A stretch of 64,000 bases of DNA, taken from contig CAYNGY010000002.1 of assembly GCA_964397195.1 (NCBI GenBank), positions 180,012 to 244,011 of the forward strand, read 5' to 3'. Of this stretch, positions 1-64,000 are shown one piece after another (positions within the stretch are counted from its first letter, which is position 1; the number at the start of each line of letters is the position of its first letter). The notes below the pieces were generated by a model. That model was not told the DNA's origin. It made no database searches and was given only the letters and a program-made list of their open reading frames with translations. A program made the translations under genes and the position numbers. The DNA comes from an uncultured Gammaproteobacteria bacterium (GTDB taxonomy: Bacteria > Patescibacteriota > Patescibacteriia > SBBC01 > CAIJZX01).

Positions 1-3000
1 ATCAGCAGCGAGAATTATCAATTCCGGCGGTGGTACGCTCACGTTTTCCGGCGCCCCATCCGGCGCATTCAACTTCGTGGTTGGTGGCAGTGGGAACACG
101 ACGTTTTCAACCGCCTTTCCAAATGCTGCGGCGACGATTACGAAATGGGGTGCTGGAACTATGACCATCACCGGAACCAACCTCAACACCGGATTAGTTC
201 AAGTGAACGCCGGCACGCTCAAGTACGCCGCCACCACGACACTCGCGGCGCCAAACCTGATCGTAAATGGTGGAACATTTGATTTCAATGGGAATACTGA
301 CACGATTGGGACAGTCACGATGCGGAGTGGGACGATTACCGACTCGAATGGCACGCCGGGCGCTTTGACCGGCGCGACGGCGTATGAGCTCTATTCGGGG
401 ACGATAAGTGGAGTGCTGACTGGTGGTGGTGTTCCGCTGAACAAACGTACGGGCGGGACAGTCACGGTCACAAAATCACAGTCCTATACAAACTTAACGA
501 CTGTCCTAGCGGGAACGTTGCAATATGGTGCAAGCAACATCATTGCTGATGCGGCTGCGATCACGGTAAATGGAGGGACGCTCGATGTTCAGTCATATGC
601 TGACACGCTCGCGACGGTGACGTTAACGAACGGGTATATTATCGGCGGCGGAACATTAACCGGATCTGCGTATAACGTGATGAGTGGTAGTATCAGCGCG
701 ATCCTAGCCGGTGCGGTTAATCTGACGAAGACAACAGGCGGGACCGTTACCCTGTCTGGGACAAACACCTTCTCTGGGATTACAACCATTAGCGGTGGCA
801 CACTCAGCGTCGGGTCAATCGGAAACGGCTTATCGGCTGGAAACTTAGGCGCGGCCTCAAATGCTGCCGCGAACATCGTCTTCAATACGGGGACGGGAAC
901 GTTAGCCTACACCGGTGGTAGCGCTTCAACCGACCGCAACATCACCACCACGACAGGGATCACGATGCAAATCGACGTGACGAACCCGGCGGCGGTCTTG
1001 ACGTGGTCCGGGGCAACGACGGCGACGACTGCACCGTACACGAAAATCGGTCCCGGTACGCTTATTCTCTCCGGATCCAATCTTCACACTGGATTAAACA
1101 CCGTGCTGGCTGGGACACTGAAACTCGGCGCTGCAAACGTACTAGTGACCGGGGGGTTAACAGTTACGAACGGAACGTTTGATCTGAATAATTTTTCTGA
1201 TAGCTTAGGGGCGATTACGATTTCTAAGGATGGTCAAATTATTGATTCTGTCGGAACAACGGCAATTCTGACCACGTCGGCGGCCGGGGTGTACCAAAGC
1301 GGCACGATCAGCGCTAGAATCACCGGTTCTTCGGCCTCGGCTTTTACCAAGTCGACTTCCGATCGCGTCATTCTTTCCGGCAATAATACGCACACCAGCA
1401 CGGCAGTGACGTTGAGCGCCGGCGCGTTAAACCTACAACACAGTAATGCGCTCGGTATCTCGACGACGGCACTGCTCGTCACGGAGACTTCCGGAGCGGT
1501 TGTTGAAGTCCAGAACACGGTCACGATTCCGAGCAACAAAACATTTAATATCAGCGGGACGGGTGTTAACCTGGGTGGGGCAATCGAGAATGTGGCTGAT
1601 TCGAATACGTTGCAGGGGACAATTACTCTTGGTGCATCGAATACCCGAATTAATTCAAATCTTGGCACGCTGACCATCAGCGGTAATATCGCCGGCAATG
1701 CTCTTAATGTCGTCTATGGTGGAGCGGGAAATATTGCCCAGAATGGCACCATTGGCACGACCTCTGGGACACTGACGAAAGATGGAACGGGGATACTATA
1801 CCTACCGAACGCAAACACATATACGGGTCTGACGACAATAAATGCTGGTATTATTGATATTCAAAACGCGACATCACTCGGTACAACCGCAAACGGGACC
1901 GTGGTCAACAGTGGGGCCACGTTACGATCGTCTGTTTTCGTGACTGTCGGCGTCGAAGCCTTGACCTTAAACGGTACGGGGGTGAGTAATGTTGGTGCGC
2001 TGCAAAGCTACGTTGAAGCCGTGACCTGGCAGGGTGCCGTTACATTAGCAAGTAATGCTTCGATCGGTGTCAACGATTCGCCGGCTTCCATTACTGGAAC
2101 TATTATCGGTTCTGGGTCGAACGGATTAACGAAAGTGGGATCGGGTTCACTGACGGTTTCGACGACGACGCTCGGCGGGGACCTGACCATCTCAGCCGGG
2201 ACGCTCGTCGCTTCGGGCTCGAGCGTTATCAGTGTTGGCGGGAGTTGGTCAAATAGTGGGACCTTTACGGCCAATAGCTCGACTGTTAGTCTGACTTCAA
2301 CCACCTCGGCTACGATTACCGGCAACACCACGTTCAACAATTTCTCCGTGACCGGTATTGGCGCGGCGAAAACGATCAGCTTCGTCCACGGTTCAACGAC
2401 GACAGTGAGCGGGACCTGGACGGTCAATGGCGGTGCGGTTGGGACACGGATTGTCCTGACGCGTGACAACACGTCGAACTGGAATGTGAACCCCGCGACG
2501 GCCGCTCTTGATTATGTCGATATTTCGTACGTGACAAACCAAGGATCGTACTTCTGTGCGACGCATTCAGTTACGGCGAACGGCGGTAACGCAAACATTG
2601 GTGTGACCAGTGGGACGGCTTGTGGGGTGACCGTCTCCGGCTTCATTTATACGAACGACGCGTCGAGCGCATTAAATTGTACGGTCGGTGGAACACGCAC
2701 TGTGGCGGTGAAAGTGAATGGATCCGGATCGTTTACTGGGGCCTGTTCAAGTAGCTCAGGAGATTTCACAGTGAGTGCGGTGCCAATCACGGCGGCTGGC
2801 GATGTGTTGACCGTGTTCATATCGGGCGCGACCGAGAAAGCGGCGACTGTCACTATCGCGGCCGACAATACGTCAGATATCACAAATATCCCGCTCCGAG
2901 TTAGTCGGTTGGTGGTGACGCATGAGAGTGCCGGGCCAATCACGAACCATGCCACGACCGGGATTGGGCGGTACGACAAAGACGATGATGCGACGAACCT

Positions 3001-6000
3001 GTTCTTTACGGCCAACTCGAATAACCTCGTCGTCGACGCCGGCTATAAGCTCATGGTCAATTCCGGGAAAACCTATACGCCGGGTGGGAATGTGACGACC
3101 GGACCTTCTACCAACGCGGCCACGGTGGACGGTGATGTGAATATTCCGGCTACGTCGACATTGAACCTCGGCACCAATACATTGTCTGTCGGTGGGCATC
3201 TGGTGAACGCCGGGACATTAAATAGTTCGGCTGGGTCGGCGATTGTTTTCACCAGTACCGCATCGGGAACGATGACGATTACCGGCGGCGGTGCGACGAT
3301 TTATGATCTAACACTGAACAATGCGAGCGGGCACTGGACAAACTCGGGGAATATCACGATCAACGGCAATTTCAATTTAACGGCCGGTGAATTTATTCAG
3401 GCGAATAGCACGACGATAACTGTCAACGGAACTGGTTTTACCTTAGCGAGTGGTTCAACATGGACGAAGGCGACATCGGGCGGCAATCTGATCCTTGAAA
3501 ACGGATCGAACCTCTCGTTTACGGATAATACGTCGCCGAAACAAAATCTCGGAGCGGTTCAAATCGGCGCCAGCCCCGGAACGACAACGTTGACGACAGA
3601 TATGAGTGCGACCTCGGTCACCATTCCGAACGGCGATACCTTTAACACAAAGGGGTATGACGTGACGACGACGGACTTCTTCGATTGCCAAGGTACTTGT
3701 ATCTTGAACTTAACCGATACCGGCCCGAGTAATGAAGGCGACGGGACGGTGCTTGATGTCGGCGGGGATTTCTCGATGTCGGATACCGCGACGTTTACGG
3801 CGGCGACGAGTATCTTGTTCATGAATAGCACGGCCGCCGCAAATTCGAATCGAACATGGATTACCGGCGGGAAGACGTACAACCATGTCGAATTAAAGAA
3901 TGCTGGGACATCTTTAAGCACCATCGAACCGTCTGGTGATGTTGATGTCAATGGCGATTTTACCATAACGGATGGGTACGTTGATTTCGGTGCGAACCCG
4001 CCAGTAACGGTGACGACGGCCGGGAATGTGACTATTGTGGTCGGGGCAACGGTCGTTGCACCGGACTCGTGGACCTTCGATGGCTCGGGGACAAAAACGT
4101 GGACAGATGGGACATCGGGTGGCGGTCAAAACCTCGGTGCGGTCGCCATTAATGGGAGTAGTAAAACCGTTAACCTTGGATCAGACGCGAAAGCGACAAC
4201 CGTAACCATTGCGGGGAGTCAAACACTGGGACTCGCCTCATCGGGGTATACGTTAACCATCACCGGATCTGGGACGGCTGGCTCGCGCCCATTCCAGAAT
4301 AATGGCACGCTCAACGAGGGGACGGACTCGACAGTCAAATATACCGGTACGGCGACGACGGATCTGTTCGACGAGACCTACTACCATTTGACGCTCGCCC
4401 CGGCTTCCGGGTCGCCGACGTTTAACATGGGGCCGGACGGCGTTTCGGGTTTCACGGTGACGGGGACATTGACCGTTGGCGACGCGACGCATGCGGTCAC
4501 CCTTGATACGAACTTTGACGATCAGCAGTACCTCAACGACGTCGTTATAGCTAATGCCGCAACATGGAATACGAATGCCGTTAATGGTCAGAGCATGTCG
4601 GGCAGTCTCGTCATGAACGGCACATTAACGATTAATGACGTTCTTGGGTTTACCGCGGCCACCCTCGGGCACACGATTTCTGGTAGTACCCTCAACTCGA
4701 CCGGGGCGTTGACGGCGGTTGTGTTTGATGGTGTCGGCGGAGGCTGGACCATTCAAAACGATACGGCATTTAGTAGTTTTAACATTATTGGCGGTTCGGT
4801 CATTCAAGGGCCAAATGTGAATATCACGGTTGATGGAGCCTGGGCGATGGCTTCAGGTACGACGTTTACCAAAGCTTCGGGGTCCGGGACGGTGACCTTT
4901 ATTGGGACGAGCGCGACCACCTTTACCGACAGCACGGCCAGTAAGCAAAATATTGGCGATGTGTTTATCACAAAAACGCATGGTACGCCGAGTAATAATA
5001 AAGTCACCTTAGCCTCTTCAATGCTCGCGGATACGGTCACCGTCAGCGCGAGTAATACACTTGATCTGGCGTCTGGCGGGTATACGCTGACGGTGGCAAA
5101 CGTCGGATCCTCGGCTGATCCTTTAACGGTGACCGGCACGTTGACGGCTTCCGGCAGTTCAACTGTGGCGTTAACCGCGACGAATAGCGGGGGAAGCGTG
5201 AACATTCCTACCACGACGTACTATGCCTTAGGTCTCGGGACGACCGCCGATTCGACGGCCGAAACCTACGTCTTGTCTGGGAATACGACGGTCAGCACTG
5301 TCTTGACGGTTGGGAATGCGTCCTCAGGAGCCGCCGATGCGTTTGATGCTTCGTCGCGGACGCTGACATTGCCAGGCGGCGGTACGCCTTTTGTGCTGAC
5401 TAGCCAAGGGACCTTTACAGCTTCGTCATCAACCGTGAATTATACCGGCGGACCATCGACTGTCACGGTCGTCGGCGCGACATATAATAATCTTGGGGTT
5501 GGGACGACGGTTGATATTACGACGGGCGTTATATATCAACTCGCCGCGAACACGACGGTGAGTGGAGTTCTGACCGTCGGAAATACTGGATCCACGAACA
5601 TCGATACCCTCGACGGCTCGTCAAGAACCTTAACGCTTTCCGGGTCCGGGACGCCGTTTGTCTTGACCTCAAAAGGGGCCTTCGCGCTCGGTACCTCGAC
5701 TGTCCTGTATAGTGGGACGTCGGCTACCACTATTGCGGCCACGCAATATTATAGTCTGACGACTGGGGTGAATGATGGGAATACGGTCACCTATACTCTC
5801 GATACTACTGCTGTTTCAAATACCTGTGCGACCGGGTCGACTGGGACGTATACTCAGGCATGTGGCGGGACATTGGCGATTACGACGGGTGATACGCTGA
5901 CGATCACCGGTGTCAACTTGTCCCTTTCGGCGGGCGGTACCCTTGTGTTGGATGGGACGATGGACGGAACTGGTACCTTCACCTATTTCTCAACGACGGA

Positions 6001-9000
6001 GTTCCCAAGCTCGGGCACGGTTTCGGTGGCGACTATCTACATGAACCTTTATTATAATGACGTAACGTTGAGTCCGCGGACATATGGCGGAGACGTCCTG
6101 GCCATTTCGTTTACTGGTTCAAATCGGACGCTCTATTTTGGGGCGGTATCTGAGGCCGGATCGCTCACGATTGGGGGTAGCAAGCGTTTGTTACTATACG
6201 CACAAAGTACCGGAAATATCACGCTTGATAACACTCGGAATAATTGGAACGTCACGATAGGAACCGATCTTCAAACACCGGGGAGCGGGGGCGGAACGGA
6301 AACTATTCTGGCTGGTTCCGGCACGTGGACTGCGAGCGGAAACGTGACGTTTACCAACGGGATATTTACCGCTGGTTCGAGTACGTTGACGATGAACGGT
6401 ACATCAAAAACGTTGACCTCGGCCGGAAACGCGCTCAATAATTTCAATCAGACCGGTGGGACGGTGACGATGTCTGGTGCGACTACCGTCAATAACAACT
6501 TTACCATTACCAGCGGGACGTTGACGGCGCCGAGCGCGGCAAACCTGAGTGTTGGCGGCGACTTCAATAATGCGGGAACCTTCACCCATAACTCGGGGAC
6601 GGTCATCATGACCGGGACGAGCAAAAATATTACCGGCGGCTCGGCCACAACCTTCAACAACCTGCAGATTTCCGGGACGACTGGCATTGATGCGGCTGGG
6701 AGTGATGCGACCGTGGCTGGGACGTTGACGGTCGATTCGTCAAAAATTTTGACAATTAATACCGGCCGAGTGGTCACTCACACAGGTACGACCGACGTGG
6801 CAAATTCTGGAACGATACAGGGTGCCGGGACATTACGCTTTACGAGCTCTTCGACCGGTGGGCCTGGAACCGGCGGGGCTATCAACTCGATTGTTCGATT
6901 TGATGCGAGCGGCGCTAGTATCCCGACGGCGGTCGTCGATGCGCGGACATATGGTGGTGACCTCGAATACTATTCGAATGTGGCCGCGGTGCGTACGATC
7001 ACCCCGGCAAGTACGACTCACACGGTGAGCGGGAATTTGAAGATCATAACCGGTGCCAGTCAGACGTCCTCGTTTACCGTCGCGGCAAATACAAACAATC
7101 CGACGTTCACGATTGCTGGCAACCTGAGTTATACGAAGGGCGCTTCGGCCACGCCGGCTGTGACCAGTGGGTCCGGGACGTGGACGGTAAGCGGCGACGC
7201 GACCTTTACCAATGGCACATATACGCCATCAACGAACAATACGTTCGTGATGGATGGATCAGGGAAGACTGTAGCCAGTACGGTCAGTTTTTATAAATTT
7301 ACGAGCAACGGCACAATTACATCTACCGGGAATGTTAGTGTGGCAAATATTCTGACGCTTCAATCCGGTAAGAGTCTGACTGTTTCGGGGACCTTGAACT
7401 GCTCCAATGCGAGCACGATCGTTATGACCGGGGCGACGCTTGATGGCGCCGGTACCCTTATATACCAAAAAGGCGGGACGGGGTTCCCGACCGATGGGAC
7501 GTTAAATATCGCGACGACGATGTTTGCGCCGACAACGGGGGCCGTAACCATCCCAAGTCGAACGTATGGTGGTAGCGTAGTATGTGAAGATGGATTGTCT
7601 GCCACCACTTGCACATTGACGGGGACGCCGATTATTACCGGCAATCTTTCGTTGTACGATGTCAGCTTGGGGGCGTCGTTTGATGGTACGCCGACATCAG
7701 TTACGATCGGCGGGAATTTCTCAGGGATCAATAATGGTGGCGGGAATGGATTGACCATGGCTGGGACGTGGACGGTCAGTGGCGACTTCGACATGTCGAG
7801 CCTGTCGAGTTTTAGCGCCGGGACGAGCTCGTTGGTCATGAATGGTGCCACCAAAACGCTGACCACGAACGGGAATAGTTTGTATGATTTTAGTGTCTCG
7901 GGTGGGAGTGTTTCCGTGGCTGGCACAAATGCGACGGTGTCTCATGATTTGACGGTGAGTAGCGGGGTGCTGACCGCTCCGACGGGAACGCTTTCCGTCG
8001 GTCGTAATTTTGCCCATTCGGGCGGAACATTTACACACAATAACGGGACTGTCGCTTTAACGACGAGTACGGCGGCGGCGGTATCGGGGAGTACTACATT
8101 TAAGAATCTCTCGGTGACCGGGATTGGGGCGGCTAAAACTATCACCTTCACGGCCAGCTCGACCCAAACGGTGACGGGGACGTGGACGGTGACCGGCGCA
8201 TCAGGGCAGATTGTGACCTTGCAATCGAGCTCGTCACCCACCAAGTGGAATATTAACCCGACGGCGGCGAGCGTCAGTTACGCGGCTGTGACCGACTCCG
8301 ATAACCAAGGCGTTTCGTTCTGCGCCACGTTCTCAACGGGAAGTAGTAATACCGGTTGGTCAATCGGTGCTGGGGCGAGCTGTGGTATTACGGTGTCGGG
8401 GACAGTCTATCAGTCGTCGAATGAAGGGTCAGGATATGGATGTAACAGCGACAACCTGACCATGTATGTTGCGGTTAATGGTGATGTCACTCCGGATTCT
8501 GGATTATGCAATTCCGCAGGCGGGACATTCACCATCACCGGTGTGACCGACCCGGGCGCGGCGAATATTCCCATTGCGGTCTACATCGATACTGGGGAAT
8601 CGGTGAAGGGGACGACCGTCACGCTGTCGAGCGCCAGCGGAGCCGACATTTCAGGGCTTTCGTTGATGCTCGATCGACTGGTCGTGAGTCAACAGAGCGG
8701 GACGGCCACGACGAATTCTCACTTAAACACGGCCGATAACGGAAATGCCGGTATTCGATATGCCGTGTCCGGCGGTGCGTTAACCGTTGACGCGGGGATG
8801 GAGCTCCATGTCCTGAGCGGAAAAACATTCACACCGGGCGGCGCAGTAACCACAACGGCGACTGGAACAGCGGCGGGAGCGGCCGGCGATGTGCATATCG
8901 CCGGGACGTTAACGATGGGTACGAACGCGCTCAATGTCGGTGGCGACTATACAAATGCCGGTACATTTAATAAAACGAACACACAGACGACAACCTTTGC

Positions 9001-11920
9001 GGCCACGGGCTCTGGATTTACGGTGACACCGGGCACGGGCGACATGAACGCAGTCACGTTCAGCGGTGATAGTGGTGGTAATGGTTCATGGACCATTACT
9101 GGGAGCGATCTGACCGTCGATGGTGCGTTAACGGTCAATACAGGCGATTCGTTGACGATTGATACAAGTCGGACACTGACCGCTTCCAGTAGTACCAATG
9201 TAAACAACGATGGGACTATCACCGGGGCTGGGGTGTTGAAGTTCCCAAGTGGTGCGGGCGGTCCTGACTCGGACGCAAATTCAACGGGCACGTATAGTTC
9301 GATCGTGCGCTATGATGCGACAAATGGCGATGTGGCGAGTACGACGATTGATGGTCGGACCTATAGTGGGCGCGTCGAACTTGTATCGACGTCATCAAGT
9401 AATCGCACCATCACCCTACCGAGCACTGCATTCACCGTATCCGGTGGAAGCTCACATTTTTATGTGCAAGCAAATGGGACTGGGGACCTGACCGCTGAAG
9501 CCGGAACGAACAATCCGACCATGACCGTCGGTGGGGCTTTGAAACTGAACGGGACCGGGGGCGGGAATGAAGTGTTGGCGATGGGTGACGGAACGTGGAC
9601 GGTGACGGGCGATGTGGACCTGGCACAAGGATTCACCGCACCGCACGTCGCTCAGCTCAACCCGGTTTGGGATAATTATGGCTATTCACAAGATGAATTT
9701 TTTGATGATGGCTTTGGAGGATGTAATTACGTCAATACAATCTATTCTTGCGGTACATCGAGTAGCACGACGATGGATACGGGCGATGATTTGACCACGA
9801 ATGGAGGTCAAACTTGTCCGAATCTAGGATCGAATTTCGACACACTCAACCGGGCGTATTTGAAGTACGATTTGTCGTCGATCAGTAACACCTATACGGT
9901 GACGGCCTTACAGCAACAAGTCTACGTTACGTCGGCTGGGTCGGGACCGACCATCGGGCGGGCGACGAGCGATACTCCAAACACGGCCGCTTGTGAGGAC
10001 TTATACAATGTTAGTGTGGCGACGCCGTATAATTCCTTCACCGACTGGGGGACTGGATCGAGGGTCGTTTCTCTGCCAACCTCGGGTGCTCAAGCCGCAC
10101 TTGGTACCACTGCGTTCTCGTTGGTCACATATAGCGGTACGCAGAGCATAATTAATTCAACCGACGCCGCGACGAATAAGCCGGTCTTGCGCATTGGATA
10201 TTATACGCCGTCGACATCACCAACCTTAATCATGAACGGGACAGGGGTGACGTTGACGGCGAACGGTGCCCAGCCGGCGAACTTCTATAATTTGACGCTC
10301 TCCGGGACGGTGACGGTCAACTTGACCACGACGGTGTACGTCTTCCACAACTTCGATTTGTCGGGAACGGTTACGAATAACACCGCCGCACTGGTCATGA
10401 CCGGTGTGGCCAGCGGCGCAACGTTATCTGGCCATGGCAATACCATCGGTAACATGAGCATCACTGATAATGGCAATGTGACCATGGATAGTAGTTTGAC
10501 GTTGTCGAGTGCGTTGGTGGTCTATTCGGGCGCGACGCTGACCCTAGCGTCAGGTCAGACACTGACTCACTCGGCGGGCACATTCATCCTCAACGGCACC
10601 ATTGCTGGTCCGGGATTGCTAACTATCACCAATAGCTCCTCGGGTCCCGGCTCGACGGGCACCCTGAATGCCCCCGTACAGTTTGATGCGACCGCGGGGA
10701 ATATTGCGACCACGACATTCGATGCCCGAACGTACAACGGTGCGGTTGAATTGTACTCGAACAGCGGCTCGGCCCGATCGATTACGGCGCCGACCTCCGG
10801 GACGTATTCCTTTGCATCGAGCGTCACGACTACGAGCGCGAATACTGGCGCGCTCACCTGGGATCTCGATAACACGACCGATCCAACCGTCACTATCACC
10901 GGCGCCACGTCGATTGGATCGAATACGACGCTCGAAGCTCCAAGCTCGACTACTCTGACGTTGAATGGGAATTATACAAACAGTGGCACGTTCACCGATG
11001 ATGCCGGCACGGTCGCCATTGGCGGCGGGAGCCCCCAAACACTCGGTGGTACGCTGAGTGGTAGTTCCGACTTTAATAACCTGACCATCACGAACACCAG
11101 TGGTAGCGAATCGGCACCCGGCGTGGTCTTTAGTGCCGCTGTGGCCGCGGCTGGGACGTTGACCGCGAACGCGAACACCAAGCTTCAATTCCTCGCCGGG
11201 ACGACATCGTCCGCGGCGGCTCTCGCCTTGAACGGTACGGTCGGGAATATGATCTATCTCCGTTCATCGTCGCCGGGCTCGTCGTGGAATTTCAATAAAA
11301 CATCCGGCGGAACGCCGACTATTACCTACACGAATATTCGCGATTCGTACGCCTGTGGTTCAAGTGGTGGGGAAATTGATGCGTCCGATGCGCCGAACGG
11401 CTCAAACGTTGATTATGCGAATAATACGTGTTGGCTCATCAATACCATCTCGCTCAGTATTTCTGATACGAGTGTCGGCTTCGGGAGTTGTCAGGCCGGT
11501 TCCGCACGCTACGCCACTGGCGATACACTTGGCGCCTCGAGTGATTCAACGGATGCCCATACCGTCAGCGTAACCACGAATGCGCGGAATGGATATACCC
11601 TGAGTGTACAAGGGGCGACGCTGACCTCGGGCGGCAATACGATTTCGGCGATTGGTGGATCGCCGGCCGCGTCCAACCCGGGCAGCGAACAGTTTGGTCT
11701 TCGGGCCATAAAAAATAGCGGCACCGGCACCATACAGAGTCCGTATAATTCGGCTAACTGGGGGTATAATGGGGTGTCCGCGGCTTCAACCATTGCCAGT
11801 CATACCGCCGGTGTTGCCTCGACCGTCTATGGTATTCGGTACATTTGTAATATCAACGCGTTGACTGAGGCGGGAAATTACTCGTCAAATTTGACCTACG
11901 TGCTGACCGGCCAGTTCTAA
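1..11920 (+). CDS. Giant secreted surface protein, partial at the 5' end (the reading frame is open to nt 2). The N-terminal part carries at least six autotransporter-associated PATR beta-strand repeats, followed by long beta-helix-like G/T/S/N repeats. The C-terminal ~170 aa is a WxL-like domain shared with the 13673..14728 gene.
   Basis: The ORF runs to the window edge with no stop upstream in frame. It contains repeated motifs of the form LTKxGxGTLxLSGxNTYTGxTTIxAGTLxL, for example TKWGAGTMTITGTNLNTGLVQVNAGTLKY, LTKTTGGTVTLSGTNTFSGITTISGGTLSV, YTKIGPGTLILSGSNLHTGLNTVLAGTLKL and LTKDGTGILYLPNANTYTGLTTINAGIIDI. The C-terminal block ...ISDTSVGFG..RYATGDTLG...LTSGGNTISA...EQF...TEAGNYSSNLTYVLTGQF aligns at roughly 45% identity with the C-terminus of the small protein downstream. 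Confidence 0.8.
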   Translation, partial: SAARIINSGGGTLTFSGAPSGAFNFVVGGSGNTTFSTAFPNAAATITKWGAGTMTITGTNLNTGLVQVNAGTLKYAATTTLAAPNLIVNGGTFDFNGNTDTIGTVTMRSGTITDSNGTPGALTGATAYELYSGTISGVLTGGGVPLNKRTGGTVTVTKSQSYTNLTTVLAGTLQYGASNIIADAAAITVNGGTLDVQSYADTLATVTLTNGYIIGGGTLTGSAYNVMSGSISAILAGAVNLTKTTGGTVTLSGTNTFSGITTISGGTLSVGSIGNGLSAGNLGAASNAAANIVFNTGTGTLAYTGGSASTDRNITTTTGITMQIDVTNPAAVLTWSGATTATTAPYTKIGPGTLILSGSNLHTGLNTVLAGTLKLGAANVLVTGGLTVTNGTFDLNNFSDSLGAITISKDGQIIDSVGTTAILTTSAAGVYQSGTISARITGSSASAFTKSTSDRVILSGNNTHTSTAVTLSAGALNLQHSNALGISTTALLVTETSGAVVEVQNTVTIPSNKTFNISGTGVNLGGAIENVADSNTLQGTITLGASNTRINSNLGTLTISGNIAGNALNVVYGGAGNIAQNGTIGTTSGTLTKDGTGILYLPNANTYTGLTTINAGIIDIQNATSLGTTANGTVVNSGATLRSSVFVTVGVEALTLNGTGVSNVGALQSYVEAVTWQGAVTLASNASIGVNDSPASITGTIIGSGSNGLTKVGSGSLTVSTTTLGGDLTISAGTLVASGSSVISVGGSWSNSGTFTANSSTVSLTSTTSATITGNTTFNNFSVTGIGAAKTISFVHGSTTTVSGTWTVNGGAVGTRIVLTRDNTSNWNVNPATAALDYVDISYVTNQGSYFCATHSVTANGGNANIGVTSGTACGVTVSGFIYTNDASSALNCTVGGTRTVAVKVNGSGSFTGACSSSSGDFTVSAVPITAAGDVLTVFISGATEKAATVTIAADNTSDITNIPLRVSRLVVTHESAGPITNHATTGIGRYDKDDDATNLFFTANSNNLVVDAGYKLMVNSGKTYTPGGNVTTGPSTNAATVDGDVNIPATSTLNLGTNTLSVGGHLVNAGTLNSSAGSAIVFTSTASGTMTITGGGATIYDLTLNNASGHWTNSGNITINGNFNLTAGEFIQANSTTITVNGTGFTLASGSTWTKATSGGNLILENGSNLSFTDNTSPKQNLGAVQIGASPGTTTLTTDMSATSVTIPNGDTFNTKGYDVTTTDFFDCQGTCILNLTDTGPSNEGDGTVLDVGGDFSMSDTATFTAATSILFMNSTAAANSNRTWITGGKTYNHVELKNAGTSLSTIEPSGDVDVNGDFTITDGYVDFGANPPVTVTTAGNVTIVVGATVVAPDSWTFDGSGTKTWTDGTSGGGQNLGAVAINGSSKTVNLGSDAKATTVTIAGSQTLGLASSGYTLTITGSGTAGSRPFQNNGTLNEGTDSTVKYTGTATTDLFDETYYHLTLAPASGSPTFNMGPDGVSGFTVTGTLTVGDATHAVTLDTNFDDQQYLNDVVIANAATWNTNAVNGQSMSGSLVMNGTLTINDVLGFTAATLGHTISGSTLNSTGALTAVVFDGVGGGWTIQNDTAFSSFNIIGGSVIQGPNVNITVDGAWAMASGTTFTKASGSGTVTFIGTSATTFTDSTASKQNIGDVFITKTHGTPSNNKVTLASSMLADTVTVSASNTLDLASGGYTLTVANVGSSADPLTVTGTLTASGSSTVALTATNSGGSVNIPTTTYYALGLGTTADSTAETYVLSGNTTVSTVLTVGNASSGAADAFDASSRTLTLPGGGTPFVLTSQGTFTASSSTVNYTGGPSTVTVVGATYNNLGVGTTVDITTGVIYQLAANTTVSGVLTVGNTGSTNIDTLDGSSRTLTLSGSGTPFVLTSKGAFALGTSTVLYSGTSATTIAATQYYSLTTGVNDGNTVTYTLDTTAVSNTCATGSTGTYTQACGGTLAITTGDTLTITGVNLSLSAGGTLVLDGTMDGTGTFTYFSTTEFPSSGTVSVATIYMNLYYNDVTLSPRTYGGDVLAISFTGSNRTLYFGAVSEAGSLTIGGSKRLLLYAQSTGNITLDNTRNNWNVTIGTDLQTPGSGGGTETILAGSGTWTASGNVTFTNGIFTAGSSTLTMNGTSKTLTSAGNALNNFNQTGGTVTMSGATTVNNNFTITSGTLTAPSAANLSVGGDFNNAGTFTHNSGTVIMTGTSKNITGGSATTFNNLQISGTTGIDAAGSDATVAGTLTVDSSKILTINTGRVVTHTGTTDVANSGTIQGAGTLRFTSSSTGGPGTGGAINSIVRFDASGASIPTAVVDARTYGGDLEYYSNVAAVRTITPASTTHTVSGNLKIITGASQTSSFTVAANTNNPTFTIAGNLSYTKGASATPAVTSGSGTWTVSGDATFTNGTYTPSTNNTFVMDGSGKTVASTVSFYKFTSNGTITSTGNVSVANILTLQSGKSLTVSGTLNCSNASTIVMTGATLDGAGTLIYQKGGTGFPTDGTLNIATTMFAPTTGAVTIPSRTYGGSVVCEDGLSATTCTLTGTPIITGNLSLYDVSLGASFDGTPTSVTIGGNFSGINNGGGNGLTMAGTWTVSGDFDMSSLSSFSAGTSSLVMNGATKTLTTNGNSLYDFSVSGGSVSVAGTNATVSHDLTVSSGVLTAPTGTLSVGRNFAHSGGTFTHNNGTVALTTSTAAAVSGSTTFKNLSVTGIGAAKTITFTASSTQTVTGTWTVTGASGQIVTLQSSSSPTKWNINPTAASVSYAAVTDSDNQGVSFCATFSTGSSNTGWSIGAGASCGITVSGTVYQSSNEGSGYGCNSDNLTMYVAVNGDVTPDSGLCNSAGGTFTITGVTDPGAANIPIAVYIDTGESVKGTTVTLSSASGADISGLSLMLDRLVVSQQSGTATTNSHLNTADNGNAGIRYAVSGGALTVDAGMELHVLSGKTFTPGGAVTTTATGTAAGAAGDVHIAGTLTMGTNALNVGGDYTNAGTFNKTNTQTTTFAATGSGFTVTPGTGDMNAVTFSGDSGGNGSWTITGSDLTVDGALTVNTGDSLTIDTSRTLTASSSTNVNNDGTITGAGVLKFPSGAGGPDSDANSTGTYSSIVRYDATNGDVASTTIDGRTYSGRVELVSTSSSNRTITLPSTAFTVSGGSSHFYVQANGTGDLTAEAGTNNPTMTVGGALKLNGTGGGNEVLAMGDGTWTVTGDVDLAQGFTAPHVAQLNPVWDNYGYSQDEFFDDGFGGCNYVNTIYSCGTSSSTTMDTGDDLTTNGGQTCPNLGSNFDTLNRAYLKYDLSSISNTYTVTALQQQVYVTSAGSGPTIGRATSDTPNTAACEDLYNVSVATPYNSFTDWGTGSRVVSLPTSGAQAALGTTAFSLVTYSGTQSIINSTDAATNKPVLRIGYYTPSTSPTLIMNGTGVTLTANGAQPANFYNLTLSGTVTVNLTTTVYVFHNFDLSGTVTNNTAALVMTGVASGATLSGHGNTIGNMSITDNGNVTMDSSLTLSSALVVYSGATLTLASGQTLTHSAGTFILNGTIAGPGLLTITNSSSGPGSTGTLNAPVQFDATAGNIATTTFDARTYNGAVELYSNSGSARSITAPTSGTYSFASSVTTTSANTGALTWDLDNTTDPTVTITGATSIGSNTTLEAPSSTTLTLNGNYTNSGTFTDDAGTVAIGGGSPQTLGGTLSGSSDFNNLTITNTSGSESAPGVVFSAAVAAAGTLTANANTKLQFLAGTTSSAAALALNGTVGNMIYLRSSSPGSSWNFNKTSGGTPTITYTNIRDSYACGSSGGEIDASDAPNGSNVDYANNTCWLINTISLSISDTSVGFGSCQAGSARYATGDTLGASSDSTDAHTVSVTTNARNGYTLSVQGATLTSGGNTISAIGGSPAASNPGSEQFGLRAIKNSGTGTIQSPYNSANWGYNGVSAASTIASHTAGVASTVYGIRYICNINALTEAGNYSSNLTYVLTGQF

Positions 11921-11956
11921 TATCGTTGACAGCTATAGGAAAAGGGGGTAAGAACC

Positions 11957-13552
11957 ATGCGTATGAAGCATTTGTGGTCGCGTCGACGAGTCATCTCTTG
12001 GGCATCCCGTGGCCTTTTTTGTGGGCTGTTGATGGTGATGTTTTTTTCTGGGGCACAGGTAGTGCAGGCCCAAATGACCTTGATCGACGAGGCTGACGAC
12101 GGCGTCTTGGTCAGTGGCGGCATCACCTTCGATCTTCGTCAGTACCGATTCTGTCGCGACCCGATCACTTGTGAACTTCCGGATCGGCTTTCGAACATCG
12201 ATCTCTTCCTGCGCCGACACAAAGTTGGTCTGTATACACCTGATGCCCGTCCATTAGAGCCGGCGGCGGAAGTGGTGCGATTAAATATCGTCCCGCAGGC
12301 ACTCGGATATCTGAATTTGTACCAGACAACTCATGTGTGGCGATACCGTCAGGAAGCTGTCGATCGTTTGCAGTATCTTCTACACATTGGACCAGATGTC
12401 TACGGTCGGGGCGTGCGCTCCGGGATGACTGGGTACGCATTTCTCATGGGGTATCGGTATACCGGAAACGCGGCTTACAAAAAAGCGGCCCAGCGTATCG
12501 CTGAAGAGTGTCTGACACAGCCGCTCGGGGATCGATGGATGAATGGGGGATTGATGTGTGGGTTTCACTTAGCGGGCATGTATCGACTGACCGGGGACGT
12601 TCGGTATCAAACGGAGGCTCGTAAGATTGTCGAGCGAACGTCAGTTTGGCAGTACCCAAATGGCGCTTGGCCACATCAGCCCCATCCGGATGGCGGAAAT
12701 ACGAGCTATACGGCGTGGATGGTGACCGAGCTATTATTGATGCATGAGGATGATCCCGGGTACGAGCTTGGTGATTTATTGCTGGCAAAATCCATCAACT
12801 TTTTGGCGCAACGTGTAAACACCGACGGGAGTTTGAATTATAGTGATGCCGCCGGTGACTACTACCTTGATCCGGGCGGCTTGGAATCACGTTTCTGGAC
12901 CGGAGAACTAGCCAATATTGCCCTCGATTTGTCGGCTGGTGGTCGTCGCGATGCCGCGAACAAGGTTTTGCGAACACTCTTTTCCTATGAAATGACAGGG
13001 AAAAATCGTGGCGGATACCCGGATAAATACAATCTATCGAACACGACGACTATTTGGGAAACAGGGAGCCCCTCAGTTGTTCGGACGTCGATGATATTTT
13101 GGTATCTGTCGATGATTGATCAATTCGATCGCCCGTGCCGGTCTGGCGGCACGCCGACGTGTACTATTTCGTCGCCATCGTGTAGTCCGTTGTATTCCGG
13201 TATGGGTCAATGTCCGCAAGGGATAACAGGGAACCGTACCTGCCTCGCTGGTACTTACACGTCGTGTTTTGAACTAGCTACGACTCAGCTTTCTGAGCCG
13301 CTCATTTGCCAGGTCGATTCGTATTGTGAGAATGATCGTCAGTGGGGAGCGTGTTATTATACGTGTTATCGATCTGGGAAACAGCTCTGTCTGAATGGGG
13401 TTTGTGCAGGGATCTGCTACGCGGTACAGGAAGGGGAGGTGCAATGCGATTCTGAGTGTTACCAAGATCAGTCCTGTCCGGCTGGGGCGGACGCTCTACC
13501 GCCTGGACTGTCCGTGGACGACCAGAAGTTGCGGCGCCAGCCTTCCCGATAG
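11957..13552 (+). CDS. Secreted protein of unknown function. It has an N-terminal signal or transmembrane segment, an alpha-helical repeat-rich core, and a Cys-rich C-terminal module of about 120 aa with roughly 25 Cys.
   Basis: The ATG at 11957 is preceded by a GGGGG Shine-Dalgarno sequence. A hydrophobic N-terminus (LFCGLLMVMFFSGAQVVQA) is present. The C-terminus has dense cysteines (CRSGGTPTCTISSPSCSPLYSGMGQCPQG...CYAVQEGEVQCDSECYQDQSCP). No motif allows a confident family assignment. Confidence 0.55.
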   Translation: MRMKHLWSRRRVISWASRGLFCGLLMVMFFSGAQVVQAQMTLIDEADDGVLVSGGITFDLRQYRFCRDPITCELPDRLSNIDLFLRRHKVGLYTPDARPLEPAAEVVRLNIVPQALGYLNLYQTTHVWRYRQEAVDRLQYLLHIGPDVYGRGVRSGMTGYAFLMGYRYTGNAAYKKAAQRIAEECLTQPLGDRWMNGGLMCGFHLAGMYRLTGDVRYQTEARKIVERTSVWQYPNGAWPHQPHPDGGNTSYTAWMVTELLLMHEDDPGYELGDLLLAKSINFLAQRVNTDGSLNYSDAAGDYYLDPGGLESRFWTGELANIALDLSAGGRRDAANKVLRTLFSYEMTGKNRGGYPDKYNLSNTTTIWETGSPSVVRTSMIFWYLSMIDQFDRPCRSGGTPTCTISSPSCSPLYSGMGQCPQGITGNRTCLAGTYTSCFELATTQLSEPLICQVDSYCENDRQWGACYYTCYRSGKQLCLNGVCAGICYAVQEGEVQCDSECYQDQSCPAGADALPPGLSVDDQKLRRQPSR

Positions 13553-13592
13553 CGATCCGTAGTCAGATTAGGTGGGTGGCGGTGTCCCTATT

Positions 13593-13621
13593 TTGACCGA
13601 GTTGTAAAAATGTGCTACAAT
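13593..13621 (+). promoter_or_regulatory. Sigma70-like promoter: -35 TTGACC, a 17-nt spacer, and an extended -10 TGcTACAAT.
   Basis: TTGACC sits at 13593-13598 and TACAAT at 13616-13621, with TG two nt upstream of the -10. It lies about 50 nt upstream of the 13673 start. Confidence 0.5.
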
Positions 13622-13672
13622 AAGGTGAGTAAATATCAAATAGTAGCCTCTTGGCTAAGGTTGGCCAAATAT

Positions 13673-14728
13673 ATGATTAAAAGACATTCCGTTCGTTCCC
13701 TTTCCCGTCGTAGCGCCGCGCTATTAGCCATTTTTGGCTTGATGGTAGGGATGAATATCGGGTCAATTCAGGAGGCCACAGCGGCCCAGATTACTCCGGC
13801 GAAGGTGACCATGTCCAACCTTAACGCGAGTGGTACTGGTACCTTGGCTTTTGCCTTTACCACCATCACCTCGTTATCGGCGACCAATACCATTAAATTA
13901 CAGTTTGATCCAACGGGAGATCTCTTTACACTGGCATCCGTAGCCGATACGGATTTTTCAGCCGTCTCTGGAATGACGATTGTTAATGCTTGTGGTGGCG
14001 GGTCTGATGAAGTAACGGTGACGTCGGATACGTCGGCGCCTGATGAGAGCTATACGTTGACGGTTTGTTCGGGTGATACCGTTGGTGCCGGAGCCAAGGC
14101 ATTTACGATCGCCACCGCGAAAGTGACGAATCCAGCAACACCAGCCGCGTATAAGATCGCCATTACTACCACATCAGACTCGGCGACGATCGCCATTCCG
14201 GTCATTACCAATGATGTGGTCAATGTGTCGGCGACTGTCGACCCATCCATTACGTTCAGCATTTCTGATGTGACCGTTGGGTTCGGAACGTTGGCTTCGG
14301 GTGCTGTCCGCTACGCCACCGGTGATACGCTCGGTGGGACGACCGAAACGACCGCTGCGCACACGATGTCGGCCGGGACAAACGCCGTGTCGGGGTTAGC
14401 GGTCACTTACTCTGGCGGCCTGCTCACGAGCGGTGGTAATACGATCAGTGCGGCAACGAGCGTCACCCCGCCGGGGAACACCGCGGCCGAGCAGTTTGCT
14501 ATTGCAGTTGACGATAATGGAACGGCCTTTACGATTGCCGCGGGCTACGATCAGGCGACACCGATCTATTCGTACGTCGGTACGGGCACGACGACGGCAT
14601 TATTTTCGTCGGCGGGGCCGCTGTCCTCGACCAACGTTGATGTTCATTATCTGGCGAACATTGCCGCCAATACCGAAGCCGGTAACTACTCGACCAACAT
14701 CACCTACATCGCTACGGCTACTTACTAG
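13673..14728 (+). CDS. Secreted protein whose C-terminal ~170 aa is homologous to the C-terminus of the giant protein. This is a WxL-like surface-binding domain with a C-terminal motif YSTNITYIA.
   Basis: The start was chosen at MIKRHS... (RBS AAGG, 13 nt upstream) rather than at the ORF-track start, which overlaps the promoter. A signal peptide is present (LLAIFGLMVGMNIGSIQEATA). The C-terminal domain aligns with giant-protein residues around 3775-3947. Confidence 0.7.
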   Translation: MIKRHSVRSLSRRSAALLAIFGLMVGMNIGSIQEATAAQITPAKVTMSNLNASGTGTLAFAFTTITSLSATNTIKLQFDPTGDLFTLASVADTDFSAVSGMTIVNACGGGSDEVTVTSDTSAPDESYTLTVCSGDTVGAGAKAFTIATAKVTNPATPAAYKIAITTTSDSATIAIPVITNDVVNVSATVDPSITFSISDVTVGFGTLASGAVRYATGDTLGGTTETTAAHTMSAGTNAVSGLAVTYSGGLLTSGGNTISAATSVTPPGNTAAEQFAIAVDDNGTAFTIAAGYDQATPIYSYVGTGTTTALFSSAGPLSSTNVDVHYLANIAANTEAGNYSTNITYIATATY

Positions 14729-14758
14729 GTCGGCAGCAGCGGTACTGGATTTACGTCC

Positions 14759-15784
14759 ATGTCAAAACAAATAGCACGTTCCCTCCTGATTGCCGCGGTT
14801 GTCCTCGCTGGACTGTCGGTTCACCATTCAGCGCAGGCGCTATCCTTAGTGCCACCGAGTTTGGAGTATAGCGTTAAGCCGGGAGATGTTGTTGCCGATC
14901 AGGTAAAGCTCTATAACGAACAGGATCAGTCCATGACGGTCACACCGTCGTCGGCGAATTTTGGTGCAAAAGACGAAACCGGCCAGCCGGACTTTACCTT
15001 TGATGCGCCATCGGCCGATTTGGCGTCGTGGATTACGCTTGATACATCGCCTCTGACGATTAAACCGAGCGATCGTGCCACAATTGCCTTCACCATCACG
15101 GTGCCAAAGAATGCCGAACCGGGCGGGCACTATGCCGGAATTTTCTTTGCCACCGGTGCGCCAAAAGAGGGACAGGTCGCGGTTCAATCAAAAATTGGGA
15201 CGTTGATTATTCTCAGTGTGGCAGGGAATGAGAAAGAATTAGCGTCGATTGTCGAAACCGGTGTCAATAATGCACAAAAAACACTTAGTCGCTTGCCGGT
15301 ATCATTTTTCGCGAGAATTCGGAATACCGGAAATGTCCATGTTCGCCCCGAGGGATCGGTGACGATTAAGAATATGTTCGGGCGAGTTTCGGCCGTGATT
15401 CCGGTGAACGATGTGCGCGGCGCGGTGTTACCGAAGAGTATTCGTCGTTTTGAGATGAGCTGGTCGAAAGGTGCGGATGTCTGTGATCAAGAACCCGATG
15501 GGACCTCAAAGCCGTGCGGTTTTTTTCAGCAAGTTGGCGCGGAGTGGCGGAACTTCGGATTTGGCACATACACTGCCTCGTTTGATCTGACCTATGGGAA
15601 AACATCGAAGGCGCTGAGTGACAGCGTTTCCTTCATGATCATTCCGTGGCGACTCTTGTTAGTTGAGTTTCTGGCCTTGGTGTTGCTAGTCGTGGTGTTC
15701 CTGTTTGGCATTCGTCGTTATAATCGCGCGATCATCCGGAGCGCGCAATCAAGGAAGAACATCCCGCCGGTTAAGCGCATGTAG
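14759..15784 (+). CDS. Surface protein with a signal peptide, a DUF916/DUF3324-like beta-sandwich region and a C-terminal transmembrane anchor. It resembles the CscA-type partner found in WxL loci.
   Basis: A signal peptide is present (LLIAAVVLAGLSVHHSAQA). The core YSVKPGDVVADQVKLYNEQDQSMTVTP resembles the DUF916 motif F.L.VKPGQ.Q.L.V.V.N. The C-terminal hydrophobic helix WRLLLVEFLALVLLVVVFLFGI is followed by a basic tail. Confidence 0.45.
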   Translation: MSKQIARSLLIAAVVLAGLSVHHSAQALSLVPPSLEYSVKPGDVVADQVKLYNEQDQSMTVTPSSANFGAKDETGQPDFTFDAPSADLASWITLDTSPLTIKPSDRATIAFTITVPKNAEPGGHYAGIFFATGAPKEGQVAVQSKIGTLIILSVAGNEKELASIVETGVNNAQKTLSRLPVSFFARIRNTGNVHVRPEGSVTIKNMFGRVSAVIPVNDVRGAVLPKSIRRFEMSWSKGADVCDQEPDGTSKPCGFFQQVGAEWRNFGFGTYTASFDLTYGKTSKALSDSVSFMIIPWRLLLVEFLALVLLVVVFLFGIRRYNRAIIRSAQSRKNIPPVKRM

Positions 15785-15787
15785 CCC

Positions 15788-16660
15788 ATGTTCGGCTCTT
15801 GGGCGCAGTTTGTTCATCGGGCGCTCCTCGGGAGCGTCGCTTTGGTTTTAGGGATGTGGCCGTATTCGGTGGCGGCGCAAACCGTGACCGGCTCGGCGTC
15901 GGTTGGAGTGAGTGCAGTCGTAATCGACCAGAACGTCGTGCCAACAAACCCGAGCGTCGAGTTTCATGGTGTTGTTTCGCCCAACGCGACGGTCACCATT
16001 TCTCGGGACGGGACGGTCGTGTCGTCACAGCTTGCTTCCAGCACAGCTGATTTTGTCGCCGTGTTGCTCGACCAGCCGGCTGGACCGCAAAACTATCTCA
16101 TCTCTGCGGTTGATACGAGCGGCGCGGCCTTAGCGCCGATCTCGTTTTCGCTAACGCTGGTGGTCAATACGAATACCATCATCACCGGCGTTTTCTTGGG
16201 TCCGTCAATTCGGATTGATAAATCAGCCGTCAAACTCGGCCAATATGTCACCGTAGCTGGTATGACCGCTCCGAGCAGTGATGTGAGCGTTACCATCCAT
16301 TCGACCCAGGCTAAGAGTTTTACGGTCACGGCCGACGGATCCGGGCGGTGGTCGAAGTTGGTGAACACGGATGATGTGGGTGTTGGAACGCATACCGCCC
16401 AAGCACGGGCCGTGCTCGGTGGGAGTCAAATTTCAGCGGTGAGCGCAGTAGTGTCGTTCGCGGTTAATCCGCTCGAACAGTGTGATGGAAAAAAGACGGC
16501 CGATGTGAATTGTGATGGACATGTCGATTTAACTGACTTTAGTATCTTGCTGTATTTCTGGCAACAGACAAATCCACGGAATAGTCGGGTCGATATTAAC
16601 GCCGATGGCCGGGTTGATGTGATTGATTTTAGTATCATGCTCTACCAATGGACAAATTAA
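15788..16660 (+). CDS. Secreted protein with Ig-like beta domains and a C-terminal type-I dockerin module of two Ca-binding repeats.
   Basis: The C-terminus reads DVNCDGHVDLTDFSILLYFWQQ...VDINADGRVDVIDFSIMLYQW. That is a duplicated DxNxDGxVDxxDfsilL dockerin signature. An N-terminal signal peptide is present. Confidence 0.75.
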   Translation: MFGSWAQFVHRALLGSVALVLGMWPYSVAAQTVTGSASVGVSAVVIDQNVVPTNPSVEFHGVVSPNATVTISRDGTVVSSQLASSTADFVAVLLDQPAGPQNYLISAVDTSGAALAPISFSLTLVVNTNTIITGVFLGPSIRIDKSAVKLGQYVTVAGMTAPSSDVSVTIHSTQAKSFTVTADGSGRWSKLVNTDDVGVGTHTAQARAVLGGSQISAVSAVVSFAVNPLEQCDGKKTADVNCDGHVDLTDFSILLYFWQQTNPRNSRVDINADGRVDVIDFSIMLYQWTN

Positions 16661-17766
16661 GAAACATGCTCGTAGTCGCTCCGGTGTTGGCGTTGAGTTT
16701 TTTAGCCGCGCCGGCGCGGGCCGTGGAGCCATCCATACAATTCGTCCCGCAAGTTGGCTTTACGCGACCGGGCGAGACGCTGACGGTTGATGTCCGACTG
16801 ACGAACCTAGATCAGCCAATTAACGCCGTTGACCTGTCAATCGGTTATCCAACCGATGTATTGCGACTTGATCGGATCGATCGTGAACGGTCAGCGTTCA
16901 CCCTATGGCCGGAGGAACCGCAAATTCAGTCAGCGTCGGGCGTGGCGCATGTTGTAGGCGGTCTGCCGAACGGTCTCTATGCGCATGACGCCCGGGTGGT
17001 GACGCTCCGATTTACAACGCGTCATGCTGGCCAAGGCGCCTTTCGCATCGTGGCCGGTAAGGTCTACCTCAATGATGGACTTGGTACGGCAGTGCCTATT
17101 GTCGCCGAACAGACAGCGGTTACGGTACAGAGTGAATTTCTCGATCATATTCAGCTGACGTCGTCGCATCATCCGAATGATGGCGCATGGAGTGCGGAAC
17201 GGACCGTCGATATTTCATGGGTCGCCGAGGCCGGACGACAATACAGTTACATTTTTGATGCGGACGGAACCATCGCTCCCGATACCCACCTGGATGAAAT
17301 CAAACCGTTGCTCTTTACGGATCTTGCCGACGGTCGATATTCATTCGCTATTATTTCGCGTGGCGCTGACGGTCTATGGTCTCCAGTTACCCAGCGTTGG
17401 TTTCTGATTGACGGCACTGCCCCGGAGGTACCAATCCTGGTCCACCCCGATCCGACGACCGTGAACGGGGCGAATCTTCTGGCCTGGTCAGCTGTTGATC
17501 GAATGTCGGGCATTGTCCGATCCGAACTGTACGTCGGTGGAAAAAAACAGGGCGATGTTGAGAGTCCCGTTCGATTACAATCTCGTTGGGCCGGTCAGAC
17601 GCTGACCATCCGGGCGTACGACGCGGCGGGGAATAGCCAAGCAGCGTCTTGGGTCATGCCGGGTATGCGCCAACCGAGCTGGGTAACGCTTGGGGCTGGC
17701 GGTGGTGGCCTATTACTTCTCCTGTTCGTGCTGGTCATCATATTCCGACAACGACGTCGAACATGA
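16648..17766 (+). CDS. Membrane-anchored protein with a signal peptide, a cohesin-like domain, an FN3/Ig-like domain and a C-terminal transmembrane helix. This is paralog 1 of 3.
   Basis: The N-terminal domain VEPSIQFVPQVGFTRPGETLTVDVRLTNLDQPINAVDLSIGYPTDVLRL...VTLRFTTRHAGQGAFRI fits the cohesin strand pattern. A C-terminal GGGGLLLLLFVLVIIF transmembrane segment is followed by RQRRRT. The start overlaps the upstream stop. Confidence 0.6.
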   Translation: MDKLRNMLVVAPVLALSFLAAPARAVEPSIQFVPQVGFTRPGETLTVDVRLTNLDQPINAVDLSIGYPTDVLRLDRIDRERSAFTLWPEEPQIQSASGVAHVVGGLPNGLYAHDARVVTLRFTTRHAGQGAFRIVAGKVYLNDGLGTAVPIVAEQTAVTVQSEFLDHIQLTSSHHPNDGAWSAERTVDISWVAEAGRQYSYIFDADGTIAPDTHLDEIKPLLFTDLADGRYSFAIISRGADGLWSPVTQRWFLIDGTAPEVPILVHPDPTTVNGANLLAWSAVDRMSGIVRSELYVGGKKQGDVESPVRLQSRWAGQTLTIRAYDAAGNSQAASWVMPGMRQPSWVTLGAGGGGLLLLLFVLVIIFRQRRRT

Positions 17767-17782
17767 TATACTCTGTTCAAAT

Positions 17783-19153
17783 ATGCACCGTTTTTCTCGA
17801 GTAGTGCGTGGATTAACATCGGGGCTTGCTGCGGCCTTTTTGACAGTCGTTTTTTTGTCGCGTCCGACGGCCGCCGCGGCAGCTGGGGCGTCGTTAAAAT
17901 TGTCGCCGAGTAGCGGGACCTATGAGGTCGGGTCGTTGGTGGATATTTCGATGATGGTTGATACTGGCGGCGAGTCAATAAATGCAGTCGCGGCCACGTT
18001 GCGTTTTCCGGCCGATAAACTTCAGGTTGTAAATCCGGCGGCGAGCACGTCGTTCATTTCTATTTGGGTCAATGCGCCTACCTATTCAAATACCGACGGA
18101 ACCGTTTCGTTCCAAGGCGGTTTGCCGAATCCGGGTATCAAAACGAGCGCCGGCGTCATTAGTACGATTTCCTTCCGCGTCAAGGTGCCGGGCACGGCGA
18201 CCCTTAAGTTCGATCCGAACGCAAGCATTTTACGCAACGACGGACAGGGGACAAATATTCTGACCTCTACAAGCTCGGCTGACCTGACACTCAAGGTGCC
18301 GCCGCCGGCGGGACCAGTTGTCAGTAGTCCGACGCACAGCGATCAAAATGCTTGGTACAATAATGGGCAAGTTCAGTTTACTTGGGAGGCGATTGATGGC
18401 GCGGTAGGGTACAGCTATGTGTTTGATCAGTCGCCAAAAACAATTCCGAATGAGACGATCAACTCGGCTCTTCACGCGGTGAGCGTCAAAGCGGCCAATG
18501 ATGGGATTTGGTTTTTTCACATCCGCTCGAAAACTGATTCATGGGGCGGAGTGACAACATTTCCGGTTCAGATCGACACGACGGCTCCGGCCACCTTCGG
18601 TCCGGTCATCGACCAAGATCCCTTAACCACCGAAGACTCCGGGATAGTACGATTTGCCACGACTGATGCGGCCTCCGGGATTGATCACTACGAAGTGAAA
18701 ACGGTAGCGCAGTCAGGCGGATCAACGGCGCAGAATACGCTGTTCGTTGAAGCGAGTAGTCCATTTTCACTACCGAAACTGTCGGCCGGAACGTATACGG
18801 TGATTGTCCGGGCCATTGACCGGGCCGGAAATGCCTACGATGGGACTCGCTCTGTGCAGGTTGTGAGCGGTGGTGTACCATTCTATTCGCGGGTTCCATT
18901 CCTTCGGGATCCGGCGGTTGCTAACGCCGTCCTGATCGTCCTCGGTGTTATTACCACGACGCTCCTCTCGAGTCTCTTGCTCCGTCGAGTGCGGTTACGT
19001 GCAACCTTCCATCACGACTTGGAGATGCTCGAACACGATGCGCAGAAGAAAGCGGCAGTGCTTCAGCGGGAATTAGATGAGCTTCGTCGCGCGCAGCAGA
19101 TGTTCCCGGCGCCGCCCCAAAACCAACCACATGACCAACACCCAACGCCTTAG
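17783..19153 (+). CDS. Membrane-anchored cohesin-like-domain protein, paralog 2 of 3, with an FN3-like domain, a transmembrane helix and a coiled-coil cytoplasmic tail.
   Basis: The start was chosen at MHRFSRVV, just after the previous stop at 17766. The ORF-track start at 17690 overlaps the previous gene. The cohesin-like block is LKLSPSSGTYEVGSLVDISMMVDTGGESINAVAATLRFPADKLQVV...ISFRVKVPGTATLKF. The transmembrane segment is AVLIVLGVITTTLLSSLLL. The tail is ELDELRRAQQ. Confidence 0.6.
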   Translation: MHRFSRVVRGLTSGLAAAFLTVVFLSRPTAAAAAGASLKLSPSSGTYEVGSLVDISMMVDTGGESINAVAATLRFPADKLQVVNPAASTSFISIWVNAPTYSNTDGTVSFQGGLPNPGIKTSAGVISTISFRVKVPGTATLKFDPNASILRNDGQGTNILTSTSSADLTLKVPPPAGPVVSSPTHSDQNAWYNNGQVQFTWEAIDGAVGYSYVFDQSPKTIPNETINSALHAVSVKAANDGIWFFHIRSKTDSWGGVTTFPVQIDTTAPATFGPVIDQDPLTTEDSGIVRFATTDAASGIDHYEVKTVAQSGGSTAQNTLFVEASSPFSLPKLSAGTYTVIVRAIDRAGNAYDGTRSVQVVSGGVPFYSRVPFLRDPAVANAVLIVLGVITTTLLSSLLLRRVRLRATFHHDLEMLEHDAQKKAAVLQRELDELRRAQQMFPAPPQNQPHDQHPTP

Positions 19154-20813
19154 TTTTATCGGGTTCCTCGCGGTCGGCTTGTTCAGTCTGCCACTGTTTG
19201 CGCAGGCCGCGTCGCTCGGGCTGTCGCCATCGTCGACCTCGGTCACGGTCGGGAAATCGTTTAGTGTGACCGCGCGAGTGAATGCTGGCGGTGAAGCCAT
19301 TAACGCCGCTGAGGGGACGATCATGTATCCGACCCAGCTCCTGAAATTAACCAGCGTCTCGAAGTCCGGGTCTATTTTTACCTTCTGGGCGCTTGAACCA
19401 CGAGCGAGTTCGTCGGGGCAGGTCAGCTTCATTGGCGGTCTGCCGCATCCGGGGTATACGGGCAGTGCCGGGACGATTGTCCGTATGACCTTCACTGCTT
19501 CGGCGACCGGCACGGCCACAATTTCGTATGGTGGCGGAAAAGTGCTCGCTGATGATGGGAATGGGACAAATATTTTATCGAGTCAGGGATCAGCCACGGT
19601 GCATATCACGGAGCCAGGATCAGCGACACCGTCGACACCCGCCGAGCCGCCGTCGACACCACGTCCAATTCCGGGTCTTTCCTCGACGACGCACCCGAAA
19701 CAGACGGAGTGGCTATCAAAGACAGCCGGGACGTTGCAAATTTCTAAGCCAAGTGGTTCGACCGGGTTCAGTTTTGTCATTGACCAGAAAGCATCGACCG
19801 CGCCTGATGAGAGTGTTGATACAACGGCTGGTAGTATTGATGTGCCATTAGCCAGCGATGGGGTGTGGTACGTCCATGTTCGGGCCAAGTACGCTACTGG
19901 GTGGAGCAATACCACATCGTACATCTTCCGACGAGATACGGCGGCCCCGCAGCCGTTTACCGTGACCGTCGAACAAGACCGTGGGGTGACCGATCCGACG
20001 CCAACCATTGTCTTTTCGGCGCACGATGTTTCAAGTGGTATCGCGGGGTATACGGTTTCGGTGGATGGCGGCGCCCCAGTTGCGGCGGTGAGTCCATATC
20101 AGCTCTCGTCACTTCTCCCCGGAGCACATCGGGTGCTGGTGGTTGCAGTCGACCAGGCTGGGTTAGCGCAAACCGCGTCGGCGGATGTATTACTGACCGG
20201 CTACCCGGTGCCGAGCATTGACTCGCTGACAACCCCAATCATGTTGATGGAGAGTTTCTCCATGAATGGGCTGGCGTTAGCCGGTGATATTGTGATTATT
20301 GCCGTGGACGGACAAACCGTTGGTCAAACGGTGGCGAAGCGCGCCGACACGACTGATGAAGATCAGGTACTCGTCCGTGTGCCCTGGACCTACACATCGA
20401 CCATGTTGTTGCGACCGGGCACCCACACGGTGACCGTCACGGCCGTTGGGTCGGATGGCCAGCGGAGCGTGGCCACTGATCCGCGATCGCTCCACGTGGT
20501 TGGAGGAACAATGATGTTTCGGGGTCGACCCGTGGCGACGATCGCGCTGGCTCCGGCCATTGGGATTGGTATTATCCTGGTTCTCTTTTTGAACGCGGCC
20601 GTCTTCGCAAAACTCTGGTGGAGTGTGCGAAAAGTGGTTCAACGCGATGATCGGGTAGAGGATGAGCTCGAGGGTCTGCGCCAGCGGATTCGTCACGATC
20701 GACTGACCACCACGGAACTGGATGAAAAAATCCAATTTATTGAAGCCGATCTTGCCGGACGCGTGCGGAAAGCACGACGACGTACGGGGAGTCGTCGCGG
20801 ACAGAGCGTATGA
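19131..20813 (+). CDS. Membrane-anchored cohesin-like-domain protein, paralog 3 of 3, with a Pro/Thr linker, two Ig/FN3-like domains, a transmembrane helix and a coiled-coil tail.
   Basis: The start was chosen at MTNTQRLSF (ATG 19131), which overlaps the upstream stop at 19151-19153. The cohesin-like block is LGLSPSSTSVTVGKSFSVTARVNAGGEAINAAEGTIMYPTQLLKL...MTFTASATGTATISYG. The transmembrane segment is IALAPAIGIGIILVLFLNAAVF. The tail is charged (VEDELEGLRQRIRHDRL). Confidence 0.6.
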   Translation: MTNTQRLSFIGFLAVGLFSLPLFAQAASLGLSPSSTSVTVGKSFSVTARVNAGGEAINAAEGTIMYPTQLLKLTSVSKSGSIFTFWALEPRASSSGQVSFIGGLPHPGYTGSAGTIVRMTFTASATGTATISYGGGKVLADDGNGTNILSSQGSATVHITEPGSATPSTPAEPPSTPRPIPGLSSTTHPKQTEWLSKTAGTLQISKPSGSTGFSFVIDQKASTAPDESVDTTAGSIDVPLASDGVWYVHVRAKYATGWSNTTSYIFRRDTAAPQPFTVTVEQDRGVTDPTPTIVFSAHDVSSGIAGYTVSVDGGAPVAAVSPYQLSSLLPGAHRVLVVAVDQAGLAQTASADVLLTGYPVPSIDSLTTPIMLMESFSMNGLALAGDIVIIAVDGQTVGQTVAKRADTTDEDQVLVRVPWTYTSTMLLRPGTHTVTVTAVGSDGQRSVATDPRSLHVVGGTMMFRGRPVATIALAPAIGIGIILVLFLNAAVFAKLWWSVRKVVQRDDRVEDELEGLRQRIRHDRLTTTELDEKIQFIEADLAGRVRKARRRTGSRRGQSV

Positions 20814-21520
20814 ATTCGGTTTGGATCGTAACGCCGACGTATAACGAGCGGGAGAATATTCGGACACATATATCCGGGCTACGGGCGACAGTGCCGCAGG
20901 CGACGCTATTGGTAGTGGATGATTCTTCGCCTGATGGAACGGGGGCGGTGGTTGACGAGCTGGCGACTGGTGACGCGCAAGTGCGCGTTCTTCATCGCCA
21001 ACAGAAGGCCGGGCTCGGTCTGGCCTATATGGAAGGATTACGGATGGCGCTAGCGGCGGGGGCGACGCAGATCGTCCATTTAGATGCAGACGGCTCACAC
21101 CCGATTGATCTGATCCCGTCACTGCTCGCAGCGCTTGAGACCGCCGATTTGGCGATCGGGTCGCGTTACGTTCAGGGCGGGTCGATGCATATAGATATTT
21201 TCCGTCGGCAGGTGAGCAACCTAGGAAACATATATATCCGGTCGCTCTTAGGCCGAGCGATTCATGATTGGAGCACTGGGTTTAAGGCCTGGCGTCGGGC
21301 GTCGCTTGAAGGGGTCCTAGCCGTGCCCCCGCGGGCCCATGGGTATGCCTGGTTGATGGAGACGAGTTGGTTAGCGGTGCGAGCCGGGGCGCGGGTGACC
21401 GAAATACCGTTGGTTTTTCAGTCCCGCCAACGCGGCGAGTCGAAATTTTCCCTGACTATTGCCAAGGAAGACCTTCAAGTGGCCTGGCGTCTCGCGCGGG
21501 GTCGGACCCTTGCGGAATGA
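20810..21520 (+). CDS. GT2-family glycosyltransferase, of the dolichyl/polyprenyl-phosphate mannose (or glucose) synthase type.
   Basis: The sequence shows VTPTYNERENI, a DDSSPDGT motif, and DADGSH (the DxD region). The ATGA start/stop overlap with the upstream gene suggests translational coupling. Confidence 0.75.
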   Translation: MNSVWIVTPTYNERENIRTHISGLRATVPQATLLVVDDSSPDGTGAVVDELATGDAQVRVLHRQQKAGLGLAYMEGLRMALAAGATQIVHLDADGSHPIDLIPSLLAALETADLAIGSRYVQGGSMHIDIFRRQVSNLGNIYIRSLLGRAIHDWSTGFKAWRRASLEGVLAVPPRAHGYAWLMETSWLAVRAGARVTEIPLVFQSRQRGESKFSLTIAKEDLQVAWRLARGRTLAE

Positions 21521-21538
21521 CCTCAGACATGGTATACT
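21510..21538 (+). promoter_or_regulatory. Promoter for tRNA-Val: -35 TTGCGG, a 17-nt spacer, and an extended -10 TGgTATACT.
   Basis: TTGCGG lies at 21510-21515 and TGGTATACT at 21530-21538. It is about 40 nt upstream of the tRNA 5' end. The same TGGTA(T/A)A motif precedes ftsZ, rpsU and the 45232 gene. Confidence 0.5.
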
Positions 21539-21577
21539 GTGCCCATTCGTCGCGCATTCCGCGATTTTCACGGTCGC

Positions 21578-21654
21578 GGGTGATTAGCTCAGTTGGTTAG
21601 AGCGCGCCGTTCACATCGGCGAGGTCTCAGGTTCAAATCCTGAATCACCCACCA
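21578..21654 (+). tRNA. tRNA-Val (anticodon CAC), with an encoded CCA end.
   Basis: The sequence is GGGTGATTAGCTCAGTTGGTTAGAGCGCGCCGTTCACATCGGCGAGGTCTCAGGTTCAAATCCTGAATCACCCACCA. The acceptor stem is GGGTGAT/ATCACCC. The anticodon loop is TTCACAT. The T-loop is GGTTCAAATCC. Confidence 0.85.
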
Positions 21655-21671
21655 GACAGATTTTTTATCAC

Positions 21672-22382
21672 ATGCCACCAAAAAGCTCGCCACCATCACA
21701 CCCACTCGGTGACCCCAAAGCATTTCGCGGCTATAGCACGCGACTCAAGAAGCTAGCGGAGAGCGAGAAGCGGAGCGATTTTTTGCCCCCAATTGAGCGT
21801 TCGATTGGATCGTTTGTTGTTGAGCTCCTGAAGATCATCGTTTTGGCGTTCGTCATCATCATCCCAATTCGTCTCTACGTCCTGCAGCCGTTCTATGTTC
21901 GTGGGGCGTCGATGGAACCGAATTTTGAGGATAATCAGTATTTGATTATTGACGAACTTTCGTATCGTTTTCACCACCCGCATCGCGGGGATGTGATTGT
22001 CCTGCACAACCCGAGCTTACCGAGCGAATTCCTGATTAAGCGCGTGATCGGACTCCCGGGTGAACACATCGTGATCGCCAACGGCAAAGTCTCGGTCTAT
22101 CAGCCGGATAACGGTGCGGGCGGAAAAATTGATGAGAGCGCCTACCTCCCGAAAGGGCGAAGCACGTTCGGCAGTATCGATCTTGTCCTAGGGAGCGATG
22201 AATATTACGTCTTGGGCGACAATCGCCAATTCAGCCTTGATTCACGGAGCTTCGGGCCGGTGGCGCGCCGCGAAATCATCGGTCGCACGGCACTTCGTGC
22301 TTGGCCGCTGACCGTAGTCGATGTTTTCGGCCGAGTCCAGGTTCCTATCTCAACTTCAACGACGACTACTACTACTCCATAG
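21672..22382 (+). CDS. lepB: Signal peptidase I.
   Basis: The conserved boxes are all present: GASMEPNF (Ser nucleophile), KRVIGLPGE (Lys general base), and GDNRQFSLDSR. Confidence 0.9.
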   Translation: MPPKSSPPSHPLGDPKAFRGYSTRLKKLAESEKRSDFLPPIERSIGSFVVELLKIIVLAFVIIIPIRLYVLQPFYVRGASMEPNFEDNQYLIIDELSYRFHHPHRGDVIVLHNPSLPSEFLIKRVIGLPGEHIVIANGKVSVYQPDNGAGGKIDESAYLPKGRSTFGSIDLVLGSDEYYVLGDNRQFSLDSRSFGPVARREIIGRTALRAWPLTVVDVFGRVQVPISTSTTTTTTP

Positions 22383-22384
22383 CT

Positions 22385-23788
22385 ATGGCCAGCCAAAATC
22401 CACCGCAGCTCCTGCGCGGTATGAAAGATATTCTCCCGACCGACCAGCCACACTGGTGGGCGACCTTTGATGCGGTCCGTCGGATCGCGACAAACTACGG
22501 CTTCGATCGGATTGAAACGCCGGTGCTCGAAGCGACATCATTATTTGTTCGGTCGGTTGGCGAGGGGACCGATATTGTCGGGAAGGAAATGTACAGTTTT
22601 GTCGATAAGGGTGGTGACAATGTCTGTTTGCGCCCGGAATACACGGCTAGCGTCGCTCGGACCTACATCGAGCACGGGATGTTGAACATGCCCCAGCCGG
22701 TGAAGCTGTGGTACTTTGGACCATGTTTCCGCCATGATCGCCCGCAAGCGGGGCGGTATCGTCAATTCTGGCAATTTGGCTTCGAGATTTTCGGGGCCGC
22801 TCACCCAATTTCTGATGCCCAGCTCATCTTAGCCGGCCGCTCCGTCTTCCGTTCGCTCGGGATCGAAACGGTGGTTCAGATTAACTGTTTGGGCGATAAG
22901 GCCGTCCGTCAGCAATATGGGAAAGCGCTCCAGGCGTATTTCCGAACGAAGAAATCCGAGTTGACCGAAGACCAGCGCCTGACGCTCCAAAAGAATCCGC
23001 TCCGACTCCTTGATAGTAAGGATCCGAAGCTGGTTGAATTGTTAGCCGACGCGCCGCAGATTGTTGACCATCTTGATGAGGCGTCGCGTCAGCATTTCGT
23101 CCAGGTTTTGGAATATCTCGACGAGGCGGAAGTGGCCTATAACTTGAATCCGCGCTTGGTGCGTGGACTTGATTACTATACGAAGACCGTGTTCGAATTC
23201 TGGGCGCAAAATGACGAGAGCGGACAATCGGCCTTGGGTGGTGGCGGTCGGTATGACACCCTAGTGGAGCAGCTTGGTGGGCAACCTACCCCATCGGCGG
23301 GCTTTGCCGTCGGGGTTGAGCGCCTGATCATGAAAGCCAAGGAGTTGTCGCCAAATCCATTGCCGATCGTTCGACCAGAGGTGTTTATGGCCCAACTCGG
23401 CGAACCAGCCCGAAAAAAGACGCTCAAGATCTTTGAGGCCCTTCAAGTGCGTGGGGTGCGTCTTTCGGAGGCAATGACCAAGGATGGCTTGAAACAGCAA
23501 CTGGAAGTGGCGAACCGCGTCGGCGCCCAATACACGCTGATTATCGGCCAAAAAGAGATCATGGACGATACGGTGCTGATTCGCGATATGGAGAATGGCA
23601 TCCAAGAGGTTGTACCGTACGATCGGATTGTTCCGGAGATCGTAAAGCGGATCGAGAAGAACCGCGCAGCCGGCATCGTGCCGGTGACCGGGGCGGTCAC
23701 ACCGGAAAAACTCGAATCGATGCCGTCGCTGGAAGAACAAGAACAGCCGGAGCTTCCGTTTGATGCGGCTAGCGAAAGCGATGAATAA
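22385..23788 (+). CDS. hisS: Histidine--tRNA ligase.
   Basis: The start was placed at MASQNPPQLLRGMKDILP, immediately after the lepB stop. The sequence shows class II aminoacyl-tRNA synthetase motifs and HisS-specific regions (RYDTLVEQLGG, GGGRYD). The ORF-track N-terminal extension overlaps lepB. Confidence 0.9.
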   Translation: MASQNPPQLLRGMKDILPTDQPHWWATFDAVRRIATNYGFDRIETPVLEATSLFVRSVGEGTDIVGKEMYSFVDKGGDNVCLRPEYTASVARTYIEHGMLNMPQPVKLWYFGPCFRHDRPQAGRYRQFWQFGFEIFGAAHPISDAQLILAGRSVFRSLGIETVVQINCLGDKAVRQQYGKALQAYFRTKKSELTEDQRLTLQKNPLRLLDSKDPKLVELLADAPQIVDHLDEASRQHFVQVLEYLDEAEVAYNLNPRLVRGLDYYTKTVFEFWAQNDESGQSALGGGGRYDTLVEQLGGQPTPSAGFAVGVERLIMKAKELSPNPLPIVRPEVFMAQLGEPARKKTLKIFEALQVRGVRLSEAMTKDGLKQQLEVANRVGAQYTLIIGQKEIMDDTVLIRDMENGIQEVVPYDRIVPEIVKRIEKNRAAGIVPVTGAVTPEKLESMPSLEEQEQPELPFDAASESDE

Positions 23789-24131
23789 TCCGGACTGTAT
23801 TTTCTGTCAGATTGCCGTCGGAACTATCCCGAAGGCGTTCACGTACCAAGATGACGAATATATGGTTTTCCCGGATATCCATCCGCTGGCGCCGACCCAT
23901 CTCTTAATCATCCCCAAAGATCACTGCATGCGCTCTGTGGCCGAGATGGAGCCTGATCAGCAGGGGATAGTGACCCGGATGATTGTCCTCGCCAAAAAGA
24001 TGGCTGAGGAGAGCGGCGTGGACAAAACCGGGTACCGCCTGGTTTTTAATGCACGCCATCATTCCGGACAAGAGGTTGATCATATCCATCTGCATTTGCT
24101 GGGTGGGGCGATGCTCGGTCCGGTTGCGTAG
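23781..24131 (+). CDS. HIT-family (histidine triad) nucleotide hydrolase.
   Basis: The HIT motif DHIHLHLLGG is present, preceded by CIFCQI. The likely start is MNNPDCIFCQ. Confidence 0.8.
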   Translation: MNNPDCIFCQIAVGTIPKAFTYQDDEYMVFPDIHPLAPTHLLIIPKDHCMRSVAEMEPDQQGIVTRMIVLAKKMAEESGVDKTGYRLVFNARHHSGQEVDHIHLHLLGGAMLGPVA

Positions 24132-24316
24132 AAAGGTAGTTTGTCGGGATTTCTTCTTCTCAGCTTCGCTGTTGACGTTTTGTACTAGGTTTGATAGGAC
24201 GTCTATGTTCGCCTGTTTTAGGTGAACGACGCTATTTCACAATTGTCTCGGATGGAATGTCCTGAGAAACTCTCGGGAATGGCCGCTGGGACACGTCCGC
24301 TCGACGACGTAGGTCG

Positions 24317-25294
24317 TTGGGTTTGGAGGACGGCATGAACCTCAAGGAGCTGTTCAAGGATCGGCATTACCGGTGCGACTGTGTCTCTCCGGAAGGCTGG
24401 TTCGATCAGCGATCGTGGGCGACCGGAAGGAAGATCTTCTGGATGATCACGCTCTTCATCGTCTCCGCTGGCTTCGACCTGCTCGCGATGACACTGCGGA
24501 TGAAGTATGGTGCCAACTCCGCGCCTGCGGATATGGCAAACGCTGCTGGTGTGTTTCTCTGGCTAGGCAGCCTCATCTTTTTCCTAGGGCTGGGCCCGGA
24601 GATGTTCGGGACGTGGCATTTCGCCTACAAGATGAAGGGCGAGTGGCACATCCACAACGACGATCCGCGCAGGCAACTCGGAACCACCACGCGGCGATGG
24701 GTCGCATGCGGCACGCACGTCGACTACACCAGCATCGTGAACACGATCGAGGGGCCGATCTTCCGCTTCCGGAACGGCGGCATCATGTTCAAGGCACTCT
24801 ACCGGTTCTTCCAGCGCCAGGATCCGAACCAGATCTTCTGGCCGGTCCATGGCGTCACCGGAAAGATCGTGGGCCCGATGCGTCTCGCTGACGCCTCGAG
24901 CATCTACGACGTTCGACTGTGCGGTGAGTATCGCGGCAAGCCTCATCAGCTCTGCGTCGATCTCGATCGTGCGTACGATCTGGCGACTCGCTTCCTGCGA
25001 TTCGGGGAGCCCTACGGACTGCTGGGCGACCTGTTCAGCGAGAGCGAGTACTACATTCGGCTCCGGCTGAGCGTCCAGGCGGTCTGCGTCTACCTCACGT
25101 CGACGCGTGACCGGCGTAGTTCGCCGGTCGGCAAGCACGCCCGAGAGCTGCTCGAGGCCGCACTGACCGACGATCTCGGTATCTCGATGGGCCCGCTGCA
25201 GCCGCGCCCCGACCACCACGAGCGCCTGGAACGCCTCGAACGGTTCGTCGCAGAACACGCGACACCGAAACCCGAAGCCGTCAACGTCGGCTAA
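24317..25294 (+). CDS. Compositionally foreign (GC3-rich) membrane-anchored protein of unknown function. It has two N-terminal transmembrane helices and a cytoplasmic domain.
   Basis: Codon usage shifts strongly to NNC/NNG (ctc, ttc, atc, gac, aag) relative to the flanking genes. The transmembrane segments are IFWMITLFIVSAGFDLLAM and VFLWLGSLIFFLGL. No recognisable motif was found. Confidence 0.45.
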   Translation: MGLEDGMNLKELFKDRHYRCDCVSPEGWFDQRSWATGRKIFWMITLFIVSAGFDLLAMTLRMKYGANSAPADMANAAGVFLWLGSLIFFLGLGPEMFGTWHFAYKMKGEWHIHNDDPRRQLGTTTRRWVACGTHVDYTSIVNTIEGPIFRFRNGGIMFKALYRFFQRQDPNQIFWPVHGVTGKIVGPMRLADASSIYDVRLCGEYRGKPHQLCVDLDRAYDLATRFLRFGEPYGLLGDLFSESEYYIRLRLSVQAVCVYLTSTRDRRSSPVGKHARELLEAALTDDLGISMGPLQPRPDHHERLERLERFVAEHATPKPEAVNVG

Positions 25295-25331
25295 GCGAAC
25301 CCTTTGTACGGACTGAGCAGGCCAGCTGCTT

Positions 25332-25364
25332 CCCGCCATGTCTTCGGACCTCTGGCGGGATTTT
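25332..25364 (+). terminator. Candidate intrinsic terminator: stem CCCGCCA/TGGCGGG followed by ATTTT.
   Basis: The 7-bp stem lies at 25332-25338 and 25353-25359, followed by a T-run. It sits downstream of the foreign ORF. Confidence 0.35.
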
Positions 25365-25416
25365 CATTCCTGGTTTGGAATGGGAGATTGCCTCATTTTT
25401 TGTTTTTTGTTCGGAT

Positions 25417-25445
25417 TTGACGGCACTGCCAGAAGATGGTAAAGT
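25417..25445 (+). promoter_or_regulatory. Promoter for rpsU: -35 TTGACG, a 17-nt spacer, and an extended -10 TGgTAAAGT.
   Basis: TTGACG lies at 25417-25422 and TAAAGT at 25440-25445, with an upstream TGg. A canonical AAAGGAGGTG Shine-Dalgarno sits before the ATG at 25511. Confidence 0.5.
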
Positions 25446-25510
25446 ATTTCCGCTTAGATTTGTATATATCCGATTCAATTCGGAATTCCTAAAGGAGGTG
25501 TTGACCCCAG

Positions 25511-25792
25511 ATGATTGAAGTACGACGACGAGATAATGAGTCCAGCGAGAGTTTGTTGCGCCGTTTTTCGAAGCGTGTCCAGCAGAGTGGTGTCTTGCTA
25601 CGAGCCAAGAAACGCCGGTTCTACGAAAAGGGGAAGAATAAGCGTGCCCAGCGCACTGATGCGCTTCGCCGCCTGGCTATTCGCGAACAACGCGATATTC
25701 TCCGTAAACTCGGCAAACTTGAAGAATATGACCTCAAGAAGCGCGGGAAACGGCCGCGCCGCTTACCATCTATTCCAAGCGCGACGACGTAA
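25511..25792 (+). CDS. rpsU: 30S ribosomal protein S21.
   Basis: The S21 signature MIEVRRRDNESSESLLRRFSKRVQQSG...KRRFYEK is present. Confidence 0.8.
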   Translation: MIEVRRRDNESSESLLRRFSKRVQQSGVLLRAKKRRFYEKGKNKRAQRTDALRRLAIREQRDILRKLGKLEEYDLKKRGKRPRRLPSIPSATT

Positions 25793-25797
25793 CACGT

Positions 25798-26238
25798 ATG
25801 TCACTTCAGGCTCGTATTGATTCCGCCTACAAAAACGCCTTAAAAAGCCATGAAGCCATGGCGGTTGAGACGTATCGGATGATGAAATCAGCCGTTAAAA
25901 ACGCGGAAATCGAAGCGCGTCATGAATTAAGCGACGACGAGACTGTGGCGGTGCTCGCCCGTGAGGCGAAGCGCCGCCGCGAGTCGATGGGCATGTTCAC
26001 GGCCGCGAATCGAGATGATCTGGCCGCACATGAACAAGACCAGCTGACGATTATTGAAACGTTTCTCCCGAGTCAGCTGTCCGACGACGAACTGAAAGCC
26101 GCGGTTGAAGCCGTCATTGCGGCCCAATCGGCGACCGCCCGAGATTTCGGCAAAGTGATGGGCGCCGTCGTCGCCGCGACGAAAGGCCGCGCCGACGGCG
26201 GACGAATATCGGCGATCGTCAAAACCCTTTTAAAATAG
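25798..26238 (+). CDS. GatB/YqeY-domain protein.
   Basis: Typical YqeY features are present: ...AYKNALKS, AVLAREAKRRRESM..., and a C-terminal GKVMGAVVAATKGRADGGRISAIVKTLL. Confidence 0.7.
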   Translation: MSLQARIDSAYKNALKSHEAMAVETYRMMKSAVKNAEIEARHELSDDETVAVLAREAKRRRESMGMFTAANRDDLAAHEQDQLTIIETFLPSQLSDDELKAAVEAVIAAQSATARDFGKVMGAVVAATKGRADGGRISAIVKTLLK

Positions 26239-26268
26239 TTTCGATCAATTTTCAAACAAAGACCGCAC

Positions 26269-29200
26269 ATGCGGCAAAAAAACATTCGAACAATTCTCAG
26301 CATTGGTCTTCTGGTGGCGGCAGTCAGCGGTGGGTTGTGGCTGGCTTCGACCGCTCTTCCGGCCTCGGCCCAGACCGCGACCGCCTTTAGTATCGAGTCG
26401 ATTGGGACCAAGGTTGGACTGAAGAATACCGACCTGTTGCAGGTGGTCTATAACGTCATTCGATGGGCGCTGGGTATCTTGACCTTCACTGCGCTCGGCT
26501 TTGTCATGTACGGCGGTTTCTTGTGGTTGACGGCGGCGGGGAATGAAAAGCAGATTGAAAAGGCGAAACGGGTCATTCTCCAGGCTTTAATCGGCATGGT
26601 CATTGTGCTGATCGCTTGGGCGATTGTCTTGTTCGTCGCCCGGTTCTTCCGTGATGCGACCGACACCGGGAACACGAACAATACGAACTCCGGTGTGTCG
26701 TGTTTGCCCGGAAGTCCGGATTGTCCTGACCCGACCAGCACGTTCAATGTGACGACCGTGGCTACCTGTGCGGATCCGTCGGATTACACGACGAACGTGC
26801 CGCGCTCAAGTAATGTGGCGGTGTTCTTTAATGCGCCGGTGGCCCAAGACTCCGTCCAGGGCGCGGTTGAAGGGTCGGCACCAAAACTGATGACCTTGCG
26901 CTGTGGGACTGATGCGGCGAACGATCCGGCCTGTGCGACTCAAGACGTGGCGACGCGACCAGTCAGCAGTCAGCGATTTACCGCCAACAAGTCGGCCGCC
27001 ACCGAATCGAATCCGGGGGCCGAATGGGTGGCGAAGCAGCGCAGTAATGCCATTACGTTTGTCCATCGCTCGTTTGATACAAACGCGACCGACGCGAAAA
27101 ATCAATTATTTGAAGCCGAGCGAAGCTACCGAATTCAGGTGCCGCGTCAGGGATCGGCGACGGCGCTGACCGATGCGACCACTCAAGAACGGCCACTGGT
27201 TGATTGTCGAAATGATGACGGCAGTATCATCCCAAACTGTCAGGTTGATACCGACCAGCATATTATTCACTGGACCTTCACGACGGGTGAAGATGTGGCC
27301 GGTCCGGCCTTTGGGGTGACAAAAACAGTGCCGGTTTCAACCTACAAGTATCCGACGCCGGTGCCATCACCCGCGCCGGTTCCGGATCGCGATGTCGATC
27401 GGGATGGCGCACTGTGTATTTATTTCAGCGGTGCGGTCGATCCAATGTCGGTTGATGCCTCGAGCTTCACGGTCACAAAGTATCAGGCGACCGCGCCGCC
27501 GACAGCGGCCGGGAACTGGGTCAACGGGACACTCGAGACATCGACCCTGCCGACGGGCGACTTTACCGAGCCGTATTTCGTGAGCGGCGGACGCGGGGTA
27601 TGTATCGGTCCGAAAGCGCAACATGAATACGACGCGTTCTCCTGGTATCGGGTGCATGTGGACGGGATTCGAAACTTGTGTGGGACGGAAATGTCGCCGA
27701 CCCCATTCGAATGGGTGTTTGAGTCGAATGATCGGTTGCCGGGTGTCGAGAAAGTATACCCAGCCGACGGGGCGACGAATATGTGCCCAGCGACAAAAGT
27801 GAAAGTCGTGTTCCGGACGTCGATGTGGAATCGAGAGGCAAGTAACTGTACGGTTGGTGTCGGAAGCTACGTCACAAGCGGTCGTCTGACGACGGGTGGT
27901 GTTGATGCCGGTCGGGCCTTCCAAGTGGTGGATCAATTTGATCCGGATCAACCCAACCAAAACTGTCGCGTCTTTGAATTTGCACCGACGACTACCGCGT
28001 TGCGGCTCGGCCAAACATATAACGGCGTAGTGCTGACCAATCGGTCCATCGACTCCGATGGCAAAAAGCTGGAGGTCGGGACGGAGAACTCCGGGCATCC
28101 ATGGAGCTTTACCGTTGGTGCCGATGCCGCTACCTGTGTGCAACCGCCGTTGATTACACGGATTAGTCCGGCGGCTGGGAAAAACGGCCAGTGTATTACG
28201 GTCCAGGGTGATTATTTTGAAAAAGTGAATCAGGCTGATACAAACCCGGATAAGGCCGATCCGGGAGATGGATTAACCTTGGGTGGGCGCGATCAACTTA
28301 CCGATGCGGATGCGACCTGGACGAATAATAGTATCGTGACGGTGGTCGATGCCGGATCGCTTGAGCGCGATCGAAAGCAGCCCTATAAGGTTACCGTTCA
28401 TTACGGCGCACCGCTGAACGTTGATTTATCTGATGAGGTGGCTGATCGATTTACGTTACAGTCCGGCGATGGGTCGAGTGGCCCGTGTTTATTGAAACTG
28501 ACAAAGACGAGCGGTCCGCCGGGCACCCTCTTTAATGCGCTAGGGAAACGATTTGGAAATGGGACTGGTCAGAGCGCGGTGGCTTATCCGCTGTCACCGG
28601 CCGCCCAAGAGTTGCCGTACGCGTCGTGGTCAGCGACACAGGTTACGGGTGCAAATATTGTGACGGGGACGCCGGTTGGTGAAGCGCCGGTGAGTATTGT
28701 CGATGCCGCCGGTCAGATCAGCAACGAGATTCAATTTACGACAACCGCGCCGGTCGTGGCTGGGCCCGGGGCGCCGCGGGTTGAGGAATCAACGCTCTGC
28801 GAGCTGGATCCGGCCCGACGTGCCATTCCAAGTCCGAATCCGAAAGATGGTGACCAGAACGTTTGCTTAACCGTCCAACCTGAAGTGCGATTTACGATGC
28901 CGATGTTGGATACGAGTCTCACGGCGAATGGGGCGGTCGTAGTTTCCGATTGCACGTCGGGAACGTGTGATGTCGTGCCCGATACGTCGGTACATGTTGA
29001 TGCGGATGCAAAAGGGCTACAAATTCAAATGCCCCGTTTGACGCCGAGCCATAAGTACAGTGTCACCATCAGTGGTGATGTGCAAAGTACGACTCATGCC
29101 GTGATGGGGGCGGATTATACATGGCGATTTACCGCTCAATCGGGGAATGGGGACTGCCCAATTAAGGCGATCGGTATTGCCGAACGGAATACCTCATTTT

Positions 29201-32200
29201 CGACTTTGCCGTTCTCATACGCGCTGCATTCGCGACTCTATGATGCGGCCTGTCGAAGTATTACCGGCGCATGTGCGGCATACGACTGGACAAAAACGTC
29301 GTCGCCGAATGTCATCACACTCTCGTCAACGACGAGTCAGGATACGATTGCCAGTAGCGTTGACGATGGCACGATAGAGGAGGGGGTGGCGTCGGTGCAG
29401 GTGCAGTGTCAGGAGAAAGTCTCGCCGAAAGTGACGATCACGTACGACGCGACATCTTGTACGAGCGACGCGCAGTGTCAGGGCACGAATCGATTTGGTG
29501 AATCATGCACCACGGCTTCGCACTGCGTGAACTCTAGTTGTACGCCGGTGGTGACGAAACTAATGCCGGACAGTGGTCGGGCCGGTTCAGGTGTTTCGAT
29601 TCATGGCTGTTGGTTTGGCTCGTATGTTGACGGACGGAGTAAGGTTATTTTCGGCGCTGACCAAGGCGAACTCGCAAGAGAGGCACCGGCGTTTGACCCG
29701 CAGATCTGTGATAATCGTAGCAGTTGGCAAAATGATTATATAATCCGGGCGGTGCCGGCGAGTAGCGTTACCGGGTCGGTCAAAGTGATTCGGAGCGATA
29801 CGCGAGAGGCTAGCAGCGGCACGCCGTTCACCGTCAATACGGTGCTCCATCCGATATTGTGTAAGGTCCTTCCGCCATCGGCCGCACCGGGAACAAATGT
29901 GACAATGGTTGGAACGGGGTTCACTGATAAAACACTTCCGGATGCCTCATTGCCGGTTGACTCTTCAAATACGACCGCCCAAAGCTCAGCCCTGATTCAA
30001 AATGTTGATGCCGCGGCGAGTCTGCGGTCCATGACCGGATACCTGCGCTGGAACGACAAAGAGATTGCCGCGCCAATACCAAGCATCGGCTTCGGACTGA
30101 GCCGCGTTTATATTCGCGCCAATGCGATTGAGTCAAATGATGTCCTATTTACCGTTAAGGACCCGAACGCAGCGGCCTGTGTTTCTTGTACCGAGACGAC
30201 ATCCTGTCCAAATGCTGCTGATGGGTCGGTGCAGGGCTGTTCAAACGTGACAAAATGCTGCGCGCCGAGGCCGCGGGTTATTTCCTCAAATCCAAATGAC
30301 GGAGAGACGAATATGTGTCGCAATACTGTGACGCAACTACGTTTCTCGTTGCCGCTTGATGCCAATACCGCAACACCGGAGTCTGTGCGATACACCGACG
30401 GCGCATTTGTCCGGGCGACTGAGGTGAGCGTCCATACCGATGGTACCGAGGGTATTCTCACCATTCAGCCGGGACTGCTCGAGTCGAACGCTACCCAGCG
30501 TGTCTCCTTGCAAGGAGTGGCCGTAGCGAACGTTGCGGATCTCAAAAACGCGTCATTTGAAACAATGCAAAATGGCCAGGTGGCTTCGTGGGTAAACGTG
30601 CGGTCGAAGCAGACAACCGATCATCCCTCGGGTGTGACAGGGAAGTCGGGATTGGCCGATTGTTCCAACTGCGCAGCCGGTGAGCAAGCGTATTTAGCGC
30701 AAACTATCTTCCAATCGAACGGTGATCCGTGGCCGGCGAATAGCATGTTCCGAATAACCGGGTGGGTGAAAGTTGAACAGCCGGCCAACGTAAAATCTGG
30801 TTTGATCACACAGTGTACGGACGCGGCGGACCGACTGATTGATTGTACGTTTGATCTGGTTGAGGCGGCACCAGGATTATTCACCGGTACCTCGAGTGGG
30901 TGGCGGAAAGTGACATGGTATGCGCGAACAACGGTTCCGGCCGGATTGCATCTGAACTGTTTCGCTCGGGCTGGGGCCAAGACCTGGTGCGATAGCATCG
31001 TGGTCGAGCGAATGACTGATCAGGCGACGACGCTTCGTGGGCAGAATGGTGTTTTAGTTGACACGACAACGGGGACAAGGAGCTTCACCACGAGCACGGA
31101 AATATGTACGCTGGACCACGTGTCGGTCACCCCGTCGTATGATCATTGGGAAACAACGAATGACCAGCAAACATTCGTCGCTGAGGCTCGATCAACGAAT
31201 GGGCAGGTTATCGCGAATACGCCGGCATATAGTTATACGTGGACATGGAAAACTGGTGACGCGGGGATTGCAAAGCTCGGGACTGGTTCAGATCAAATTT
31301 CATTCAGTCTGCGGCAGGCTCTCTCGGGCGGGAAAATTGGGTCAACGCGGGTAACGGCCACAGCGGCGGTGACCACGAATAGTGCCCAGCCAACCGAGAA
31401 ACCGAAGAAGTCTGGCTCGGCAAGAATTGTTTCCTCAGTTTGTGCGAATCCTTGGCAGTTTGTTGATTCGGCAGATAATTGTGACACGGCGTCGTCACCA
31501 GCCGCCTGTGCAGACTTTAATTTCCAGATTGATTACTGCCGCGGAGCGGTCGGGGCGACACTCTTACCGGACTTCTCATATGTCGGTCAGGATGCGAGCA
31601 CGGGCATTGGTGCCATTGAAGGGGAGAATACGTCCCTCGGTCGCAAGAAATCTATTTTCTTTAAGGTCGATGCAAATGCAACTGATGCAATCGGGATTCT
31701 CATTTACGATAATACAAACTTTTTAACGCCAGCCGACTGGTTTGCGGATCACTTTCCATCACGTGCCGGCTCGGGCGTCTTCACGACTGTTGGTGGTTAC
31801 GGTGCCTATCAGGTTGGTTCAACCGTCTACGTTGGGGTGACCGATTTGGTTGGAACGGCGATGCGTGGACGCATCTTCGTCTTCGACTACAACTCCAATC
31901 AAGCGGATAGTCAGACAAAAGTTGTCTACACAGCGATGCTTGATGGCTTGATGTTCAACAATAATTTGAATGACGATATTGAGCGAGGCCAGCTCCAGCG
32001 CGATACGCAGCGCCGGCAAGATCTGAGTGCCATGGCTCGTTTGCTCGAGGCATACAAAAAGAGTAAAGGCACATTCCCATCCCTCGGCTCGGGGAGCTAC
32101 GTGACCGGGATCTCAACATCAAAGTGGCCGTCGTGGCAGGCGACACTTGGGGCGGCCTTGGGGAAGACGTTGCCGGTTGATCCACTCAATTCATTTGCCC

Positions 32201-32514
32201 GCACCTGTTCCGACAATGCGGCCCAACGGTGTACCCATGATGATCAGTGTGGTGGCGGGACCTGTAAGGCCCAAACCGTGTGTGCGACGCCCTTCGAGTC
32301 GTCGACCTGTTGGGCGGAGTCAACCCATAGATTTATGTTCCCAGCGGGCTCGACCGTTTATGGATATCAGTTCTCGGCCGGAACGTACCAGCTCAGTGCG
32401 CAGATGGAGTATGCGGGGGTCGGCAGTTTCCGGAACTTCTCGCCGCGATCAGCCGAGTGTGAATCAGGGGCGCTGAACGACTATCAGTGCTATAATTACC
32501 ATTACATCCAGTAA
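26269..32514 (+). CDS. Giant (2081 aa) cell-surface protein. It has an N-terminal signal peptide plus a VirB2/TrbC-pilin-like double-transmembrane module, several IPT/TIG domains and Cys-rich modules, and a C-terminal type-IV-pilin-like globular domain.
   Basis: The N-terminus reads LQVVYNVIRWALGILTFTALGFVMYGGFLWLTAAGNEKQIEKAKRVILQALIGMVIVLIAWAIVLFV, with two hydrophobic helices as in T4SS pilins. IPT-like segments include PLITRISPAAGKNGQCITVQGDYFE, VVTKLMPDSGRAGSGVSIHGCWFG and ILCKVLPPSAAPGTNVTMVGTGFT. The C-terminal RDTQRRQDLSAMARLLEAYKKSKGTFP matches the pilin/pseudopilin helix motif RxxDLxxxxxALELYxxxxGxYP. Confidence 0.6.
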   Translation: MRQKNIRTILSIGLLVAAVSGGLWLASTALPASAQTATAFSIESIGTKVGLKNTDLLQVVYNVIRWALGILTFTALGFVMYGGFLWLTAAGNEKQIEKAKRVILQALIGMVIVLIAWAIVLFVARFFRDATDTGNTNNTNSGVSCLPGSPDCPDPTSTFNVTTVATCADPSDYTTNVPRSSNVAVFFNAPVAQDSVQGAVEGSAPKLMTLRCGTDAANDPACATQDVATRPVSSQRFTANKSAATESNPGAEWVAKQRSNAITFVHRSFDTNATDAKNQLFEAERSYRIQVPRQGSATALTDATTQERPLVDCRNDDGSIIPNCQVDTDQHIIHWTFTTGEDVAGPAFGVTKTVPVSTYKYPTPVPSPAPVPDRDVDRDGALCIYFSGAVDPMSVDASSFTVTKYQATAPPTAAGNWVNGTLETSTLPTGDFTEPYFVSGGRGVCIGPKAQHEYDAFSWYRVHVDGIRNLCGTEMSPTPFEWVFESNDRLPGVEKVYPADGATNMCPATKVKVVFRTSMWNREASNCTVGVGSYVTSGRLTTGGVDAGRAFQVVDQFDPDQPNQNCRVFEFAPTTTALRLGQTYNGVVLTNRSIDSDGKKLEVGTENSGHPWSFTVGADAATCVQPPLITRISPAAGKNGQCITVQGDYFEKVNQADTNPDKADPGDGLTLGGRDQLTDADATWTNNSIVTVVDAGSLERDRKQPYKVTVHYGAPLNVDLSDEVADRFTLQSGDGSSGPCLLKLTKTSGPPGTLFNALGKRFGNGTGQSAVAYPLSPAAQELPYASWSATQVTGANIVTGTPVGEAPVSIVDAAGQISNEIQFTTTAPVVAGPGAPRVEESTLCELDPARRAIPSPNPKDGDQNVCLTVQPEVRFTMPMLDTSLTANGAVVVSDCTSGTCDVVPDTSVHVDADAKGLQIQMPRLTPSHKYSVTISGDVQSTTHAVMGADYTWRFTAQSGNGDCPIKAIGIAERNTSFSTLPFSYALHSRLYDAACRSITGACAAYDWTKTSSPNVITLSSTTSQDTIASSVDDGTIEEGVASVQVQCQEKVSPKVTITYDATSCTSDAQCQGTNRFGESCTTASHCVNSSCTPVVTKLMPDSGRAGSGVSIHGCWFGSYVDGRSKVIFGADQGELAREAPAFDPQICDNRSSWQNDYIIRAVPASSVTGSVKVIRSDTREASSGTPFTVNTVLHPILCKVLPPSAAPGTNVTMVGTGFTDKTLPDASLPVDSSNTTAQSSALIQNVDAAASLRSMTGYLRWNDKEIAAPIPSIGFGLSRVYIRANAIESNDVLFTVKDPNAAACVSCTETTSCPNAADGSVQGCSNVTKCCAPRPRVISSNPNDGETNMCRNTVTQLRFSLPLDANTATPESVRYTDGAFVRATEVSVHTDGTEGILTIQPGLLESNATQRVSLQGVAVANVADLKNASFETMQNGQVASWVNVRSKQTTDHPSGVTGKSGLADCSNCAAGEQAYLAQTIFQSNGDPWPANSMFRITGWVKVEQPANVKSGLITQCTDAADRLIDCTFDLVEAAPGLFTGTSSGWRKVTWYARTTVPAGLHLNCFARAGAKTWCDSIVVERMTDQATTLRGQNGVLVDTTTGTRSFTTSTEICTLDHVSVTPSYDHWETTNDQQTFVAEARSTNGQVIANTPAYSYTWTWKTGDAGIAKLGTGSDQISFSLRQALSGGKIGSTRVTATAAVTTNSAQPTEKPKKSGSARIVSSVCANPWQFVDSADNCDTASSPAACADFNFQIDYCRGAVGATLLPDFSYVGQDASTGIGAIEGENTSLGRKKSIFFKVDANATDAIGILIYDNTNFLTPADWFADHFPSRAGSGVFTTVGGYGAYQVGSTVYVGVTDLVGTAMRGRIFVFDYNSNQADSQTKVVYTAMLDGLMFNNNLNDDIERGQLQRDTQRRQDLSAMARLLEAYKKSKGTFPSLGSGSYVTGISTSKWPSWQATLGAALGKTLPVDPLNSFARTCSDNAAQRCTHDDQCGGGTCKAQTVCATPFESSTCWAESTHRFMFPAGSTVYGYQFSAGTYQLSAQMEYAGVGSFRNFSPRSAECESGALNDYQCYNYHYIQ

Positions 32515-32524
32515 GCTTTCGCGT

Positions 32525-32869
32525 ATGACCGACCACCTCGAAATGCCGTCACCAGCCCCATTCGGTTGGCGTGGTCGTTTGGCGTCGAAGCGAAAAATCG
32601 TTATACTAGGCGGGCTTCTCGTGATACTCTTGATTCTTGGGGCGGTTGCCTTTTTCACGCGAAATCCACTTGGACCAAGCGATCCCGATATCAACACCAG
32701 TACGGAGAATACGAACACACCGGGTTCAAGCTCAACAAACCGAACATTCGAACGTTTTCAGGCGGTCGTCAATCGGCCGACAACGAATACGCCGACTAAC
32801 CTGAATCGTCCGACCAAAGAAGATACGGCGGAAGCCATTCGTTCACTCACTAACACCAACCCACGTTAA
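32525..32869 (+). CDS. Small bitopic membrane protein with an Asn/Thr-rich tail.
   Basis: A single transmembrane segment IVILGGLLVILLILGAVAFF is present. The extracellular tail is low-complexity (NTNT). Confidence 0.4.
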   Translation: MTDHLEMPSPAPFGWRGRLASKRKIVILGGLLVILLILGAVAFFTRNPLGPSDPDINTSTENTNTPGSSSTNRTFERFQAVVNRPTTNTPTNLNRPTKEDTAEAIRSLTNTNPR

Positions 32870-32874
32870 TCAAC

Positions 32875-34254
32875 ATGCCTATGTTTGACTCACCACGTCC
32901 ACCACAAGCGCCGAACCCACTCAACCCAGTGATGCCGGCACCAGGAATGCAGACGCCGATGCCGGGAGCGGTTCCGCCTCCGCCAGCGCCTGGCCCAAGT
33001 TTGCCACCACAGCCACAGATTCATACAATGCCGGAACGATTCCGATCTACTGGTGGGTCAGCGAAGGGGGGCGGTGGTTCGAAGCGGTTGATTATTATTC
33101 TCGCCGTGGTGATTGGAGTTGGAGTGATCGTGTTGGGTGGTTTGTACGCCATGAACCGTTTCTTGTTAAACGGGAATGCAAATACCGCCAACACGAATAC
33201 CGAGCTTAATACGAACGCTGATGAGAATACCAACGCCGATGGTGGTGAGGTCCGCGATACCCAACGGAAAACCGATATTTCGGCAATTGTGACCGCCGCG
33301 CAGGATGTATTTGCCACGACCAGCGCGTATCCGACCACATTGGATGCCCTGAAGGCAGCGACCACAACAACCACGCTTAATATTACGGATCCGGGAACCG
33401 GTGTCGCGTATACGTACCAAACCTGTGATAGCGCGACCCATTTTGTGGTTACGGCGACACTTGAGACCGGCGAGGCGTGGGCGGCGAGTGATGTGACGAC
33501 GCTGGGGCAGGTTGGCGCCTTGTCATGCGGACAGGCAACCAACACCAATACGAGTACGAACACGAATAGCACGGTCGATTCGAACACGAATACAACGACG
33601 AACACGAATACCTCGACTAACACAAATACATCCACCTCCACCTCTTCCTATCTCAACTTGCCGTCGTCAACGGATACGGATGCTGATGGGTTGACGGATA
33701 CCGAAGAGGGCGTCTACGGGACGGTGGTCTCGAACCCAGACACGGATGGTGACGGGTTCATTGATGGGAAACAAACCCGAACGGATGGCACAGTCGTTGG
33801 AGAGCTCTACAACTTGTATGACCCGACGAAAGCGAATGGCGGCACTCTTGAAAGCAGCACCATTGCGCAGCGAGTATCGGATACGGCCAATACCTACAGC
33901 GTGCTCGCGCCAAAAGCCTGGACGTCGACTCCTGACGCGCAGGGCGGCATTCTCATCCAACCCTCGATCAATACCGGCGAGTTCTTCAAATTGAGTGTGG
34001 CGGACAATGCGTCGGGGCAGACACCAAAGCAGTGGTATCTGCAAGCAAACCCGTCGGCGGCGATCGATACGATGTCGACCGTGGCGGTCAACGGCCTTGA
34101 GGGCTTGGTGAGCGAAGACGGAACGACAGTCTATCTCTTTAAAGGGACAAAAGTGTACGCCATTCAGTATGGGGTTGGTTCGGTGACGAAGGTGAGCTAC
34201 CGCGCGACCTTCGATCTGATTGTCCGCAGTTTCAAGCTCGTTGCCAGTAGCTAA
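32875..34254 (+). CDS. Bitopic membrane protein. It has a Pro-rich N-terminus, a transmembrane helix, an Asn/Thr linker, a pilin-like domain, TSP3-like Ca-binding Asp repeats and a C-terminal beta domain.
   Basis: The transmembrane segment is RLIIILAVVIGVGVIVLGGL. The pilin-like helix is VRDTQRKTDISAIVTAAQDVFATTSAYPTTLDAL. The aspartate repeats are DTDADGLTDTEEGVYGTVVSNPDTDGDGFIDGKQ. Confidence 0.55.
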   Translation: MPMFDSPRPPQAPNPLNPVMPAPGMQTPMPGAVPPPPAPGPSLPPQPQIHTMPERFRSTGGSAKGGGGSKRLIIILAVVIGVGVIVLGGLYAMNRFLLNGNANTANTNTELNTNADENTNADGGEVRDTQRKTDISAIVTAAQDVFATTSAYPTTLDALKAATTTTTLNITDPGTGVAYTYQTCDSATHFVVTATLETGEAWAASDVTTLGQVGALSCGQATNTNTSTNTNSTVDSNTNTTTNTNTSTNTNTSTSTSSYLNLPSSTDTDADGLTDTEEGVYGTVVSNPDTDGDGFIDGKQTRTDGTVVGELYNLYDPTKANGGTLESSTIAQRVSDTANTYSVLAPKAWTSTPDAQGGILIQPSINTGEFFKLSVADNASGQTPKQWYLQANPSAAIDTMSTVAVNGLEGLVSEDGTTVYLFKGTKVYAIQYGVGSVTKVSYRATFDLIVRSFKLVASS

Positions 34255-34663
34255 GTCTCATCCACACGTTGACGTCACATGTGCCGTCAACGCCGGAGTC
34301 CCACCGACGTCGATACGCCGGTGGGCAGAGCAAGCGGTGAAAAAACTCCCGCTGCCGGTTGGACGAATCTCGATTGCTGTTGTTGGTGCGACCGCCTCAC
34401 GTCGGGCTAATGGGGCCTATCGAGAAAAACCATACCCGACGAATGTTCTCTCCTTTGTTTTTTCGCCAGCGGTGGATGGAGTGATCGGTGAAATTCTCCT
34501 CTGTCCGACGGTCATTCGTCGCGAGGCGCGCGGCCCTGAGTATCCGCAGCGATTCCGCTTCCTCTTACAACATGGTTTGATCCATCTGTGCGGATTCGAT
34601 CACCACACACGGCCAGAGCAGCGTCGCTGGGATCGCTACGAAAAACGGTTGTTACGATTATGA
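34220..34663 (+). CDS. ybeY: Endoribonuclease YbeY (rRNA maturation factor).
   Basis: The conserved HGLIHLCGFDH motif (HxxxHxxGxxH) is present. The 5' end may start internally and overlaps the upstream gene. Confidence 0.8.
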   Translation: MSAVSSSLPVAKSHPHVDVTCAVNAGVPPTSIRRWAEQAVKKLPLPVGRISIAVVGATASRRANGAYREKPYPTNVLSFVFSPAVDGVIGEILLCPTVIRREARGPEYPQRFRFLLQHGLIHLCGFDHHTRPEQRRWDRYEKRLLRL

Positions 34664-35022
34664 TGTTAAGTCCATACCGATTCTCCAGAAGCTTGGGCCA
34701 TGCGGCACGAGGCTTTTCCCGAGCCTTTCAAGGTGAGCACTCATTCCGGATCCATGTGGTTGTGGCGTTATTGGTGACGGTGTTGTTGTTTCTGCTCGAC
34801 CTCGACCCGCTGGCCATTGGGGTGGTGGTGTTAGTCATTGGTCTCGTCCTCATGTTGGAGCTCGTCAATTCGGCCATTGAGCGGTTAGTGGGGATGATGG
34901 AACCGCGGGTGCATCCGGCGGTGGCCGCGATTAAGGATTTGATGGCCGCGGCTGTCCTAACGGTGGCTGTAACCGCTCTGTTAATAGGGTGTTTAGTCTT
35001 TATACCGGCTCTAACGCCCTGA
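34660..35022 (+). CDS. dgkA: Diacylglycerol kinase (DgkA family).
   Basis: The ELVNSAIERLV motif and three transmembrane helices are present. The ATGA start overlaps the ybeY stop. Confidence 0.7.
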   Translation: MMLSPYRFSRSLGHAARGFSRAFQGEHSFRIHVVVALLVTVLLFLLDLDPLAIGVVVLVIGLVLMLELVNSAIERLVGMMEPRVHPAVAAIKDLMAAAVLTVAVTALLIGCLVFIPALTP

Positions 35023-35100
35023 ACACTTCCGGTGTTCAAGGGGTTTTCCTCCTTGACAATAATGGTGTATACTATTCTCGTCACAAACCCAATTTGACCC

Positions 35101-36345
35101 ATGTCTCGAACTGAACTCATGACCGGCCTCGATATCGGATCTTCAGCGATCCGGGTTGTTGTTGGCCAGCCGCACCCGGCGGGAGAGGGGATTCAAATCA
35201 TCGGGGCTGCCGAAGGCCCAGCGGATGGGATTGCCAAGGGCACAATCACCAGCATCGAAGAGGCGGTCTCGGCGATTTCGGCTACCCTCGAAAAAGCTGA
35301 ACGAATGACCGGCGCGCCAGTTGAGCATGCGGTGGTTAGTATCAATGGCCCGCAGATTGCGTCCCAGGATAGCCATGGGATTGTAGCGGTGGCCAAGGCG
35401 GATGGTGAGATTAAACAGAACGATGTCGATCGAGTTCTGGAGGCTGCCCAGGCCGTGGCAACGCCCCCGAACTACGAGATTCTACACCGCATCCCACGCG
35501 CCTTTACCGTCGATAACCAGCATGGCGTAAAAGACCCGATCGGCATGTCGGCCATGCGTCTCGAAGTTGATGCGCAAATCATGCAGTGTCCGACGGCGCA
35601 GATGAAGAACCTAGAAAAAACAATTTACCGGACCGGCGTGAGTATCGATGATATCGTCCTCGGTGTTTTAGCCTCCGCGGAAGCCGCGGTAACCAAACGT
35701 CAAAAAGAGTTAGGGGTGGCTCTCGTCAACATCGGTTCGTCGACGACCAGCCTTTTGGTGTTTGAAGAGGGCGATGTTCTCCATACAAAAGTATTGCCGA
35801 TCGGCGCGAGCCATGTGACCAATGACATTGCCATCGGCCTGCGGGTGTCGATTGACCTGGCGGAGAAAGTGAAGATTGAACATGGAACGGCCATGCCAGA
35901 TGATGTGCAGAAGCGCGATGATATTAATCTCTCCACACTCGGTGGTGACGATATTGCGGTGTCACGACGGCAGGTGGCCGAGATTATTGAGGCCCGGATT
36001 GAGGAAGTGTTTAAGCTTCTCGATCGTGAACTGCAACAGATTGATCGTTCGGGGTTATTGCCGGCCGGTATTATTTTGACCGGTGGTGGTGCGAAACTCC
36101 CAGGACTGGTGGAGATGGCGAAAAAAGAATTTCGTTTGCCGGCGGCTGTCGGTATGCCAGTCGGTTTCACCAGTGCGATAGAAAAAATAAATGACCCGTC
36201 GTTCACCACCGCACTCGGTTTGGCGGCGTGGGGTCTTAGTGCGCATCGAACCCAGGGTCTCCTCGGCGGCGTCGGCAATCGACTCGGAGCCGTCCGCGAT
36301 ACCGTTGGCTCGATCCGCGGATGGTTTAAGGGTTTTCTCCCGTAA
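35101..36345 (+). CDS. ftsA: Cell division protein FtsA.
   Basis: Actin-like ATPase motifs are present (GLDIGSSAIRVVVG, VNIGSSTTSLLVF, ILTGGGAKLPGL). Confidence 0.9.
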   Translation: MSRTELMTGLDIGSSAIRVVVGQPHPAGEGIQIIGAAEGPADGIAKGTITSIEEAVSAISATLEKAERMTGAPVEHAVVSINGPQIASQDSHGIVAVAKADGEIKQNDVDRVLEAAQAVATPPNYEILHRIPRAFTVDNQHGVKDPIGMSAMRLEVDAQIMQCPTAQMKNLEKTIYRTGVSIDDIVLGVLASAEAAVTKRQKELGVALVNIGSSTTSLLVFEEGDVLHTKVLPIGASHVTNDIAIGLRVSIDLAEKVKIEHGTAMPDDVQKRDDINLSTLGGDDIAVSRRQVAEIIEARIEEVFKLLDRELQQIDRSGLLPAGIILTGGGAKLPGLVEMAKKEFRLPAAVGMPVGFTSAIEKINDPSFTTALGLAAWGLSAHRTQGLLGGVGNRLGAVRDTVGSIRGWFKGFLP

Positions 36346-36408
36346 ACTCATCTGAACACCTAAAGTGTTCAGCCTCGTTCCTGTGGATTTCTTTGCTGGA
36401 AGGGGCTG

Positions 36409-36417
36409 TGGTATACT
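36409..36417 (+). promoter_or_regulatory. Extended -10 element TGgTATACT upstream of ftsZ.
   Basis: The element lies at 36409-36417. It is preceded by a perfect 8-bp hairpin CTGAACAC/GTGTTCAG at 36350-36370 in the ftsA-ftsZ spacer. Confidence 0.4.
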
Positions 36418-36426
36418 ATTGCTACC

Positions 36427-37584
36427 ATGTCACCACGACAACCGTTAGAAGTAAAACCAGACATCGAGACATTTGCCAAGATTAAGGTGGTTGGCGTTGG
36501 TGGCGCGGGCGGTTCCGCACTCAATCGGATGATGCAGCATAAAATTCGCGGCATCGAATTTATGGCAATCAATACTGATGCCCAGGCGCTTCATCACAAT
36601 AGTGCGCCGGTCAAAGTTCATATCGGCAAAACGACGACCCGTGGGCTCGGAGCGGGGATGGACCCGGAACTGGGACGCAAAGCGGCCGAAGAAGACCAAG
36701 ATGAAATTCGGGAAATGCTGAAAGACTCGGACATGGTTTTCATTACCGGCGGTCTTGGCGGCGGCACGGGCACAGGCGCGATGCCGTTGGTGGCCGAGGT
36801 GGCGCGTGATCTTGGGGCGCTGACCGTAGCGGTTGTCACCCGCCCATTTTCTTTTGAAGGCGCGCAACGAAAACAGTTCGCCGACCAAGGCTACGGTGAG
36901 CTGGTTGATAATGTCGATACCATTATTACGATTCCAAACGATCGGTTACTGCAGATCATTGATAAGAAGACATCGTTACTTGAGTCCTTCCAAGTGGTTG
37001 ACGATGTGTTGCGTCAGGGTATCCAAGGAATCGCCGAGTTGATTACGGTTCCCGGATTGATCAACGTCGATTTCGCTGACGTCAAAGCGATTATGAAAGA
37101 TCAGGGTACGGCCCTGATGGGAATTGGTCGCGGCACCGGTGAGAACCGAGCAGTTGATGCGGCGAAAGCAGCGATTGATTCGCCACTGTTGGAAATTCCG
37201 ATCGATGGTGCAAAAGGTATTCTCTTTACCGTTACGGCCGGCACAAGCATCAGCATGTACGAGGTGAACGAGGCGGCACGAGTCATTACTCAATCGGCTG
37301 ATCCGAATGCCAAAATTATTTTTGGTGCGGTGATTGACGAAGATCTGAAGGATGAAGTGAAGGTCACGGTCATCGCGACAGGTTTTGGCAAAGGCGTGCC
37401 TCGTCCAACAAAGAAAGTCATGCCAGCGTCGACGCCATTTGAAACGCAAATGGAGCGACCAAAACCGACGCCGACCATGGCGGCTCCGATGCAGTCACCG
37501 ACGCCAATGGTCAAGCCAACCCCAAAACCGGCACCGGAGAATGATCTGGAGATCCCGGCGTTCATTCGGAAGAAGATGATGTAA
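36427..37584 (+). CDS. ftsZ: Cell division GTPase FtsZ.
   Basis: The tubulin signature GGGTGTG is present, along with NTDAQAL and a C-terminal DLEIPAFIRKK peptide (the FtsA/ZipA-binding tail). Confidence 0.95.
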   Translation: MSPRQPLEVKPDIETFAKIKVVGVGGAGGSALNRMMQHKIRGIEFMAINTDAQALHHNSAPVKVHIGKTTTRGLGAGMDPELGRKAAEEDQDEIREMLKDSDMVFITGGLGGGTGTGAMPLVAEVARDLGALTVAVVTRPFSFEGAQRKQFADQGYGELVDNVDTIITIPNDRLLQIIDKKTSLLESFQVVDDVLRQGIQGIAELITVPGLINVDFADVKAIMKDQGTALMGIGRGTGENRAVDAAKAAIDSPLLEIPIDGAKGILFTVTAGTSISMYEVNEAARVITQSADPNAKIIFGAVIDEDLKDEVKVTVIATGFGKGVPRPTKKVMPASTPFETQMERPKPTPTMAAPMQSPTPMVKPTPKPAPENDLEIPAFIRKKMM

Positions 37585-37594
37585 CTGGACGCAT

Positions 37595-39109
37595 ATGGCG
37601 TCCATTATCCAGGGGCATGCCCGTCGATGGTTGACGGTTTTTTTGTTTGTAGCGATGATTGGGTTTACCGGCTGGTATGGCTGGCAATGTGGATTGAATG
37701 CCAGTGTGGCCGATGTTGCTTCTCAGGATTTACCGCATGCCTGGCAAACGGTTTGGAATGTCGCCCATGGCCATGGTTTTCGGTACACCGATCTGTTACG
37801 GCAGCTCGATCTGCCGCGGTTGTCGGCGCACGCTGATTACATCTTATTAGGATTGGCGCCCTTGGCGCGGGTCTGGTCAGACTATATGATCCTCGTTTGG
37901 GTTCAGGCTGCCGTCGTTGCTTCAGGCGCTTTGGCGGTGTGGCGGATTAGCCGACGCTGGGTTAATGCGGATGGCTGGAGTTTCGGTCTCAGCCTGGCCT
38001 ATCTCCTGAATGGCCCGTTGCAGTTTGCGGTCACATTCCAGTTTCACGCCATCACCTTGGCGGTCGGCTTTATCCTCTGGATGGCTGAGGCGGTGGTCTA
38101 TCGGCGACGGTGGTGGGTGATAGGATTGTGGTTGTTGTTGGCACTCTGCACAAAAGAGCAGGTCGGGTTGATTGTCGGGCCACTCATTTGGTGGCTAGCG
38201 GCAACTGAAGGAAAAAAGTCCCTGGGGTATCTTTTCGGGGCGGTGGCGGTACTATGGAGTACCGTCCATTTTGTCTGGATAATTCCGGCGATGCGTACAA
38301 CGGGTGGCCCGCATTTATTCTGGGAGTTTTATTATGGTTCACTTGGTGATACACCGCGAGCGATACTCCCGCGCCTGATGCAACCGATGGAGCTGTGGTC
38401 ACGACTGGTGTCTTGGTCGCAAGTCGGACGCGGAGTCGCTCTCCTCGTGCCGTTCGCCGGTCTATCTCTCGGCTCACCATTGATCCTTCTGGCCGCCGCC
38501 GCCTGGGTACCACATGCGCTTGGTGATTCGGAAGCCGTCCGTTCTCTCTATTATCAGAATCAGGCTTTGGCCATTCCGATTTTGACGCTGGCCGCCATCG
38601 ATACCGTTCGTCGTCTTTCTCGTTGGGCGCGCTGGCCGCGTTTTCAGCTGCCGGCTCTTCTTGGCGGACTGGTACTGCTGACGATTGGTAGCGGCATATT
38701 TAGCCCGAATCCATGGAGCGCGGTCTATCGGCCCGTTTTTCGCGCCGGCGATGATCGGGTAGAGATTTTTCAGACGATGGATCGCCTGATTCCGGCGTCA
38801 GCCGTGGTGGCGGTGTCATGGGGCTTGCCCCCGACATTCCGGGATCACCCGACGGTGTACGTACTCCCGGCTGGCGTGGCCCAGGCGGAGTATGTTGTGG
38901 TGGGCGTCAGTGCGCTGGAGACGCTCCGGACCTACGCTCCGGCCTATGCGTCCGACCTTCGCGACTATTTTGACCATTCAGTGGCGTTTATGCCGGTCAT
39001 TCGCTATGCTGATGTAGTCTTGTACCGGCGCGTGCCCGGTGTGACCCCGGAGCCGCTCCCAGCCGGTTTTCATGACCCGACCCTCAATCGATATTGGTCT
39101 CATCCGTAA
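37595..39109 (+). CDS. Large polytopic membrane protein, paralog A of a tandem pair (DUF2079-like, possibly a glycosyltransferase-type membrane protein).
   Basis: More than ten hydrophobic segments are present. It shares blocks with the next gene (HAWQTVWNVAHGHGFRYT vs MSQTVWRAGHGYGFSFT; NGPLQFAVTFQFHAITLAV vs YAPLQFAVIFEFHAVTLAI; CTKEQVGL vs MKEQVGV). Confidence 0.5.
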   Translation: MASIIQGHARRWLTVFLFVAMIGFTGWYGWQCGLNASVADVASQDLPHAWQTVWNVAHGHGFRYTDLLRQLDLPRLSAHADYILLGLAPLARVWSDYMILVWVQAAVVASGALAVWRISRRWVNADGWSFGLSLAYLLNGPLQFAVTFQFHAITLAVGFILWMAEAVVYRRRWWVIGLWLLLALCTKEQVGLIVGPLIWWLAATEGKKSLGYLFGAVAVLWSTVHFVWIIPAMRTTGGPHLFWEFYYGSLGDTPRAILPRLMQPMELWSRLVSWSQVGRGVALLVPFAGLSLGSPLILLAAAAWVPHALGDSEAVRSLYYQNQALAIPILTLAAIDTVRRLSRWARWPRFQLPALLGGLVLLTIGSGIFSPNPWSAVYRPVFRAGDDRVEIFQTMDRLIPASAVVAVSWGLPPTFRDHPTVYVLPAGVAQAEYVVVGVSALETLRTYAPAYASDLRDYFDHSVAFMPVIRYADVVLYRRVPGVTPEPLPAGFHDPTLNRYWSHP

Positions 39110-39111
39110 CT

Positions 39112-40647
39112 ATGAAACGCTCAACGTTCTTCCGCCAGGCGCCGATATGGATTGTCGTGGGAGCGATGATTGTTTACGCTGTGTTTTGGTCATGGTTTAC
39201 GATTGGCCGGGCGGCTAATTACACGGCCGGGTGGTACGATCTGGGAATTATGAGCCAAACGGTGTGGCGAGCTGGGCATGGGTATGGTTTTAGCTTCACG
39301 AACCCGGAAATGGGCGCCAATGGTCAGCATGGCTTGGAAACGGTCCGAACCGCTATTCATACCGACTACATCCTCTGGCTCCTTGGCCCCCTTTCGTGGG
39401 TCGGGACGACGTGGAAGAACCTGTTGGCGCTTCAGGCCGTGGTGGTGGCCCTTGGGGCTTGGTTCATCTTTCGCCTCGGTCGACGATTCCTTGATTCCGC
39501 CTGGTGGGGCTGCGGCCTCGGATTGGTGTATTTGCTCTATGCGCCATTGCAATTCGCGGTCATTTTTGAGTTTCATGCGGTGACGCTGGCTATTTTGTGC
39601 ATTCTTGCGGCGGCCGATGCGATTGTCGGCAAGCGCCCACGTTTGGCGTGGGTGTGGGTGGCGCTCGCCCTGATCATGAAAGAGCAGGTTGGCGTTACGC
39701 TGGGGCTCATGACCGGGTGGTTATGGTGGCGTCAGCATCAACGGCGACAAGCTATCCTGATGGCCGCGGTCTGTTGGATCTACGCCATCGTCCAGTTGGT
39801 CGTAATTATTCCGGCGTCGCGTCCGAATCTACCGGCCAGTTTCGTGTCAGGGAAGTTCTACTCGGCCGAGGAGGGGAGTTTGGCCATGGTCAAGCGTTTA
39901 TGGCCGCCTCAGGCCGCGTGGAACCGCCTGGTGACCGCCCAGCATCGTTCCGACCTGACCCAGCTCTTTGTACCGCTCGGCGGGGTTATCCCGCTCTTGA
40001 GCCCGGTGACCTATTTTATGATGCCGGAGGCGCTGGTCTACTGGCTATCGGATAGCCCGAACCAGCAGACGCTCTATCTGCACTATCAGGCCCTGTTCAT
40101 TCCATGCCTGTTCCTTGGGCTGTTGTTTGGTTTGCACTGGATCCGGCGTCGTTTTGGGCGCTGGTGGTGGCCATGGGCATCTTGGGCGTCAATATTCTTG
40201 ATTGTAGCCGGGTCGGTCTGGATGCTCCGGGTGGCGAGTCCATTGCCGTGGAGCCCGATGACTCGCTGGCCGTTAGTGGCCTGGAAAGAGCGTCAGAGCC
40301 CCGACGTGCAGGCGGCGCTGGCATTGTTGCCAAAAGATGCGTCCGTGGCCGTCACGCAAAATCTGGGGCCACAGGCGAGCGAGCGGCCGCGAGTGACCCT
40401 GCTGCCAACGGGAGCGGGGACGGAGCGCTTCCTATTGATACTCCAGCGTTCTTTTGACCCGGCGGTGCGGTCGAATGATAAGCGCTATGCCGAACGGACG
40501 ATGCTCGAACAGCTGTTGGCTTGGGTTGAGGCACAGCCAGCGTCGTTTACTGTGCGATATCACGTCGATCGGGTCTGGTTGATCGAGCGAATCGGCACGC
40601 CGACGCTCCCAGAGCCAACATGGCCAGATAATTTATTAGGTCGGTAG
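39112..40647 (+). CDS. Large polytopic membrane protein, paralog B of the tandem pair.
   Basis: See paralog A. The start was chosen at MKRSTFF, just after the upstream stop. Confidence 0.5.
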   Translation: MKRSTFFRQAPIWIVVGAMIVYAVFWSWFTIGRAANYTAGWYDLGIMSQTVWRAGHGYGFSFTNPEMGANGQHGLETVRTAIHTDYILWLLGPLSWVGTTWKNLLALQAVVVALGAWFIFRLGRRFLDSAWWGCGLGLVYLLYAPLQFAVIFEFHAVTLAILCILAAADAIVGKRPRLAWVWVALALIMKEQVGVTLGLMTGWLWWRQHQRRQAILMAAVCWIYAIVQLVVIIPASRPNLPASFVSGKFYSAEEGSLAMVKRLWPPQAAWNRLVTAQHRSDLTQLFVPLGGVIPLLSPVTYFMMPEALVYWLSDSPNQQTLYLHYQALFIPCLFLGLLFGLHWIRRRFGRWWWPWASWASIFLIVAGSVWMLRVASPLPWSPMTRWPLVAWKERQSPDVQAALALLPKDASVAVTQNLGPQASERPRVTLLPTGAGTERFLLILQRSFDPAVRSNDKRYAERTMLEQLLAWVEAQPASFTVRYHVDRVWLIERIGTPTLPEPTWPDNLLGR

Positions 40648-40722
40648 GTTTTTCCACAACGCCGCTCGGTCGGAACGTCGGAAAATATTGTCGGACGTAA
40701 AAAAACCCAAAAAACCGCCCCT

Positions 40723-40752
40723 TTGACCGACCACTACATGTAGTGGTATCTT
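40723..40752 (+). promoter_or_regulatory. Promoter of nrdR-nrdJ: -35 TTGACC, a 17/18-nt spacer, and -10 TATCTT. NrdR box 1 sits in the spacer.
   Basis: TTGACC lies at 40723-40728. A -10-like hexamer is around 40746-40752. Confidence 0.4.
40731..40746. promoter_or_regulatory. NrdR box 1: the perfect 16-bp palindrome CCACTACATGTAGTGG.
   Basis: The palindrome is perfect and fits the NrdR-box consensus acaCTAtATaTAGtgt. It overlaps the promoter spacer upstream of nrdR. Confidence 0.6.
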
Positions 40753-40763
40753 ACCCACATCCA

Positions 40764-40779
40764 GTACGAGATGTAGTGT
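40764..40779. promoter_or_regulatory. NrdR box 2, half-degenerate: GTACGAGATGTAGTGT.
   Basis: It shares the half-site ATGTAGTG with box 1 and is offset 33 bp from it, which is about three helical turns. Confidence 0.4.
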
Positions 40780-40914
40780 TGTACCAGAATGGTCAGCAAT
40801 CCGCGCGGCGAACATAACACCAAAGAATAGTTTTTCTCGACTTGTCTCCGCCAGTATGGCCGGCGTTCTTCGTTCTGCCCGAACTGACCCGACCGGTTAG
40901 ACCCCAATATCCGT

Positions 40915-41385
40915 ATGAAATGCCCATCTTGCCACCACGACGATACCAGCGTCCTCGATTCACGCCTGACGGAAGAGGGATTCTCCATTCGACGCCGGCG
41001 GGAGTGTGATCGATGCGGACATCGGTTTTCCACGATCGAGGAGGTGGAAATCCTGAACTTAATGGTGGTGAAACGTGATGGTCGACGGGAGCCATATAGC
41101 CGGGATAAGCTGGAAATGGGCCTACGCAAGTCCTTGGAAAAGCGCCCCATTACCGCGGATCGCTTTAAAAAGCTGGTTGGTCTCATCGAGCGGGATATCC
41201 AGTTGCGCGGGCGGACGGAAATCACCTCGGCGCAGATTGGTGAGGTGACGATGAAGCGATTACAGAAGTTCGACATGATCGCCTACATCCGATTCGCTTC
41301 GGTCTACCGTCAATTCAAAGACGCCGAGTCCTTTCAGCAGGAACTCAACCGGCTTTTACCGAAGCGACCAAAACGAACGTCATAA
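40915..41385 (+). CDS. nrdR: Transcriptional repressor NrdR.
   Basis: The N-terminal zinc ribbon is MKCPSCHHDDTSVLDSR...CDRCGHRFSTIE. An ATP-cone follows. Confidence 0.9.
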   Translation: MKCPSCHHDDTSVLDSRLTEEGFSIRRRRECDRCGHRFSTIEEVEILNLMVVKRDGRREPYSRDKLEMGLRKSLEKRPITADRFKKLVGLIERDIQLRGRTEITSAQIGEVTMKRLQKFDMIAYIRFASVYRQFKDAESFQQELNRLLPKRPKRTS

Positions 41386-41419
41386 TTTTACTCTTCAATC
41401 ACTCACTCCTCGTCATCGT

Positions 41420-44400
41420 ATGTCGACACTGTCTTCCACGCTCACCTCGACCACAACTTCTTCGCGCGCTGAGGACCGTCGGCCATTGCCGGTGCCAGCC
41501 CGCAAAGGTCGGGGATTAAAAATTGAGCGGCGGTACACCATGGCGGGACAGGACCCGCTCGATCAGGTGCAGTATGAGAAGCGTTCGTCGATTATTAAGA
41601 ACCCGGACGGGAAAGTGATTAAAGAAATCCCGGTGGTGGAGGTACCGGTGACGTGGAGTCAGGTGGCGAGTGATATTTTGGCGCAAAAGTATTTCCGGAA
41701 AGCCGGTGTGCCGCTGACCGACGATCAGGGTCAGCCAATCGTGGACGCCGAAGGGCGGCGGAAGCTTGGTTCGGAGACGAGCGCGAAGCAGGTAGTGCGC
41801 CGCTTAGCCGGGACGTGGCAACACTGGGGTGAAACGCACGGCTACTTCGCGTCGAGTGATGATGCGCAGGCTTTTCAGGACGAGATGGAGTACATGCTGA
41901 TTCGGCAGATGGGCGCGCCGAATTCACCGCAGTGGTTTAATACCGGATTACATTGGGCGTATGGAATTACGGGCGAGCCGCAAGGACACTACTATGTCGA
42001 CCCGCAGACCGGTGTATTGACCGTCTCGGCCGATGCCTATACCCACCCACAACCGCACGCCTGTTTTATTCAACGAATCAAAGATGATTTAGTGAATGAT
42101 GGCGGGATATTTGATTTGGTGACCCGCGAAGCGCGACTGTTTAAATTCGGCTCGGGGACGGGGAGTAATTTTTCGGCGCTCCGTGGTCGCGGGGAACGGC
42201 TCTCCGGCGGCGGCCAGAGCTCGGGGATGATGTCATTTCTGAAAATTTTTGATCGCTCGGCCGGGGCCATTCAATCCGGGGGCACGACCCGACGCGCGGC
42301 GAAAATGGTGATCGTAAACGCCGATCATCCGGACGTCCAAGAATTTGTGCAATGGAAAGTTGTCGAAGAAAAAAAGGTTGCCGATCTGGTGACCGGGAGT
42401 CAAATGAATGCGCGGGAGTTGAATGAAGTGATGCGAGTCGCCGTGGCCGAGAAATCTACCGACTTTACTCGGAATACGCGCTTGAAACAGGCCGTGCAAC
42501 ATGCGGTTCGACGTCGCGTCCCGCTTAGTTATATTCACCGCGTCTTGGCGTTAGCCGATCAGGGGCAAACGGAATTCGACATGGCGACCTACTCAACGCA
42601 TTTTGAAGATGAAGCGTACAACACGGTATCCGGACAGAACTCGAACAACACCGTCCGCGTCACCAACGACTACATGACCGCCGTTGAGCGCGATGAGGCC
42701 TGGCACTTGCGCTGGCGAACAAACAATGAGGTCGCGCGAACGATTCAGGCGCGTCACCTGTGGGACGAAATCGCTTTTGCCTCGTGGTCGTGCGCTGATC
42801 CGGGATTGCAATTTGATACGACGATTAATGAGTGGCACACCTGCCCGGAAGATGGGCGAATCAACGGGTCAAATCCGTGTTCGGAATATATGTTCCTCGA
42901 TGACACGGCCTGTAACTTGGCGTCCATCAATCTCGCCCACTTCTACAATCCGGAAACCGGCATTTTCGATGTTGACGCGTTTAAACATGCGTCACGCATT
43001 TGGACGATTACCTTGGAAATTTCCGTGTTGATGGCGCAGTTTCCGGGGAAGGAGATTGCCGAGCTGTCGTATCTCTACCGAACACTCGGACTCGGGTACG
43101 CCAACCTCGGAACGGTCTTGATGATGATGGGGATACCGTACGACTCGCCGCAGGCCTTAGCGGTGGCCGGATCGTTGTCGGCAATTATGACCGGCGAGGC
43201 CTACGCGACGAGCGCGGAAATGGCCGCCCATCTCGGGGCCTTCCCGAACTACGAGCGGAATGCCGAGCATATGCTACGCGTGATTCGTAATCATCGCCGC
43301 GCGGCGTATAACGCACCGGACGGTGAGTACGAAGGACTGACGATTAAACCGATGGGGATTGCGCCGGAGGTGACGCCGGAATACCTCCTGAAGGCCGCCC
43401 GTGATGCATGGGATCGCGCCTTGCAATGGGGGAAGGAACATGGGTTCCGCAATGCCCAGGTGACGGTCATCGCGCCGACCGGGACGATCGGCCTGGTGAT
43501 GGATTGTGACACGACGGGCGTCGAGCCGGATTTCGCCATCGTCAAATTCAAAAAGTTGGCCGGCGGCGGATACTTCAAGATCGTCAATCAATCGGTGAAC
43601 AAAGCGCTGAAGCGACTCGGATATTCTGAGCAGCAGATTGCCGATATCGAATTATATAGTCGGGGTCATAATACGCTGGTTGGGGCGCCGTACGTGAATC
43701 ATGAGACACTCAAAGCGAAAGGCCTTCAGGGTGACGAGCTGGCGCGAATTGAAAAAGCACTCGATGGTGCCTTTGACATTCGGTTCGTCATCACACCGAC
43801 GCTCCTCGGCGCCGCGACCCTCGAGCGACTCGGATTTGGGGCCAGTAGCGCGAATCTCGGGATCGCCCTGCTCGAAGGACTTGGATTTACAAAAGAAGAG
43901 ATTGCGGCGGCGAATGAATATGTGGCCGGGACGATGACGATTGAGGGCGCACCGCACTTAAAACTTGAGCACTACCCGATCTTTGACTGTGCGAACCGCT
44001 GTGGTGTCAAAGGCAAGCGGTACATCGCCTACAACGCCCATATCAAAATGATGGCGGCGGTCCAGCCGTTCATCTCGGGCGCGATTTCGAAGACCATTAA
44101 CATGCCGGCCGAGGCGACGATTGAAGAGGTGAAACAGGTCCACTGGGATGCTTGGAAAATGATGATCAAGGCGATCGCGCTCTATCGCGACGGGTCGAAA
44201 CTTTCACAACCGCTGAATAGTACCTCAGCCGATGATGAATCGTTACTGGTCGGCTTGGAGGATCAAGATACCGACCCAGTGGTCACACCACAGCAGATCC
44301 AGGACGTGGCGGCGGTGCGCGCGGTGAAACAGAAACTTCCGCCGAAGCGGGTCGGCTGGACGCAGGAAGCAGTTGTCGGCGGACATAAGATATTTATCCG

Positions 44401-44926
44401 CACCGGTGAATATAACGACGGTCGGCTGGGTGAGGTCTTTATCGACATGTACAAAGACGGCGCGGCGTATCGCTCGCTCATTAACTGCTTTGCGATTCTG
44501 GTTTCGAAGAGCCTCCAGTACGGCATGCCGCTGGAAGAATTGGTCGACACCTTCACCTTTACTCGCTTTGAACCGGCCGGACCGGTACAGGGCCATCCGA
44601 ACATCAAGATGTCGACGAGCGTCCTCGACTACATCTTCCGCTTGCTCGGGTACGAATATCTTAATCGTGAAGACTTAGTGCAGGTCAAACCGAATCATGA
44701 TCAACCGATCCAAACCGAATTGCCGATGGCGGCCGCGACCGCGGTGGTCAAAAAGCCGGAGGAGCGTCAGGTGACTATGAGCGCAACGGAACCGGATGGA
44801 CGCCAAACCGCCCGGGCCCAAGGTTTTACCGGTGACACCTGTACAAATTGCGGGTCGATGAAAATGAAGCGCAATGGATCATGTCTCGTCTGCATTGAGT
44901 GTGGGACGACAACCGGCTGTAGTTGA
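41420..44926 (+). CDS. nrdJ: Class II (adenosylcobalamin-dependent) ribonucleoside-diphosphate/triphosphate reductase NrdJ, with a C-terminal Zn ribbon.
   Basis: It is 1168 aa long with RNR-barrel signatures. The C-terminus reads CTNCGSMKMKRNGSCLVCIECG. It is co-located with nrdR and a B12 adenosyltransferase. Confidence 0.85.
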   Translation: MSTLSSTLTSTTTSSRAEDRRPLPVPARKGRGLKIERRYTMAGQDPLDQVQYEKRSSIIKNPDGKVIKEIPVVEVPVTWSQVASDILAQKYFRKAGVPLTDDQGQPIVDAEGRRKLGSETSAKQVVRRLAGTWQHWGETHGYFASSDDAQAFQDEMEYMLIRQMGAPNSPQWFNTGLHWAYGITGEPQGHYYVDPQTGVLTVSADAYTHPQPHACFIQRIKDDLVNDGGIFDLVTREARLFKFGSGTGSNFSALRGRGERLSGGGQSSGMMSFLKIFDRSAGAIQSGGTTRRAAKMVIVNADHPDVQEFVQWKVVEEKKVADLVTGSQMNARELNEVMRVAVAEKSTDFTRNTRLKQAVQHAVRRRVPLSYIHRVLALADQGQTEFDMATYSTHFEDEAYNTVSGQNSNNTVRVTNDYMTAVERDEAWHLRWRTNNEVARTIQARHLWDEIAFASWSCADPGLQFDTTINEWHTCPEDGRINGSNPCSEYMFLDDTACNLASINLAHFYNPETGIFDVDAFKHASRIWTITLEISVLMAQFPGKEIAELSYLYRTLGLGYANLGTVLMMMGIPYDSPQALAVAGSLSAIMTGEAYATSAEMAAHLGAFPNYERNAEHMLRVIRNHRRAAYNAPDGEYEGLTIKPMGIAPEVTPEYLLKAARDAWDRALQWGKEHGFRNAQVTVIAPTGTIGLVMDCDTTGVEPDFAIVKFKKLAGGGYFKIVNQSVNKALKRLGYSEQQIADIELYSRGHNTLVGAPYVNHETLKAKGLQGDELARIEKALDGAFDIRFVITPTLLGAATLERLGFGASSANLGIALLEGLGFTKEEIAAANEYVAGTMTIEGAPHLKLEHYPIFDCANRCGVKGKRYIAYNAHIKMMAAVQPFISGAISKTINMPAEATIEEVKQVHWDAWKMMIKAIALYRDGSKLSQPLNSTSADDESLLVGLEDQDTDPVVTPQQIQDVAAVRAVKQKLPPKRVGWTQEAVVGGHKIFIRTGEYNDGRLGEVFIDMYKDGAAYRSLINCFAILVSKSLQYGMPLEELVDTFTFTRFEPAGPVQGHPNIKMSTSVLDYIFRLLGYEYLNREDLVQVKPNHDQPIQTELPMAAATAVVKKPEERQVTMSATEPDGRQTARAQGFTGDTCTNCGSMKMKRNGSCLVCIECGTTTGCS

Positions 44927-44946
44927 CGCAGGCAATGTGAGTGGTC

Positions 44947-44976
44947 GTTCTTCTTCTGCGCGGCCAGAAGAAGAAC
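44947..44976 (+). terminator. Perfect 12-bp hairpin (GTTCTTCTTCTG / CAGAAGAAGAAC, 6-nt loop) immediately downstream of nrdJ. No U-tract follows.
   Basis: Seen directly in the sequence. A second hairpin with a 12-bp stem, CCGCGACCAGCA/TGCTGGTCGCGG, lies at 44989-45055. Confidence 0.3.
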
Positions 44977-45231
44977 CAAGAAGAGCCGCCGCGACCAGCA
45001 AACTCCCGCCCGGTAATTGACCGTTAGGTGCGGGTTCGAACAGTGCTGGTCGCGGTTATTGACTGATCCAATTCGACGCGTAACCTCATTGGAGCTGTAC
45101 GAGCAACCTTCCATTATTGCACCATAAACTGAAAATTCGCTGAATTTTTCGAGATTTAGGCTAAGGTTAGGCAAATTCGAAAATGCGCTTTCAGAAGGTG
45201 GTATACTTAGGTTCTTAAGGAGATATCCACT

Positions 45232-45576
45232 ATGACTGACCAACCACAATCAAACGCGACCGAACAGATTAAGAACGAGCTGAATAAGATTCCGCCGACG
45301 ACCGATCGGAATATGATGGCCGCGCTATCGTATGTTTGGATTCTCTCGATCGTGATGCTCGCCGTGCGCGGCAAGGAGCCGTTCATTAAATTCCATGCGA
45401 AGCAAGCCCTCGTACTCTTCATTCTCTCGATTTTCTCGTGGATTCCGGTGCTTGGCTGGATTGTTGGTCTCTTGGCCTTAATCGGCATGATCCTCGGCTT
45501 TATCAATGCCTGGCAAGGAAAGGAATACCGCTTGCCGTTCGTGGCGGACTTAGCAGATCGATTCATCAAGATCTAA
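45232..45576 (+). CDS. DUF4870-family small membrane protein.
   Basis: Two to three transmembrane helices are present, plus the HAKQALVL motif typical of DUF4870. It is preceded by a TGgTATACT element at about 45197. Confidence 0.5.
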   Translation: MTDQPQSNATEQIKNELNKIPPTTDRNMMAALSYVWILSIVMLAVRGKEPFIKFHAKQALVLFILSIFSWIPVLGWIVGLLALIGMILGFINAWQGKEYRLPFVADLADRFIKI

Positions 45577-45640
45577 CGTTTTGCTCATGAGCGCCGGACG
45601 ACCGACAGCACGTTGGCGGACGGCGTTTGTGTTTTAGCCA

Positions 45641-46216
45641 ATGCAGAAAAAAGCACCAAAAAATCTTCGCCTTGCCGAACGTGGACTGACCCACGCGTAT
45701 ATTGGCGACGGAAAAGGCAAGACGACGGCGGCGATTGGGACGGCCGTTCGCGCCCGCGGCTATGGCTGGAACGTGGCGTTCATTCAATTCATCAAAGAAG
45801 AGAAATGGCCGAGTGGGGAGCGGGGGATGTTACGGAAACTCGGAATTGAGGTCCATGTTCTTGGGCAGGGGTTCTATAAAATTATCAATGATCGGAAACC
45901 GGCCGCGGCGCATAAAACGGCGGCCAAAAAAGCGCTACAGTTCGCGCAGGCACTCGTTCGCTCCGGAACATTTCAGCTGGTGGTACTTGATGAGGTAGGC
46001 TCGGCGGTCGAAGAGGGGCTCCTGCCGCGGGCGCCGGTGGAAGCAATGCTGCGGGCGCGAGCGCGGGATGCGCGGGCGAAGCATGTCCATCTGATCTGGA
46101 CGGGACACAAACGAATCCCGTGGATGTTGAAATACGCTGATTTGGTGACGGATATGCGGATGGTGAAACATCCGTACTATCGTGGTATTATTGCCACGAA
46201 GGGATTAGATTACTAA
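45641..46216 (+). CDS. cobO: Cob(I)alamin/cob(I)yrinic acid a,c-diamide adenosyltransferase (CobA/CobO/BtuR family).
   Basis: A P-loop-like GDGKGKTTAAIG is present, along with VVLDEVG and a C-terminal WTGHKRIPWMLKYADLVTDM. Confidence 0.75.
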   Translation: MQKKAPKNLRLAERGLTHAYIGDGKGKTTAAIGTAVRARGYGWNVAFIQFIKEEKWPSGERGMLRKLGIEVHVLGQGFYKIINDRKPAAAHKTAAKKALQFAQALVRSGTFQLVVLDEVGSAVEEGLLPRAPVEAMLRARARDARAKHVHLIWTGHKRIPWMLKYADLVTDMRMVKHPYYRGIIATKGLDY

Positions 46217-46220
46217 CTAT

Positions 46221-46685
46221 ATGAAACAAACAAATCAAACACGTATCGGCGGAGTGATGATCGCCCTAGTCTTGCTCTATGCGCTGTCGCTGATTTGGAC
46301 GACGACACAAGATCATCCGCTCTGGATGGATACCGGGTGGCTGCGGTATATGTACTACTCGTTTAGTATGGTGGCCATTTTGGGCGTTGGACTCTGCATC
46401 GTGTCCCTGCTGACCCTTCACCATCCGCGGAGCGGAAAAGTGGCGTGGTTATTCCCGGCAATTTGGGCCTTCATTTTTTCCTGGCTGTGGTATACGTTCG
46501 CCTTAGGCGTGGCCTACAACCTGACGCTCCTCCAGGAGCTGCAATTTCTTGGTCCGAGAGTGATCGCCAATTATGACGCCTACATGTGGTGGCGTTTCGC
46601 GGCTCTGGATGGGCTGAATATGGCGTTTGCCTCGGTCGTCCTCGTGACGCCGCTCATTGTCTGGCTGTACCGGAAAAAACAATAA
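46221..46685 (+). CDS. Membrane protein of unknown function with 4 transmembrane helices.
   Basis: Called from its hydrophobic helices. No recognisable motif was found. Confidence 0.4.
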   Translation: MKQTNQTRIGGVMIALVLLYALSLIWTTTQDHPLWMDTGWLRYMYYSFSMVAILGVGLCIVSLLTLHHPRSGKVAWLFPAIWAFIFSWLWYTFALGVAYNLTLLQELQFLGPRVIANYDAYMWWRFAALDGLNMAFASVVLVTPLIVWLYRKKQ

Positions 46686-46695
46686 CACGCCATTT

Positions 46696-47154
46696 ATGAT
46701 TCACTGGAAACCCGCTCACTCAGCTGCCATCTCGGCTATCTCGCTATCGGTTGCCCTACTGCTGTACTACCTTTTTGCGACCTTGCCGATCCTTCTGCCG
46801 GGGTGGTTGGCCACGGTCATGTCGTTTATGGTGGCCATTCTTCTCGGTTCGACGCTCGATCATGGTCTGCGTGGTGCGCCGCTGAAAAAGCGACTCACTC
46901 GGTTTGTATTGTCGGTGATTACCATCGTCGCTTGGCTCGAGGTAGGTCAGTATATCCTCGTCCGATTATCGGAGGCACCGAATCGGTTGAATTTTCAGAA
47001 TGAGGGATGGTGGTGGCAGATGATCCTGAGCGAACTCGGCTGGCTCAGCTTGGTGGCGATCGTTTTAGCCGGGGTGGGGATGGGCGTGGCGCGTTGGCTG
47101 GAACGGTCATCCACAGCCCTCTTGGTTATTGACCAGCCCAAACAGAAAGCGTAA
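46696..47154 (+). CDS. Membrane protein of unknown function with 4 transmembrane helices.
   Basis: The start was chosen at MIHWKPAHS, after the upstream stop. The ORF-track start overlaps the previous gene. Confidence 0.4.
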   Translation: MIHWKPAHSAAISAISLSVALLLYYLFATLPILLPGWLATVMSFMVAILLGSTLDHGLRGAPLKKRLTRFVLSVITIVAWLEVGQYILVRLSEAPNRLNFQNEGWWWQMILSELGWLSLVAIVLAGVGMGVARWLERSSTALLVIDQPKQKA

Positions 47155-47157
47155 CAT

Positions 47158-47345
47158 TTCGCTACGGCAAGCCGGTGTAAATCCGGCACTGTCCCGCAAC
47201 CGTAATCCCGGATCACGTCCGGGAAAGTCGGACGCCATCCTGAACGCTGTTCAGGTAAAGATAAGACCTTCGTGGAAAGGCACGCATATTCACGTTTGGT
47301 GAATTGCCTGCTCAACACGTTGGCGGGTCCTTATTCGTCCCCGTT
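47158..47345 (+). ncRNA. Cobalamin (B12) riboswitch.
   Basis: The conserved core GCCGGUGuAAAUCCGGCaCuGUCCCGCAACcGUAA lies at 47171-47204. It matches the cGGUGnnAAUCCnnnnCnGnCCCGCnACnGUaa consensus. A downstream GGGAAAGUCGGAcGCC B12-box-like segment follows. The element sits 5' of DUF4430 genes, a known B12-riboswitch regulon. Confidence 0.7.
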
Positions 47346-47367
47346 TTCGGGATAACCCACCACGCGT

Positions 47368-47712
47368 ATGAAAAAACCCCTTATTCTTGCGGCGATATTC
47401 GCCGTAGCTCTGTTCGGGGCGAGTTGTAGCTCGTCATCGACGACTAATACAAACACGGTCTCAACCGTGACGAATACCTCGAGTGCCGTCAGCTATGCTG
47501 GTCAGGACGGCAAAACTGCGCTAGAATTGCTCGCGCAAACCCACACTATCGATGCCACAACCGAAGGCTTCATCAACGCGATCGACGGACAGAAACCGGA
47601 AGGCCGGCAGTTCTGGGCGTTCTACGTTAACGGCGCGCAAGCGAGCGTCGGCGCGAAAGACTACACGACGAAAACCGGCGACCAGATTGAATGGCGCCTC
47701 GAAGCTTACTAA
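47368..47712 (+). CDS. DUF4430-domain lipoprotein, a BtuG-like putative surface B12-binding protein.
   Basis: A lipobox LFGASC is present, followed by a Ser/Thr linker. The DUF4430 C-terminus reads FWAFYVNGAQASVGAKDYTTKTGDQIEWRLEAY. Confidence 0.6.
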   Translation: MKKPLILAAIFAVALFGASCSSSSTTNTNTVSTVTNTSSAVSYAGQDGKTALELLAQTHTIDATTEGFINAIDGQKPEGRQFWAFYVNGAQASVGAKDYTTKTGDQIEWRLEAY

Positions 47713-47761
47713 TCAACCGCACGTTTCACTCCATCACCATTGGACCGTCACCTGGACAACA

Positions 47762-48142
47762 GTGGCCGGCGGAACGATCGTGCTCCTCGGATTCATCGTC
47801 TTCGTGCTCTTGGCGATTGTCCTTGTCACCCCCGATAGCCCGGCCGATGCCCGATCGACGGTCACGGTTACCTCAGTCACGCCGCAGGCTCAGCGTTCGG
47901 GTGTGATCCGACTGCGAACGCCGCGTCTGCTCGAAGCGGTCGCGCGCTGGTCGGCCGGGACTGGGCAGGCCACCGAGTACATGACCGTCGGGAGCGGCGC
48001 GACACTGCAACAATGTCTCGGGTATTCAGCGGCTGACGGTCGCTGGCTGATCCGGGTCAACGATCGTATCATCGATGATCTGTTCCACGCCAGACTCCAG
48101 CAAGGTGATGATGTGCGACTCGAATTTATCCCACACTCATGA
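47762..48142 (+). CDS. Second DUF4430-domain protein, membrane-anchored by a single transmembrane helix. The start codon is uncertain.
   Basis: The transmembrane segment is TIVLLGFIVFVLLAIVLV. The C-terminus WLIRVNDRIIDDLFHARLQQGDDVRLEFI matches the same DUF4430 pattern. The ORF-track start at 47552 overlaps the previous gene in another frame. GTG at 47762 is a possible start. Confidence 0.45.
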   Translation: MAGGTIVLLGFIVFVLLAIVLVTPDSPADARSTVTVTSVTPQAQRSGVIRLRTPRLLEAVARWSAGTGQATEYMTVGSGATLQQCLGYSAADGRWLIRVNDRIIDDLFHARLQQGDDVRLEFIPHS

Positions 48143-48699
48143 ATAAAACGCGAACTCTTTTGCTTCCGGTTTTTGGCCTGATTATCATCGGCGCGTTGCT
48201 CCGCGTGTTACGACATTACGGGTGGATTGATCTTCCGCCAAATGTGGCGCCGGTCAGCGTGATTGCCTTCTTGGCGGCGGCGTATCTGCCGCGGCGGTGG
48301 GGCGTTTTCGCGCCACTTGGGTTGATGGCGGCGAGTGATATCGCCATTGGCGGGTATAACTGGCGGATTATGGCCGTGGTCTACGTTTCGTTCGGTATTT
48401 CCTACCTGCTGGGCACGATCTTGCGCCATCGGCGCAGTGTGATGCGGTTGAGCGCGGTGACGCTGGCTGGTGCGACCAGCTTCTTCCTCTTGACCAATGC
48501 CGCTGATTGGCTCTGGAGCGGGACATACGCTCGAACGTTGGGCGAACTCGGCCGGGCGTACCAGGCCGGACTGCCGTTCTTCCGAAATATGCTGATCGGT
48601 GATCTCGCTTACGTCGGCATCGGCTTTGGCATCGTGGAGGGATGTGTGCTATATTGGCGGCGTCATCAGGCTCAGGCCGAGATGACATCCCATGGCTGA
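48139..48699 (+). CDS. Polytopic membrane protein, candidate B12 transporter/ECF-type substrate-binding (S) component.
   Basis: About 5-6 transmembrane helices are present. The start overlaps the upstream stop by ATGA, so the gene sits in the riboswitch-controlled operon. No defining motif was found. Confidence 0.3.
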   Translation: MNKTRTLLLPVFGLIIIGALLRVLRHYGWIDLPPNVAPVSVIAFLAAAYLPRRWGVFAPLGLMAASDIAIGGYNWRIMAVVYVSFGISYLLGTILRHRRSVMRLSAVTLAGATSFFLLTNAADWLWSGTYARTLGELGRAYQAGLPFFRNMLIGDLAYVGIGFGIVEGCVLYWRRHQAQAEMTSHG

Positions 48700-49597
48700 T
48701 TATCGACGGTATCAACCGCGTCGGACCACGTCGTCTATTTCCGGACGAACGGTGGCTATTTGGGTTGTGGCTGGGGTACTGGTGATTGCGGTTTCGACCT
48801 GGCTCTTCCGTGGTCGCGCCACGCCAACTGACACTGGGAATGGGCCGGATATTACGCTCGTCAATGACCAGGCCAACACAAATCAGGTCGTGACCAATGC
48901 GGCGGTGACGAATACCAGTGTGACCAATACCGCGGTGGCGACCACGAGTAGTTTGTCGTCAGCGACGATGGCGACGATTCTCCAGTCTTGCCCGAACGCG
49001 GTATCGCAAGTTGGAACCTCGAAGCGAGTGGCGCTGACCTTTGATATTGTTGATGATGGTGAAGCGGTGACACGCCTGATAGACGTCCTCAAAGCCAAAA
49101 GTATTCCGGCCGCCTTTTTCATTACTGGTACCTATGCGGTTGACCACGGTTCGCTGTTGCAGGAGATTGTGGCCGCCGGGTTCCCGGTCTACAGTCGAGG
49201 CACGTCGACGAGTGTCAAATTTGGGACGGCCGAGGCGGCGACTGTGACGAGCGATCTGACGACCGCTGAGGCGAAAATTTCGGCGGCCAGCGGCCAGAGC
49301 GCAAAACCGTTTTTCCGCCCGGCCCGTGGTGAGACAAGTGCGGCGGCGGTGACGGCGGCGCGGCAGGCGGGTTTTTGTACTATCACTTGGACGGTAGACG
49401 GGAATGATTGGGACGATACGCAAACCGCGGATGGTGCGTCAACGCGCGTGCTGGACCGACTGACAAACGGGGCGATTGTGCTGTTTGGCGCTGGGTACGA
49501 GATTACGCCAACGGCCGTGGAAACGCTCGCCACCGAGATCCCGAAACGGGGATATACGTTATCCACGCTCGCTGAACTCTTCACAGCTGACAGGTAG
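48692..49597 (+). CDS. Polysaccharide deacetylase (NodB/CE4 family) with an N-terminal membrane anchor and a Thr/Asn linker.
   Basis: A CE4-like TFDIVDDGEAVTRLIDVLKAKSIPAAFFITGTYAVDH is present. The transmembrane segment is VAIWVVAGVLVIAV. Confidence 0.6.
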   Translation: MADYRRYQPRRTTSSISGRTVAIWVVAGVLVIAVSTWLFRGRATPTDTGNGPDITLVNDQANTNQVVTNAAVTNTSVTNTAVATTSSLSSATMATILQSCPNAVSQVGTSKRVALTFDIVDDGEAVTRLIDVLKAKSIPAAFFITGTYAVDHGSLLQEIVAAGFPVYSRGTSTSVKFGTAEAATVTSDLTTAEAKISAASGQSAKPFFRPARGETSAAAVTAARQAGFCTITWTVDGNDWDDTQTADGASTRVLDRLTNGAIVLFGAGYEITPTAVETLATEIPKRGYTLSTLAELFTADR

Positions 49598-49647
49598 CGG
49601 AGAGTCGTATATACTACGTTCTGTCGTAGCATTAGGAGTTACGTTTT

Positions 49648-50847
49648 ATGGATACACCTATCACATCGCGTCCGTCGACGCTTTCCACAAATACCATCGG
49701 GTTGCTGATCGTGCTGAGTCTCGTTTTTGGCGGGGCAAGTGGGGCGACCATGGCCTACGTCCTGATCGGTAACGATGCGACGCCGGGAACCGGGACCACG
49801 CGACAAACAGTGAGTGTCGTGGAGAGCTCGGCCACGATTGATGTCGTGAAGAAGGCGAACCCGGCCGTGGTTAGCGTCATTGCTAGTAAAGACTACTCGC
49901 AAATTTACGGGAACCGCCCGGTCTCCCCATACGACCAATTCTTCGGTATCGGGAACAACACGCCATCAACACCGCAAGGGAAAACCGAAGTCTCAAGCGG
50001 ATCGGGGTTCATTGTTCGGGCCGATGGATTGATTGTGACCAATAAGCATGTGGTGAGCGATACCGATGCCCAATACACGGTGGTCATGAATGACGGGAAG
50101 AAATACGATGCCAAGATTTTGGCGACCGATCCCTCAAATGACGTGGCCTTTGTGAAGATTGAGGCTACCGGGTTGCCAACCTTAACGTTGGGCGACTCGG
50201 ACGCGGTGCAGATTGGTCAGAGTGTGGTGGCTATCGGCAATGCCCTCGGTCAGTACCGGAACACCGTGACGCAAGGGGTGATTTCTGGACAATCACGGAA
50301 TATTACGGCTGGTGACGGCTCGGGTTCGTCGGAGAGCCTGACAGACGTGTTCCAGACGGATGCCAGCATCAATCCGGGGAACTCAGGCGGCCCGTTGTTG
50401 GACCTGACCGGGAGCGTGGTGGCGATGAATACGGCTATTGATCAACAGGGGACGTTGATCGGTTTTGCGATTCCCATTAATGCGGTCAAAAAAGACCTCG
50501 AGAGCGTTGAAAAGAACGGTAAGATCGTCCAGCCGTACTTAGGTGTTCGCTATACGCTTCTCACAAAAGCCATTGCCGATAAGAATTCGTTGCCGGTTGA
50601 TGCTGGGGCCTGGATTCAAAAGGGGACCGGGGCGGATGAGGTCGCGGTCTTGGCCGATAGTCCGGCTTCCAAGGCGGGCTTAGCCGAGGGCGACATCATT
50701 GTCTCGCTCAATGGTGCGGAGATTAGTGAGGATCATCCGCTGACCGGCATTTTGACGAAATTCATGCCCGGGGATGTGGTGACCATCGTTATTTACCACG
50801 GCAATCAGAAAAAAGAGGTCAAAGTGGCGCTCGAGGAGCGAAAGTAG
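49648..50847 (+). CDS. htrA: HtrA/DegP-family serine protease with a PDZ domain.
   Basis: The catalytic motifs TNKHVV and GNSGGPLLD are present. A C-terminal PDZ domain (GDIIVSLNG) follows. Confidence 0.85.
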   Translation: MDTPITSRPSTLSTNTIGLLIVLSLVFGGASGATMAYVLIGNDATPGTGTTRQTVSVVESSATIDVVKKANPAVVSVIASKDYSQIYGNRPVSPYDQFFGIGNNTPSTPQGKTEVSSGSGFIVRADGLIVTNKHVVSDTDAQYTVVMNDGKKYDAKILATDPSNDVAFVKIEATGLPTLTLGDSDAVQIGQSVVAIGNALGQYRNTVTQGVISGQSRNITAGDGSGSSESLTDVFQTDASINPGNSGGPLLDLTGSVVAMNTAIDQQGTLIGFAIPINAVKKDLESVEKNGKIVQPYLGVRYTLLTKAIADKNSLPVDAGAWIQKGTGADEVAVLADSPASKAGLAEGDIIVSLNGAEISEDHPLTGILTKFMPGDVVTIVIYHGNQKKEVKVALEERK

Positions 50848-50953
50848 ACTCTCCAATTCCATCCGGCCCATGACCGCCTGGCAGTGGCGGGTTTCTTGGG
50901 ATCTGTGGAAAAAAGATGCGCATGATCTCAGAATGTGGTATAGTAGTGCCCGA

Positions 50954-52372
50954 ATGGAAAGAATCAATATGCGGAGACGCTCGGGCCAAGTTCCGACGGC
51001 CGCCATCATCGTTGTCTCGATATTTGCCGTCATGTTTATCGGTACGGTGACGTTTTTTGTGTATCAGTTCCAAAAAGGGAGCTCAAAGACTAATAAAAAC
51101 ACGACGGTTGTTACTAAGAACAACAATAAAAACAAGAACGCGAATACAGGTAATACTACGAATACGGCGGCCAACCAAAACACCAATGCGAGCGTTGGTG
51201 TTGATATTGCGCCAAGCGAATCGATCCCCGAGACATGGAAAACCTATACCAACGGCTTAGCGAACTACTCCATTCGATATCCCGACACGTGGACATTGCA
51301 GGAAGTTTCGATCGCAGATCATCCGGTGCAAAAGATTGCCGTTCGGTATGTGAAGTTTTTAAACCCGAATGGGCAAGTCACCTTGAGCCTTGGTGTTCGA
51401 CGTGTGGGTGATACCTATGGTATCAATGAGCGCACGGCGGCGCCGACCGGGACGCTGTCGACCGGTATCACATTCCGGATCGCCGCGATTGACGTCAATA
51501 GTTCAAACCTTGTGGTTGACAGTGCGGTGCCGGCAATTTTCTACTACCCGCTCAAGCCATTTGGCTACACATATCTCGAGGGTCGCGAAGTCCAGGCTGA
51601 GCTGGCGATTACGGCAGTGCCGGGAGTGGCCAAGCCGGTGACCGATTTACTGAAGAGTAATGAAACGCAGGTCGCGAACACTATCCTCAGCTCGCTGGCG
51701 TTCACGGACATTAGTACGCCGGTAACACAGCCACCAGTTTCGGCGGTGCCGCTCGGCCAATTCAAAATCGAATCCTACCGACCAGCGCCGGGTGAGTTAG
51801 CCGATACGCGACTGATTAACCTTGACGGTGGGAAACGAACGGTCGAAATCGAAAGTACCAGAACCCGAGCGGGGCTGGCTTCCGGTCATGCGTTAACGAT
51901 GGTCGTGTTTCCGGCTTTTGGCACAACGCTCTATTTGCAAGACCAGGAATTAAAAACGGGTACTGTGGGTGGGGCGTTATGGACCTACGACGTGACATCG
52001 AAACGTTTAACGAAACAGTCGACGTATCCGGAAATAGGCTGGGGGAAAGTGGCGGTGAATAAAGTTCGAACGCGGGCCGTGTACACGTCGAGTACTGTTC
52101 GTGATGACAGTGGTGATGTGAAAGTCTTGTACTATCTCGATCTTGTTCAGAACTCGCTGGCGTCGTTGGTGACCCTCGTGGACAATCGAACCTTCAGTTC
52201 CGGTTGGGGCGGATCGACGAACACATTTCTTTTTAGCTTCAAAACGGACGACACGGTCAAGTACACGTTCTACGACCAGAACTCTGGAAATAAGCAATCA
52301 AAAATGCAAAAAACGAAACTGGGCGAGGGCCAAATCGTCGTGCCTGGCGCGAACCCAGCAACACAAAAATAA
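50954..52372 (+). CDS. Secreted or membrane-anchored protein of unknown function, with an Asn-rich linker.
   Basis: The transmembrane segment is AAIIVVSIFAVMFIGTVTFFVY. A NKNTTVVTKNNNKNKNANTGNTTNT linker follows. The start is uncertain; the ORF-track start at 50870 overlaps the htrA end. Confidence 0.4.
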   Translation: MERINMRRRSGQVPTAAIIVVSIFAVMFIGTVTFFVYQFQKGSSKTNKNTTVVTKNNNKNKNANTGNTTNTAANQNTNASVGVDIAPSESIPETWKTYTNGLANYSIRYPDTWTLQEVSIADHPVQKIAVRYVKFLNPNGQVTLSLGVRRVGDTYGINERTAAPTGTLSTGITFRIAAIDVNSSNLVVDSAVPAIFYYPLKPFGYTYLEGREVQAELAITAVPGVAKPVTDLLKSNETQVANTILSSLAFTDISTPVTQPPVSAVPLGQFKIESYRPAPGELADTRLINLDGGKRTVEIESTRTRAGLASGHALTMVVFPAFGTTLYLQDQELKTGTVGGALWTYDVTSKRLTKQSTYPEIGWGKVAVNKVRTRAVYTSSTVRDDSGDVKVLYYLDLVQNSLASLVTLVDNRTFSSGWGGSTNTFLFSFKTDDTVKYTFYDQNSGNKQSKMQKTKLGEGQIVVPGANPATQK

Positions 52373-52410
52373 CAATATATTTACTCCTAACAAGATAATA
52401 CCAAACATCT

Positions 52411-52674
52411 ATGGCGGACATGCAAACACCACAAACCCCGATGATGCCGGTGCAGAAAAAGCCGGTTAAAAAGAGCGGAGCCTGGCACGTGATGATGCCG
52501 ATCGCCGTTATGGCCTTCGCCATTATGGCGCTGATCTTCTTCATCGACTGGTCGATGGATTATTTCAGCAACGGGACCGTTAAGAACACGTCGAATACGA
52601 ATACGACGAATACGGCGGCGACGCGTTTAATGAACACGAACGGAGCGAACACCAACGCCGCCGAAACAGAGTAA
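52411..52674 (+). CDS. Small bitopic membrane protein with an Asn/Thr tail.
   Basis: A single transmembrane segment MMPIAVMAFAIMALIFFI is present. Confidence 0.35.
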   Translation: MADMQTPQTPMMPVQKKPVKKSGAWHVMMPIAVMAFAIMALIFFIDWSMDYFSNGTVKNTSNTNTTNTAATRLMNTNGANTNAAETE

Positions 52675-52779
52675 ATTTTTTCTGTTTTCCCTGGTCGTGG
52701 TTCGATCGGGGACGCACACGCACCGCCGCGGTTGGCGGTGCTTGTGTTTTTGCGTGATTGGCCGTATTCTGAGGGGACT

Positions 52780-53899
52780 ATGAATGATCAGGTGCGTAAA
52801 TTGGAACACCTCCGGACGAAGCTCGATTCGGCCCGGGGGTTACTTTGACCTCGATCAGCGCCGTCAGCAGATTTTAGAATCAGAGGAGGCGATGAGTCAC
52901 CCCGGCTTTTGGGCTGACAGAAACACTGCGGAAACCCGGACGCGCGACCTGAAAGCGATGAAAGATGAGGTCGCGGCCTGGGAGGCGATTGAACGCGATG
53001 TGGCTTCGTGGCTGGAGTTAGCGGCTATGGCTGAGGAGAGTCAGCGTGCGGAAGTGGAAAAAGCGGTCGCCGAGATTGAGGAGCGATACCGTCAACTTGA
53101 GTTTTCGCTCTTACTTGATGACGAACATGATGTGACGAACGCGATTGTGGCGGTTCATGCCGGGACCGGCGGGACCGACGCCATGGACTGGGCAGAGATT
53201 CTTGAACGAATGCTCCTGCGTTTCTGTGAGCAACGGGGCTGGAGTACGCGAGTGATTGATCGATCGATGGGACAAGAAGCGGGGATTAAAAGTACAACGA
53301 TCGAAGTTCGCGGACGAATGGCCTATGGGTATTTAAAGAGCGAGCATGGTGTCCACCGACTGGTTCGAATTTCGCCGTTCGATGCGGAGAAAATGCGACA
53401 CACATCTTTTGCCTTGGTCGAGGTTCTCCCGGAACTGGAAGATGTCCAGGCAATTACGATTGATCCAAAAGATATTCGCGTTGATACGTACTTAGCGTCA
53501 GGTCATGGTGGCCAGGGCGTGCAAACGACCTACTCCGCGGTGCGGGTCGTCCACTTGCCGACGAAAATTACCGTGGCGGTGCAAAATGAGCGGTCACAAA
53601 CACAGAACAAAGAAACGGCCATGAAGATTCTTTACGCGAAACTCCTTCAATTGGAGATTGAAAAAAAAGCGGCTGAAAAAGCTAAGTTGCGCGGCGAGTA
53701 TCACGAAGCCGCGTGGGGAAATCAGATTCGATCATACGTCATGCAGCCGTATCGGCTCGTTAAGGATCATCGGACGAAGCATGAGACGTCGCAAGTTGAT
53801 GCGGTGCTGAACGGAGACTTGATGCCGTTTATGGATGCGTATTTACGTTGGGTCAAGGCCGGACGGCCGCGCTTGGTGAAAGAATCGGAAGACGTATAA
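52780..53899 (+). CDS. prfB: Peptide chain release factor 2, carrying the conserved programmed +1 frameshift site CTT TGA C in the sequence (TGA at 52846-52848). Whether this gene actually requires the frameshift was not established.
   Basis: Frame 0 reads ATG(52780) MNDQVRKLEHLRTKLDSARGLL then TGA. The +1 frame continues DLDQRRQQILE... through the GGQ motif (SGHGGQGV). An SD-like CGGGGG lies 3 nt before CTT, as in the classic RF2 shift site. Confidence 0.9.
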
Positions 53900-53911
53900 T
53901 TATTTCAATCT

Positions 53912-55789
53912 ATGTGTGGAATCGTTGGATATATCGGACAACAATCGGCGGCGGGGCTCTTAGTGGCTGGCCTAGAGAAGCTTGAATATCGTGGGTATGA
54001 TTCAGCCGGAGTGGCGATTATTGATGACCAGCAGAGCTTAGTCATCCACAAGCGGCAAGGAAAGGTGGCGGTGACGGCCGCCGCTGTTCGTGAACATCAG
54101 CCGCGGGGGACGATGGGGATTGCCCATACTCGCTGGGCCACGCATGGTGAGCCGAGTGACCGGAACGCACATCCGCACGCTGACTGCTTGGACACGATCG
54201 CCGTCGTCCATAATGGACAACTCCCGAATTATCAGGCCTTGCGAAGTCGCTTGGCGGCGGACGGTCATACGCTTCGTTCGGACACCGACACGGAAGTGAT
54301 CGCGCATCTCCTGGAAGAGTTTCGGTCGAAAGGCGATGATTTCGTTACAGCGGTACGTCATACGATTAGCCTTCTGGAAGGCGGGACATTTGCGTTAGTA
54401 GTGATTGATCGTCGGGAGCCCGATCAAATGGTCGCCGCGTGTCTCGGGAGCCCGATGTATGTTGGAGTGAATGACCACGAACTTTTTGTCGCCTCGGATC
54501 ATCGGGCCTTTCGGGCCTCGACATCGCGTTCCATTCAGCTGCAAGACGGGCAGATGGCCATCTTAGGACGCCATGGGGCATACAAGATTATGACCTTTGA
54601 TCAGACGACCATCGCCCCGGCTGTTCAGGAGTTGAAATACCGGCTGGAGGATCTCGAGAAGGAAGGGTATGGGACGTTTATGGAAAAGGAAATCCATGAA
54701 CAACCGGACGTTATTCGACGGGTGCTTGAGGGACGCGCGACTGATGATGGCCATGTTCGTCTGGGTGGTATTGAATCGCATCCGGAGTTTGCTCGGTTTG
54801 TCGCCGAAGAAATGCGTCAGGTACTTATCCTTGGTTGTGGGACATCTCTGTTTGCGGGGGAGGCGATCGCACGTTTTTTTCAAGAACAAGGATTCACCGT
54901 GGAAGCGATGGATGCGGCGGAATTTGCCACCTCACATATGAAGGTGACGCCAGCCACGTTGGTGATCCCAATTTCACAATCTGGCACGACCGCCGATCTG
55001 TTGGTGGCGATGGATAAAGTGCGGGCTGCCGGCGCTGTCAGTTTTGCTTTGGTCAATGTGCCGGGTTCGAAATTGACGACCTACGGAACGGGAATGCATC
55101 TCCAGGCCGGACCGGAGACTGGGGTGGCTTCAACTAAGGCGTTCGTGGCGCAGGTGTTGAGCGGTGCGCTACTCGTCACGGCTCTGGCGCAACGTGATCG
55201 ACTGAATGCGCCCCACGTCCGGGCGTTTCTCGATCGGGCCGAGGGTCTCTCACGGGCGGTGGCTACAATCCTCGAGGCAAATGATACATTTCGGATGATC
55301 GGGCACGAATTAGCGACTACCCCGCGGATGCTGTACATTGGTCGCGGGTACGGATTGTCGGTGGCGAAAGAAGGGGCTTTGAAGATGATGGAAATCGCTC
55401 GAATCCCAAGTTTAGGGATGTCCGCGGCGACCATGAAGCACGGTCCGATCGCCTTGGTTGATACAGAGACAACCGTGGTGGCACTCTGTTTCCGCGATCC
55501 GCGAGTCCCCGAGCTCTACGACCTGACATTAAGTAATGTTGAGCAGGTGCTGGCACGAGGCGGCAGAGTGATTGCCATTACCGAAGTTGGTGATGAGCGC
55601 GTCCCAACGCTTGGCCCATCCGGGAACCACCCGCGACATGTGATTCAGGTGCCGGCGGTGCAGTACGGCATTTTGACGGCTATTACCGGCGTGGTGCCAT
55701 TGCAGGCCATCGCCCTCCATACAGCAGCGGCGCGGGGAATGAATGTTGACCAGCCGATGAATCTCGCGAAGTCGGTGACGGTCCTGTAG
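53912..55789 (+). CDS. glmS: Glutamine--fructose-6-phosphate aminotransferase (GlmS).
   Basis: The N-terminal glutaminase domain starts MCGIVGY. Two SIS domains follow. The length is typical of the family. Confidence 0.95.
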   Translation: MCGIVGYIGQQSAAGLLVAGLEKLEYRGYDSAGVAIIDDQQSLVIHKRQGKVAVTAAAVREHQPRGTMGIAHTRWATHGEPSDRNAHPHADCLDTIAVVHNGQLPNYQALRSRLAADGHTLRSDTDTEVIAHLLEEFRSKGDDFVTAVRHTISLLEGGTFALVVIDRREPDQMVAACLGSPMYVGVNDHELFVASDHRAFRASTSRSIQLQDGQMAILGRHGAYKIMTFDQTTIAPAVQELKYRLEDLEKEGYGTFMEKEIHEQPDVIRRVLEGRATDDGHVRLGGIESHPEFARFVAEEMRQVLILGCGTSLFAGEAIARFFQEQGFTVEAMDAAEFATSHMKVTPATLVIPISQSGTTADLLVAMDKVRAAGAVSFALVNVPGSKLTTYGTGMHLQAGPETGVASTKAFVAQVLSGALLVTALAQRDRLNAPHVRAFLDRAEGLSRAVATILEANDTFRMIGHELATTPRMLYIGRGYGLSVAKEGALKMMEIARIPSLGMSAATMKHGPIALVDTETTVVALCFRDPRVPELYDLTLSNVEQVLARGGRVIAITEVGDERVPTLGPSGNHPRHVIQVPAVQYGILTAITGVVPLQAIALHTAAARGMNVDQPMNLAKSVTVL

Positions 55790-55842
55790 ATCTTGACGCG
55801 AAAAACGCGTCGGCTACACTACGGGTAGGTTGGTGGCGCGCT

Positions 55843-57213
55843 ATGCGTCTCTCTTTTCTCATCGCCGTTACCATTGGGTTCAGCCTCGGCATTTTTTTGG
55901 CTGAACGAGGTGGGTCGGGGATATTTTGGCTGGTTGGCGTGGCGGCAGTTTCTTCGTTTTGGAATCGGGGGCGAACGTACGGACTTTTGATCTGCGCCTC
56001 AGCGCTCTGTGCTGTGATCATACTTGTATATGCGGTTCGGACCGATGTGCAGGCGTGGCGACCACAGTATGGACGTCCGGTCACCTTGACTGGAGTCGTC
56101 GTTGATGTGCAAACGGGCCGGACAATCGTTGGGTATATTCGGAATCCGCACCTTCCGGGCATGATCGTTTTACCGGTGGCGATCCCGGTCGGACGAACCG
56201 TGACATGGACCTGTACGCCGACACGGTTTGAGACTCGACCCTGGATGTATTTGGCGAAGCGGTGGCGAGCACGATGTGAAACAGTAACCATCACACACAT
56301 TTCCGATCGGGCGGAGCATTGGCATGGGTGGCTATCGGCATGGCGCACGCAAACAGTGCTTGGTTTACAACGTCGACTGCGGTCAGACGCCGCCGCACTC
56401 GCCGTTGGATTTCTGGTTGGGGACGATCAGTACTTTTCTGACGAATTACGCCAAGCTTTCCAGGCGACGGGTACGACCCATTTGGTCGCGTTATCAGGAT
56501 TTAATGTTTCCATCATTCTGGTCAGCCTTGTTGAGCTCACGGTGCCGTGGTTGGGGCGACGCCTAGGGTCGCTGGTTGGCTTAGCCGCGGTGCTAGCGCT
56601 GGTCGTTATTTCCGGTGCGCCGGCCTCAGTGGTGCGAGCGGCGGTCATGGCGGTGGTCGTGCTGGCGGCGCGAGCGCTAGGACGTCCCGTACAACCGGTG
56701 CGGCCGCTCCTCTACGCGATACTGTCCATGTTGGCACTCAATCCGTTTCTAATCAGTGACCTCGGGTTCCAACTGTCCGTCGCCTCAACCATCGGTCTGA
56801 TGCAACTTAGCGCCGGGCTTGCGTTGCGACTGAACTGGTTGCCGGATTTTTTTAGCATCCGCACAAATATGGCCACGACGCTGGCGGCGAGCGCCGCGAC
56901 ACTGCCGATCATACTTGGTACCTTTCAGCGCTTGTCGTTGGTGAGCGTGCTGGTGAATACTATCGTTTTGCCGTTGGTACCATTCGCTATGGCGTTAGCG
57001 GGAATTATGGCGTTGACGAGCACATGGCCAGTCGTGCATCAACTGGTACAGCCGATAACGGAGCTGTGGCTGATAACCATTTTGATCGTGATTCGCAGTG
57101 GGGCGAAACTGCCGTTCGCATTCGTAACGCTCTCGGGGTGGATTGGGCCGGCGGTGATCGCCATCGTGGCGATGATCGTGGTACGATTTGGGTATGCGAC
57201 GCGTCATTCTTAG
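55843..57213 (+). CDS. comEC: ComEC/Rec2-family DNA internalisation channel (DUF4131 plus the competence domain).
   Basis: The competence motif reads GTTHLVALSGFNVSIIL. The protein is polytopic. Confidence 0.7.
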   Translation: MRLSFLIAVTIGFSLGIFLAERGGSGIFWLVGVAAVSSFWNRGRTYGLLICASALCAVIILVYAVRTDVQAWRPQYGRPVTLTGVVVDVQTGRTIVGYIRNPHLPGMIVLPVAIPVGRTVTWTCTPTRFETRPWMYLAKRWRARCETVTITHISDRAEHWHGWLSAWRTQTVLGLQRRLRSDAAALAVGFLVGDDQYFSDELRQAFQATGTTHLVALSGFNVSIILVSLVELTVPWLGRRLGSLVGLAAVLALVVISGAPASVVRAAVMAVVVLAARALGRPVQPVRPLLYAILSMLALNPFLISDLGFQLSVASTIGLMQLSAGLALRLNWLPDFFSIRTNMATTLAASAATLPIILGTFQRLSLVSVLVNTIVLPLVPFAMALAGIMALTSTWPVVHQLVQPITELWLITILIVIRSGAKLPFAFVTLSGWIGPAVIAIVAMIVVRFGYATRHS

Positions 57214-58057
57214 TCTTATCTTGGTGTTGACCATCGCCGTGACGATGGTTCGCTGGCCAGCACCTACAGCGCCGGCGGTGAATAGTCATACCTGTCTCTT
57301 TGCGGCGCTTGATGTTGGACAGGGGGATGCCTTGTACATTCGGACATCGGATGGCCAAGACGTTTTAATTGACGGTGGCCCGGGAGATCGAGTGGTTGGT
57401 GCCCTCGAGACAGTCATGCCGCTCGGTGACCATGACCTCGAACTAGTGGTAGCGACGCACCCGGATAGTGATCACATCGCTGGTTTGCCGAGCGTCTTAG
57501 ACCGATACGATGTCCAGACGATTTTCGTGACCGGGGTGACGGCGGATACCGCCACTGACCGTCGATGGCGAGCGGCCATCGACACCGAACACGCGGCGCG
57601 TAAAATTGTGCGAGGTGGGCAACAGTACCAACTTGGCGCCGACTTAACGCTCCGTGTATTATGGCCGACCGAGGCGTGGATGGCGGATACAAAACGTGTC
57701 GACGCCGATCGAAATGCGACGAGCATCGTCATTCAGGCGACCTGTGCGGGGAGTACGGTGTTACTGACGGGCGATGCGTCGACTGACGTAGAGGAGCAAC
57801 TCCTCGCTGCCCATGTTGATGTGCGAGCCACCATGGTAAAGCTTGGACATCACGGGTCGAAGTATTCATCGTCGTCTGAATTTTTAGCCGCAGTGAAACC
57901 GGCGTTGGCGATAGTTTCGGCCGGAAAAGATAACCGATATGGGCATCCATCACCTTCAGTTATTGAGCGGTTACGCCTGCTGGGCATTCCGGTTCGTCGA
58001 ACCGATACCGAGGGAACTATACTTTTTCATACTGATGGCCAAGGTGGCTGGAAATAG
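57188..58057 (+). CDS. Metallo-beta-lactamase domain protein (the ComEC C-terminal MBL module) as a separate, 26-nt-overlapping ORF.
   Basis: The MBL motifs are ALDVGQGDALYIRT...VLIDGG, ATHPDSDHIAGL and KLGHHGS. It has its own N-terminal hydrophobic segment. Confidence 0.65.
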   Translation: MGMRRVILSLILVLTIAVTMVRWPAPTAPAVNSHTCLFAALDVGQGDALYIRTSDGQDVLIDGGPGDRVVGALETVMPLGDHDLELVVATHPDSDHIAGLPSVLDRYDVQTIFVTGVTADTATDRRWRAAIDTEHAARKIVRGGQQYQLGADLTLRVLWPTEAWMADTKRVDADRNATSIVIQATCAGSTVLLTGDASTDVEEQLLAAHVDVRATMVKLGHHGSKYSSSSEFLAAVKPALAIVSAGKDNRYGHPSPSVIERLRLLGIPVRRTDTEGTILFHTDGQGGWK

Positions 58058-58126
58058 TTCGGCCATTTCGGTTTTGTAAAAAATATTGACATCGTTGTCG
58101 ACGGTCCGGTGAGGGCGTAGCTGGGC

Positions 58127-58155
58127 TTGACAAATCTAATGTTTTGTGCTAGATT
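58127..58155 (+). promoter_or_regulatory. Strong sigma70-like promoter for the foreign two-gene cassette: -35 TTGACA, a 17-nt spacer, and an extended -10 TGcTAGATT.
   Basis: TTGACA lies at 58127-58132 and TAGATT at 58150-58155. A ~150-nt structured leader follows, with hairpins TTGTCGA/TCGACAA and AATGCTG/CAGCATT. A GAGGAG Shine-Dalgarno precedes the ATG at 58306. Confidence 0.5.
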
Positions 58156-58305
58156 CATGCGTTATTCTGGTGCTAGAAATATTGTCGAGAGGTCCTTCGA
58201 CAACTGAATAGAGAATTAGAGAAACAACGCGCATCACGCGCAGACATTCACCGGCCAATAGGCCAATGCTGAGGTTCATCCCAGCATTCTCAGAGGAGAT
58301 TTCGC

Positions 58306-59181
58306 ATGGCTTCGAATGCTCTACTCGACGCAGTCGGGACGACGCTCGGTCTCGGAGCGGCCCGGTGGGTTGCTCCGCAGCTTGAAGGCGGATTCCGTCG
58401 CGCTGCCGAAATGCTGGCGACGGACAACCCTGAGGCGTGGCATCGGCTGCGTCACGGTTGGAAGCTCAAGCTTCCGTTCCGTGGCAACGTCGACAAGAAG
58501 ACGATCGTGGGGAGCACGGTGCTCAACACGGTTGCGCAGAGCCTGACGAACCACCTCGGGCCGCTCGGCGGCACGGTCGACGAAGTTGTCGAACGTGTCG
58601 TCAGCGAGCTGCCGCAGGTTCTTCCGCGCGTGTTCGACCCGATCGCTGAGGCGTATACGCCGCGGCCCGGTGTCACGGCGCCGACGAATGATCAGGCCGT
58701 CGAGGCGTTCAACCTCTACACGGCCCTGTTCTTCAAGAACCTACCGTTCACGCTCGTGACGTTCACGGGCGGCCAGAATCCGACGCGACTGCTGACCCGA
58801 ATGGGTGAGCAGATGCAACAGGCGGTCAACGCCTGCGGCCCGATCGCGGTGCTGGCGATGTCCCACATCTGGATGGAGGAGTTCAACGAGGCCGACCGCA
58901 CGAAGTACGCCGCGACGTTCTACGCCATGAACACGCCGACGGAAGTCGAGGTGTTCTTGTCGGCCCCGAACAAGGCGGCGAGGAAGACGGTACTCGACTT
59001 CTACGTCGAGATGAAGCGGCTGCGCCTGCCGATCACGTCGGATCAGGCGATCGCCTTCCTCAAGGGCCTGAAGACGAAGGGTTGGGACGCGCATGCGGTG
59101 CCGTTCCTGAAGAAAGCCGCGACGGATCTCAACGATCACGCGGCTAAAGTTCGCGCCAAGCGCGCAGCTCGGCGTCGGTAG
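58306..59181 (+). CDS. GC3-rich foreign gene. It encodes a soluble alpha-helical protein of unknown function with a basic C-terminal tail.
   Basis: Composition and codon usage differ markedly from the host genes. No recognisable motif was found. Confidence 0.5.
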   Translation: MASNALLDAVGTTLGLGAARWVAPQLEGGFRRAAEMLATDNPEAWHRLRHGWKLKLPFRGNVDKKTIVGSTVLNTVAQSLTNHLGPLGGTVDEVVERVVSELPQVLPRVFDPIAEAYTPRPGVTAPTNDQAVEAFNLYTALFFKNLPFTLVTFTGGQNPTRLLTRMGEQMQQAVNACGPIAVLAMSHIWMEEFNEADRTKYAATFYAMNTPTEVEVFLSAPNKAARKTVLDFYVEMKRLRLPITSDQAIAFLKGLKTKGWDAHAVPFLKKAATDLNDHAAKVRAKRAARRR

Positions 59182-59228
59182 CCACAACCTCATGGACGCT
59201 TGCGTCCACTACGATAGGAGAGTGTCCA

Positions 59229-60944
59229 ATGGCTGGTGAAGACAAGAAGAAGGGGAAGCCGGAAGGTGACCCCAAGCCGTCGCCGGCTCCGGCTCCGTCT
59301 GGCCCGAAGGGTTGGGCGGACGTCGTCGCTGAGCATATCGACAAGGTGCCTGGGGTGGCGCTCGAAGGAGTGCGCATCGGTGCCTTGACCGCCGCGATCG
59401 TGACCCCGGAAGGCCGCGGGTTGGTCAGCAGCGGCTTCAACGTGGCCAGAGAGTACTTCATGCTCTGGCTCGAGCAGATCATGGACTTCAACTCGGAGAT
59501 GGGCGCGCGGATGCGGACCCGGATCCTGTTGCTGTTCGGGATGATGCTCCTGGGCATGGCGGCAACGCTCATCTTCCACGACAAGGATCAGCGCATCCCG
59601 GTCGAGGCGATCTTGGCCATCATCACGGTGGTGCTGGCAGCGCTCTTCTCGGTTCAGGAGATTCGCTGGTTCGTCACGGTCGGCGCGGCCAAGAACGGGT
59701 TCAGCGCGATCAAGCCGGAACATATTCAGAGTCTGTTCCGGTTCAATCCGTTCGACCTGATCTTCGCGGCCGCTCCGCCGGCCGTGAGTGGTGGGCTGGG
59801 ACTGTACTGGATCTACGTCCAGATCATGCAGAAGATCGGCTTCTACGGCATGCTGCTCTTCTGCTACTACATGTTCCCGTTCTGGCATCTGCCCTGGCTC
59901 GTTGCGAGCGGGCCGATCCTGCTGTTCTCCTACGTCATCCTGGCGGTGGCCTACACGGACGCCGCGAAGGGGCAGCTGTGGTTCTTCTGGATATTCATGA
60001 CCACACTGCTCCTGAGCGTCTGTCTGGCGCTGACCATCTTTCCGGATGTCGCGGACTGGATCATCGCCGGCGGATCGCTCTTGGCGGTTGCGCTTTGCCT
60101 CATTGTTGGTGGTCTCGTGCGCTTCGGCGTGATCTGGTCTTCGGATCAGGATCGCCAGCACAAGATCAACATGGCGGCGAAGGGTAAGGACGGCAAGGGC
60201 GTGGCGACCCCGGGTTCCAACGGGTCGCGCTCGAACACGCGGAAGGGTACGGGGTGGGCAATCCTGATCGGTTCAGGAGTCGTGCTCGTTCTCGTGATCG
60301 CGTTCTTCGGGTTCCAGAAGGTCTACGCCGCGTGGGGTCACTTCAACACGGTGACCGGAATCGCGCCGGCCATGCAGAGCAAGACGGCCAAGAAATTCGG
60401 TCTCGCCTCGGCATACCCGATGCCGGCGGTTGGGGCCGACGCGATCACGGACGCCACCGAAGCTGATGGCACGACCGGGACCGTGACGCTCGAAGACAGC
60501 GTGCAGGTTCTCGCCTTCACGCGGTCGCTCAACGTCCAGCTCGGGCCGATGAAATCGGGCGTGGTCGTCGAACGCGGCGACGTGGTCACGATCACGACCG
60601 ACGTGGCCACCTACAACGCCTACGACACGCAGGGGAACGTGGCCGCCTGTCGTCTCGACGGGGGAATGGTGAACGGTCATCCCGACCGTCCGACGGACCA
60701 TCCCGACCTGATGGCAGAGTTCGGCAAGTTCTACCCGGCGACCTGGATGCGTACTGGGTCGCTCCTGATCCGAATCGGCGACGACTTCGTCGATGTCGGA
60801 ACCCGGAAGACCTTCACGGTCACGACGGGCGGGAAGAACGAGATGATCGGCTACCTCAACCAGCCGGTCATCGATGAAATGCAGGGGGTTCTGCTTCCGG
60901 ACCAGAAGATCCCCATGACCGTCACGGTCAAACGTCCGCGCTGA
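59229..60944 (+). CDS. GC3-rich foreign gene. It encodes a polytopic membrane protein (about 8 aromatic-rich transmembrane helices) with a ~200-aa C-terminal beta-rich soluble domain.
   Basis: Examples of the transmembrane helices are ILLLFGMMLLGMAATLIF, FYGMLLFCYYMFPFWHLPWLV and LWFFWIFMTTLLLSVCLALTIF. The function is unknown. Confidence 0.5.
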   Translation: MAGEDKKKGKPEGDPKPSPAPAPSGPKGWADVVAEHIDKVPGVALEGVRIGALTAAIVTPEGRGLVSSGFNVAREYFMLWLEQIMDFNSEMGARMRTRILLLFGMMLLGMAATLIFHDKDQRIPVEAILAIITVVLAALFSVQEIRWFVTVGAAKNGFSAIKPEHIQSLFRFNPFDLIFAAAPPAVSGGLGLYWIYVQIMQKIGFYGMLLFCYYMFPFWHLPWLVASGPILLFSYVILAVAYTDAAKGQLWFFWIFMTTLLLSVCLALTIFPDVADWIIAGGSLLAVALCLIVGGLVRFGVIWSSDQDRQHKINMAAKGKDGKGVATPGSNGSRSNTRKGTGWAILIGSGVVLVLVIAFFGFQKVYAAWGHFNTVTGIAPAMQSKTAKKFGLASAYPMPAVGADAITDATEADGTTGTVTLEDSVQVLAFTRSLNVQLGPMKSGVVVERGDVVTITTDVATYNAYDTQGNVAACRLDGGMVNGHPDRPTDHPDLMAEFGKFYPATWMRTGSLLIRIGDDFVDVGTRKTFTVTTGGKNEMIGYLNQPVIDEMQGVLLPDQKIPMTVTVKRPR

Positions 60945-60968
60945 CGTTTAACAGCGCGAGCACCTTCA

Positions 60969-61016
60969 GCCTCGGGGCGAGAGTTCGACTCTCTCGTCCC
61001 GAGGCTTTTCTTTTTG
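60969..61016 (+). terminator. Intrinsic terminator: the stem GCCTCGGGGCGAGAG/CTCTCGTCCCGAGGC followed by TTTTCTTTTT.
   Basis: The stem is 14-15 bp with a short loop and a T-tract at 61006-61016. It lies directly after the cassette. Confidence 0.7.
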
Positions 61017-61179
61017 CTAACTCTAGCGGAAATATACCTTCAGCATTTCTTCAGTTTCATTTTGTATACTATAGGGTTGGTCCGTGTGGCTGGATTCTGC
61101 TACGGAAAGGGACGTGGTTTCCACAAACCTAGACATATCGTTATCGGCGTGTTACGATAGCGCCCGCTAGAAACACCGT

Positions 61180-61201
61180 GGGCTCATAGTGTAGCGGTTA
61201 A
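61180..61201 (+). repeat. 22-nt direct copy of the tRNA-Asp 5' end (acceptor 5' strand through the D-loop): GGGCTCATAGTGTAGCGGTTAA.
   Basis: It is identical to 61275-61296 and diverges thereafter. Confidence 0.7.
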
Positions 61202-61274
61202 TCCCGTATAACCCGCTACGCGAGTTTACGGGACAGGCACGTCAAGTTTTACGTTCGTTTCGTTTCGCTCCTGG

Positions 61275-61350
61275 GGGCTCATAGTGTAGCGGTTAACACG
61301 TCTCCCTGTCACGGAGAAGATCGGGGGTTCGAATCCCCCTGGGCCCGCCA
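61275..61350 (+). tRNA. tRNA-Asp (anticodon GTC), with an encoded CCA end.
   Basis: The sequence is GGGCTCATAGTGTAGCGGTTAACACGTCTCCCTGTCACGGAGAAGATCGGGGGTTCGAATCCCCCTGGGCCCGCCA. The acceptor stem is GGGCTCA/TGGGCCC with one G·U pair. The anticodon loop is CTGTCAC. It is flanked by a 14-bp inverted repeat (61258-61271 / 61351-61364). Confidence 0.8.
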
Positions 61351-61413
61351 GGAGCGAAACGAAATGGAGAAGACTTGCCCCGTAATCCCGAGTCTACGAA
61401 GGGATGTACGGGG

Positions 61414-61443
61414 TCGGGGGTTCGAATCCCCCTGGGCCCGCCA
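61414..61443 (+). repeat. 30-nt direct copy of the tRNA-Asp 3' end (T-arm plus acceptor 3' strand plus CCA): TCGGGGGTTCGAATCCCCCTGGGCCCGCCA.
   Basis: It is identical to 61321-61350. Confidence 0.7.
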
Positions 61444-61628
61444 CGCGTCATCGCGCCCGCCGCTACAACGGCGGGTGCTTTGCATCCCACCGTCGCCGCT
61501 TCAGGTGCGTGCCGCTCTTCCCCAAAACGAGCAAGTCGTTTTGGGGACCCCGGCGCTTGCACTGTATCCCACCAGGTGGCACTCTTTGAATGTAGGTAGC
61601 GGATTTAAACCGATATTACCTTACGTAT

Positions 61629-62390
61629 ATGACGCTAAAGCAAGATACAGTCCAAGATTTGATCGACGGCGAAGGGTTTCTGTTGTCCGAAGCCCCTAAA
61701 CAATACGGCGAATATTTTTCGCATGCCCTTGGGTTTGGGGAATTTTGGGGGACCTTCCTGTCATCAATTGATCCGGATAGATATATCTTCGCTGCCTTTC
61801 TTTCACAAGTAAGGAAGAATTATTTTCTATCTCTATTCTCATCCTTACGGCGCCACCACGTACAGGCGGGCATGGACTTACGCCAAATGCTTGAGTCTGG
61901 TGCTTGGGCGGCATATGCCATAGGGAATCCCGAACAGGAAAAATTTACGGAAAAAATCAACGGAATTCTTGAAACCCCGGACAGGTTGTCCGATGCTAGG
62001 AACGATTGGTTGAATGATAACTTCAAAACGCAGTCAGATGCCATCAAGCGATTTAAAGGCCTTATCAACAATAGCGTAGCGCATGCCAGTATTGTGTACG
62101 CCTTAAATAACTTCCGATTGGACGCCAAAGCGGGGAAGTTTGAGACGCCTTATTTTGACTTCGAAGATAGATTCCAAGTAAAAAACGATTTATGGTTCAT
62201 GTCGAATATTGCTTTGGGGCTACTGGATTTATTTTTTGGAGCCAATATCGGCAGGGGCGTCATAAAATTTTCACCGACATTTTCTCAAACCCTTAAATCT
62301 TTAGAAGCGGTAAATATCCGACTTAAGACGGAGATGCTAAAGGGGAGAACCGCAGCTGATCCACGGCCTAACCGAGGAGTCAAGGAATAG
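61629..62390 (+). CDS. AT-rich (low-GC) gene of unknown function. It is a likely accessory or defence-type gene adjacent to the tRNA-Asp locus.
   Basis: Its composition is clearly lower in GC than the flanking genes. The protein is soluble, with no recognisable catalytic motif. Confidence 0.45.
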   Translation: MTLKQDTVQDLIDGEGFLLSEAPKQYGEYFSHALGFGEFWGTFLSSIDPDRYIFAAFLSQVRKNYFLSLFSSLRRHHVQAGMDLRQMLESGAWAAYAIGNPEQEKFTEKINGILETPDRLSDARNDWLNDNFKTQSDAIKRFKGLINNSVAHASIVYALNNFRLDAKAGKFETPYFDFEDRFQVKNDLWFMSNIALGLLDLFFGANIGRGVIKFSPTFSQTLKSLEAVNIRLKTEMLKGRTAADPRPNRGVKE

Positions 62391-62422
62391 CGGTCTCCGG
62401 AATATAACAAACTATCAAAACA

Positions 62423-62450
62423 CCCCGCCGCGGCGGGGTCTTTTGATTTT
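62423..62450. terminator. Bidirectional intrinsic terminator: the stem CCCCGCCGCGGCGGGG flanked by T/A runs on both strands.
   Basis: It sits between the 3' ends of the + strand gene (61629-62390) and the - strand rplT. Confidence 0.65.
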
Positions 62451-62456
62451 CGTTGA

Positions 62457-62801
62457 TTACTTGGTGGCTAGTTTAACGATAGCCGCGAACACCTCGGGCT
62501 GGTTCATCGCCAGGTCGGCGAGAATCTTGCGGTCGAGTTCGACCTTGGCGATCTTCAGCTTGTTGATCAACTTGCTGTAGGTGGTGCCGTTTTCACGAGC
62601 GCCGGCATTCATCCGAATTTGCCAGAGGGAGCGGGCTTCGCGCTTCTTCAGCTTCCGGCCACGGTAGGCATGTTGCCCGGCGCGGGTTGAGGCTTGGCGC
62701 CCAAGGCGGATTGAGGACTTACGCTTCCAGCGGAATCCTTTAGTGGTCTTGAGGAGATTTTTTCGGCGTTTAACGTGAGCGACACCGCGTTTTACGCGCA
62801 T
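62457..62801 (-). CDS. rplT: 50S ribosomal protein L20.
   Basis: The L20 signature is present: MRVKRGVAHVKRRKNLLKTTKGFR...RLGRQASTRAGQHAYRGRK. Confidence 0.9.
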   Translation of the reverse strand: MRVKRGVAHVKRRKNLLKTTKGFRWKRKSSIRLGRQASTRAGQHAYRGRKLKKREARSLWQIRMNAGARENGTTYSKLINKLKIAKVELDRKILADLAMNQPEVFAAIVKLATK

Positions 62802-62804
62802 ACA

Positions 62805-63023
62805 TCAGTCCTTCTTAGAGGCGTTCGCCGGCGTCAGCCGTCGAACGGATTTATCCAGTGTTGAGTGAAGTTGGAGATCGCTTCGCTTCCCCATGGTGCG
62901 GACACCAGTGTCGCGAGCGTTAAAATGATTTTGGCCGGCTTTGCGCTTCAGGAGCTTGCCGCGGCCGGTCTTTTTAAATCGCTTGGCAATCGCCTTATGC
63001 GTCTTGATCTTCTGCTTTGACAT
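62805..63023 (-). CDS. rpmI: 50S ribosomal protein L35.
   Basis: It reads MSKQKIKTHKAIAKRFKKTGRGKLLKRKAG. It lies between infC and rplT in the conserved operon. Confidence 0.85.
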   Translation of the reverse strand: MSKQKIKTHKAIAKRFKKTGRGKLLKRKAGQNHFNARDTGVRTMGKRSDLQLHSTLDKSVRRLTPANASKKD

Positions 63024-63103
63024 ATCGTGGTCGGTTGGTGGTAATGAATTGAGAGATGGGAGATGCTGAAGTGTTGTTCAGCACGATCTGGTTGTTAACG
63101 AGA

Positions 63104-63616
63104 TTATTTTTTCCGGCCGACGATCATGGTGAATCGATTGCCGAGGCGACCGAGCGGCTGTTCGGTGGAGATATCGTCGCCGAGCGATTTGACGAATTCG
63201 TCGATAACCTTACGACCGTGATCGGCGAGGGCATTTTCACGACCGCGTAGTCGCATTTCGATCAGGACCTTGTGTCCTTCATCGAGAAACTCGAGGGCGG
63301 TTCGCTTGCGGGTGTCTAAATCGTGCTGGCCGATGCGGAAGGTGAGGCGGATGCCTTTCAGGTCAACTTTTTTCTGGTTGGCCTTCGCTTTCCGGAGTTG
63401 CTTTTCCTGTTGGAACAGGAAGGCATTAAAATTCAAGATGCGGCAGACCGGTGGGCGAGCTTGGGGGGCGACTTCGACGAGGTCGAGGCCGCGGCTCTGG
63501 GCCAGGGTCAGGGCTTGGGCGGTGTCCATCTGTCCGAGTGGTTTCCCGTTCTCGTCGATAACCATGACGAGGGGAATTCGGATTTGATGGTTGAGGCGAT
63601 AACGACGGTCTGAAAT
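63104..63616 (-). CDS. infC: Translation initiation factor IF-3, with a probable non-AUG (ATT) start.
   Basis: The IF3 N-domain motif is LVMVIDENGKPLGQMDTAQALTLAQSRGLDLVEVAP. The start was placed at the ATT codon (63616-63614, ISDRRYRLNHQIRI). The ORF-track N-terminal extension (MPAVYL...) lacks IF3 similarity. Confidence 0.75.
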   Translation of the reverse strand: MSDRRYRLNHQIRIPLVMVIDENGKPLGQMDTAQALTLAQSRGLDLVEVAPQARPPVCRILNFNAFLFQQEKQLRKAKANQKKVDLKGIRLTFRIGQHDLDTRKRTALEFLDEGHKVLIEMRLRGRENALADHGRKVIDEFVKSLGDDISTEQPLGRLGNRFTMIVGRKK

Positions 63617-64000
63617 GTCAGGTAGGGTTATGAAATAAATGGTGGAGATGGCGGGTCTTTCACCCGCGTCTCGACGGACGATCCGTTCATACTGTTTCCC
63701 ATGCTCAGCCCACTGTTCGTTGGCCGCCATCAGGTAGACAGCGGGCAAAAGCCCTGCTGGCGGTGTTCAGAAGCTACACAGTGCTCGTCCTGAACGAGCG
63801 ATCACTGGCCCGGCGAAATGACACCCGCGGTCGGCCTAGCCGGAGTTGACCGGGCGGATGCGTCACGGGGTTTAGACCGTGGCGAAAGCAAGCTGTTGAA
63901 CAGCAAACGCTTTCGCGAGCGCTGTTTTCAGCCGCGTAAGTGTGTTGGCACTTATCGCTTCCCGCACATTAACGACGGTGCGAGCGTGTCGGCATGATAC

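Follow-up and report, generated by a model that had tools for sequence, protein, structure and literature searches.

A probable surface cassette of Patescibacteria encoding a giant protein with a VirB2-type hairpin and a pilin-like head

The locus, the anchor and the stalk of protein A

Three adjacent genes occupy the forward strand of the 64-kb window, by which we mean the whole stretch of DNA that was analysed. Gene A (26269..32514) is an open reading frame for a giant surface protein of 2081 aa. Gene C, located between A and B (32525..32869), encodes a 114-aa single-pass membrane protein with a hydropathy-derived transmembrane segment at aa 19-50 and an N/T-rich tail. Gene B (32875..34254) encodes a single-pass membrane protein of 459 aa that belongs to a conserved Patescibacteria family; it has 151 homologues, and its slot before ybeY is kept. 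The cassette genes lie on a single strand throughout, with intergenic gaps of 5-30 nt. NCBI and Logan both contain a sequence identical to A, without a protein name. The orthologue at locus L002, also 2081 aa long, is 37% identical to A over the full length, and the positional orthologues of C at loci L001-L003 have lengths of 113-145 aa and identities of 29-50%. A and B share a nine-residue motif, which reads RDTQRRQDL at aa 1911 of A (window 31999-32025) and RDTQRKTDI at aa 127 of B (window 33253). The relaxed expression RD[ATVS]xR[KRIMLTAQ]xD[LIVM] finds these two sites only in the six-frame translation of the 64 kb. The two occurrences in neighbouring genes are not chance, and the regions around them are related by profile (hhalign 83%, E 9e-6, 81 columns).

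Hydropathy delimits three hydrophobic segments in A (aa 6-32, 63-88 and 98-131) and none beyond aa 131. The first belongs to a Sec-type signal peptide (aa 1-34, 26269..26370), comprising the basic n-region MRQKNIR, a hydrophobic core and a cleavage site that we read off the sequence as probably falling between PASA and QTA. The other two are the helices of a VirB2/TrbC-type hairpin (aa 35-131, 26371..26661), joined by the basic loop GNEKQIEKAKR. Pfam T4SS_pilin (PF18895) matches aa 58-121 with 28.9 bits against a curated gathering cut-off of 26.6. This bears out the first-pass annotation, which had described the N-terminus as T4SS-pilin-like. Of the HMM searches proposed there, PF18895 exceeds its cut-off, whereas TrbC/VirB2 (PF04956) does not match A at E<=1 and N_methyl matches neither A nor B. 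The NCBIfam Mbov_0395 pilin-like model scores 32.5 bits on A, under its cut-off of 40. Pfam and NCBIfam scans of A reveal no LPXTG and no beta-barrel or secretion-system anchor domain. With 60-67% identity to 10 orthologues, the hairpin is the best-conserved region of A.

Comparison with the VirB2/TrbC T4SS pilins of CPR bacteria (PF18895) shows a common plan of signal peptide, two helices and short basic loop, together with the HMM score. Those pilins are small and often arrayed or near virB4, whereas A continues for ~1,950 aa past the hairpin, lacks T4SS genes as neighbours and occupies a fixed context of the housekeeping type. A is not a small hairpin-only pilin.

The hairpin is followed by an Ig-like stalk (aa 136-1719, 26674..31425), in which Pfam scans identify a mixture of Big_5 and IPT/TIG domains and several Cys-rich linkers. 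Big_5 matches whole A with E 2.3e-22 and 80.1 bits; scanning by segment gives 43.8, 31.1 and 23.5 bits, with domains at aa 491-615, 855-955 and 1334-1415. The TIG domain at aa 627-714 (window 28147-28410) scores 25.9 bits against the Pfam cut-off of 20.9, while two further ones, at aa 1093-1188 and 1198-1295, fall under the cut-off (18.6 and 13.4 bits) and are visible in separate segment scans only. The earlier description of a giant IPT/TIG protein is therefore correct as to the presence of TIG, but omits the Big_5 component of a mixed stalk. The stalk is the least conserved region of A (28-36% identity). It gives way to a Cys-rich segment delimited by alignment (aa 1720-1783, 31426..31617; CxxPW...NCD...C..NF...YCR), which is conserved in the giant subfamily; a local HMM of it matches most of the giants listed.

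The PsbP-like domain, the pilin head and protein B

The C-terminus of A consists of two domains. The first (aa 1784-1895, 31618..31953), here called domain X, is tentatively described as PsbP/DcrB-like, and hhalign aligns it over 95 columns with the domain that ends B-family proteins (98.4%, E 6.9e-15). Foldseek returns weak matches to PsbP, Tsi3, SciW and LpqN (E between 5e-3 and 0.1, with probabilities reaching 0.92 and a TM near 0.4 relative to the target). The likeness to PsbP/DcrB/LpqN-like domains of the Mog1/PsbP fold is weak, with all scores under the curated thresholds. The first-pass annotation had assigned the last ~250 aa of A to a pilin-like region. Its pilin-like character is confirmed for the last ~186 aa, but the ~110 aa ahead of them form the separate PsbP-like domain.

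The second domain (aa 1896-2081, 31954..32511) is a pilin head recognised by profile homology. An alpha1-C-like helix bearing RDTQRRQDL is followed by YK..G.FP, S.WPSWQ, LPVDPLN, a Cys-rich insert and the strands VYGY...L.A.MEY. A profile of the last ~190 aa of A, built from 38 sequences, aligns with prepilin L086 over 110 columns (hhalign 97.3%, E 2.3e-11). The alignment begins right behind the hydrophobic helix of the pilin and extends beyond the motif helix, through WxxL...LPVDPxN up to the Y.L.A.E strand. L086 is a genuine metagenomic prepilin with a GFTLIE leader, an N_methyl match of 34.5 bits and a T2SSG match of 21.1 bits. HMMER gives it 33.4 bits, compared with at most 6.5 bits for the 51 complete prepilins that do not carry the motif. 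The bait of the prepilin search was an approximate, hand-written consensus, and L086 and L087 are the only two of the 74 recovered prepilins with the motif, so that the match in the helix is partly a product of selection. T2SSG matches 14 of the 38 family members and any other family at most two; one member aligns to positions 9-71 of the 108 in the T2SSG profile, and A, scanned as a single sequence, is not matched by T2SSG.

These data indicate, at the level of sequence profiles, a homology between the C-terminal domain family of A and the globular head of a prepilin of the T2SSG class. Pilins of this class (N_methyl PF07963 plus T2SSG PF08334; L086, GspG/PulG PDB 1t92) share with it the alpha1-C pattern (R/K)DxxRxxD(L/I)...AL..Y...G.YP, the loop helix, LPxDPxN and the Y.Y...L.A.E strands. 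The A-type domain differs in being internal or C-terminal, always behind a PsbP-like domain, and in its extra Cys-rich inserts and S.WPSWQ. An AF2 model of the domain is confident (pLDDT 85.8) and comprises a 31-residue helix and beta-hairpins. The structural comparison proposed in the first-pass annotation gave no support for a pilin fold: Foldseek finds no match between this model and solved pilins; the homology of the head is consequently a matter of profiles. A sequence search finds no PDB pilin, and against four solved GspG sequences hhalign aligns 29 helix columns only (70%).

The head of A has no class-III leader, no Gly-1/Glu+5 and no alpha1-N. A GFTLIE-type prepilin site is absent from every long open reading frame in the six frames of the 64-kb window, in agreement with the earlier remark that no prepilin-peptidase site precedes the motif. 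Since the class-III signal and alpha1-N are both missing, canonical pilus assembly of the head is excluded. Identity in the head is 34-51%, above that of the stalk.

Protein B starts with a Pro-rich region (aa 1-65, NPLNP...HTMPERFR), which is followed by the transmembrane segment at aa 66-98 (together 32875..33168, from alignment and hydropathy). Residues M52, P53 and F56 are invariant across 13 homologues, and the N-terminal region is probably cytoplasmic. Alignment and hhalign place a mini pilin-like domain at aa 123-220 (33241..33534), with the RDTQRKTDI helix, AYP, ITDP, YTY and VVTATLE. The ectodomain of B had been described as carrying the pilin motif; the motif is there, and the likeness to pilins is limited to this piece. 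The piece is found in B and its closest homologue, P0007, only, and is missing in 11 of 12 aligned homologues; it is a recent, lineage-specific insert. Its hhalign matches to prepilins (90.7% with L087, and 76%) cover the helix only (~32 columns), GspG yields 4.5%, and the insert has no Pfam match of its own. A ~28-aa N/T linker separates the transmembrane segment from the RD helix. The transmembrane helix also occurs in homologues without the insert, so it is not an alpha1-N continuous with alpha1-C.

Further along B lies a putative calcium-binding repeat of the bacterial TSP3 type (aa 262-300, 33658..33774; DTDADGLTDTEE...DTDGDGFIDG). TSP3_bac (PF18884) is detected in 12 of 13 B-family members (best E 1.1e-5) with invariant Asp and Gly columns, and scores 9.3 bits on B itself against a cut-off of 25. 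The conserved core of the B family is its own copy of domain X (aa 301-459, 33775..34251), the counterpart of the PsbP/DcrB-like domain of A. Pfam PsbP matches three of 13 B homologues weakly (E 0.12), and homologue P0091 has precomputed PsbP, DcrB and PsbP_2 matches.

Distribution and gene order of the cassette

The module formed by the PsbP-like domain and the pilin head occurs in 1,659 protein clusters (E<=1e-3). The PsbP-like part directly precedes the pilin-like part in all 153 proteins analysed, and this tandem belongs to no annotated family among the matches obtained. Hairpin-bearing giants of at least 1400 aa make up 75 of the 150 best-scoring cluster representatives; the hairpin is present in 75 of the 81 module-bearing proteins of that size.

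The order S21-YqeY-giant-small TM-B-YbeY-DagK-FtsA-FtsZ is found in about 50 Patescibacteria genomes. The architecture, previously regarded as unusual, is accordingly that of a conserved chromosomal cassette and no local oddity. The A module lies upstream of B in 31 of 40 loci, and FtsA lies at most 4 kb downstream in 36 of 42. The titles of the cassette records name Uhr-, Kerfeld-, Falkow-, Komeili- and Magasanikibacteria, which we take to be members of GTDB class ABY1. Synteny spans tens of kb and includes the unrelated HisRS, S21, NrdR and RNR, and the fixed slot beside ftsA and ftsZ may be mere rigid gene order of small genomes.

The head module is found both fused to the giant and separate from it. 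At L166/L167, a hairpin-bearing giant of 2171 aa ends in fn3 repeats, and the module is encoded in the same slot as a separate 287-aa protein with a signal peptide, followed by TSP3/B-like genes, YbeY, DagK, FtsA and FtsZ. The arrangement at L168/L169 is similar. The split module P0161 appears to have its own transmembrane anchor; this would hold it at the membrane, away from any distal tip. In many otherwise variable secreted proteins the module is a conserved N-terminal unit, and module-first paralogues adjoin fpg, an unrelated context.

Interpretation of the cassette

We think it reasonably probable that A, C and B constitute a conserved Patescibacteria surface cassette, in which A is a hairpin-anchored protein with a pilin-derived head and not a pilus. 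A would be exported by Sec, its signal peptide cleaved, and the protein retained in the cytoplasmic membrane by the VirB2-type hairpin, whose basic loop would face inwards and both of whose ends would lie outside. The Ig-like Big_5 and IPT/TIG domains, about 1,600 aa in all, would then form an extended stalk, with a fixed two-part head at its tip in which the PsbP/DcrB-like domain packs on the pilin-derived one. The terminal domain probably descends from the globular head of a type IV pilin of the T2SSG class; having lost the leader and alpha1-N, it would undergo neither PilD cleavage nor canonical filament stacking, and may act as a soluble module for binding or interaction. B would span the membrane once with its N-terminus inside and carry the putative calcium-binding TSP3 repeat and the PsbP-like domain, and its low-complexity linker may have acquired a pared-down version of the pilin head in this lineage. 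We infer that the head of A, B and C jointly make a surface contact or adhesion complex, directed at a host cell or at the cell's own envelope.

The prevailing view of CPR bacteria (Patescibacteria) is of a life attached to other cells, and to our knowledge almost nothing is known of their surface molecules for attachment outside Saccharibacteria. Giant Ig-repeat adhesins built of Big, IPT/TIG and fn3 domains resemble A in the very long tandem stalk projecting a terminal module, but A differs from them in its pilin-type hairpin anchor, its conserved head and its status as a syntenic core gene and not part of an island. The heads of adhesins are usually variable, and the greater conservation of head and hairpin than of the stalk speaks against an adhesin. 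Pam pili are a CPR-specific appendage of Ig-like folds in Saccharimonadia and Microgenomatia, whose pilins use donor-strand exchange and chaperone-usher-like factors (10.64898/2026.03.03.709456). The Ig-like folds are common to both, but neither donor-strand exchange nor chaperone-usher-like factors are seen at the A locus.

The same pattern of conserved ends and variable middle fits an envelope scaffold or division-linked structure, a rather unlikely but still appreciable alternative. A would be held by its hairpin and by its head (on the wall, the S-layer or B), and the N-terminus of B would reach FtsA/FtsZ. The constant slot before ybeY-dagK-ftsA-ftsZ, the invariant MPxxF motif in the presumably cytoplasmic part of B and the apparent membrane anchor of P0161 are consistent with this, as is the N-terminal place of the module in variable secreted proteins, which is that of wall-anchoring modules. 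Domain scans, however, find no known wall-binding or FtsZ/FtsA-binding domain, and the module-first paralogues lie beside fpg. Since unrelated genes, too, keep their order in these genomes across tens of kb, adjacency to ftsA/ftsZ is weak evidence.

The first-pass annotation had suggested a pilus-tip adhesin system. Extracted from the membrane by way of its hairpin, A might be built into a T4SS-type pilus of small VirB2-like pilins, or onto its tip, and display the stalk there; or its heads might dock onto type IV pili. We regard either as improbable. The hairpin does exceed the T4SS_pilin threshold and is conserved seemingly more than a passive anchor needs, and ComEC is present in the window (55843-58057). 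Both VirB2-like pilins and T4SS occur widely among CPR bacteria, often far from virB4 (10.1101/2025.01.22.634366). Yet PilB/GspE, PilC/GspF, PilD, VirB3, VirB4 and VirB6 are all absent from the 64-kb window; the 21-kb syntenic loci L002 and L003 contain no pilus or T4SS genes, and the window holds no second T4SS_pilin-like gene. The heads are devoid of the leader and alpha1-N, and an extension of 1,950 aa per subunit would be sterically incompatible with a homopolymer. A summary of CPR phyla with T4SS lists Magasanikiibacteriota but not Uhr-, Kerfeld- or Falkowbacteria (10.1101/2025.01.22.634366).

Still more doubtful is a hybrid appendage, in which a membrane machine (a CPR T4SS or an unknown extractor) would lift A by its hairpin into or onto a fibre, with the head and B docking; on this reading only, the conservation of the hairpin would reflect recognition by that machine. 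If true, conjugative and type IV pilus parts would be combined in one appendage, whose genes are passed on as a core cassette next to ftsA/ftsZ. That the pilin likeness is a chance helical motif in domains unrelated to pilins is barely credible: the lack of a PDB pilin by sequence or Foldseek, the helix-only GspG alignment and the Pfam-negative insert of B would suit it, but the L086 alignment passes beyond the helix, L086 outscores the motif-less prepilins and T2SSG recurs in the family.

On the preferred reading of an anchored protein with a pilin-derived head, the new elements are a large unnamed family of hairpin-anchored giants, a widespread two-part module, the conserved partner B and the tie between module and giant through fusion and fission. 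A pilin head, once parted from the helix through which it polymerises, can take on the role of an ordinary domain, and matches to 'pilin' HMMs in CPR genomes are not proof of pili. Metaproteomics, cryo-ET and binding assays have a concrete target in this cassette.

Gene cassette and genomic neighbourhood

The giant surface protein A (2081 aa) is encoded on the forward strand at 26269-32514, followed on the same strand by gene C (32525-32869), which encodes a small transmembrane protein of 114 aa, and gene B (32875-34254), which encodes a membrane protein of 459 aa. The three genes are tightly packed: the gaps are 10 nt between A and C, 5 nt between C and B, and 30 nt between the upstream YqeY gene and A. 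Upstream of the cassette lie HisRS, a HIT-like ORF (assigned from its sequence and because Pfam HIT matches the orthologue in L002), S21 and YqeY. On the downstream side are YbeY, DagK, FtsA, FtsZ, two DUF2079 genes, class II RNR and CobA. One strand carries nearly all genes of the window, and the window looks like part of a Patescibacteria (CPR) genome. NCBI and Logan both have the exact sequence of A, unnamed, on a contig of 246.5 kb. In public gene calls, B begins at Met29 (431 aa; window position 32959 instead of 32875) and C at a later position (82 aa). The N-termini of B homologues (MFE/MFD...NPLNP) support Met1 or Met3 as the probable start of B.

The linkage of A, C and B is conserved. 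Relatives both close and distant (L001-L003) repeat the order S21-YqeY-giant-small transmembrane protein-B-YbeY-DagK-FtsA-FtsZ. When species-representative genomes were scanned with the B family, about 50 Patescibacteria loci were recovered, with record titles naming Uhr-, Kerfeld-, Falkow-, Komeili- and Magasanikibacteria and the Parcubacteria group. The C-terminal module of A was found 5' of B on the same strand in 31 of the 40 loci with enough sequence, and FtsA no more than 4 kb downstream in 36 of 42. The cassette (giant, B, YbeY, DagK, FtsA, FtsZ) also occurs in many TPA_asm MAG records (L007, L008, L011, L016-L018 and others) whose title is 'uncultured Gammaproteobacteria bacterium'; these organism labels look wrong.

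Several other features of the window were recorded. Across positions 1-64000, 31 of 32 2-kb bins have a positive GC skew and long ORFs are almost all on the forward strand, which fits a single replichore with a strong leading-strand gene bias. In a scan of 25.2-37.7 kb for promoters and terminators, counts equalled those of shuffled sequences and were uninformative; only one site is notable, a hairpin resembling a terminator, with a T-run, at 37621-37637, right behind the ftsZ stop. The two DUF2079 membrane-protein paralogues stand in tandem immediately 3' of ftsZ (37595-40647, forward strand). A second giant ORF with a GTG start (77-11920, forward strand, 3947 aa) has neither the N-terminal hairpin nor the C-terminal module of A; its only Pfam match is PATR, the autotransporter passenger-associated repeat (four stretches, E 1.2e-14), an odd find in a CPR cell, which presumably has a single membrane. 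Three adjoining surface-type genes at 14759-17766 (forward strand) encode a weakly matched WxLIP_PGBD/fn3_5-like protein, a protein with a type I dockerin (E 1.6e-9) and a cohesin-like protein (E 3e-4), and may include a cohesin-dockerin pair in a CPR genome. ComEC (55843-58057, forward strand) occupies two overlapping ORFs, one (55843-57213) with the Competence domain and the other (57188-58057) with the metallo-beta-lactamase domain, through either a natural split or a frameshift.

Architecture of the giant protein

A is a membrane-tethered giant with an Ig-like stalk. Its hydrophobic segments are confined to aa 6-32, 63-88 and 98-131, and show the VirB2/TrbC layout: a basic n-region, a hydrophobic core, PASA|QTA, and two helices joined by GNEKQIEKAKR. 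The VirB2/TrbC-like N-terminus proposed by the first-pass annotation is upheld by Pfam T4SS_pilin (PF18895; aa 58-121, 28.9 bits against a curated cut-off of 26.6). TrbC (PF04956) does not match A; the NCBIfam Mbov_0395 pilin-like model scores 32.5 bits, under its cut-off of 40. By the positive-inside rule, both ends of this hairpin would face outwards and its loop inwards, which would place the ensuing ~1,950 aa outside the cell. The hairpin is the best-conserved part of the protein, 60-67% identical to ten orthologues versus 28-36% for the stalk. The stalk contains the expected IPT/TIG domains in a mixture with Big_5.

The head of A is a conserved two-part unit that ends in a pilin-derived domain without any assembly signal. 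The helix motif occurs as RDTQRRQDL at aa 1911 of A and RDTQRKTDI at aa 127 of B, and a relaxed form of it has no other site in the six frames of the window. A six-frame scan also found no GFTLIE-type prepilin site within the long ORFs, confirming the original observation that the motif stands without a prepilin-peptidase site. The pilin-like regions are shorter than first described: the last ~186 aa of A, not ~250, and only aa ~123-220 of B. A word-index protein search with the C-terminus of A recovered just six relatives. An exhaustive HMM search with their alignment yielded 1,659 cluster representatives at E<=1e-3, 1,316 of them at E<=1e-30. In all 153 proteins analysed (150 listed representatives plus matches from the first search), the module is a fixed tandem of a beta-rich domain (DAIGxRVxxNxxxLSPxxWY...VDGYxA..GRTVYV...IYVISYN) and a helix-led domain. 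For aa 1720-2081, AF2 gave a model with a pLDDT of 79 and a pTM of 0.85. Its Foldseek matches are weak (E 5e-3 to 0.1), to PsbP, Tsi3, SciW, LpqN and MucB, and indicate a predicted PsbP/DcrB-like fold for the first domain.

The helix-led domain was confidently modelled alone (pLDDT 85.8), with a 31-residue helix, a loop helix and beta-hairpins, but Foldseek of this model against PDB and BFVD returned nothing, solved pilins included. PDB sequence searches with the C-terminus of A, the pilin-like stretch of B and a 38-sequence profile likewise gave nothing relevant and no pilin. When the 38 aligned family members were scanned singly, T2SSG (PF08334) matched 14 (best E 0.0017) and other families at most two each; the alignment of one member to the T2SSG profile, at positions 9-71 of 108, extended from the helix to LPxDP. 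Against four solved GspG sequences, the family reached an hhalign probability of 70% over 29 helix columns only, in register.

For the decisive comparison, prepilins carrying the motif were sought among 84 CPR loci, where none was useful, and in metagenomes, where a consensus prepilin served only as bait. Two of the 74 metagenomic prepilins found, L086 (...GFTLIELLVVIAIISLLSSVVLSSLSGARANSRDARRLQDINQIRTALELYYNDNGQYP...) and L087 (...ARDAQRKADLRNIQTALRLYYND...), carry the motif right behind alpha1-N. Both pass Pfam N_methyl (34.5 and 32.0 bits), and they score 21.1 and 18.9 bits against T2SSG (cut-off 21). The family profile of the A domain aligns to L086 with a probability of 97.3% (E 2.3e-11, 110 columns; 97.1% in a local run, 33.4 bits in HMMER); since it is the motif that makes the two prepilins stand out, selection accounts for part of the helix match but not for the rest of the alignment. 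The alignment covers precursor residues 38-151, beginning at the end of alpha1-N, and spans EWSILAAEL...LPVDPTN (WPSWQATLG...LPVDPLN in A) up to the Y.L.A.E strand. It bears out the pilin-like character ascribed to the C-terminus of A. We conclude from these profile comparisons that the terminal domain, with its predicted fold, descends from a T2SSG-class pilin head that lost its leader and alpha1-N.

The partner protein B

B is a partner membrane protein that shares a PsbP-like domain with A, and its family is conserved in Patescibacteria (151 matches). It begins with a Pro-rich N-terminus (32875-33069, forward strand, aa 1-65; NPLNP...Q(V/I)HTMPE(R/K)F(R)), whose residues M52, P53 and F56 do not vary among 13 homologues, and which may be a cytoplasmic docking peptide. 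Then come a transmembrane helix (aa 66-98), which is the sole hydrophobic segment, a linker rich in N and T, a putative Ca-binding repeat of the TSP3 type (12 of 13 members match) and a weakly PsbP-like C-terminal domain of ~155 aa. The first half of the A module is a homologue of this last domain (hhalign 98.4%, E 6.9e-15, 95 columns), and the two find each other in reciprocal HMM searches of the window. The pilin-like stretch is an insert in the linker: only P0007, the closest homologue, shares it with B, and the other 11 homologues in the alignment lack it. Against the A-type profile it reaches 83% over 81 columns, against solved GspG 4.5%, and prepilins match it in the helix only; a word-index search with the insert alone gave no matches. 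We read it as a putative minimal copy of the pilin head, recently acquired.

Distribution of the module and possible function

The hairpin is present in 75 of the 81 module-bearing proteins of at least 1400 aa; the other six have no N-terminal signal peptide and look mostly like fragments or mis-called starts. In L166 and L167 (ENA REYS20-1 scaffolds), the giant (2171 aa) has the hairpin, ends in fn3 repeats and lacks the module. There, a gene of its own in the same slot encodes the module as a 287-aa protein bearing a signal peptide; TSP3/B-like genes and then YbeY-DagK-FtsA-FtsZ come next. L168 and L169 resemble them, and the stand-alone module genes directly behind module-less giants encode 287-323 aa. 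This pattern of fusion and fission suggests that giant and module are functionally linked. L167 carries two tandem hairpin-bearing giants.

A second class, with a signal peptide, the module and a variable Cys-rich tail, accounts for 56 of the proteins analysed, none of which has the hairpin. The module-first proteins of L170 (1047 aa) and L171 (521 aa, ending at the contig edge) have Cys-rich tails and no giant nearby; fpg lies just upstream, directly in L170 and with one gene between in L171. These two adjoin fpg in an unrelated context, which led us to reject a general origin of mid-size module-first proteins as tails split off from giants. The second class thus shows the module to be a reusable unit.

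None of the family members looked up has a functional name, the clusters looked up all being unnamed or 'hypothetical', and full-text literature searches found no description of the giants or the module. The CPR Pam pilus described in a preprint (10.64898/2026.03.03.709456) was rejected as a match, being an unrelated donor-strand-exchange system. The individual parts are of known kinds; what is new is their combination, with a pilin head used as a free module, and the conserved cassette.

A serious, though unlikely, rival is a structural role or one linked to division: the conserved ends of the giant and its constant position by ftsA and ftsZ speak for it, but these genomes keep their gene order over tens of kb irrespective of function. 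The pilus-tip adhesin system of the first-pass annotation is less plausible still and was not borne out, for despite the strikingly conserved hairpin and the frequency of T4SS and VirB2-like pilins in CPR (10.1101/2025.01.22.634366), neither the 64-kb window nor the syntenic loci read contain any pilus or T4SS genes. In our preferred reading, the cassette proteins would not be pilus subunits: A, B and C would form a surface complex contacting a host cell or the cell's own envelope.

Follow-up and report, generated by a model that had tools for sequence, protein, structure and literature searches.

A probable vitamin B12 uptake operon in a Patescibacterium, preceded by a compact variant of the cobalamin riboswitch

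The window, i.e., the whole stretch of 64,000 nucleotides analysed here, derives from a bacterium with a tiny genome (Patescibacteria), whose nearest relatives carry the label Candidatus Kerfeldbacteria. The features of interest lie on the forward strand between positions 41,420 and 48,699 and are compiled in Table 1. The identities of cobO and the B12-dependent nrdJ given in the preliminary description were confirmed by the family models: NrdJ reached 1794.6 bits with NCBIfam NF005736 and thereby exceeded the cut-off of 1737, and CobO matched PF02572, with a score of 143 bits for NCBIfam TIGR00708 that lies under the equivalog cut-off of 167.75. The gene order NrdJ-DUF4870-CobO-leader-DUF4430-P2-DUF6580 is kept in approximately 17 related Patescibacteria loci. 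Two small membrane ORFs at 46221-47154, between cobO and the leader, are located outside the conserved module.

Table 1. Genes and RNA elements of the locus (window positions).
Feature	Position	Strand	Evidence or remark
nrdJ	41420..44926	+	Class II ribonucleotide reductase, vitamin B12 (AdoCbl)-dependent; cofactor consumer
cobO/btuR-type ATP:corrinoid adenosyltransferase	45641..46216	+	PF02572, 170.2 bits; predicted conversion of cobalamin to AdoCbl
Sigma70-type promoter	47129..47157	+	-35 TTGACC 47129-47134, spacer 17 nt, -10 TAACAT 47152-47157
Cobalamin-type aptamer core, four-way junction	47165..47237	+	Rfam AdoCbl local match, covariation, RNAalifold
P3	47165-68 paired with 47234-37	+	Part of aptamer core
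P4 hairpin	47171-87	+	Part of aptamer core
P5 hairpin, L5 = UCCCG	47190-98	+	Part of aptamer core
P6	47200-02 paired with 47229-31	+	Optional extension hairpin 47206-24
Variable hairpin between P3 and P13	47239..47255	+	Covarying stem
J segment AAAGAUAAGA and P13 hairpin CCUU-CGUGGA-AAGG	47256..47280	+	J segment near-invariant
Putative expression platform	47307..47338	+	CCUGCU 47307-12; switch segment ACACGUUGGCGGG 47315-27; U-rich tract 47328-38
Translation initiation region UAACCCACCACGCGU and AUG	47353..47370	+	Mimics aptamer strand CCCGCCAC
Surface lipoprotein, DUF4430/transcobalamin-beta-type SLBB domain	47368..47712	+	PF14478, 56.1 bits (cut-off 23.8)
P2, membrane-anchored (N-terminal TM helix), divergent SLBB/transcobalamin-beta-like ectodomain	47762..48142	+	Predicted fold
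DUF6580 polytopic membrane protein	48139..48699	+	PF20221, 121.5 bits; putative CbrT-like B12 permease

A cobalamin riboswitch core had been proposed ahead of the lipoprotein gene, and at this place the AdoCbl family RF01482 gave a local match (47171-47231, model positions 32-89 of 149, 36.6 bits, E 4.4e-5 in a search of 601 nt). No Rfam cobalamin family reached its gathering score within the window (50 for AdoCbl), nor did any of the 18 variant leaders found at orthologous loci, so that the proposal fails the curated Rfam threshold and draws its support from comparison of these leaders. The relatives' leaders match families of the cobalamin clan only (24-37 bits), and at the same position two further loci (L012 and L014) carry Cobalamin riboswitches that pass the threshold. 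The P3-P6 four-way junction and the P13 hairpin are common to all 18 leaders, with 98.2% of cells paired as compared to at most 50% when the partners were slid. Compensatory changes occur at seven pairs, spread across all five helices, the covariation score was matched by none of 500 shuffles, and the same helices were recovered unaided by RNAalifold. The leader contains a B12-type aptamer that is both conserved and covarying.

In the variable hairpin RNAalifold predicted seven pairs, each with both sides changed in four to eight sequences; most relatives carry a GUCGA loop here, which the window does not have. Sixteen of the 18 leaders carry the motif AAGACCTTCGTGGAAAGGC without change, and when it served as query seven further leaders were retrieved from metagenomes. 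The stem of P13 is changed to CCUC/GAGG in L011. L13 is complementary to L5, and in L044 and L011 it reads CGGGA, the exact complement of UCCCG. From this complementarity L5 and L13 can form a candidate kissing loop, for which covariation gives no support because both loops are nearly invariant.

The promoter, which scored 9 of 12 matches in a consensus scan, overlaps the 3′ end of the upstream ORF. The pattern TTGAC-N16/17-TAnnnT is kept in 13 of 18 orthologous leaders with non-conserved spacers, and wherever present it ends 6-9 nt before P3. The 5′ end of the leader is thereby placed 0-3 nt before a P3 of 3-5 bp, which leaves no room for the 5′ P1/P2 region that such RNAs usually have. The low Rfam scores are thus explained by the shortness of this variant, which begins where transcription starts. 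They could also stem from a decayed cobalamin riboswitch which has lost B12 sensing, with an operon that is constitutive or otherwise controlled, as the sub-threshold score and the missing P1/P2 region would allow. This is very improbable: although the flanking proteins share only about 45-70% identity, core, P13 and platform are kept throughout the 18 leaders and every helix is preserved by compensatory changes, which would not be expected of a remnant.

Downstream of the compact aptamer, the segment at 47307-47338 probably functions as expression platform, judging from its pairing potential. The switch segment ACACGUUGGCGGG may pair with three partners: with the upstream CCUGCU in a local hairpin (-7.8 kcal/mol), with the L5/P5/P6 strand of the aptamer (-12.7 to -19.5 kcal/mol) or with the stretch preceding the AUG (about -14 kcal/mol). 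The hairpin ahead of the U-rich tract is weak, the U tract begins 3-4 nt after it, and the hairpin was not called by a consensus terminator scan. No Shine-Dalgarno sequence is present in the translation initiation region (47353-47370). Instead, a CCCACCAAC-type motif is found 2-8 nt before the AUG and is conserved in 12 leaders. Its duplex with the switch segment is predicted at -13.5 to -15.1 kcal/mol in all 12 class-A leaders, and three other leaders have lost both this duplex and the CACGUUGG loop; L001, L007 and L085 lack the CCCACCAAC-type motif together with that loop. In L004 and L089 a G-to-A change in the switch is accompanied by a U in the motif.

The first protein behind the leader had been described as a lipoprotein with a DUF4430 domain, which the Pfam score bears out. 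Its signal peptide ends with LFGASC, the lipobox is kept in orthologues, and a weak PDB sequence match leads to the transcobalamin beta domain 5no0; the protein is predicted to be an extracellular B12 binder. P2 has a GTG start, in agreement with the database protein P0045, and comprises 126 aa. The claim that it likewise carries DUF4430 holds at the level of the predicted fold and not at that of Pfam: no match was obtained in a Pfam search at E ≤ 0.1, no significant sequence similarity to DUF4430 was found, and only one of 12 P2 orthologues touched PF14478 (E 0.0057). The AF2 model, with a mean pLDDT of 89-96 in blocks spanning residues 51-139, retrieved 3u7z, transcobalamin, haptocorrin and intrinsic factor as the top 18 Foldseek matches (best E 3.5e-5, TM 0.71-0.78 on the target), and a transcobalamin beta-domain fold is therefore predicted for the ectodomain. 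The family DUF4430 corresponds to the transcobalamin beta domain (SLBB). The equation of DUF4430 with the BtuG family, made in the preliminary description, had to be rejected, because BtuG2 is a seven-bladed beta-propeller (PMC10404256). Extracellular, transcobalamin-like SLBB proteins of bacteria were earlier predicted to be B12 scavengers (PMC1796856).

As had been noted, a polytopic membrane protein follows whose ATG overlaps the stop codon of P2 (ATGA), an arrangement by which the two genes appear translationally coupled. It belongs to DUF6580. Its AF2 model (pLDDT 88) has the FolT S-component 4huq_S as best fold match in the PDB (TM 0.57/0.63), the sole PDB sequence match found by HMMER is the ECF-CbrT entry 6fnp_A (E 6.9e-4), and hhalign relates it to CbrT with 81% probability (E 1.2e-5). 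The sequence link to CbrT is weak, with E values of about 1e-3 to 1e-5 and coverage of TM1-3 only. We regard the protein as a putative ECF S-component-like protein and distant relative of CbrT, which gives a more definite form to the transporter previously called possibly novel. CbrT is the proven B12/cobinamide S-component of ECF transporters and alone does not support growth of E. coli on B12 (PMC5997447). In accordance with the statement that canonical transporter components are lacking nearby, no ORF of ABC-ATPase size with Walker A and ABC signature, and no ECF A/A′/T or other ABC ATPase, was detected in the whole 64 kb. Taken together with the inactivity of solitary CbrT in E. coli, this means that the energising partner is either absent or of another kind.

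Two explanations were considered for this point. DUF6580 may be an ordinary group-II S-component that docks on a shared EcfAA′T encoded elsewhere, so that the locus would specify a standard ECF-CbrT-type importer with accessory surface binders. Its sequence match to CbrT, the fold match to FolT from an ECF complex, the inactivity of solitary CbrT and the finding that SLBB genes mostly lie in operons with CbiO/CbiQ (Burroughs et al., PMC1796856) make this a good possibility, if somewhat short of an even chance; the ABC-ATPase-free window argues against it. Among 80 DUF6580 loci, an ABC ATPase ORF lies within about 5 kb in three and adjacent in none, which also speaks against a standard importer. 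Moreover, bearers of DUF6580 include Verrucomicrobiota, Planctomycetia and Bacteroidota labels, and ECF modules are rare in these phyla. DUF6580 genes without B12 context exist as well, e.g., P0040 in a planctomycete-like setting, and they count against the B12 reading.

The protein might, on the other hand, work without any ECF module, like BtuM or some BioY, with uptake driven by SLBB capture outside and trapping by CobO and NrdJ inside. The absence of ABC genes from the window and nearly all DUF6580 loci would fit, BtuM provides the precedent of solitary S-component-type B12 uptake (PMC6072759), and a conserved partnership with extracellular binders is atypical of classical S-components. 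However, CbrT as the nearest characterised relative requires the ECF module (PMC5997447), and the DUF6580 alignment A1 contains no conserved Cys column that could correspond to BtuM's defining cysteine. We regard this explanation as possible, slightly less likely than docking on a shared module.

Whichever partner DUF6580 employs, its gene context connects it with corrinoids: a DUF4430 ORF lies directly upstream in 46 of the 80 loci, a B12-type RNA is found upstream on the same strand in about 41, and nrdJ and cobO are syntenic in 21 and 19, respectively. The earlier notion of one B12-acquisition regulon is partly supported by this conserved synteny, but cobO and nrdJ are positioned upstream of promoter and riboswitch; their tie to the operon is one of synteny, and control by the same RNA is only putative. 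The present analysis establishes which genes and folds are present, that the RNA is conserved and covaries, that the locus is syntenic, and that DUF6580 is statistically associated with DUF4430 as well as with B12-type RNAs. The module is probably a vitamin B12 uptake or scavenging operon of this Patescibacterium, led by a compact cobalamin riboswitch variant. The overall picture of a B12 module beside cobO and nrdJ, in which a cobalamin-type riboswitch precedes two proteins of DUF4430 type and one membrane protein, persists, without the curated thresholds and the BtuG link. Another tetrapyrrole or B12 fragment (cobinamide, another cobamide or heme) could be imported in place of cobalamin itself: specificity is not readable from sequence, CbrT also carries cobinamide (PMC5997447), and heme uptake was proposed for the ECF operon of the transcobalamin-like Lsa1839/1840 system of L. 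sakei (bioRxiv 10.1101/864751). We consider this unlikely, as the B12-type aptamer and the conserved CobO/NrdJ linkage point to a complete corrinoid that needs adenosylation only, and no nucleotide-loop assembly genes were seen in the window scan (ABC-motif check; family-library searches covered the ORFs at 45-50 kb).

For B12 uptake by this operon we infer the following course of events, which, as regards ligand binding, direction and mechanism of switching, protein hand-off and energising of transport, reads beyond the sequence. The transcript would open almost directly with the compact riboswitch, i.e., the P3-P6 four-way junction with B12-box core, the extra hairpin and P13, whose loop could kiss L5. 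When B12 is scarce, ACACGUUGGCGGG would pair with the aptamer strand CCCGCAACCGU, leaving the CA-rich stretch before the AUG open, and the operon would be expressed. Bound B12 would lock the aptamer and the L5-L13 contact and free the switch segment, which may then turn expression off either as hairpin with CCUGCU ahead of the U-rich tract or by pairing at the start codon with CCCACCAC, a motif that resembles the aptamer strand. The SLBB/DUF4430-type domains of lipoprotein and P2 would capture the corrinoid at the cell surface, DUF6580 as CbrT-like S-component would move it across the membrane, and CobO would adenosylate the imported cobalamin for NrdJ.

All parts of the operon are of known kinds (SLBB binders, a small membrane transporter and a cobalamin-type RNA), and the kind of system is not new. 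With the cobalamin riboswitches of Rfam clan CL00101 (RF00174 Cobalamin, RF01482 AdoCbl, RF01689 AdoCbl-II) the leader shares the L4 motif GGUGnAAAUCC, the GUCCCGCnACCGU core, the four-way junction with optional P6 extension, the L5-complementary P13 hairpin and the place ahead of B12 uptake genes. It differs in lacking P1/P2 or a long P3, in a covarying hairpin and an invariant linker, AAAGAYAAGA, that are added before P13, and in a bulged U in L13. Short forms of the variant are class-II-like (L085 aligns full length to RF01689 with 24.8 bits), whereas the P6 extension in the window is class-I-like.

Like CbrT of the Lactobacillus delbrueckii ECF transporter (PDB 6FNP; PMC5997447), DUF6580 is a small S-component-type membrane protein of about 185 aa in a B12 context, and both have the motif LR...PNVxPV in TM1/loop1. 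In contrast, the sequence relation is remote, DUF6580 forms its own Pfam family, EcfAA′T is encoded nearby neither at this locus nor at 77 of the 80 related ones, and two extracellular SLBB proteins are its partners. With BtuM, the solitary protein of Proteobacteria (PMC6072759), it has the small S-component fold, the B12 context and the want of an adjacent ECF module in common; the phyletic range differs, the essential cobalt-ligating Cys80 of BtuM has no conserved counterpart, and BtuM is absent from the sequence and fold matches of DUF6580. Within the group of the transcobalamin, intrinsic factor and haptocorrin beta domains and the bacterial SLBB proteins (PF14478, e.g., 3U7Z), the lipoprotein is a Pfam member and the P2 ectodomain has the same predicted fold (2.7-3.0 Å rmsd over about 100 residues). 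The operon has no alpha (alpha6-alpha6 barrel) partner domain; its two beta-type domains sit on separate proteins, anchored by a lipid in the one and by a TM helix in the other. The predicted scavenging role equals that of the bacterial SLBB proteins (Burroughs et al. 2007, PMC1796856), which in Firmicutes operons are linked to CbiO/CbiQ and here to DUF6580. A functional analogy exists to BtuG, BtuH and BtuJ of Bacteroides, riboswitch-controlled surface lipoproteins capturing B12 for a transporter, there the outer-membrane transporter BtuB, although the folds of BtuG (the propeller of BtuG2) and of the BtuJ proteins (DUF4465) are unrelated to those described here.

The genes of the proposed B12 module are arranged on the plus strand of the window (see table), and the role in B12 acquisition that the preliminary description had assigned to this locus proved essentially right. 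The two cofactor-related genes named there, cobO and nrdJ, were confirmed by the family searches. NrdJ represents a class II ribonucleotide reductase according to the NCBIfam equivalog model, and CobO passed the Pfam threshold but remained below the NCBIfam equivalog cut-off (TIGR00708, 143 bits versus 167.75).

Features of the window and the evidence for their assignment (positions are window positions)
Feature	Position	Strand	Evidence or remark
ORF, 3947 aa, probable large surface protein	77-11920	+	signal-peptide-like or repeat-rich start
tRNA gene	21578-21651	+
ORF, 2081 aa, probable large surface protein	26269-32514	+	signal-peptide-like or repeat-rich start
FtsA/FtsZ-like ORFs	35101-37584		recognised by first residues only
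nrdJ	41420-44926	+	NF005736, 1794.6 bits, above cut-off 1737 (NCBIfam equivalog)
Small DUF4870 membrane protein	45232-45576	+	PF09685, 30.4 bits
cobO	45641-46216	+	PF02572, 170.2 bits versus gathering 25.7
Two overlapping membrane ORFs	46221-46685 and 46657-47154	+	no Pfam/NCBIfam match
Promoter	47129-34 and 47152-57	+	TTGACC and TAACAT; also called by consensus scan
Leader, 213 nt	47155-47367	+	comparative analysis
Lipoprotein	47368-47712	+	PF14478 (DUF4430), 56.1 bits
P2, membrane-anchored protein, 126 aa	47762-48142	+	GTG start; identical to database protein P0045
DUF6580 protein	48139-48699	+	PF20221, 121.5 bits; start overlaps P2 stop as ATGA
Polysaccharide deacetylase	48692-49597	+	PF01522
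HtrA	49648-50847	+	Trypsin/PDZ domains
tRNA gene	61275-61347	+
tmRNA gene	63640-64000	-	57.5 bits; cut by window end

For the DUF6580 protein 44 database homologues were found, and a genome scan yielded at least 574 DUF6580 loci among the GTDB species representatives, 80 of which were kept for analysis. These derive mostly from Patescibacteria, the closest being labelled Candidatus Kerfeldbacteria. Comparison with the locus ORFs (phmmer) revealed that the order NrdJ, DUF4870 protein, CobO, gap, DUF4430 protein, P2, DUF6580 protein, deacetylase and HtrA is kept in L001-L015, L044 and L056. The DUF4870 protein, whose position between nrdJ and cobO recurs in most syntenic loci (L002-L004, L006-L008, L010, L013 and L015), could be a member of the B12 module. 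The two multi-pass membrane proteins encoded between cobO and the riboswitch promoter had no phmmer match among the 80 related loci; a similar ORF (…VIDQPKK) seems to end at the promoter only in L093, the closest metagenomic relative. Downstream, the deacetylase gene begins 8 nt before the DUF6580 stop codon and is followed by the HtrA gene, both being syntenic in Kerfeldbacteria-like loci, so that transcription under riboswitch control may continue into these cell-envelope genes. Elsewhere in the window, the two giant ORFs listed in the table probably encode large surface proteins of a kind common in Patescibacteria.

The preliminary description had placed a cobalamin riboswitch upstream of the lipoprotein gene and had made this assignment depend on the score of the Rfam covariance model. 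By that measure it fails. At gathering thresholds only the two tRNAs and the tmRNA were detected in the window and no cobalamin family; the leader reached the thresholds of none of RF00174, RF01482 and RF01689. Under permissive settings, the best cobalamin match was obtained with the AdoCbl family RF01482 at 47171-47231 (36.6 bits versus a cut-off of 50, E 4.4e-5), a local match covering only model positions 32-89, which correspond to P4, P5 and P6. The leaders of the relatives likewise matched cobalamin-clan families only, all of them below threshold (23.7-36.7 bits). The leader of L090 scored 31.2 bits against a threshold of 31.5, the short class-II model aligned with the L085 leader from end to end, and in the syntenic loci L012 and L014 elements at the leader position do pass RF00174.

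Because of the failed Rfam score, the leader was tested comparatively. With the window leader as query (nhmmer), a leader was found in the same position in ten syntenic loci. Searching metagenomes for an invariant 19-mer of the leader gave 13 matches and, from these, seven further distinct leaders; L081, L083, L086 and L092 were discarded as chance matches inside coding sequence, and two others were duplicates. In the window, the core sequences GGUGnAAAUCC (L4), GUCCCGCnACnGU and AGUCGGA were aligned to positions 32-89 of RF01482 with high posterior probability; in the resulting alignment of 18 leaders, GTCCCGC, AC and GT are invariant. The aligned leaders fold into a four-way junction consisting of P3 (3-5 bp), P4 with the loop GGUGnAAAUCC, P5 with the loop UCCCG and P6 (CCG/CGG), the latter with an optional extension hairpin that is present in the window. 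On the 3' side follow a variable hairpin, a near-invariant AAAGAYAAGA linker and the P13 hairpin (CCUU-CGUGGA-AAGG). Standard pairs occupy 98.2% of the cells on this structure, compared with 30-50% if the 3' partners are slid. Two-sided changes were found in seven of 19 pairs and at least once per helix, namely C:G/U:A in P3, C:G/A:U and G:C/U:A/C:G in P4, G:C/U:A in P5, C:G/G:C in P6 and U:A/C:G in P13, and none of 500 shuffles reached the covariation score. RNAalifold, run without a given structure, returned the same five helices and the variable hairpin, which covaries strongly. The riboswitch claim thus stands as to its core and the covarying four-way junction and falls short as to the Rfam gathering score; how atypical this leader is had been underestimated.

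When a covariance model was derived from the 18 leaders, it scored these at 70-118 bits and detected exactly one copy in the window. With the same model, weaker B12-type elements (up to 49 bits) were detected in many other DUF6580 loci, nearly always on the same strand as DUF6580. Some of these loci carry two such elements. They are adjacent in L028 (3168-3258 and 3311-3412), a possible tandem riboswitch; in L058 (3114-3235, 4848-4948) and L061 (4484-4526, 6064-6181) the second one lies 3' of DUF6580, as it does in L030 (5482-5628), there in front of a large DUF4430-like ORF. The Rfam global alignment of L001 had suggested the invariant AAGACAAGACCUUC as the true B12 box and 3' strand of P3. 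This reading was rejected, since it is the proximal RCC with which GGY covaries (GGC/GCC, GGU/ACC), the distal ACC being invariant. A candidate kissing contact between L5 and L13 is suggested by the complementarity of UCCCG to CG(U)GGA with one bulged U, which becomes exact in L044 and L011 (L13 CGGGA); both loops are near-invariant and show no covariation.

The low Rfam scores are explained by the predicted 5' end of the RNA, which leaves no space for the P1/P2 strands and the long P3 that the models expect. In 13 of 18 leaders a promoter of the type TTGAC-N16/17-TAnnnT, whose spacers are not conserved, lies upstream with its 3' end 6-9 nt from the GG of P3. From this conserved geometry the transcript most likely begins at P3 or a few nucleotides from it, so that in these 13 leaders 5' P1/P2 helices around the junction have no room. 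The Rfam global alignments of the P1/P2 region are full of non-canonical pairs. The covarying hairpin between P3 and P13 (47239-47255; in L005, for example, 3883-3910) might provide a tertiary contact which makes up for the missing P1/P2. Its loop is a conserved GUCGA in the majority of relatives, the window and L093 being exceptions.

The expression platform 3' of P13 comprises, in this order, another variable hairpin, CCUGCU, a conserved G-rich segment ACACGUUGGCGGG and a U-rich tract resembling UUUAUUCAU, followed in some leaders by an optional hairpin. The CA-rich motif UAACCCACCAAC is located 2-8 nt 5' of the AUG. There is no Shine-Dalgarno sequence before the lipoprotein AUG, as is the case for many other genes of the window. 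Three pairings of the G-rich segment were calculated: with the upstream CCUGCU as a local hairpin (-7.8 kcal/mol in the window), with the aptamer strand CCCGCnACCGU (-12.7 to -19.5 kcal/mol) and with the pre-AUG motif (for the 12 leaders having the motif, -13.5 to -15.1 kcal/mol throughout, versus -6 to -12 kcal/mol for composition-matched shuffles). In L004 and L089, which have GGCAGG for GGCGGG, a U in the pre-AUG motif restores the pairing. Neither the CACGUUGG loop nor the pre-AUG motif is present in L001, L007 and L085, of which the latter two possess cleaner arrangements of a hairpin plus U-tract. On the basis of these alternative pairings and of the joint loss of both motifs, we propose that the leader is a B12-OFF switch, its ligand and the function and mechanism of its platform being deduced from sequence. 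Without ligand, the G-rich segment would invade L5/P5/P6 and leave the start region free. With ligand bound, the aptamer and the candidate L5-L13 contact would hold, and the G-rich segment, released from the aptamer, would either close its hairpin, possibly terminating transcription, or occlude the start-codon region. No terminator was called at the platform hairpin by the consensus scan, and intrinsic termination is therefore retained as one option only. A conserved anti-terminator pairing of the post-P13 strand with CCUGC was rejected, as it shifts in register between leaders and is lacking in L002.

Two DUF4430 proteins had been announced for the genes behind the leader. For the lipoprotein this was verified by PF14478 (gathering 23.8, E 5.2e-15), its lipobox being conserved in the orthologues, but P2 gave no match to PF14478 at E<=0.1, and only one of 12 orthologues did (E 0.0057). 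The P2 and lipoprotein families were not significantly related by hhalign (E 0.089) or by jackhmmer from either side, and a broad local DUF4430 profile gave P2 few bits. P2 evolves fast, and a single-sequence database search recovers its own copy only. The claim holds for P2 at the level of the predicted fold. An AlphaFold model based on 15 database orthologues (block-mean pLDDT 89-96, residues 51-139) matched 3U7Z and the beta domains of transcobalamin, haptocorrin and intrinsic factor on Foldseek ranks 1-18 (E 3.5e-5 to 6.5e-3, target TM 0.71-0.78, rmsd 2.7-3.0 A), and its ectodomain is accordingly modelled as a beta-grasp fold with a transcobalamin-type insert. Among the matches is 5NP4, the isolated human beta domain crystallised with cyanocobalamin. 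Taken together, the Pfam match of the lipoprotein and the fold match of P2 assign the transcobalamin-beta (SLBB) fold to both proteins, one anchored by a lipid and the other by an N-terminal helix.

Extracellular bacterial SLBB proteins were predicted by Burroughs et al. to scavenge B12, possibly in surface complexes, and their genes mostly reside in operons with CbiO/CbiQ-type genes (PMC1796856). DUF4430 had been wrongly equated with the BtuG family, since BtuG2 folds into a seven-bladed beta-propeller (PMC10404256), in contrast to the small beta-grasp domains of the window proteins. BtuJ proteins carry DUF4465. BtuH was considered as a DUF4430 protein and dropped; neither DUF4430 nor transcobalamin is mentioned in the BtuH paper. 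A TonB-dependent transporter, such as the BtuB on which BtuG docks, is not expected in a single-membrane Patescibacterium.

The transporter, supposed to be possibly novel in the preliminary description, turned out to be more identifiable than assumed there. The model of the DUF6580 protein (pLDDT 88) has FolT, the S-component of an ECF transporter, as best PDB fold match (4huq_S, TM 0.57/0.63, probability 0.99) and also matches RibU (5kc0, TM 0.42-0.46), which points to a predicted six-helix S-component fold. A single-sequence PDB search gave only a chance match to LHCI. Across the PDB, the 32-member DUF6580 profile matched one sequence only, the 'membrane protein' chain 6fnp_A of 182 residues (E 6.9e-4), which hhalign aligned over 74 columns of TM1-3 with 81% probability (E 1.2e-5); an LR...PNVxPV motif is common to both. 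The 6FNP structure is that of ECF-CbrT, an ECF transporter of L. delbrueckii for vitamin B12 and cobinamide (PMC5997447), and chain A is taken to be its S-component CbrT, since the length of 182 aa fits an S-component. DUF6580 is a Pfam family of its own (PF20221), separate from CbrT. One homologue is named 'DUF6580 family putative transport protein' by NCBI. Within the library searched, there was no paper mentioning DUF6580 and none combining Patescibacteria, cobalamin and riboswitch.

The earlier observation that canonical BtuCDF or ECF A/T components are missing nearby was corroborated: no ORF of ABC-ATPase size with Walker A and ABC signature occurs within the 64-kb window, and cognate EcfA/EcfA'/EcfT are absent from it and from the flanks of 77 of the 80 related loci. 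The DUF6580 protein could use an ECF module encoded elsewhere in the genome, forming a group-II ECF system; in the ECF-CbrT study, CbrT alone did not support growth on B12 (PMC5997447). The DUF6580 protein could also function without a partner module, like BtuM and some of the BioY proteins (PMC6072759, PMC11109136). Membership in the BtuM family itself was rejected because Cys80, required in BtuM as axial cobalt ligand (PMC6072759), has no conserved counterpart; the 32-sequence alignment contains no invariant or near-invariant Cys.

Across the 80 loci, a DUF4430-like ORF lies directly upstream of DUF6580 on the same strand in 46, and a B12-core motif within 4 kb upstream on the same strand in 36, rising to about 41 with B12-type RNAs from the covariance-model matches. 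The RNA counts are lower bounds, since many loci are truncated upstream. nrdJ is found in 21 loci and cobO in 19, and any ABC-ATPase-like ORF in the flanks of three, in none of them adjacent. Not all DUF6580 genes have a B12 context: the homologue P0040 (L095, 8225-8881) lies in a planctomycete-like context with PSCyt1/PSD1 genes and a hexapeptide transferase, with no DUF4430 and no B12-related neighbour among the gene calls. The DUF6580 family may not be exclusively B12-linked.

As a rule, DUF6580 is accompanied by extracellular transcobalamin-type binders and B12 riboswitches but not by ABC genes, and a family without functional name gains a testable putative role as CbrT-like B12 permease. 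Since the module adjoins an AdoCbl-dependent ribonucleotide reductase, scavenged B12 may gate DNA synthesis in the reduced, partner-dependent cells of Patescibacteria. At the curated thresholds of Rfam, truncated cobalamin riboswitches of an entire clade go undetected, and the 18 leader sequences and their covariance model are available for finding more of them. A further-reaching combination is put forward tentatively, as less likely than not: that the widespread DUF6580 and its two tethered SLBB partners form an ECF-independent B12 importer and, at the same time, that the leader is a distinct minimal class of cobalamin riboswitch, starting at +1, in which the G-rich segment would choose between the aptamer core and its look-alike at the start codon. 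For many B12-dependent bacteria, the route by which B12 crosses the inner membrane has yet to be identified (PMC6072759). If true, the combination would place DUF6580 beside BtuM as the second family of solitary B12 transporters of the S-component type, and as the principal route by which the B12-dependent ribonucleotide reductase is supplied in Patescibacteria. Compared with known systems, all components are of familiar kinds, namely a cobalamin riboswitch, SLBB binders, an S-component-type permease, CobO and NrdJ; new are the truncated architecture of the riboswitch, by which it escapes Rfam, and the recurrence of a DUF4430-DUF6580 module without ABC genes.
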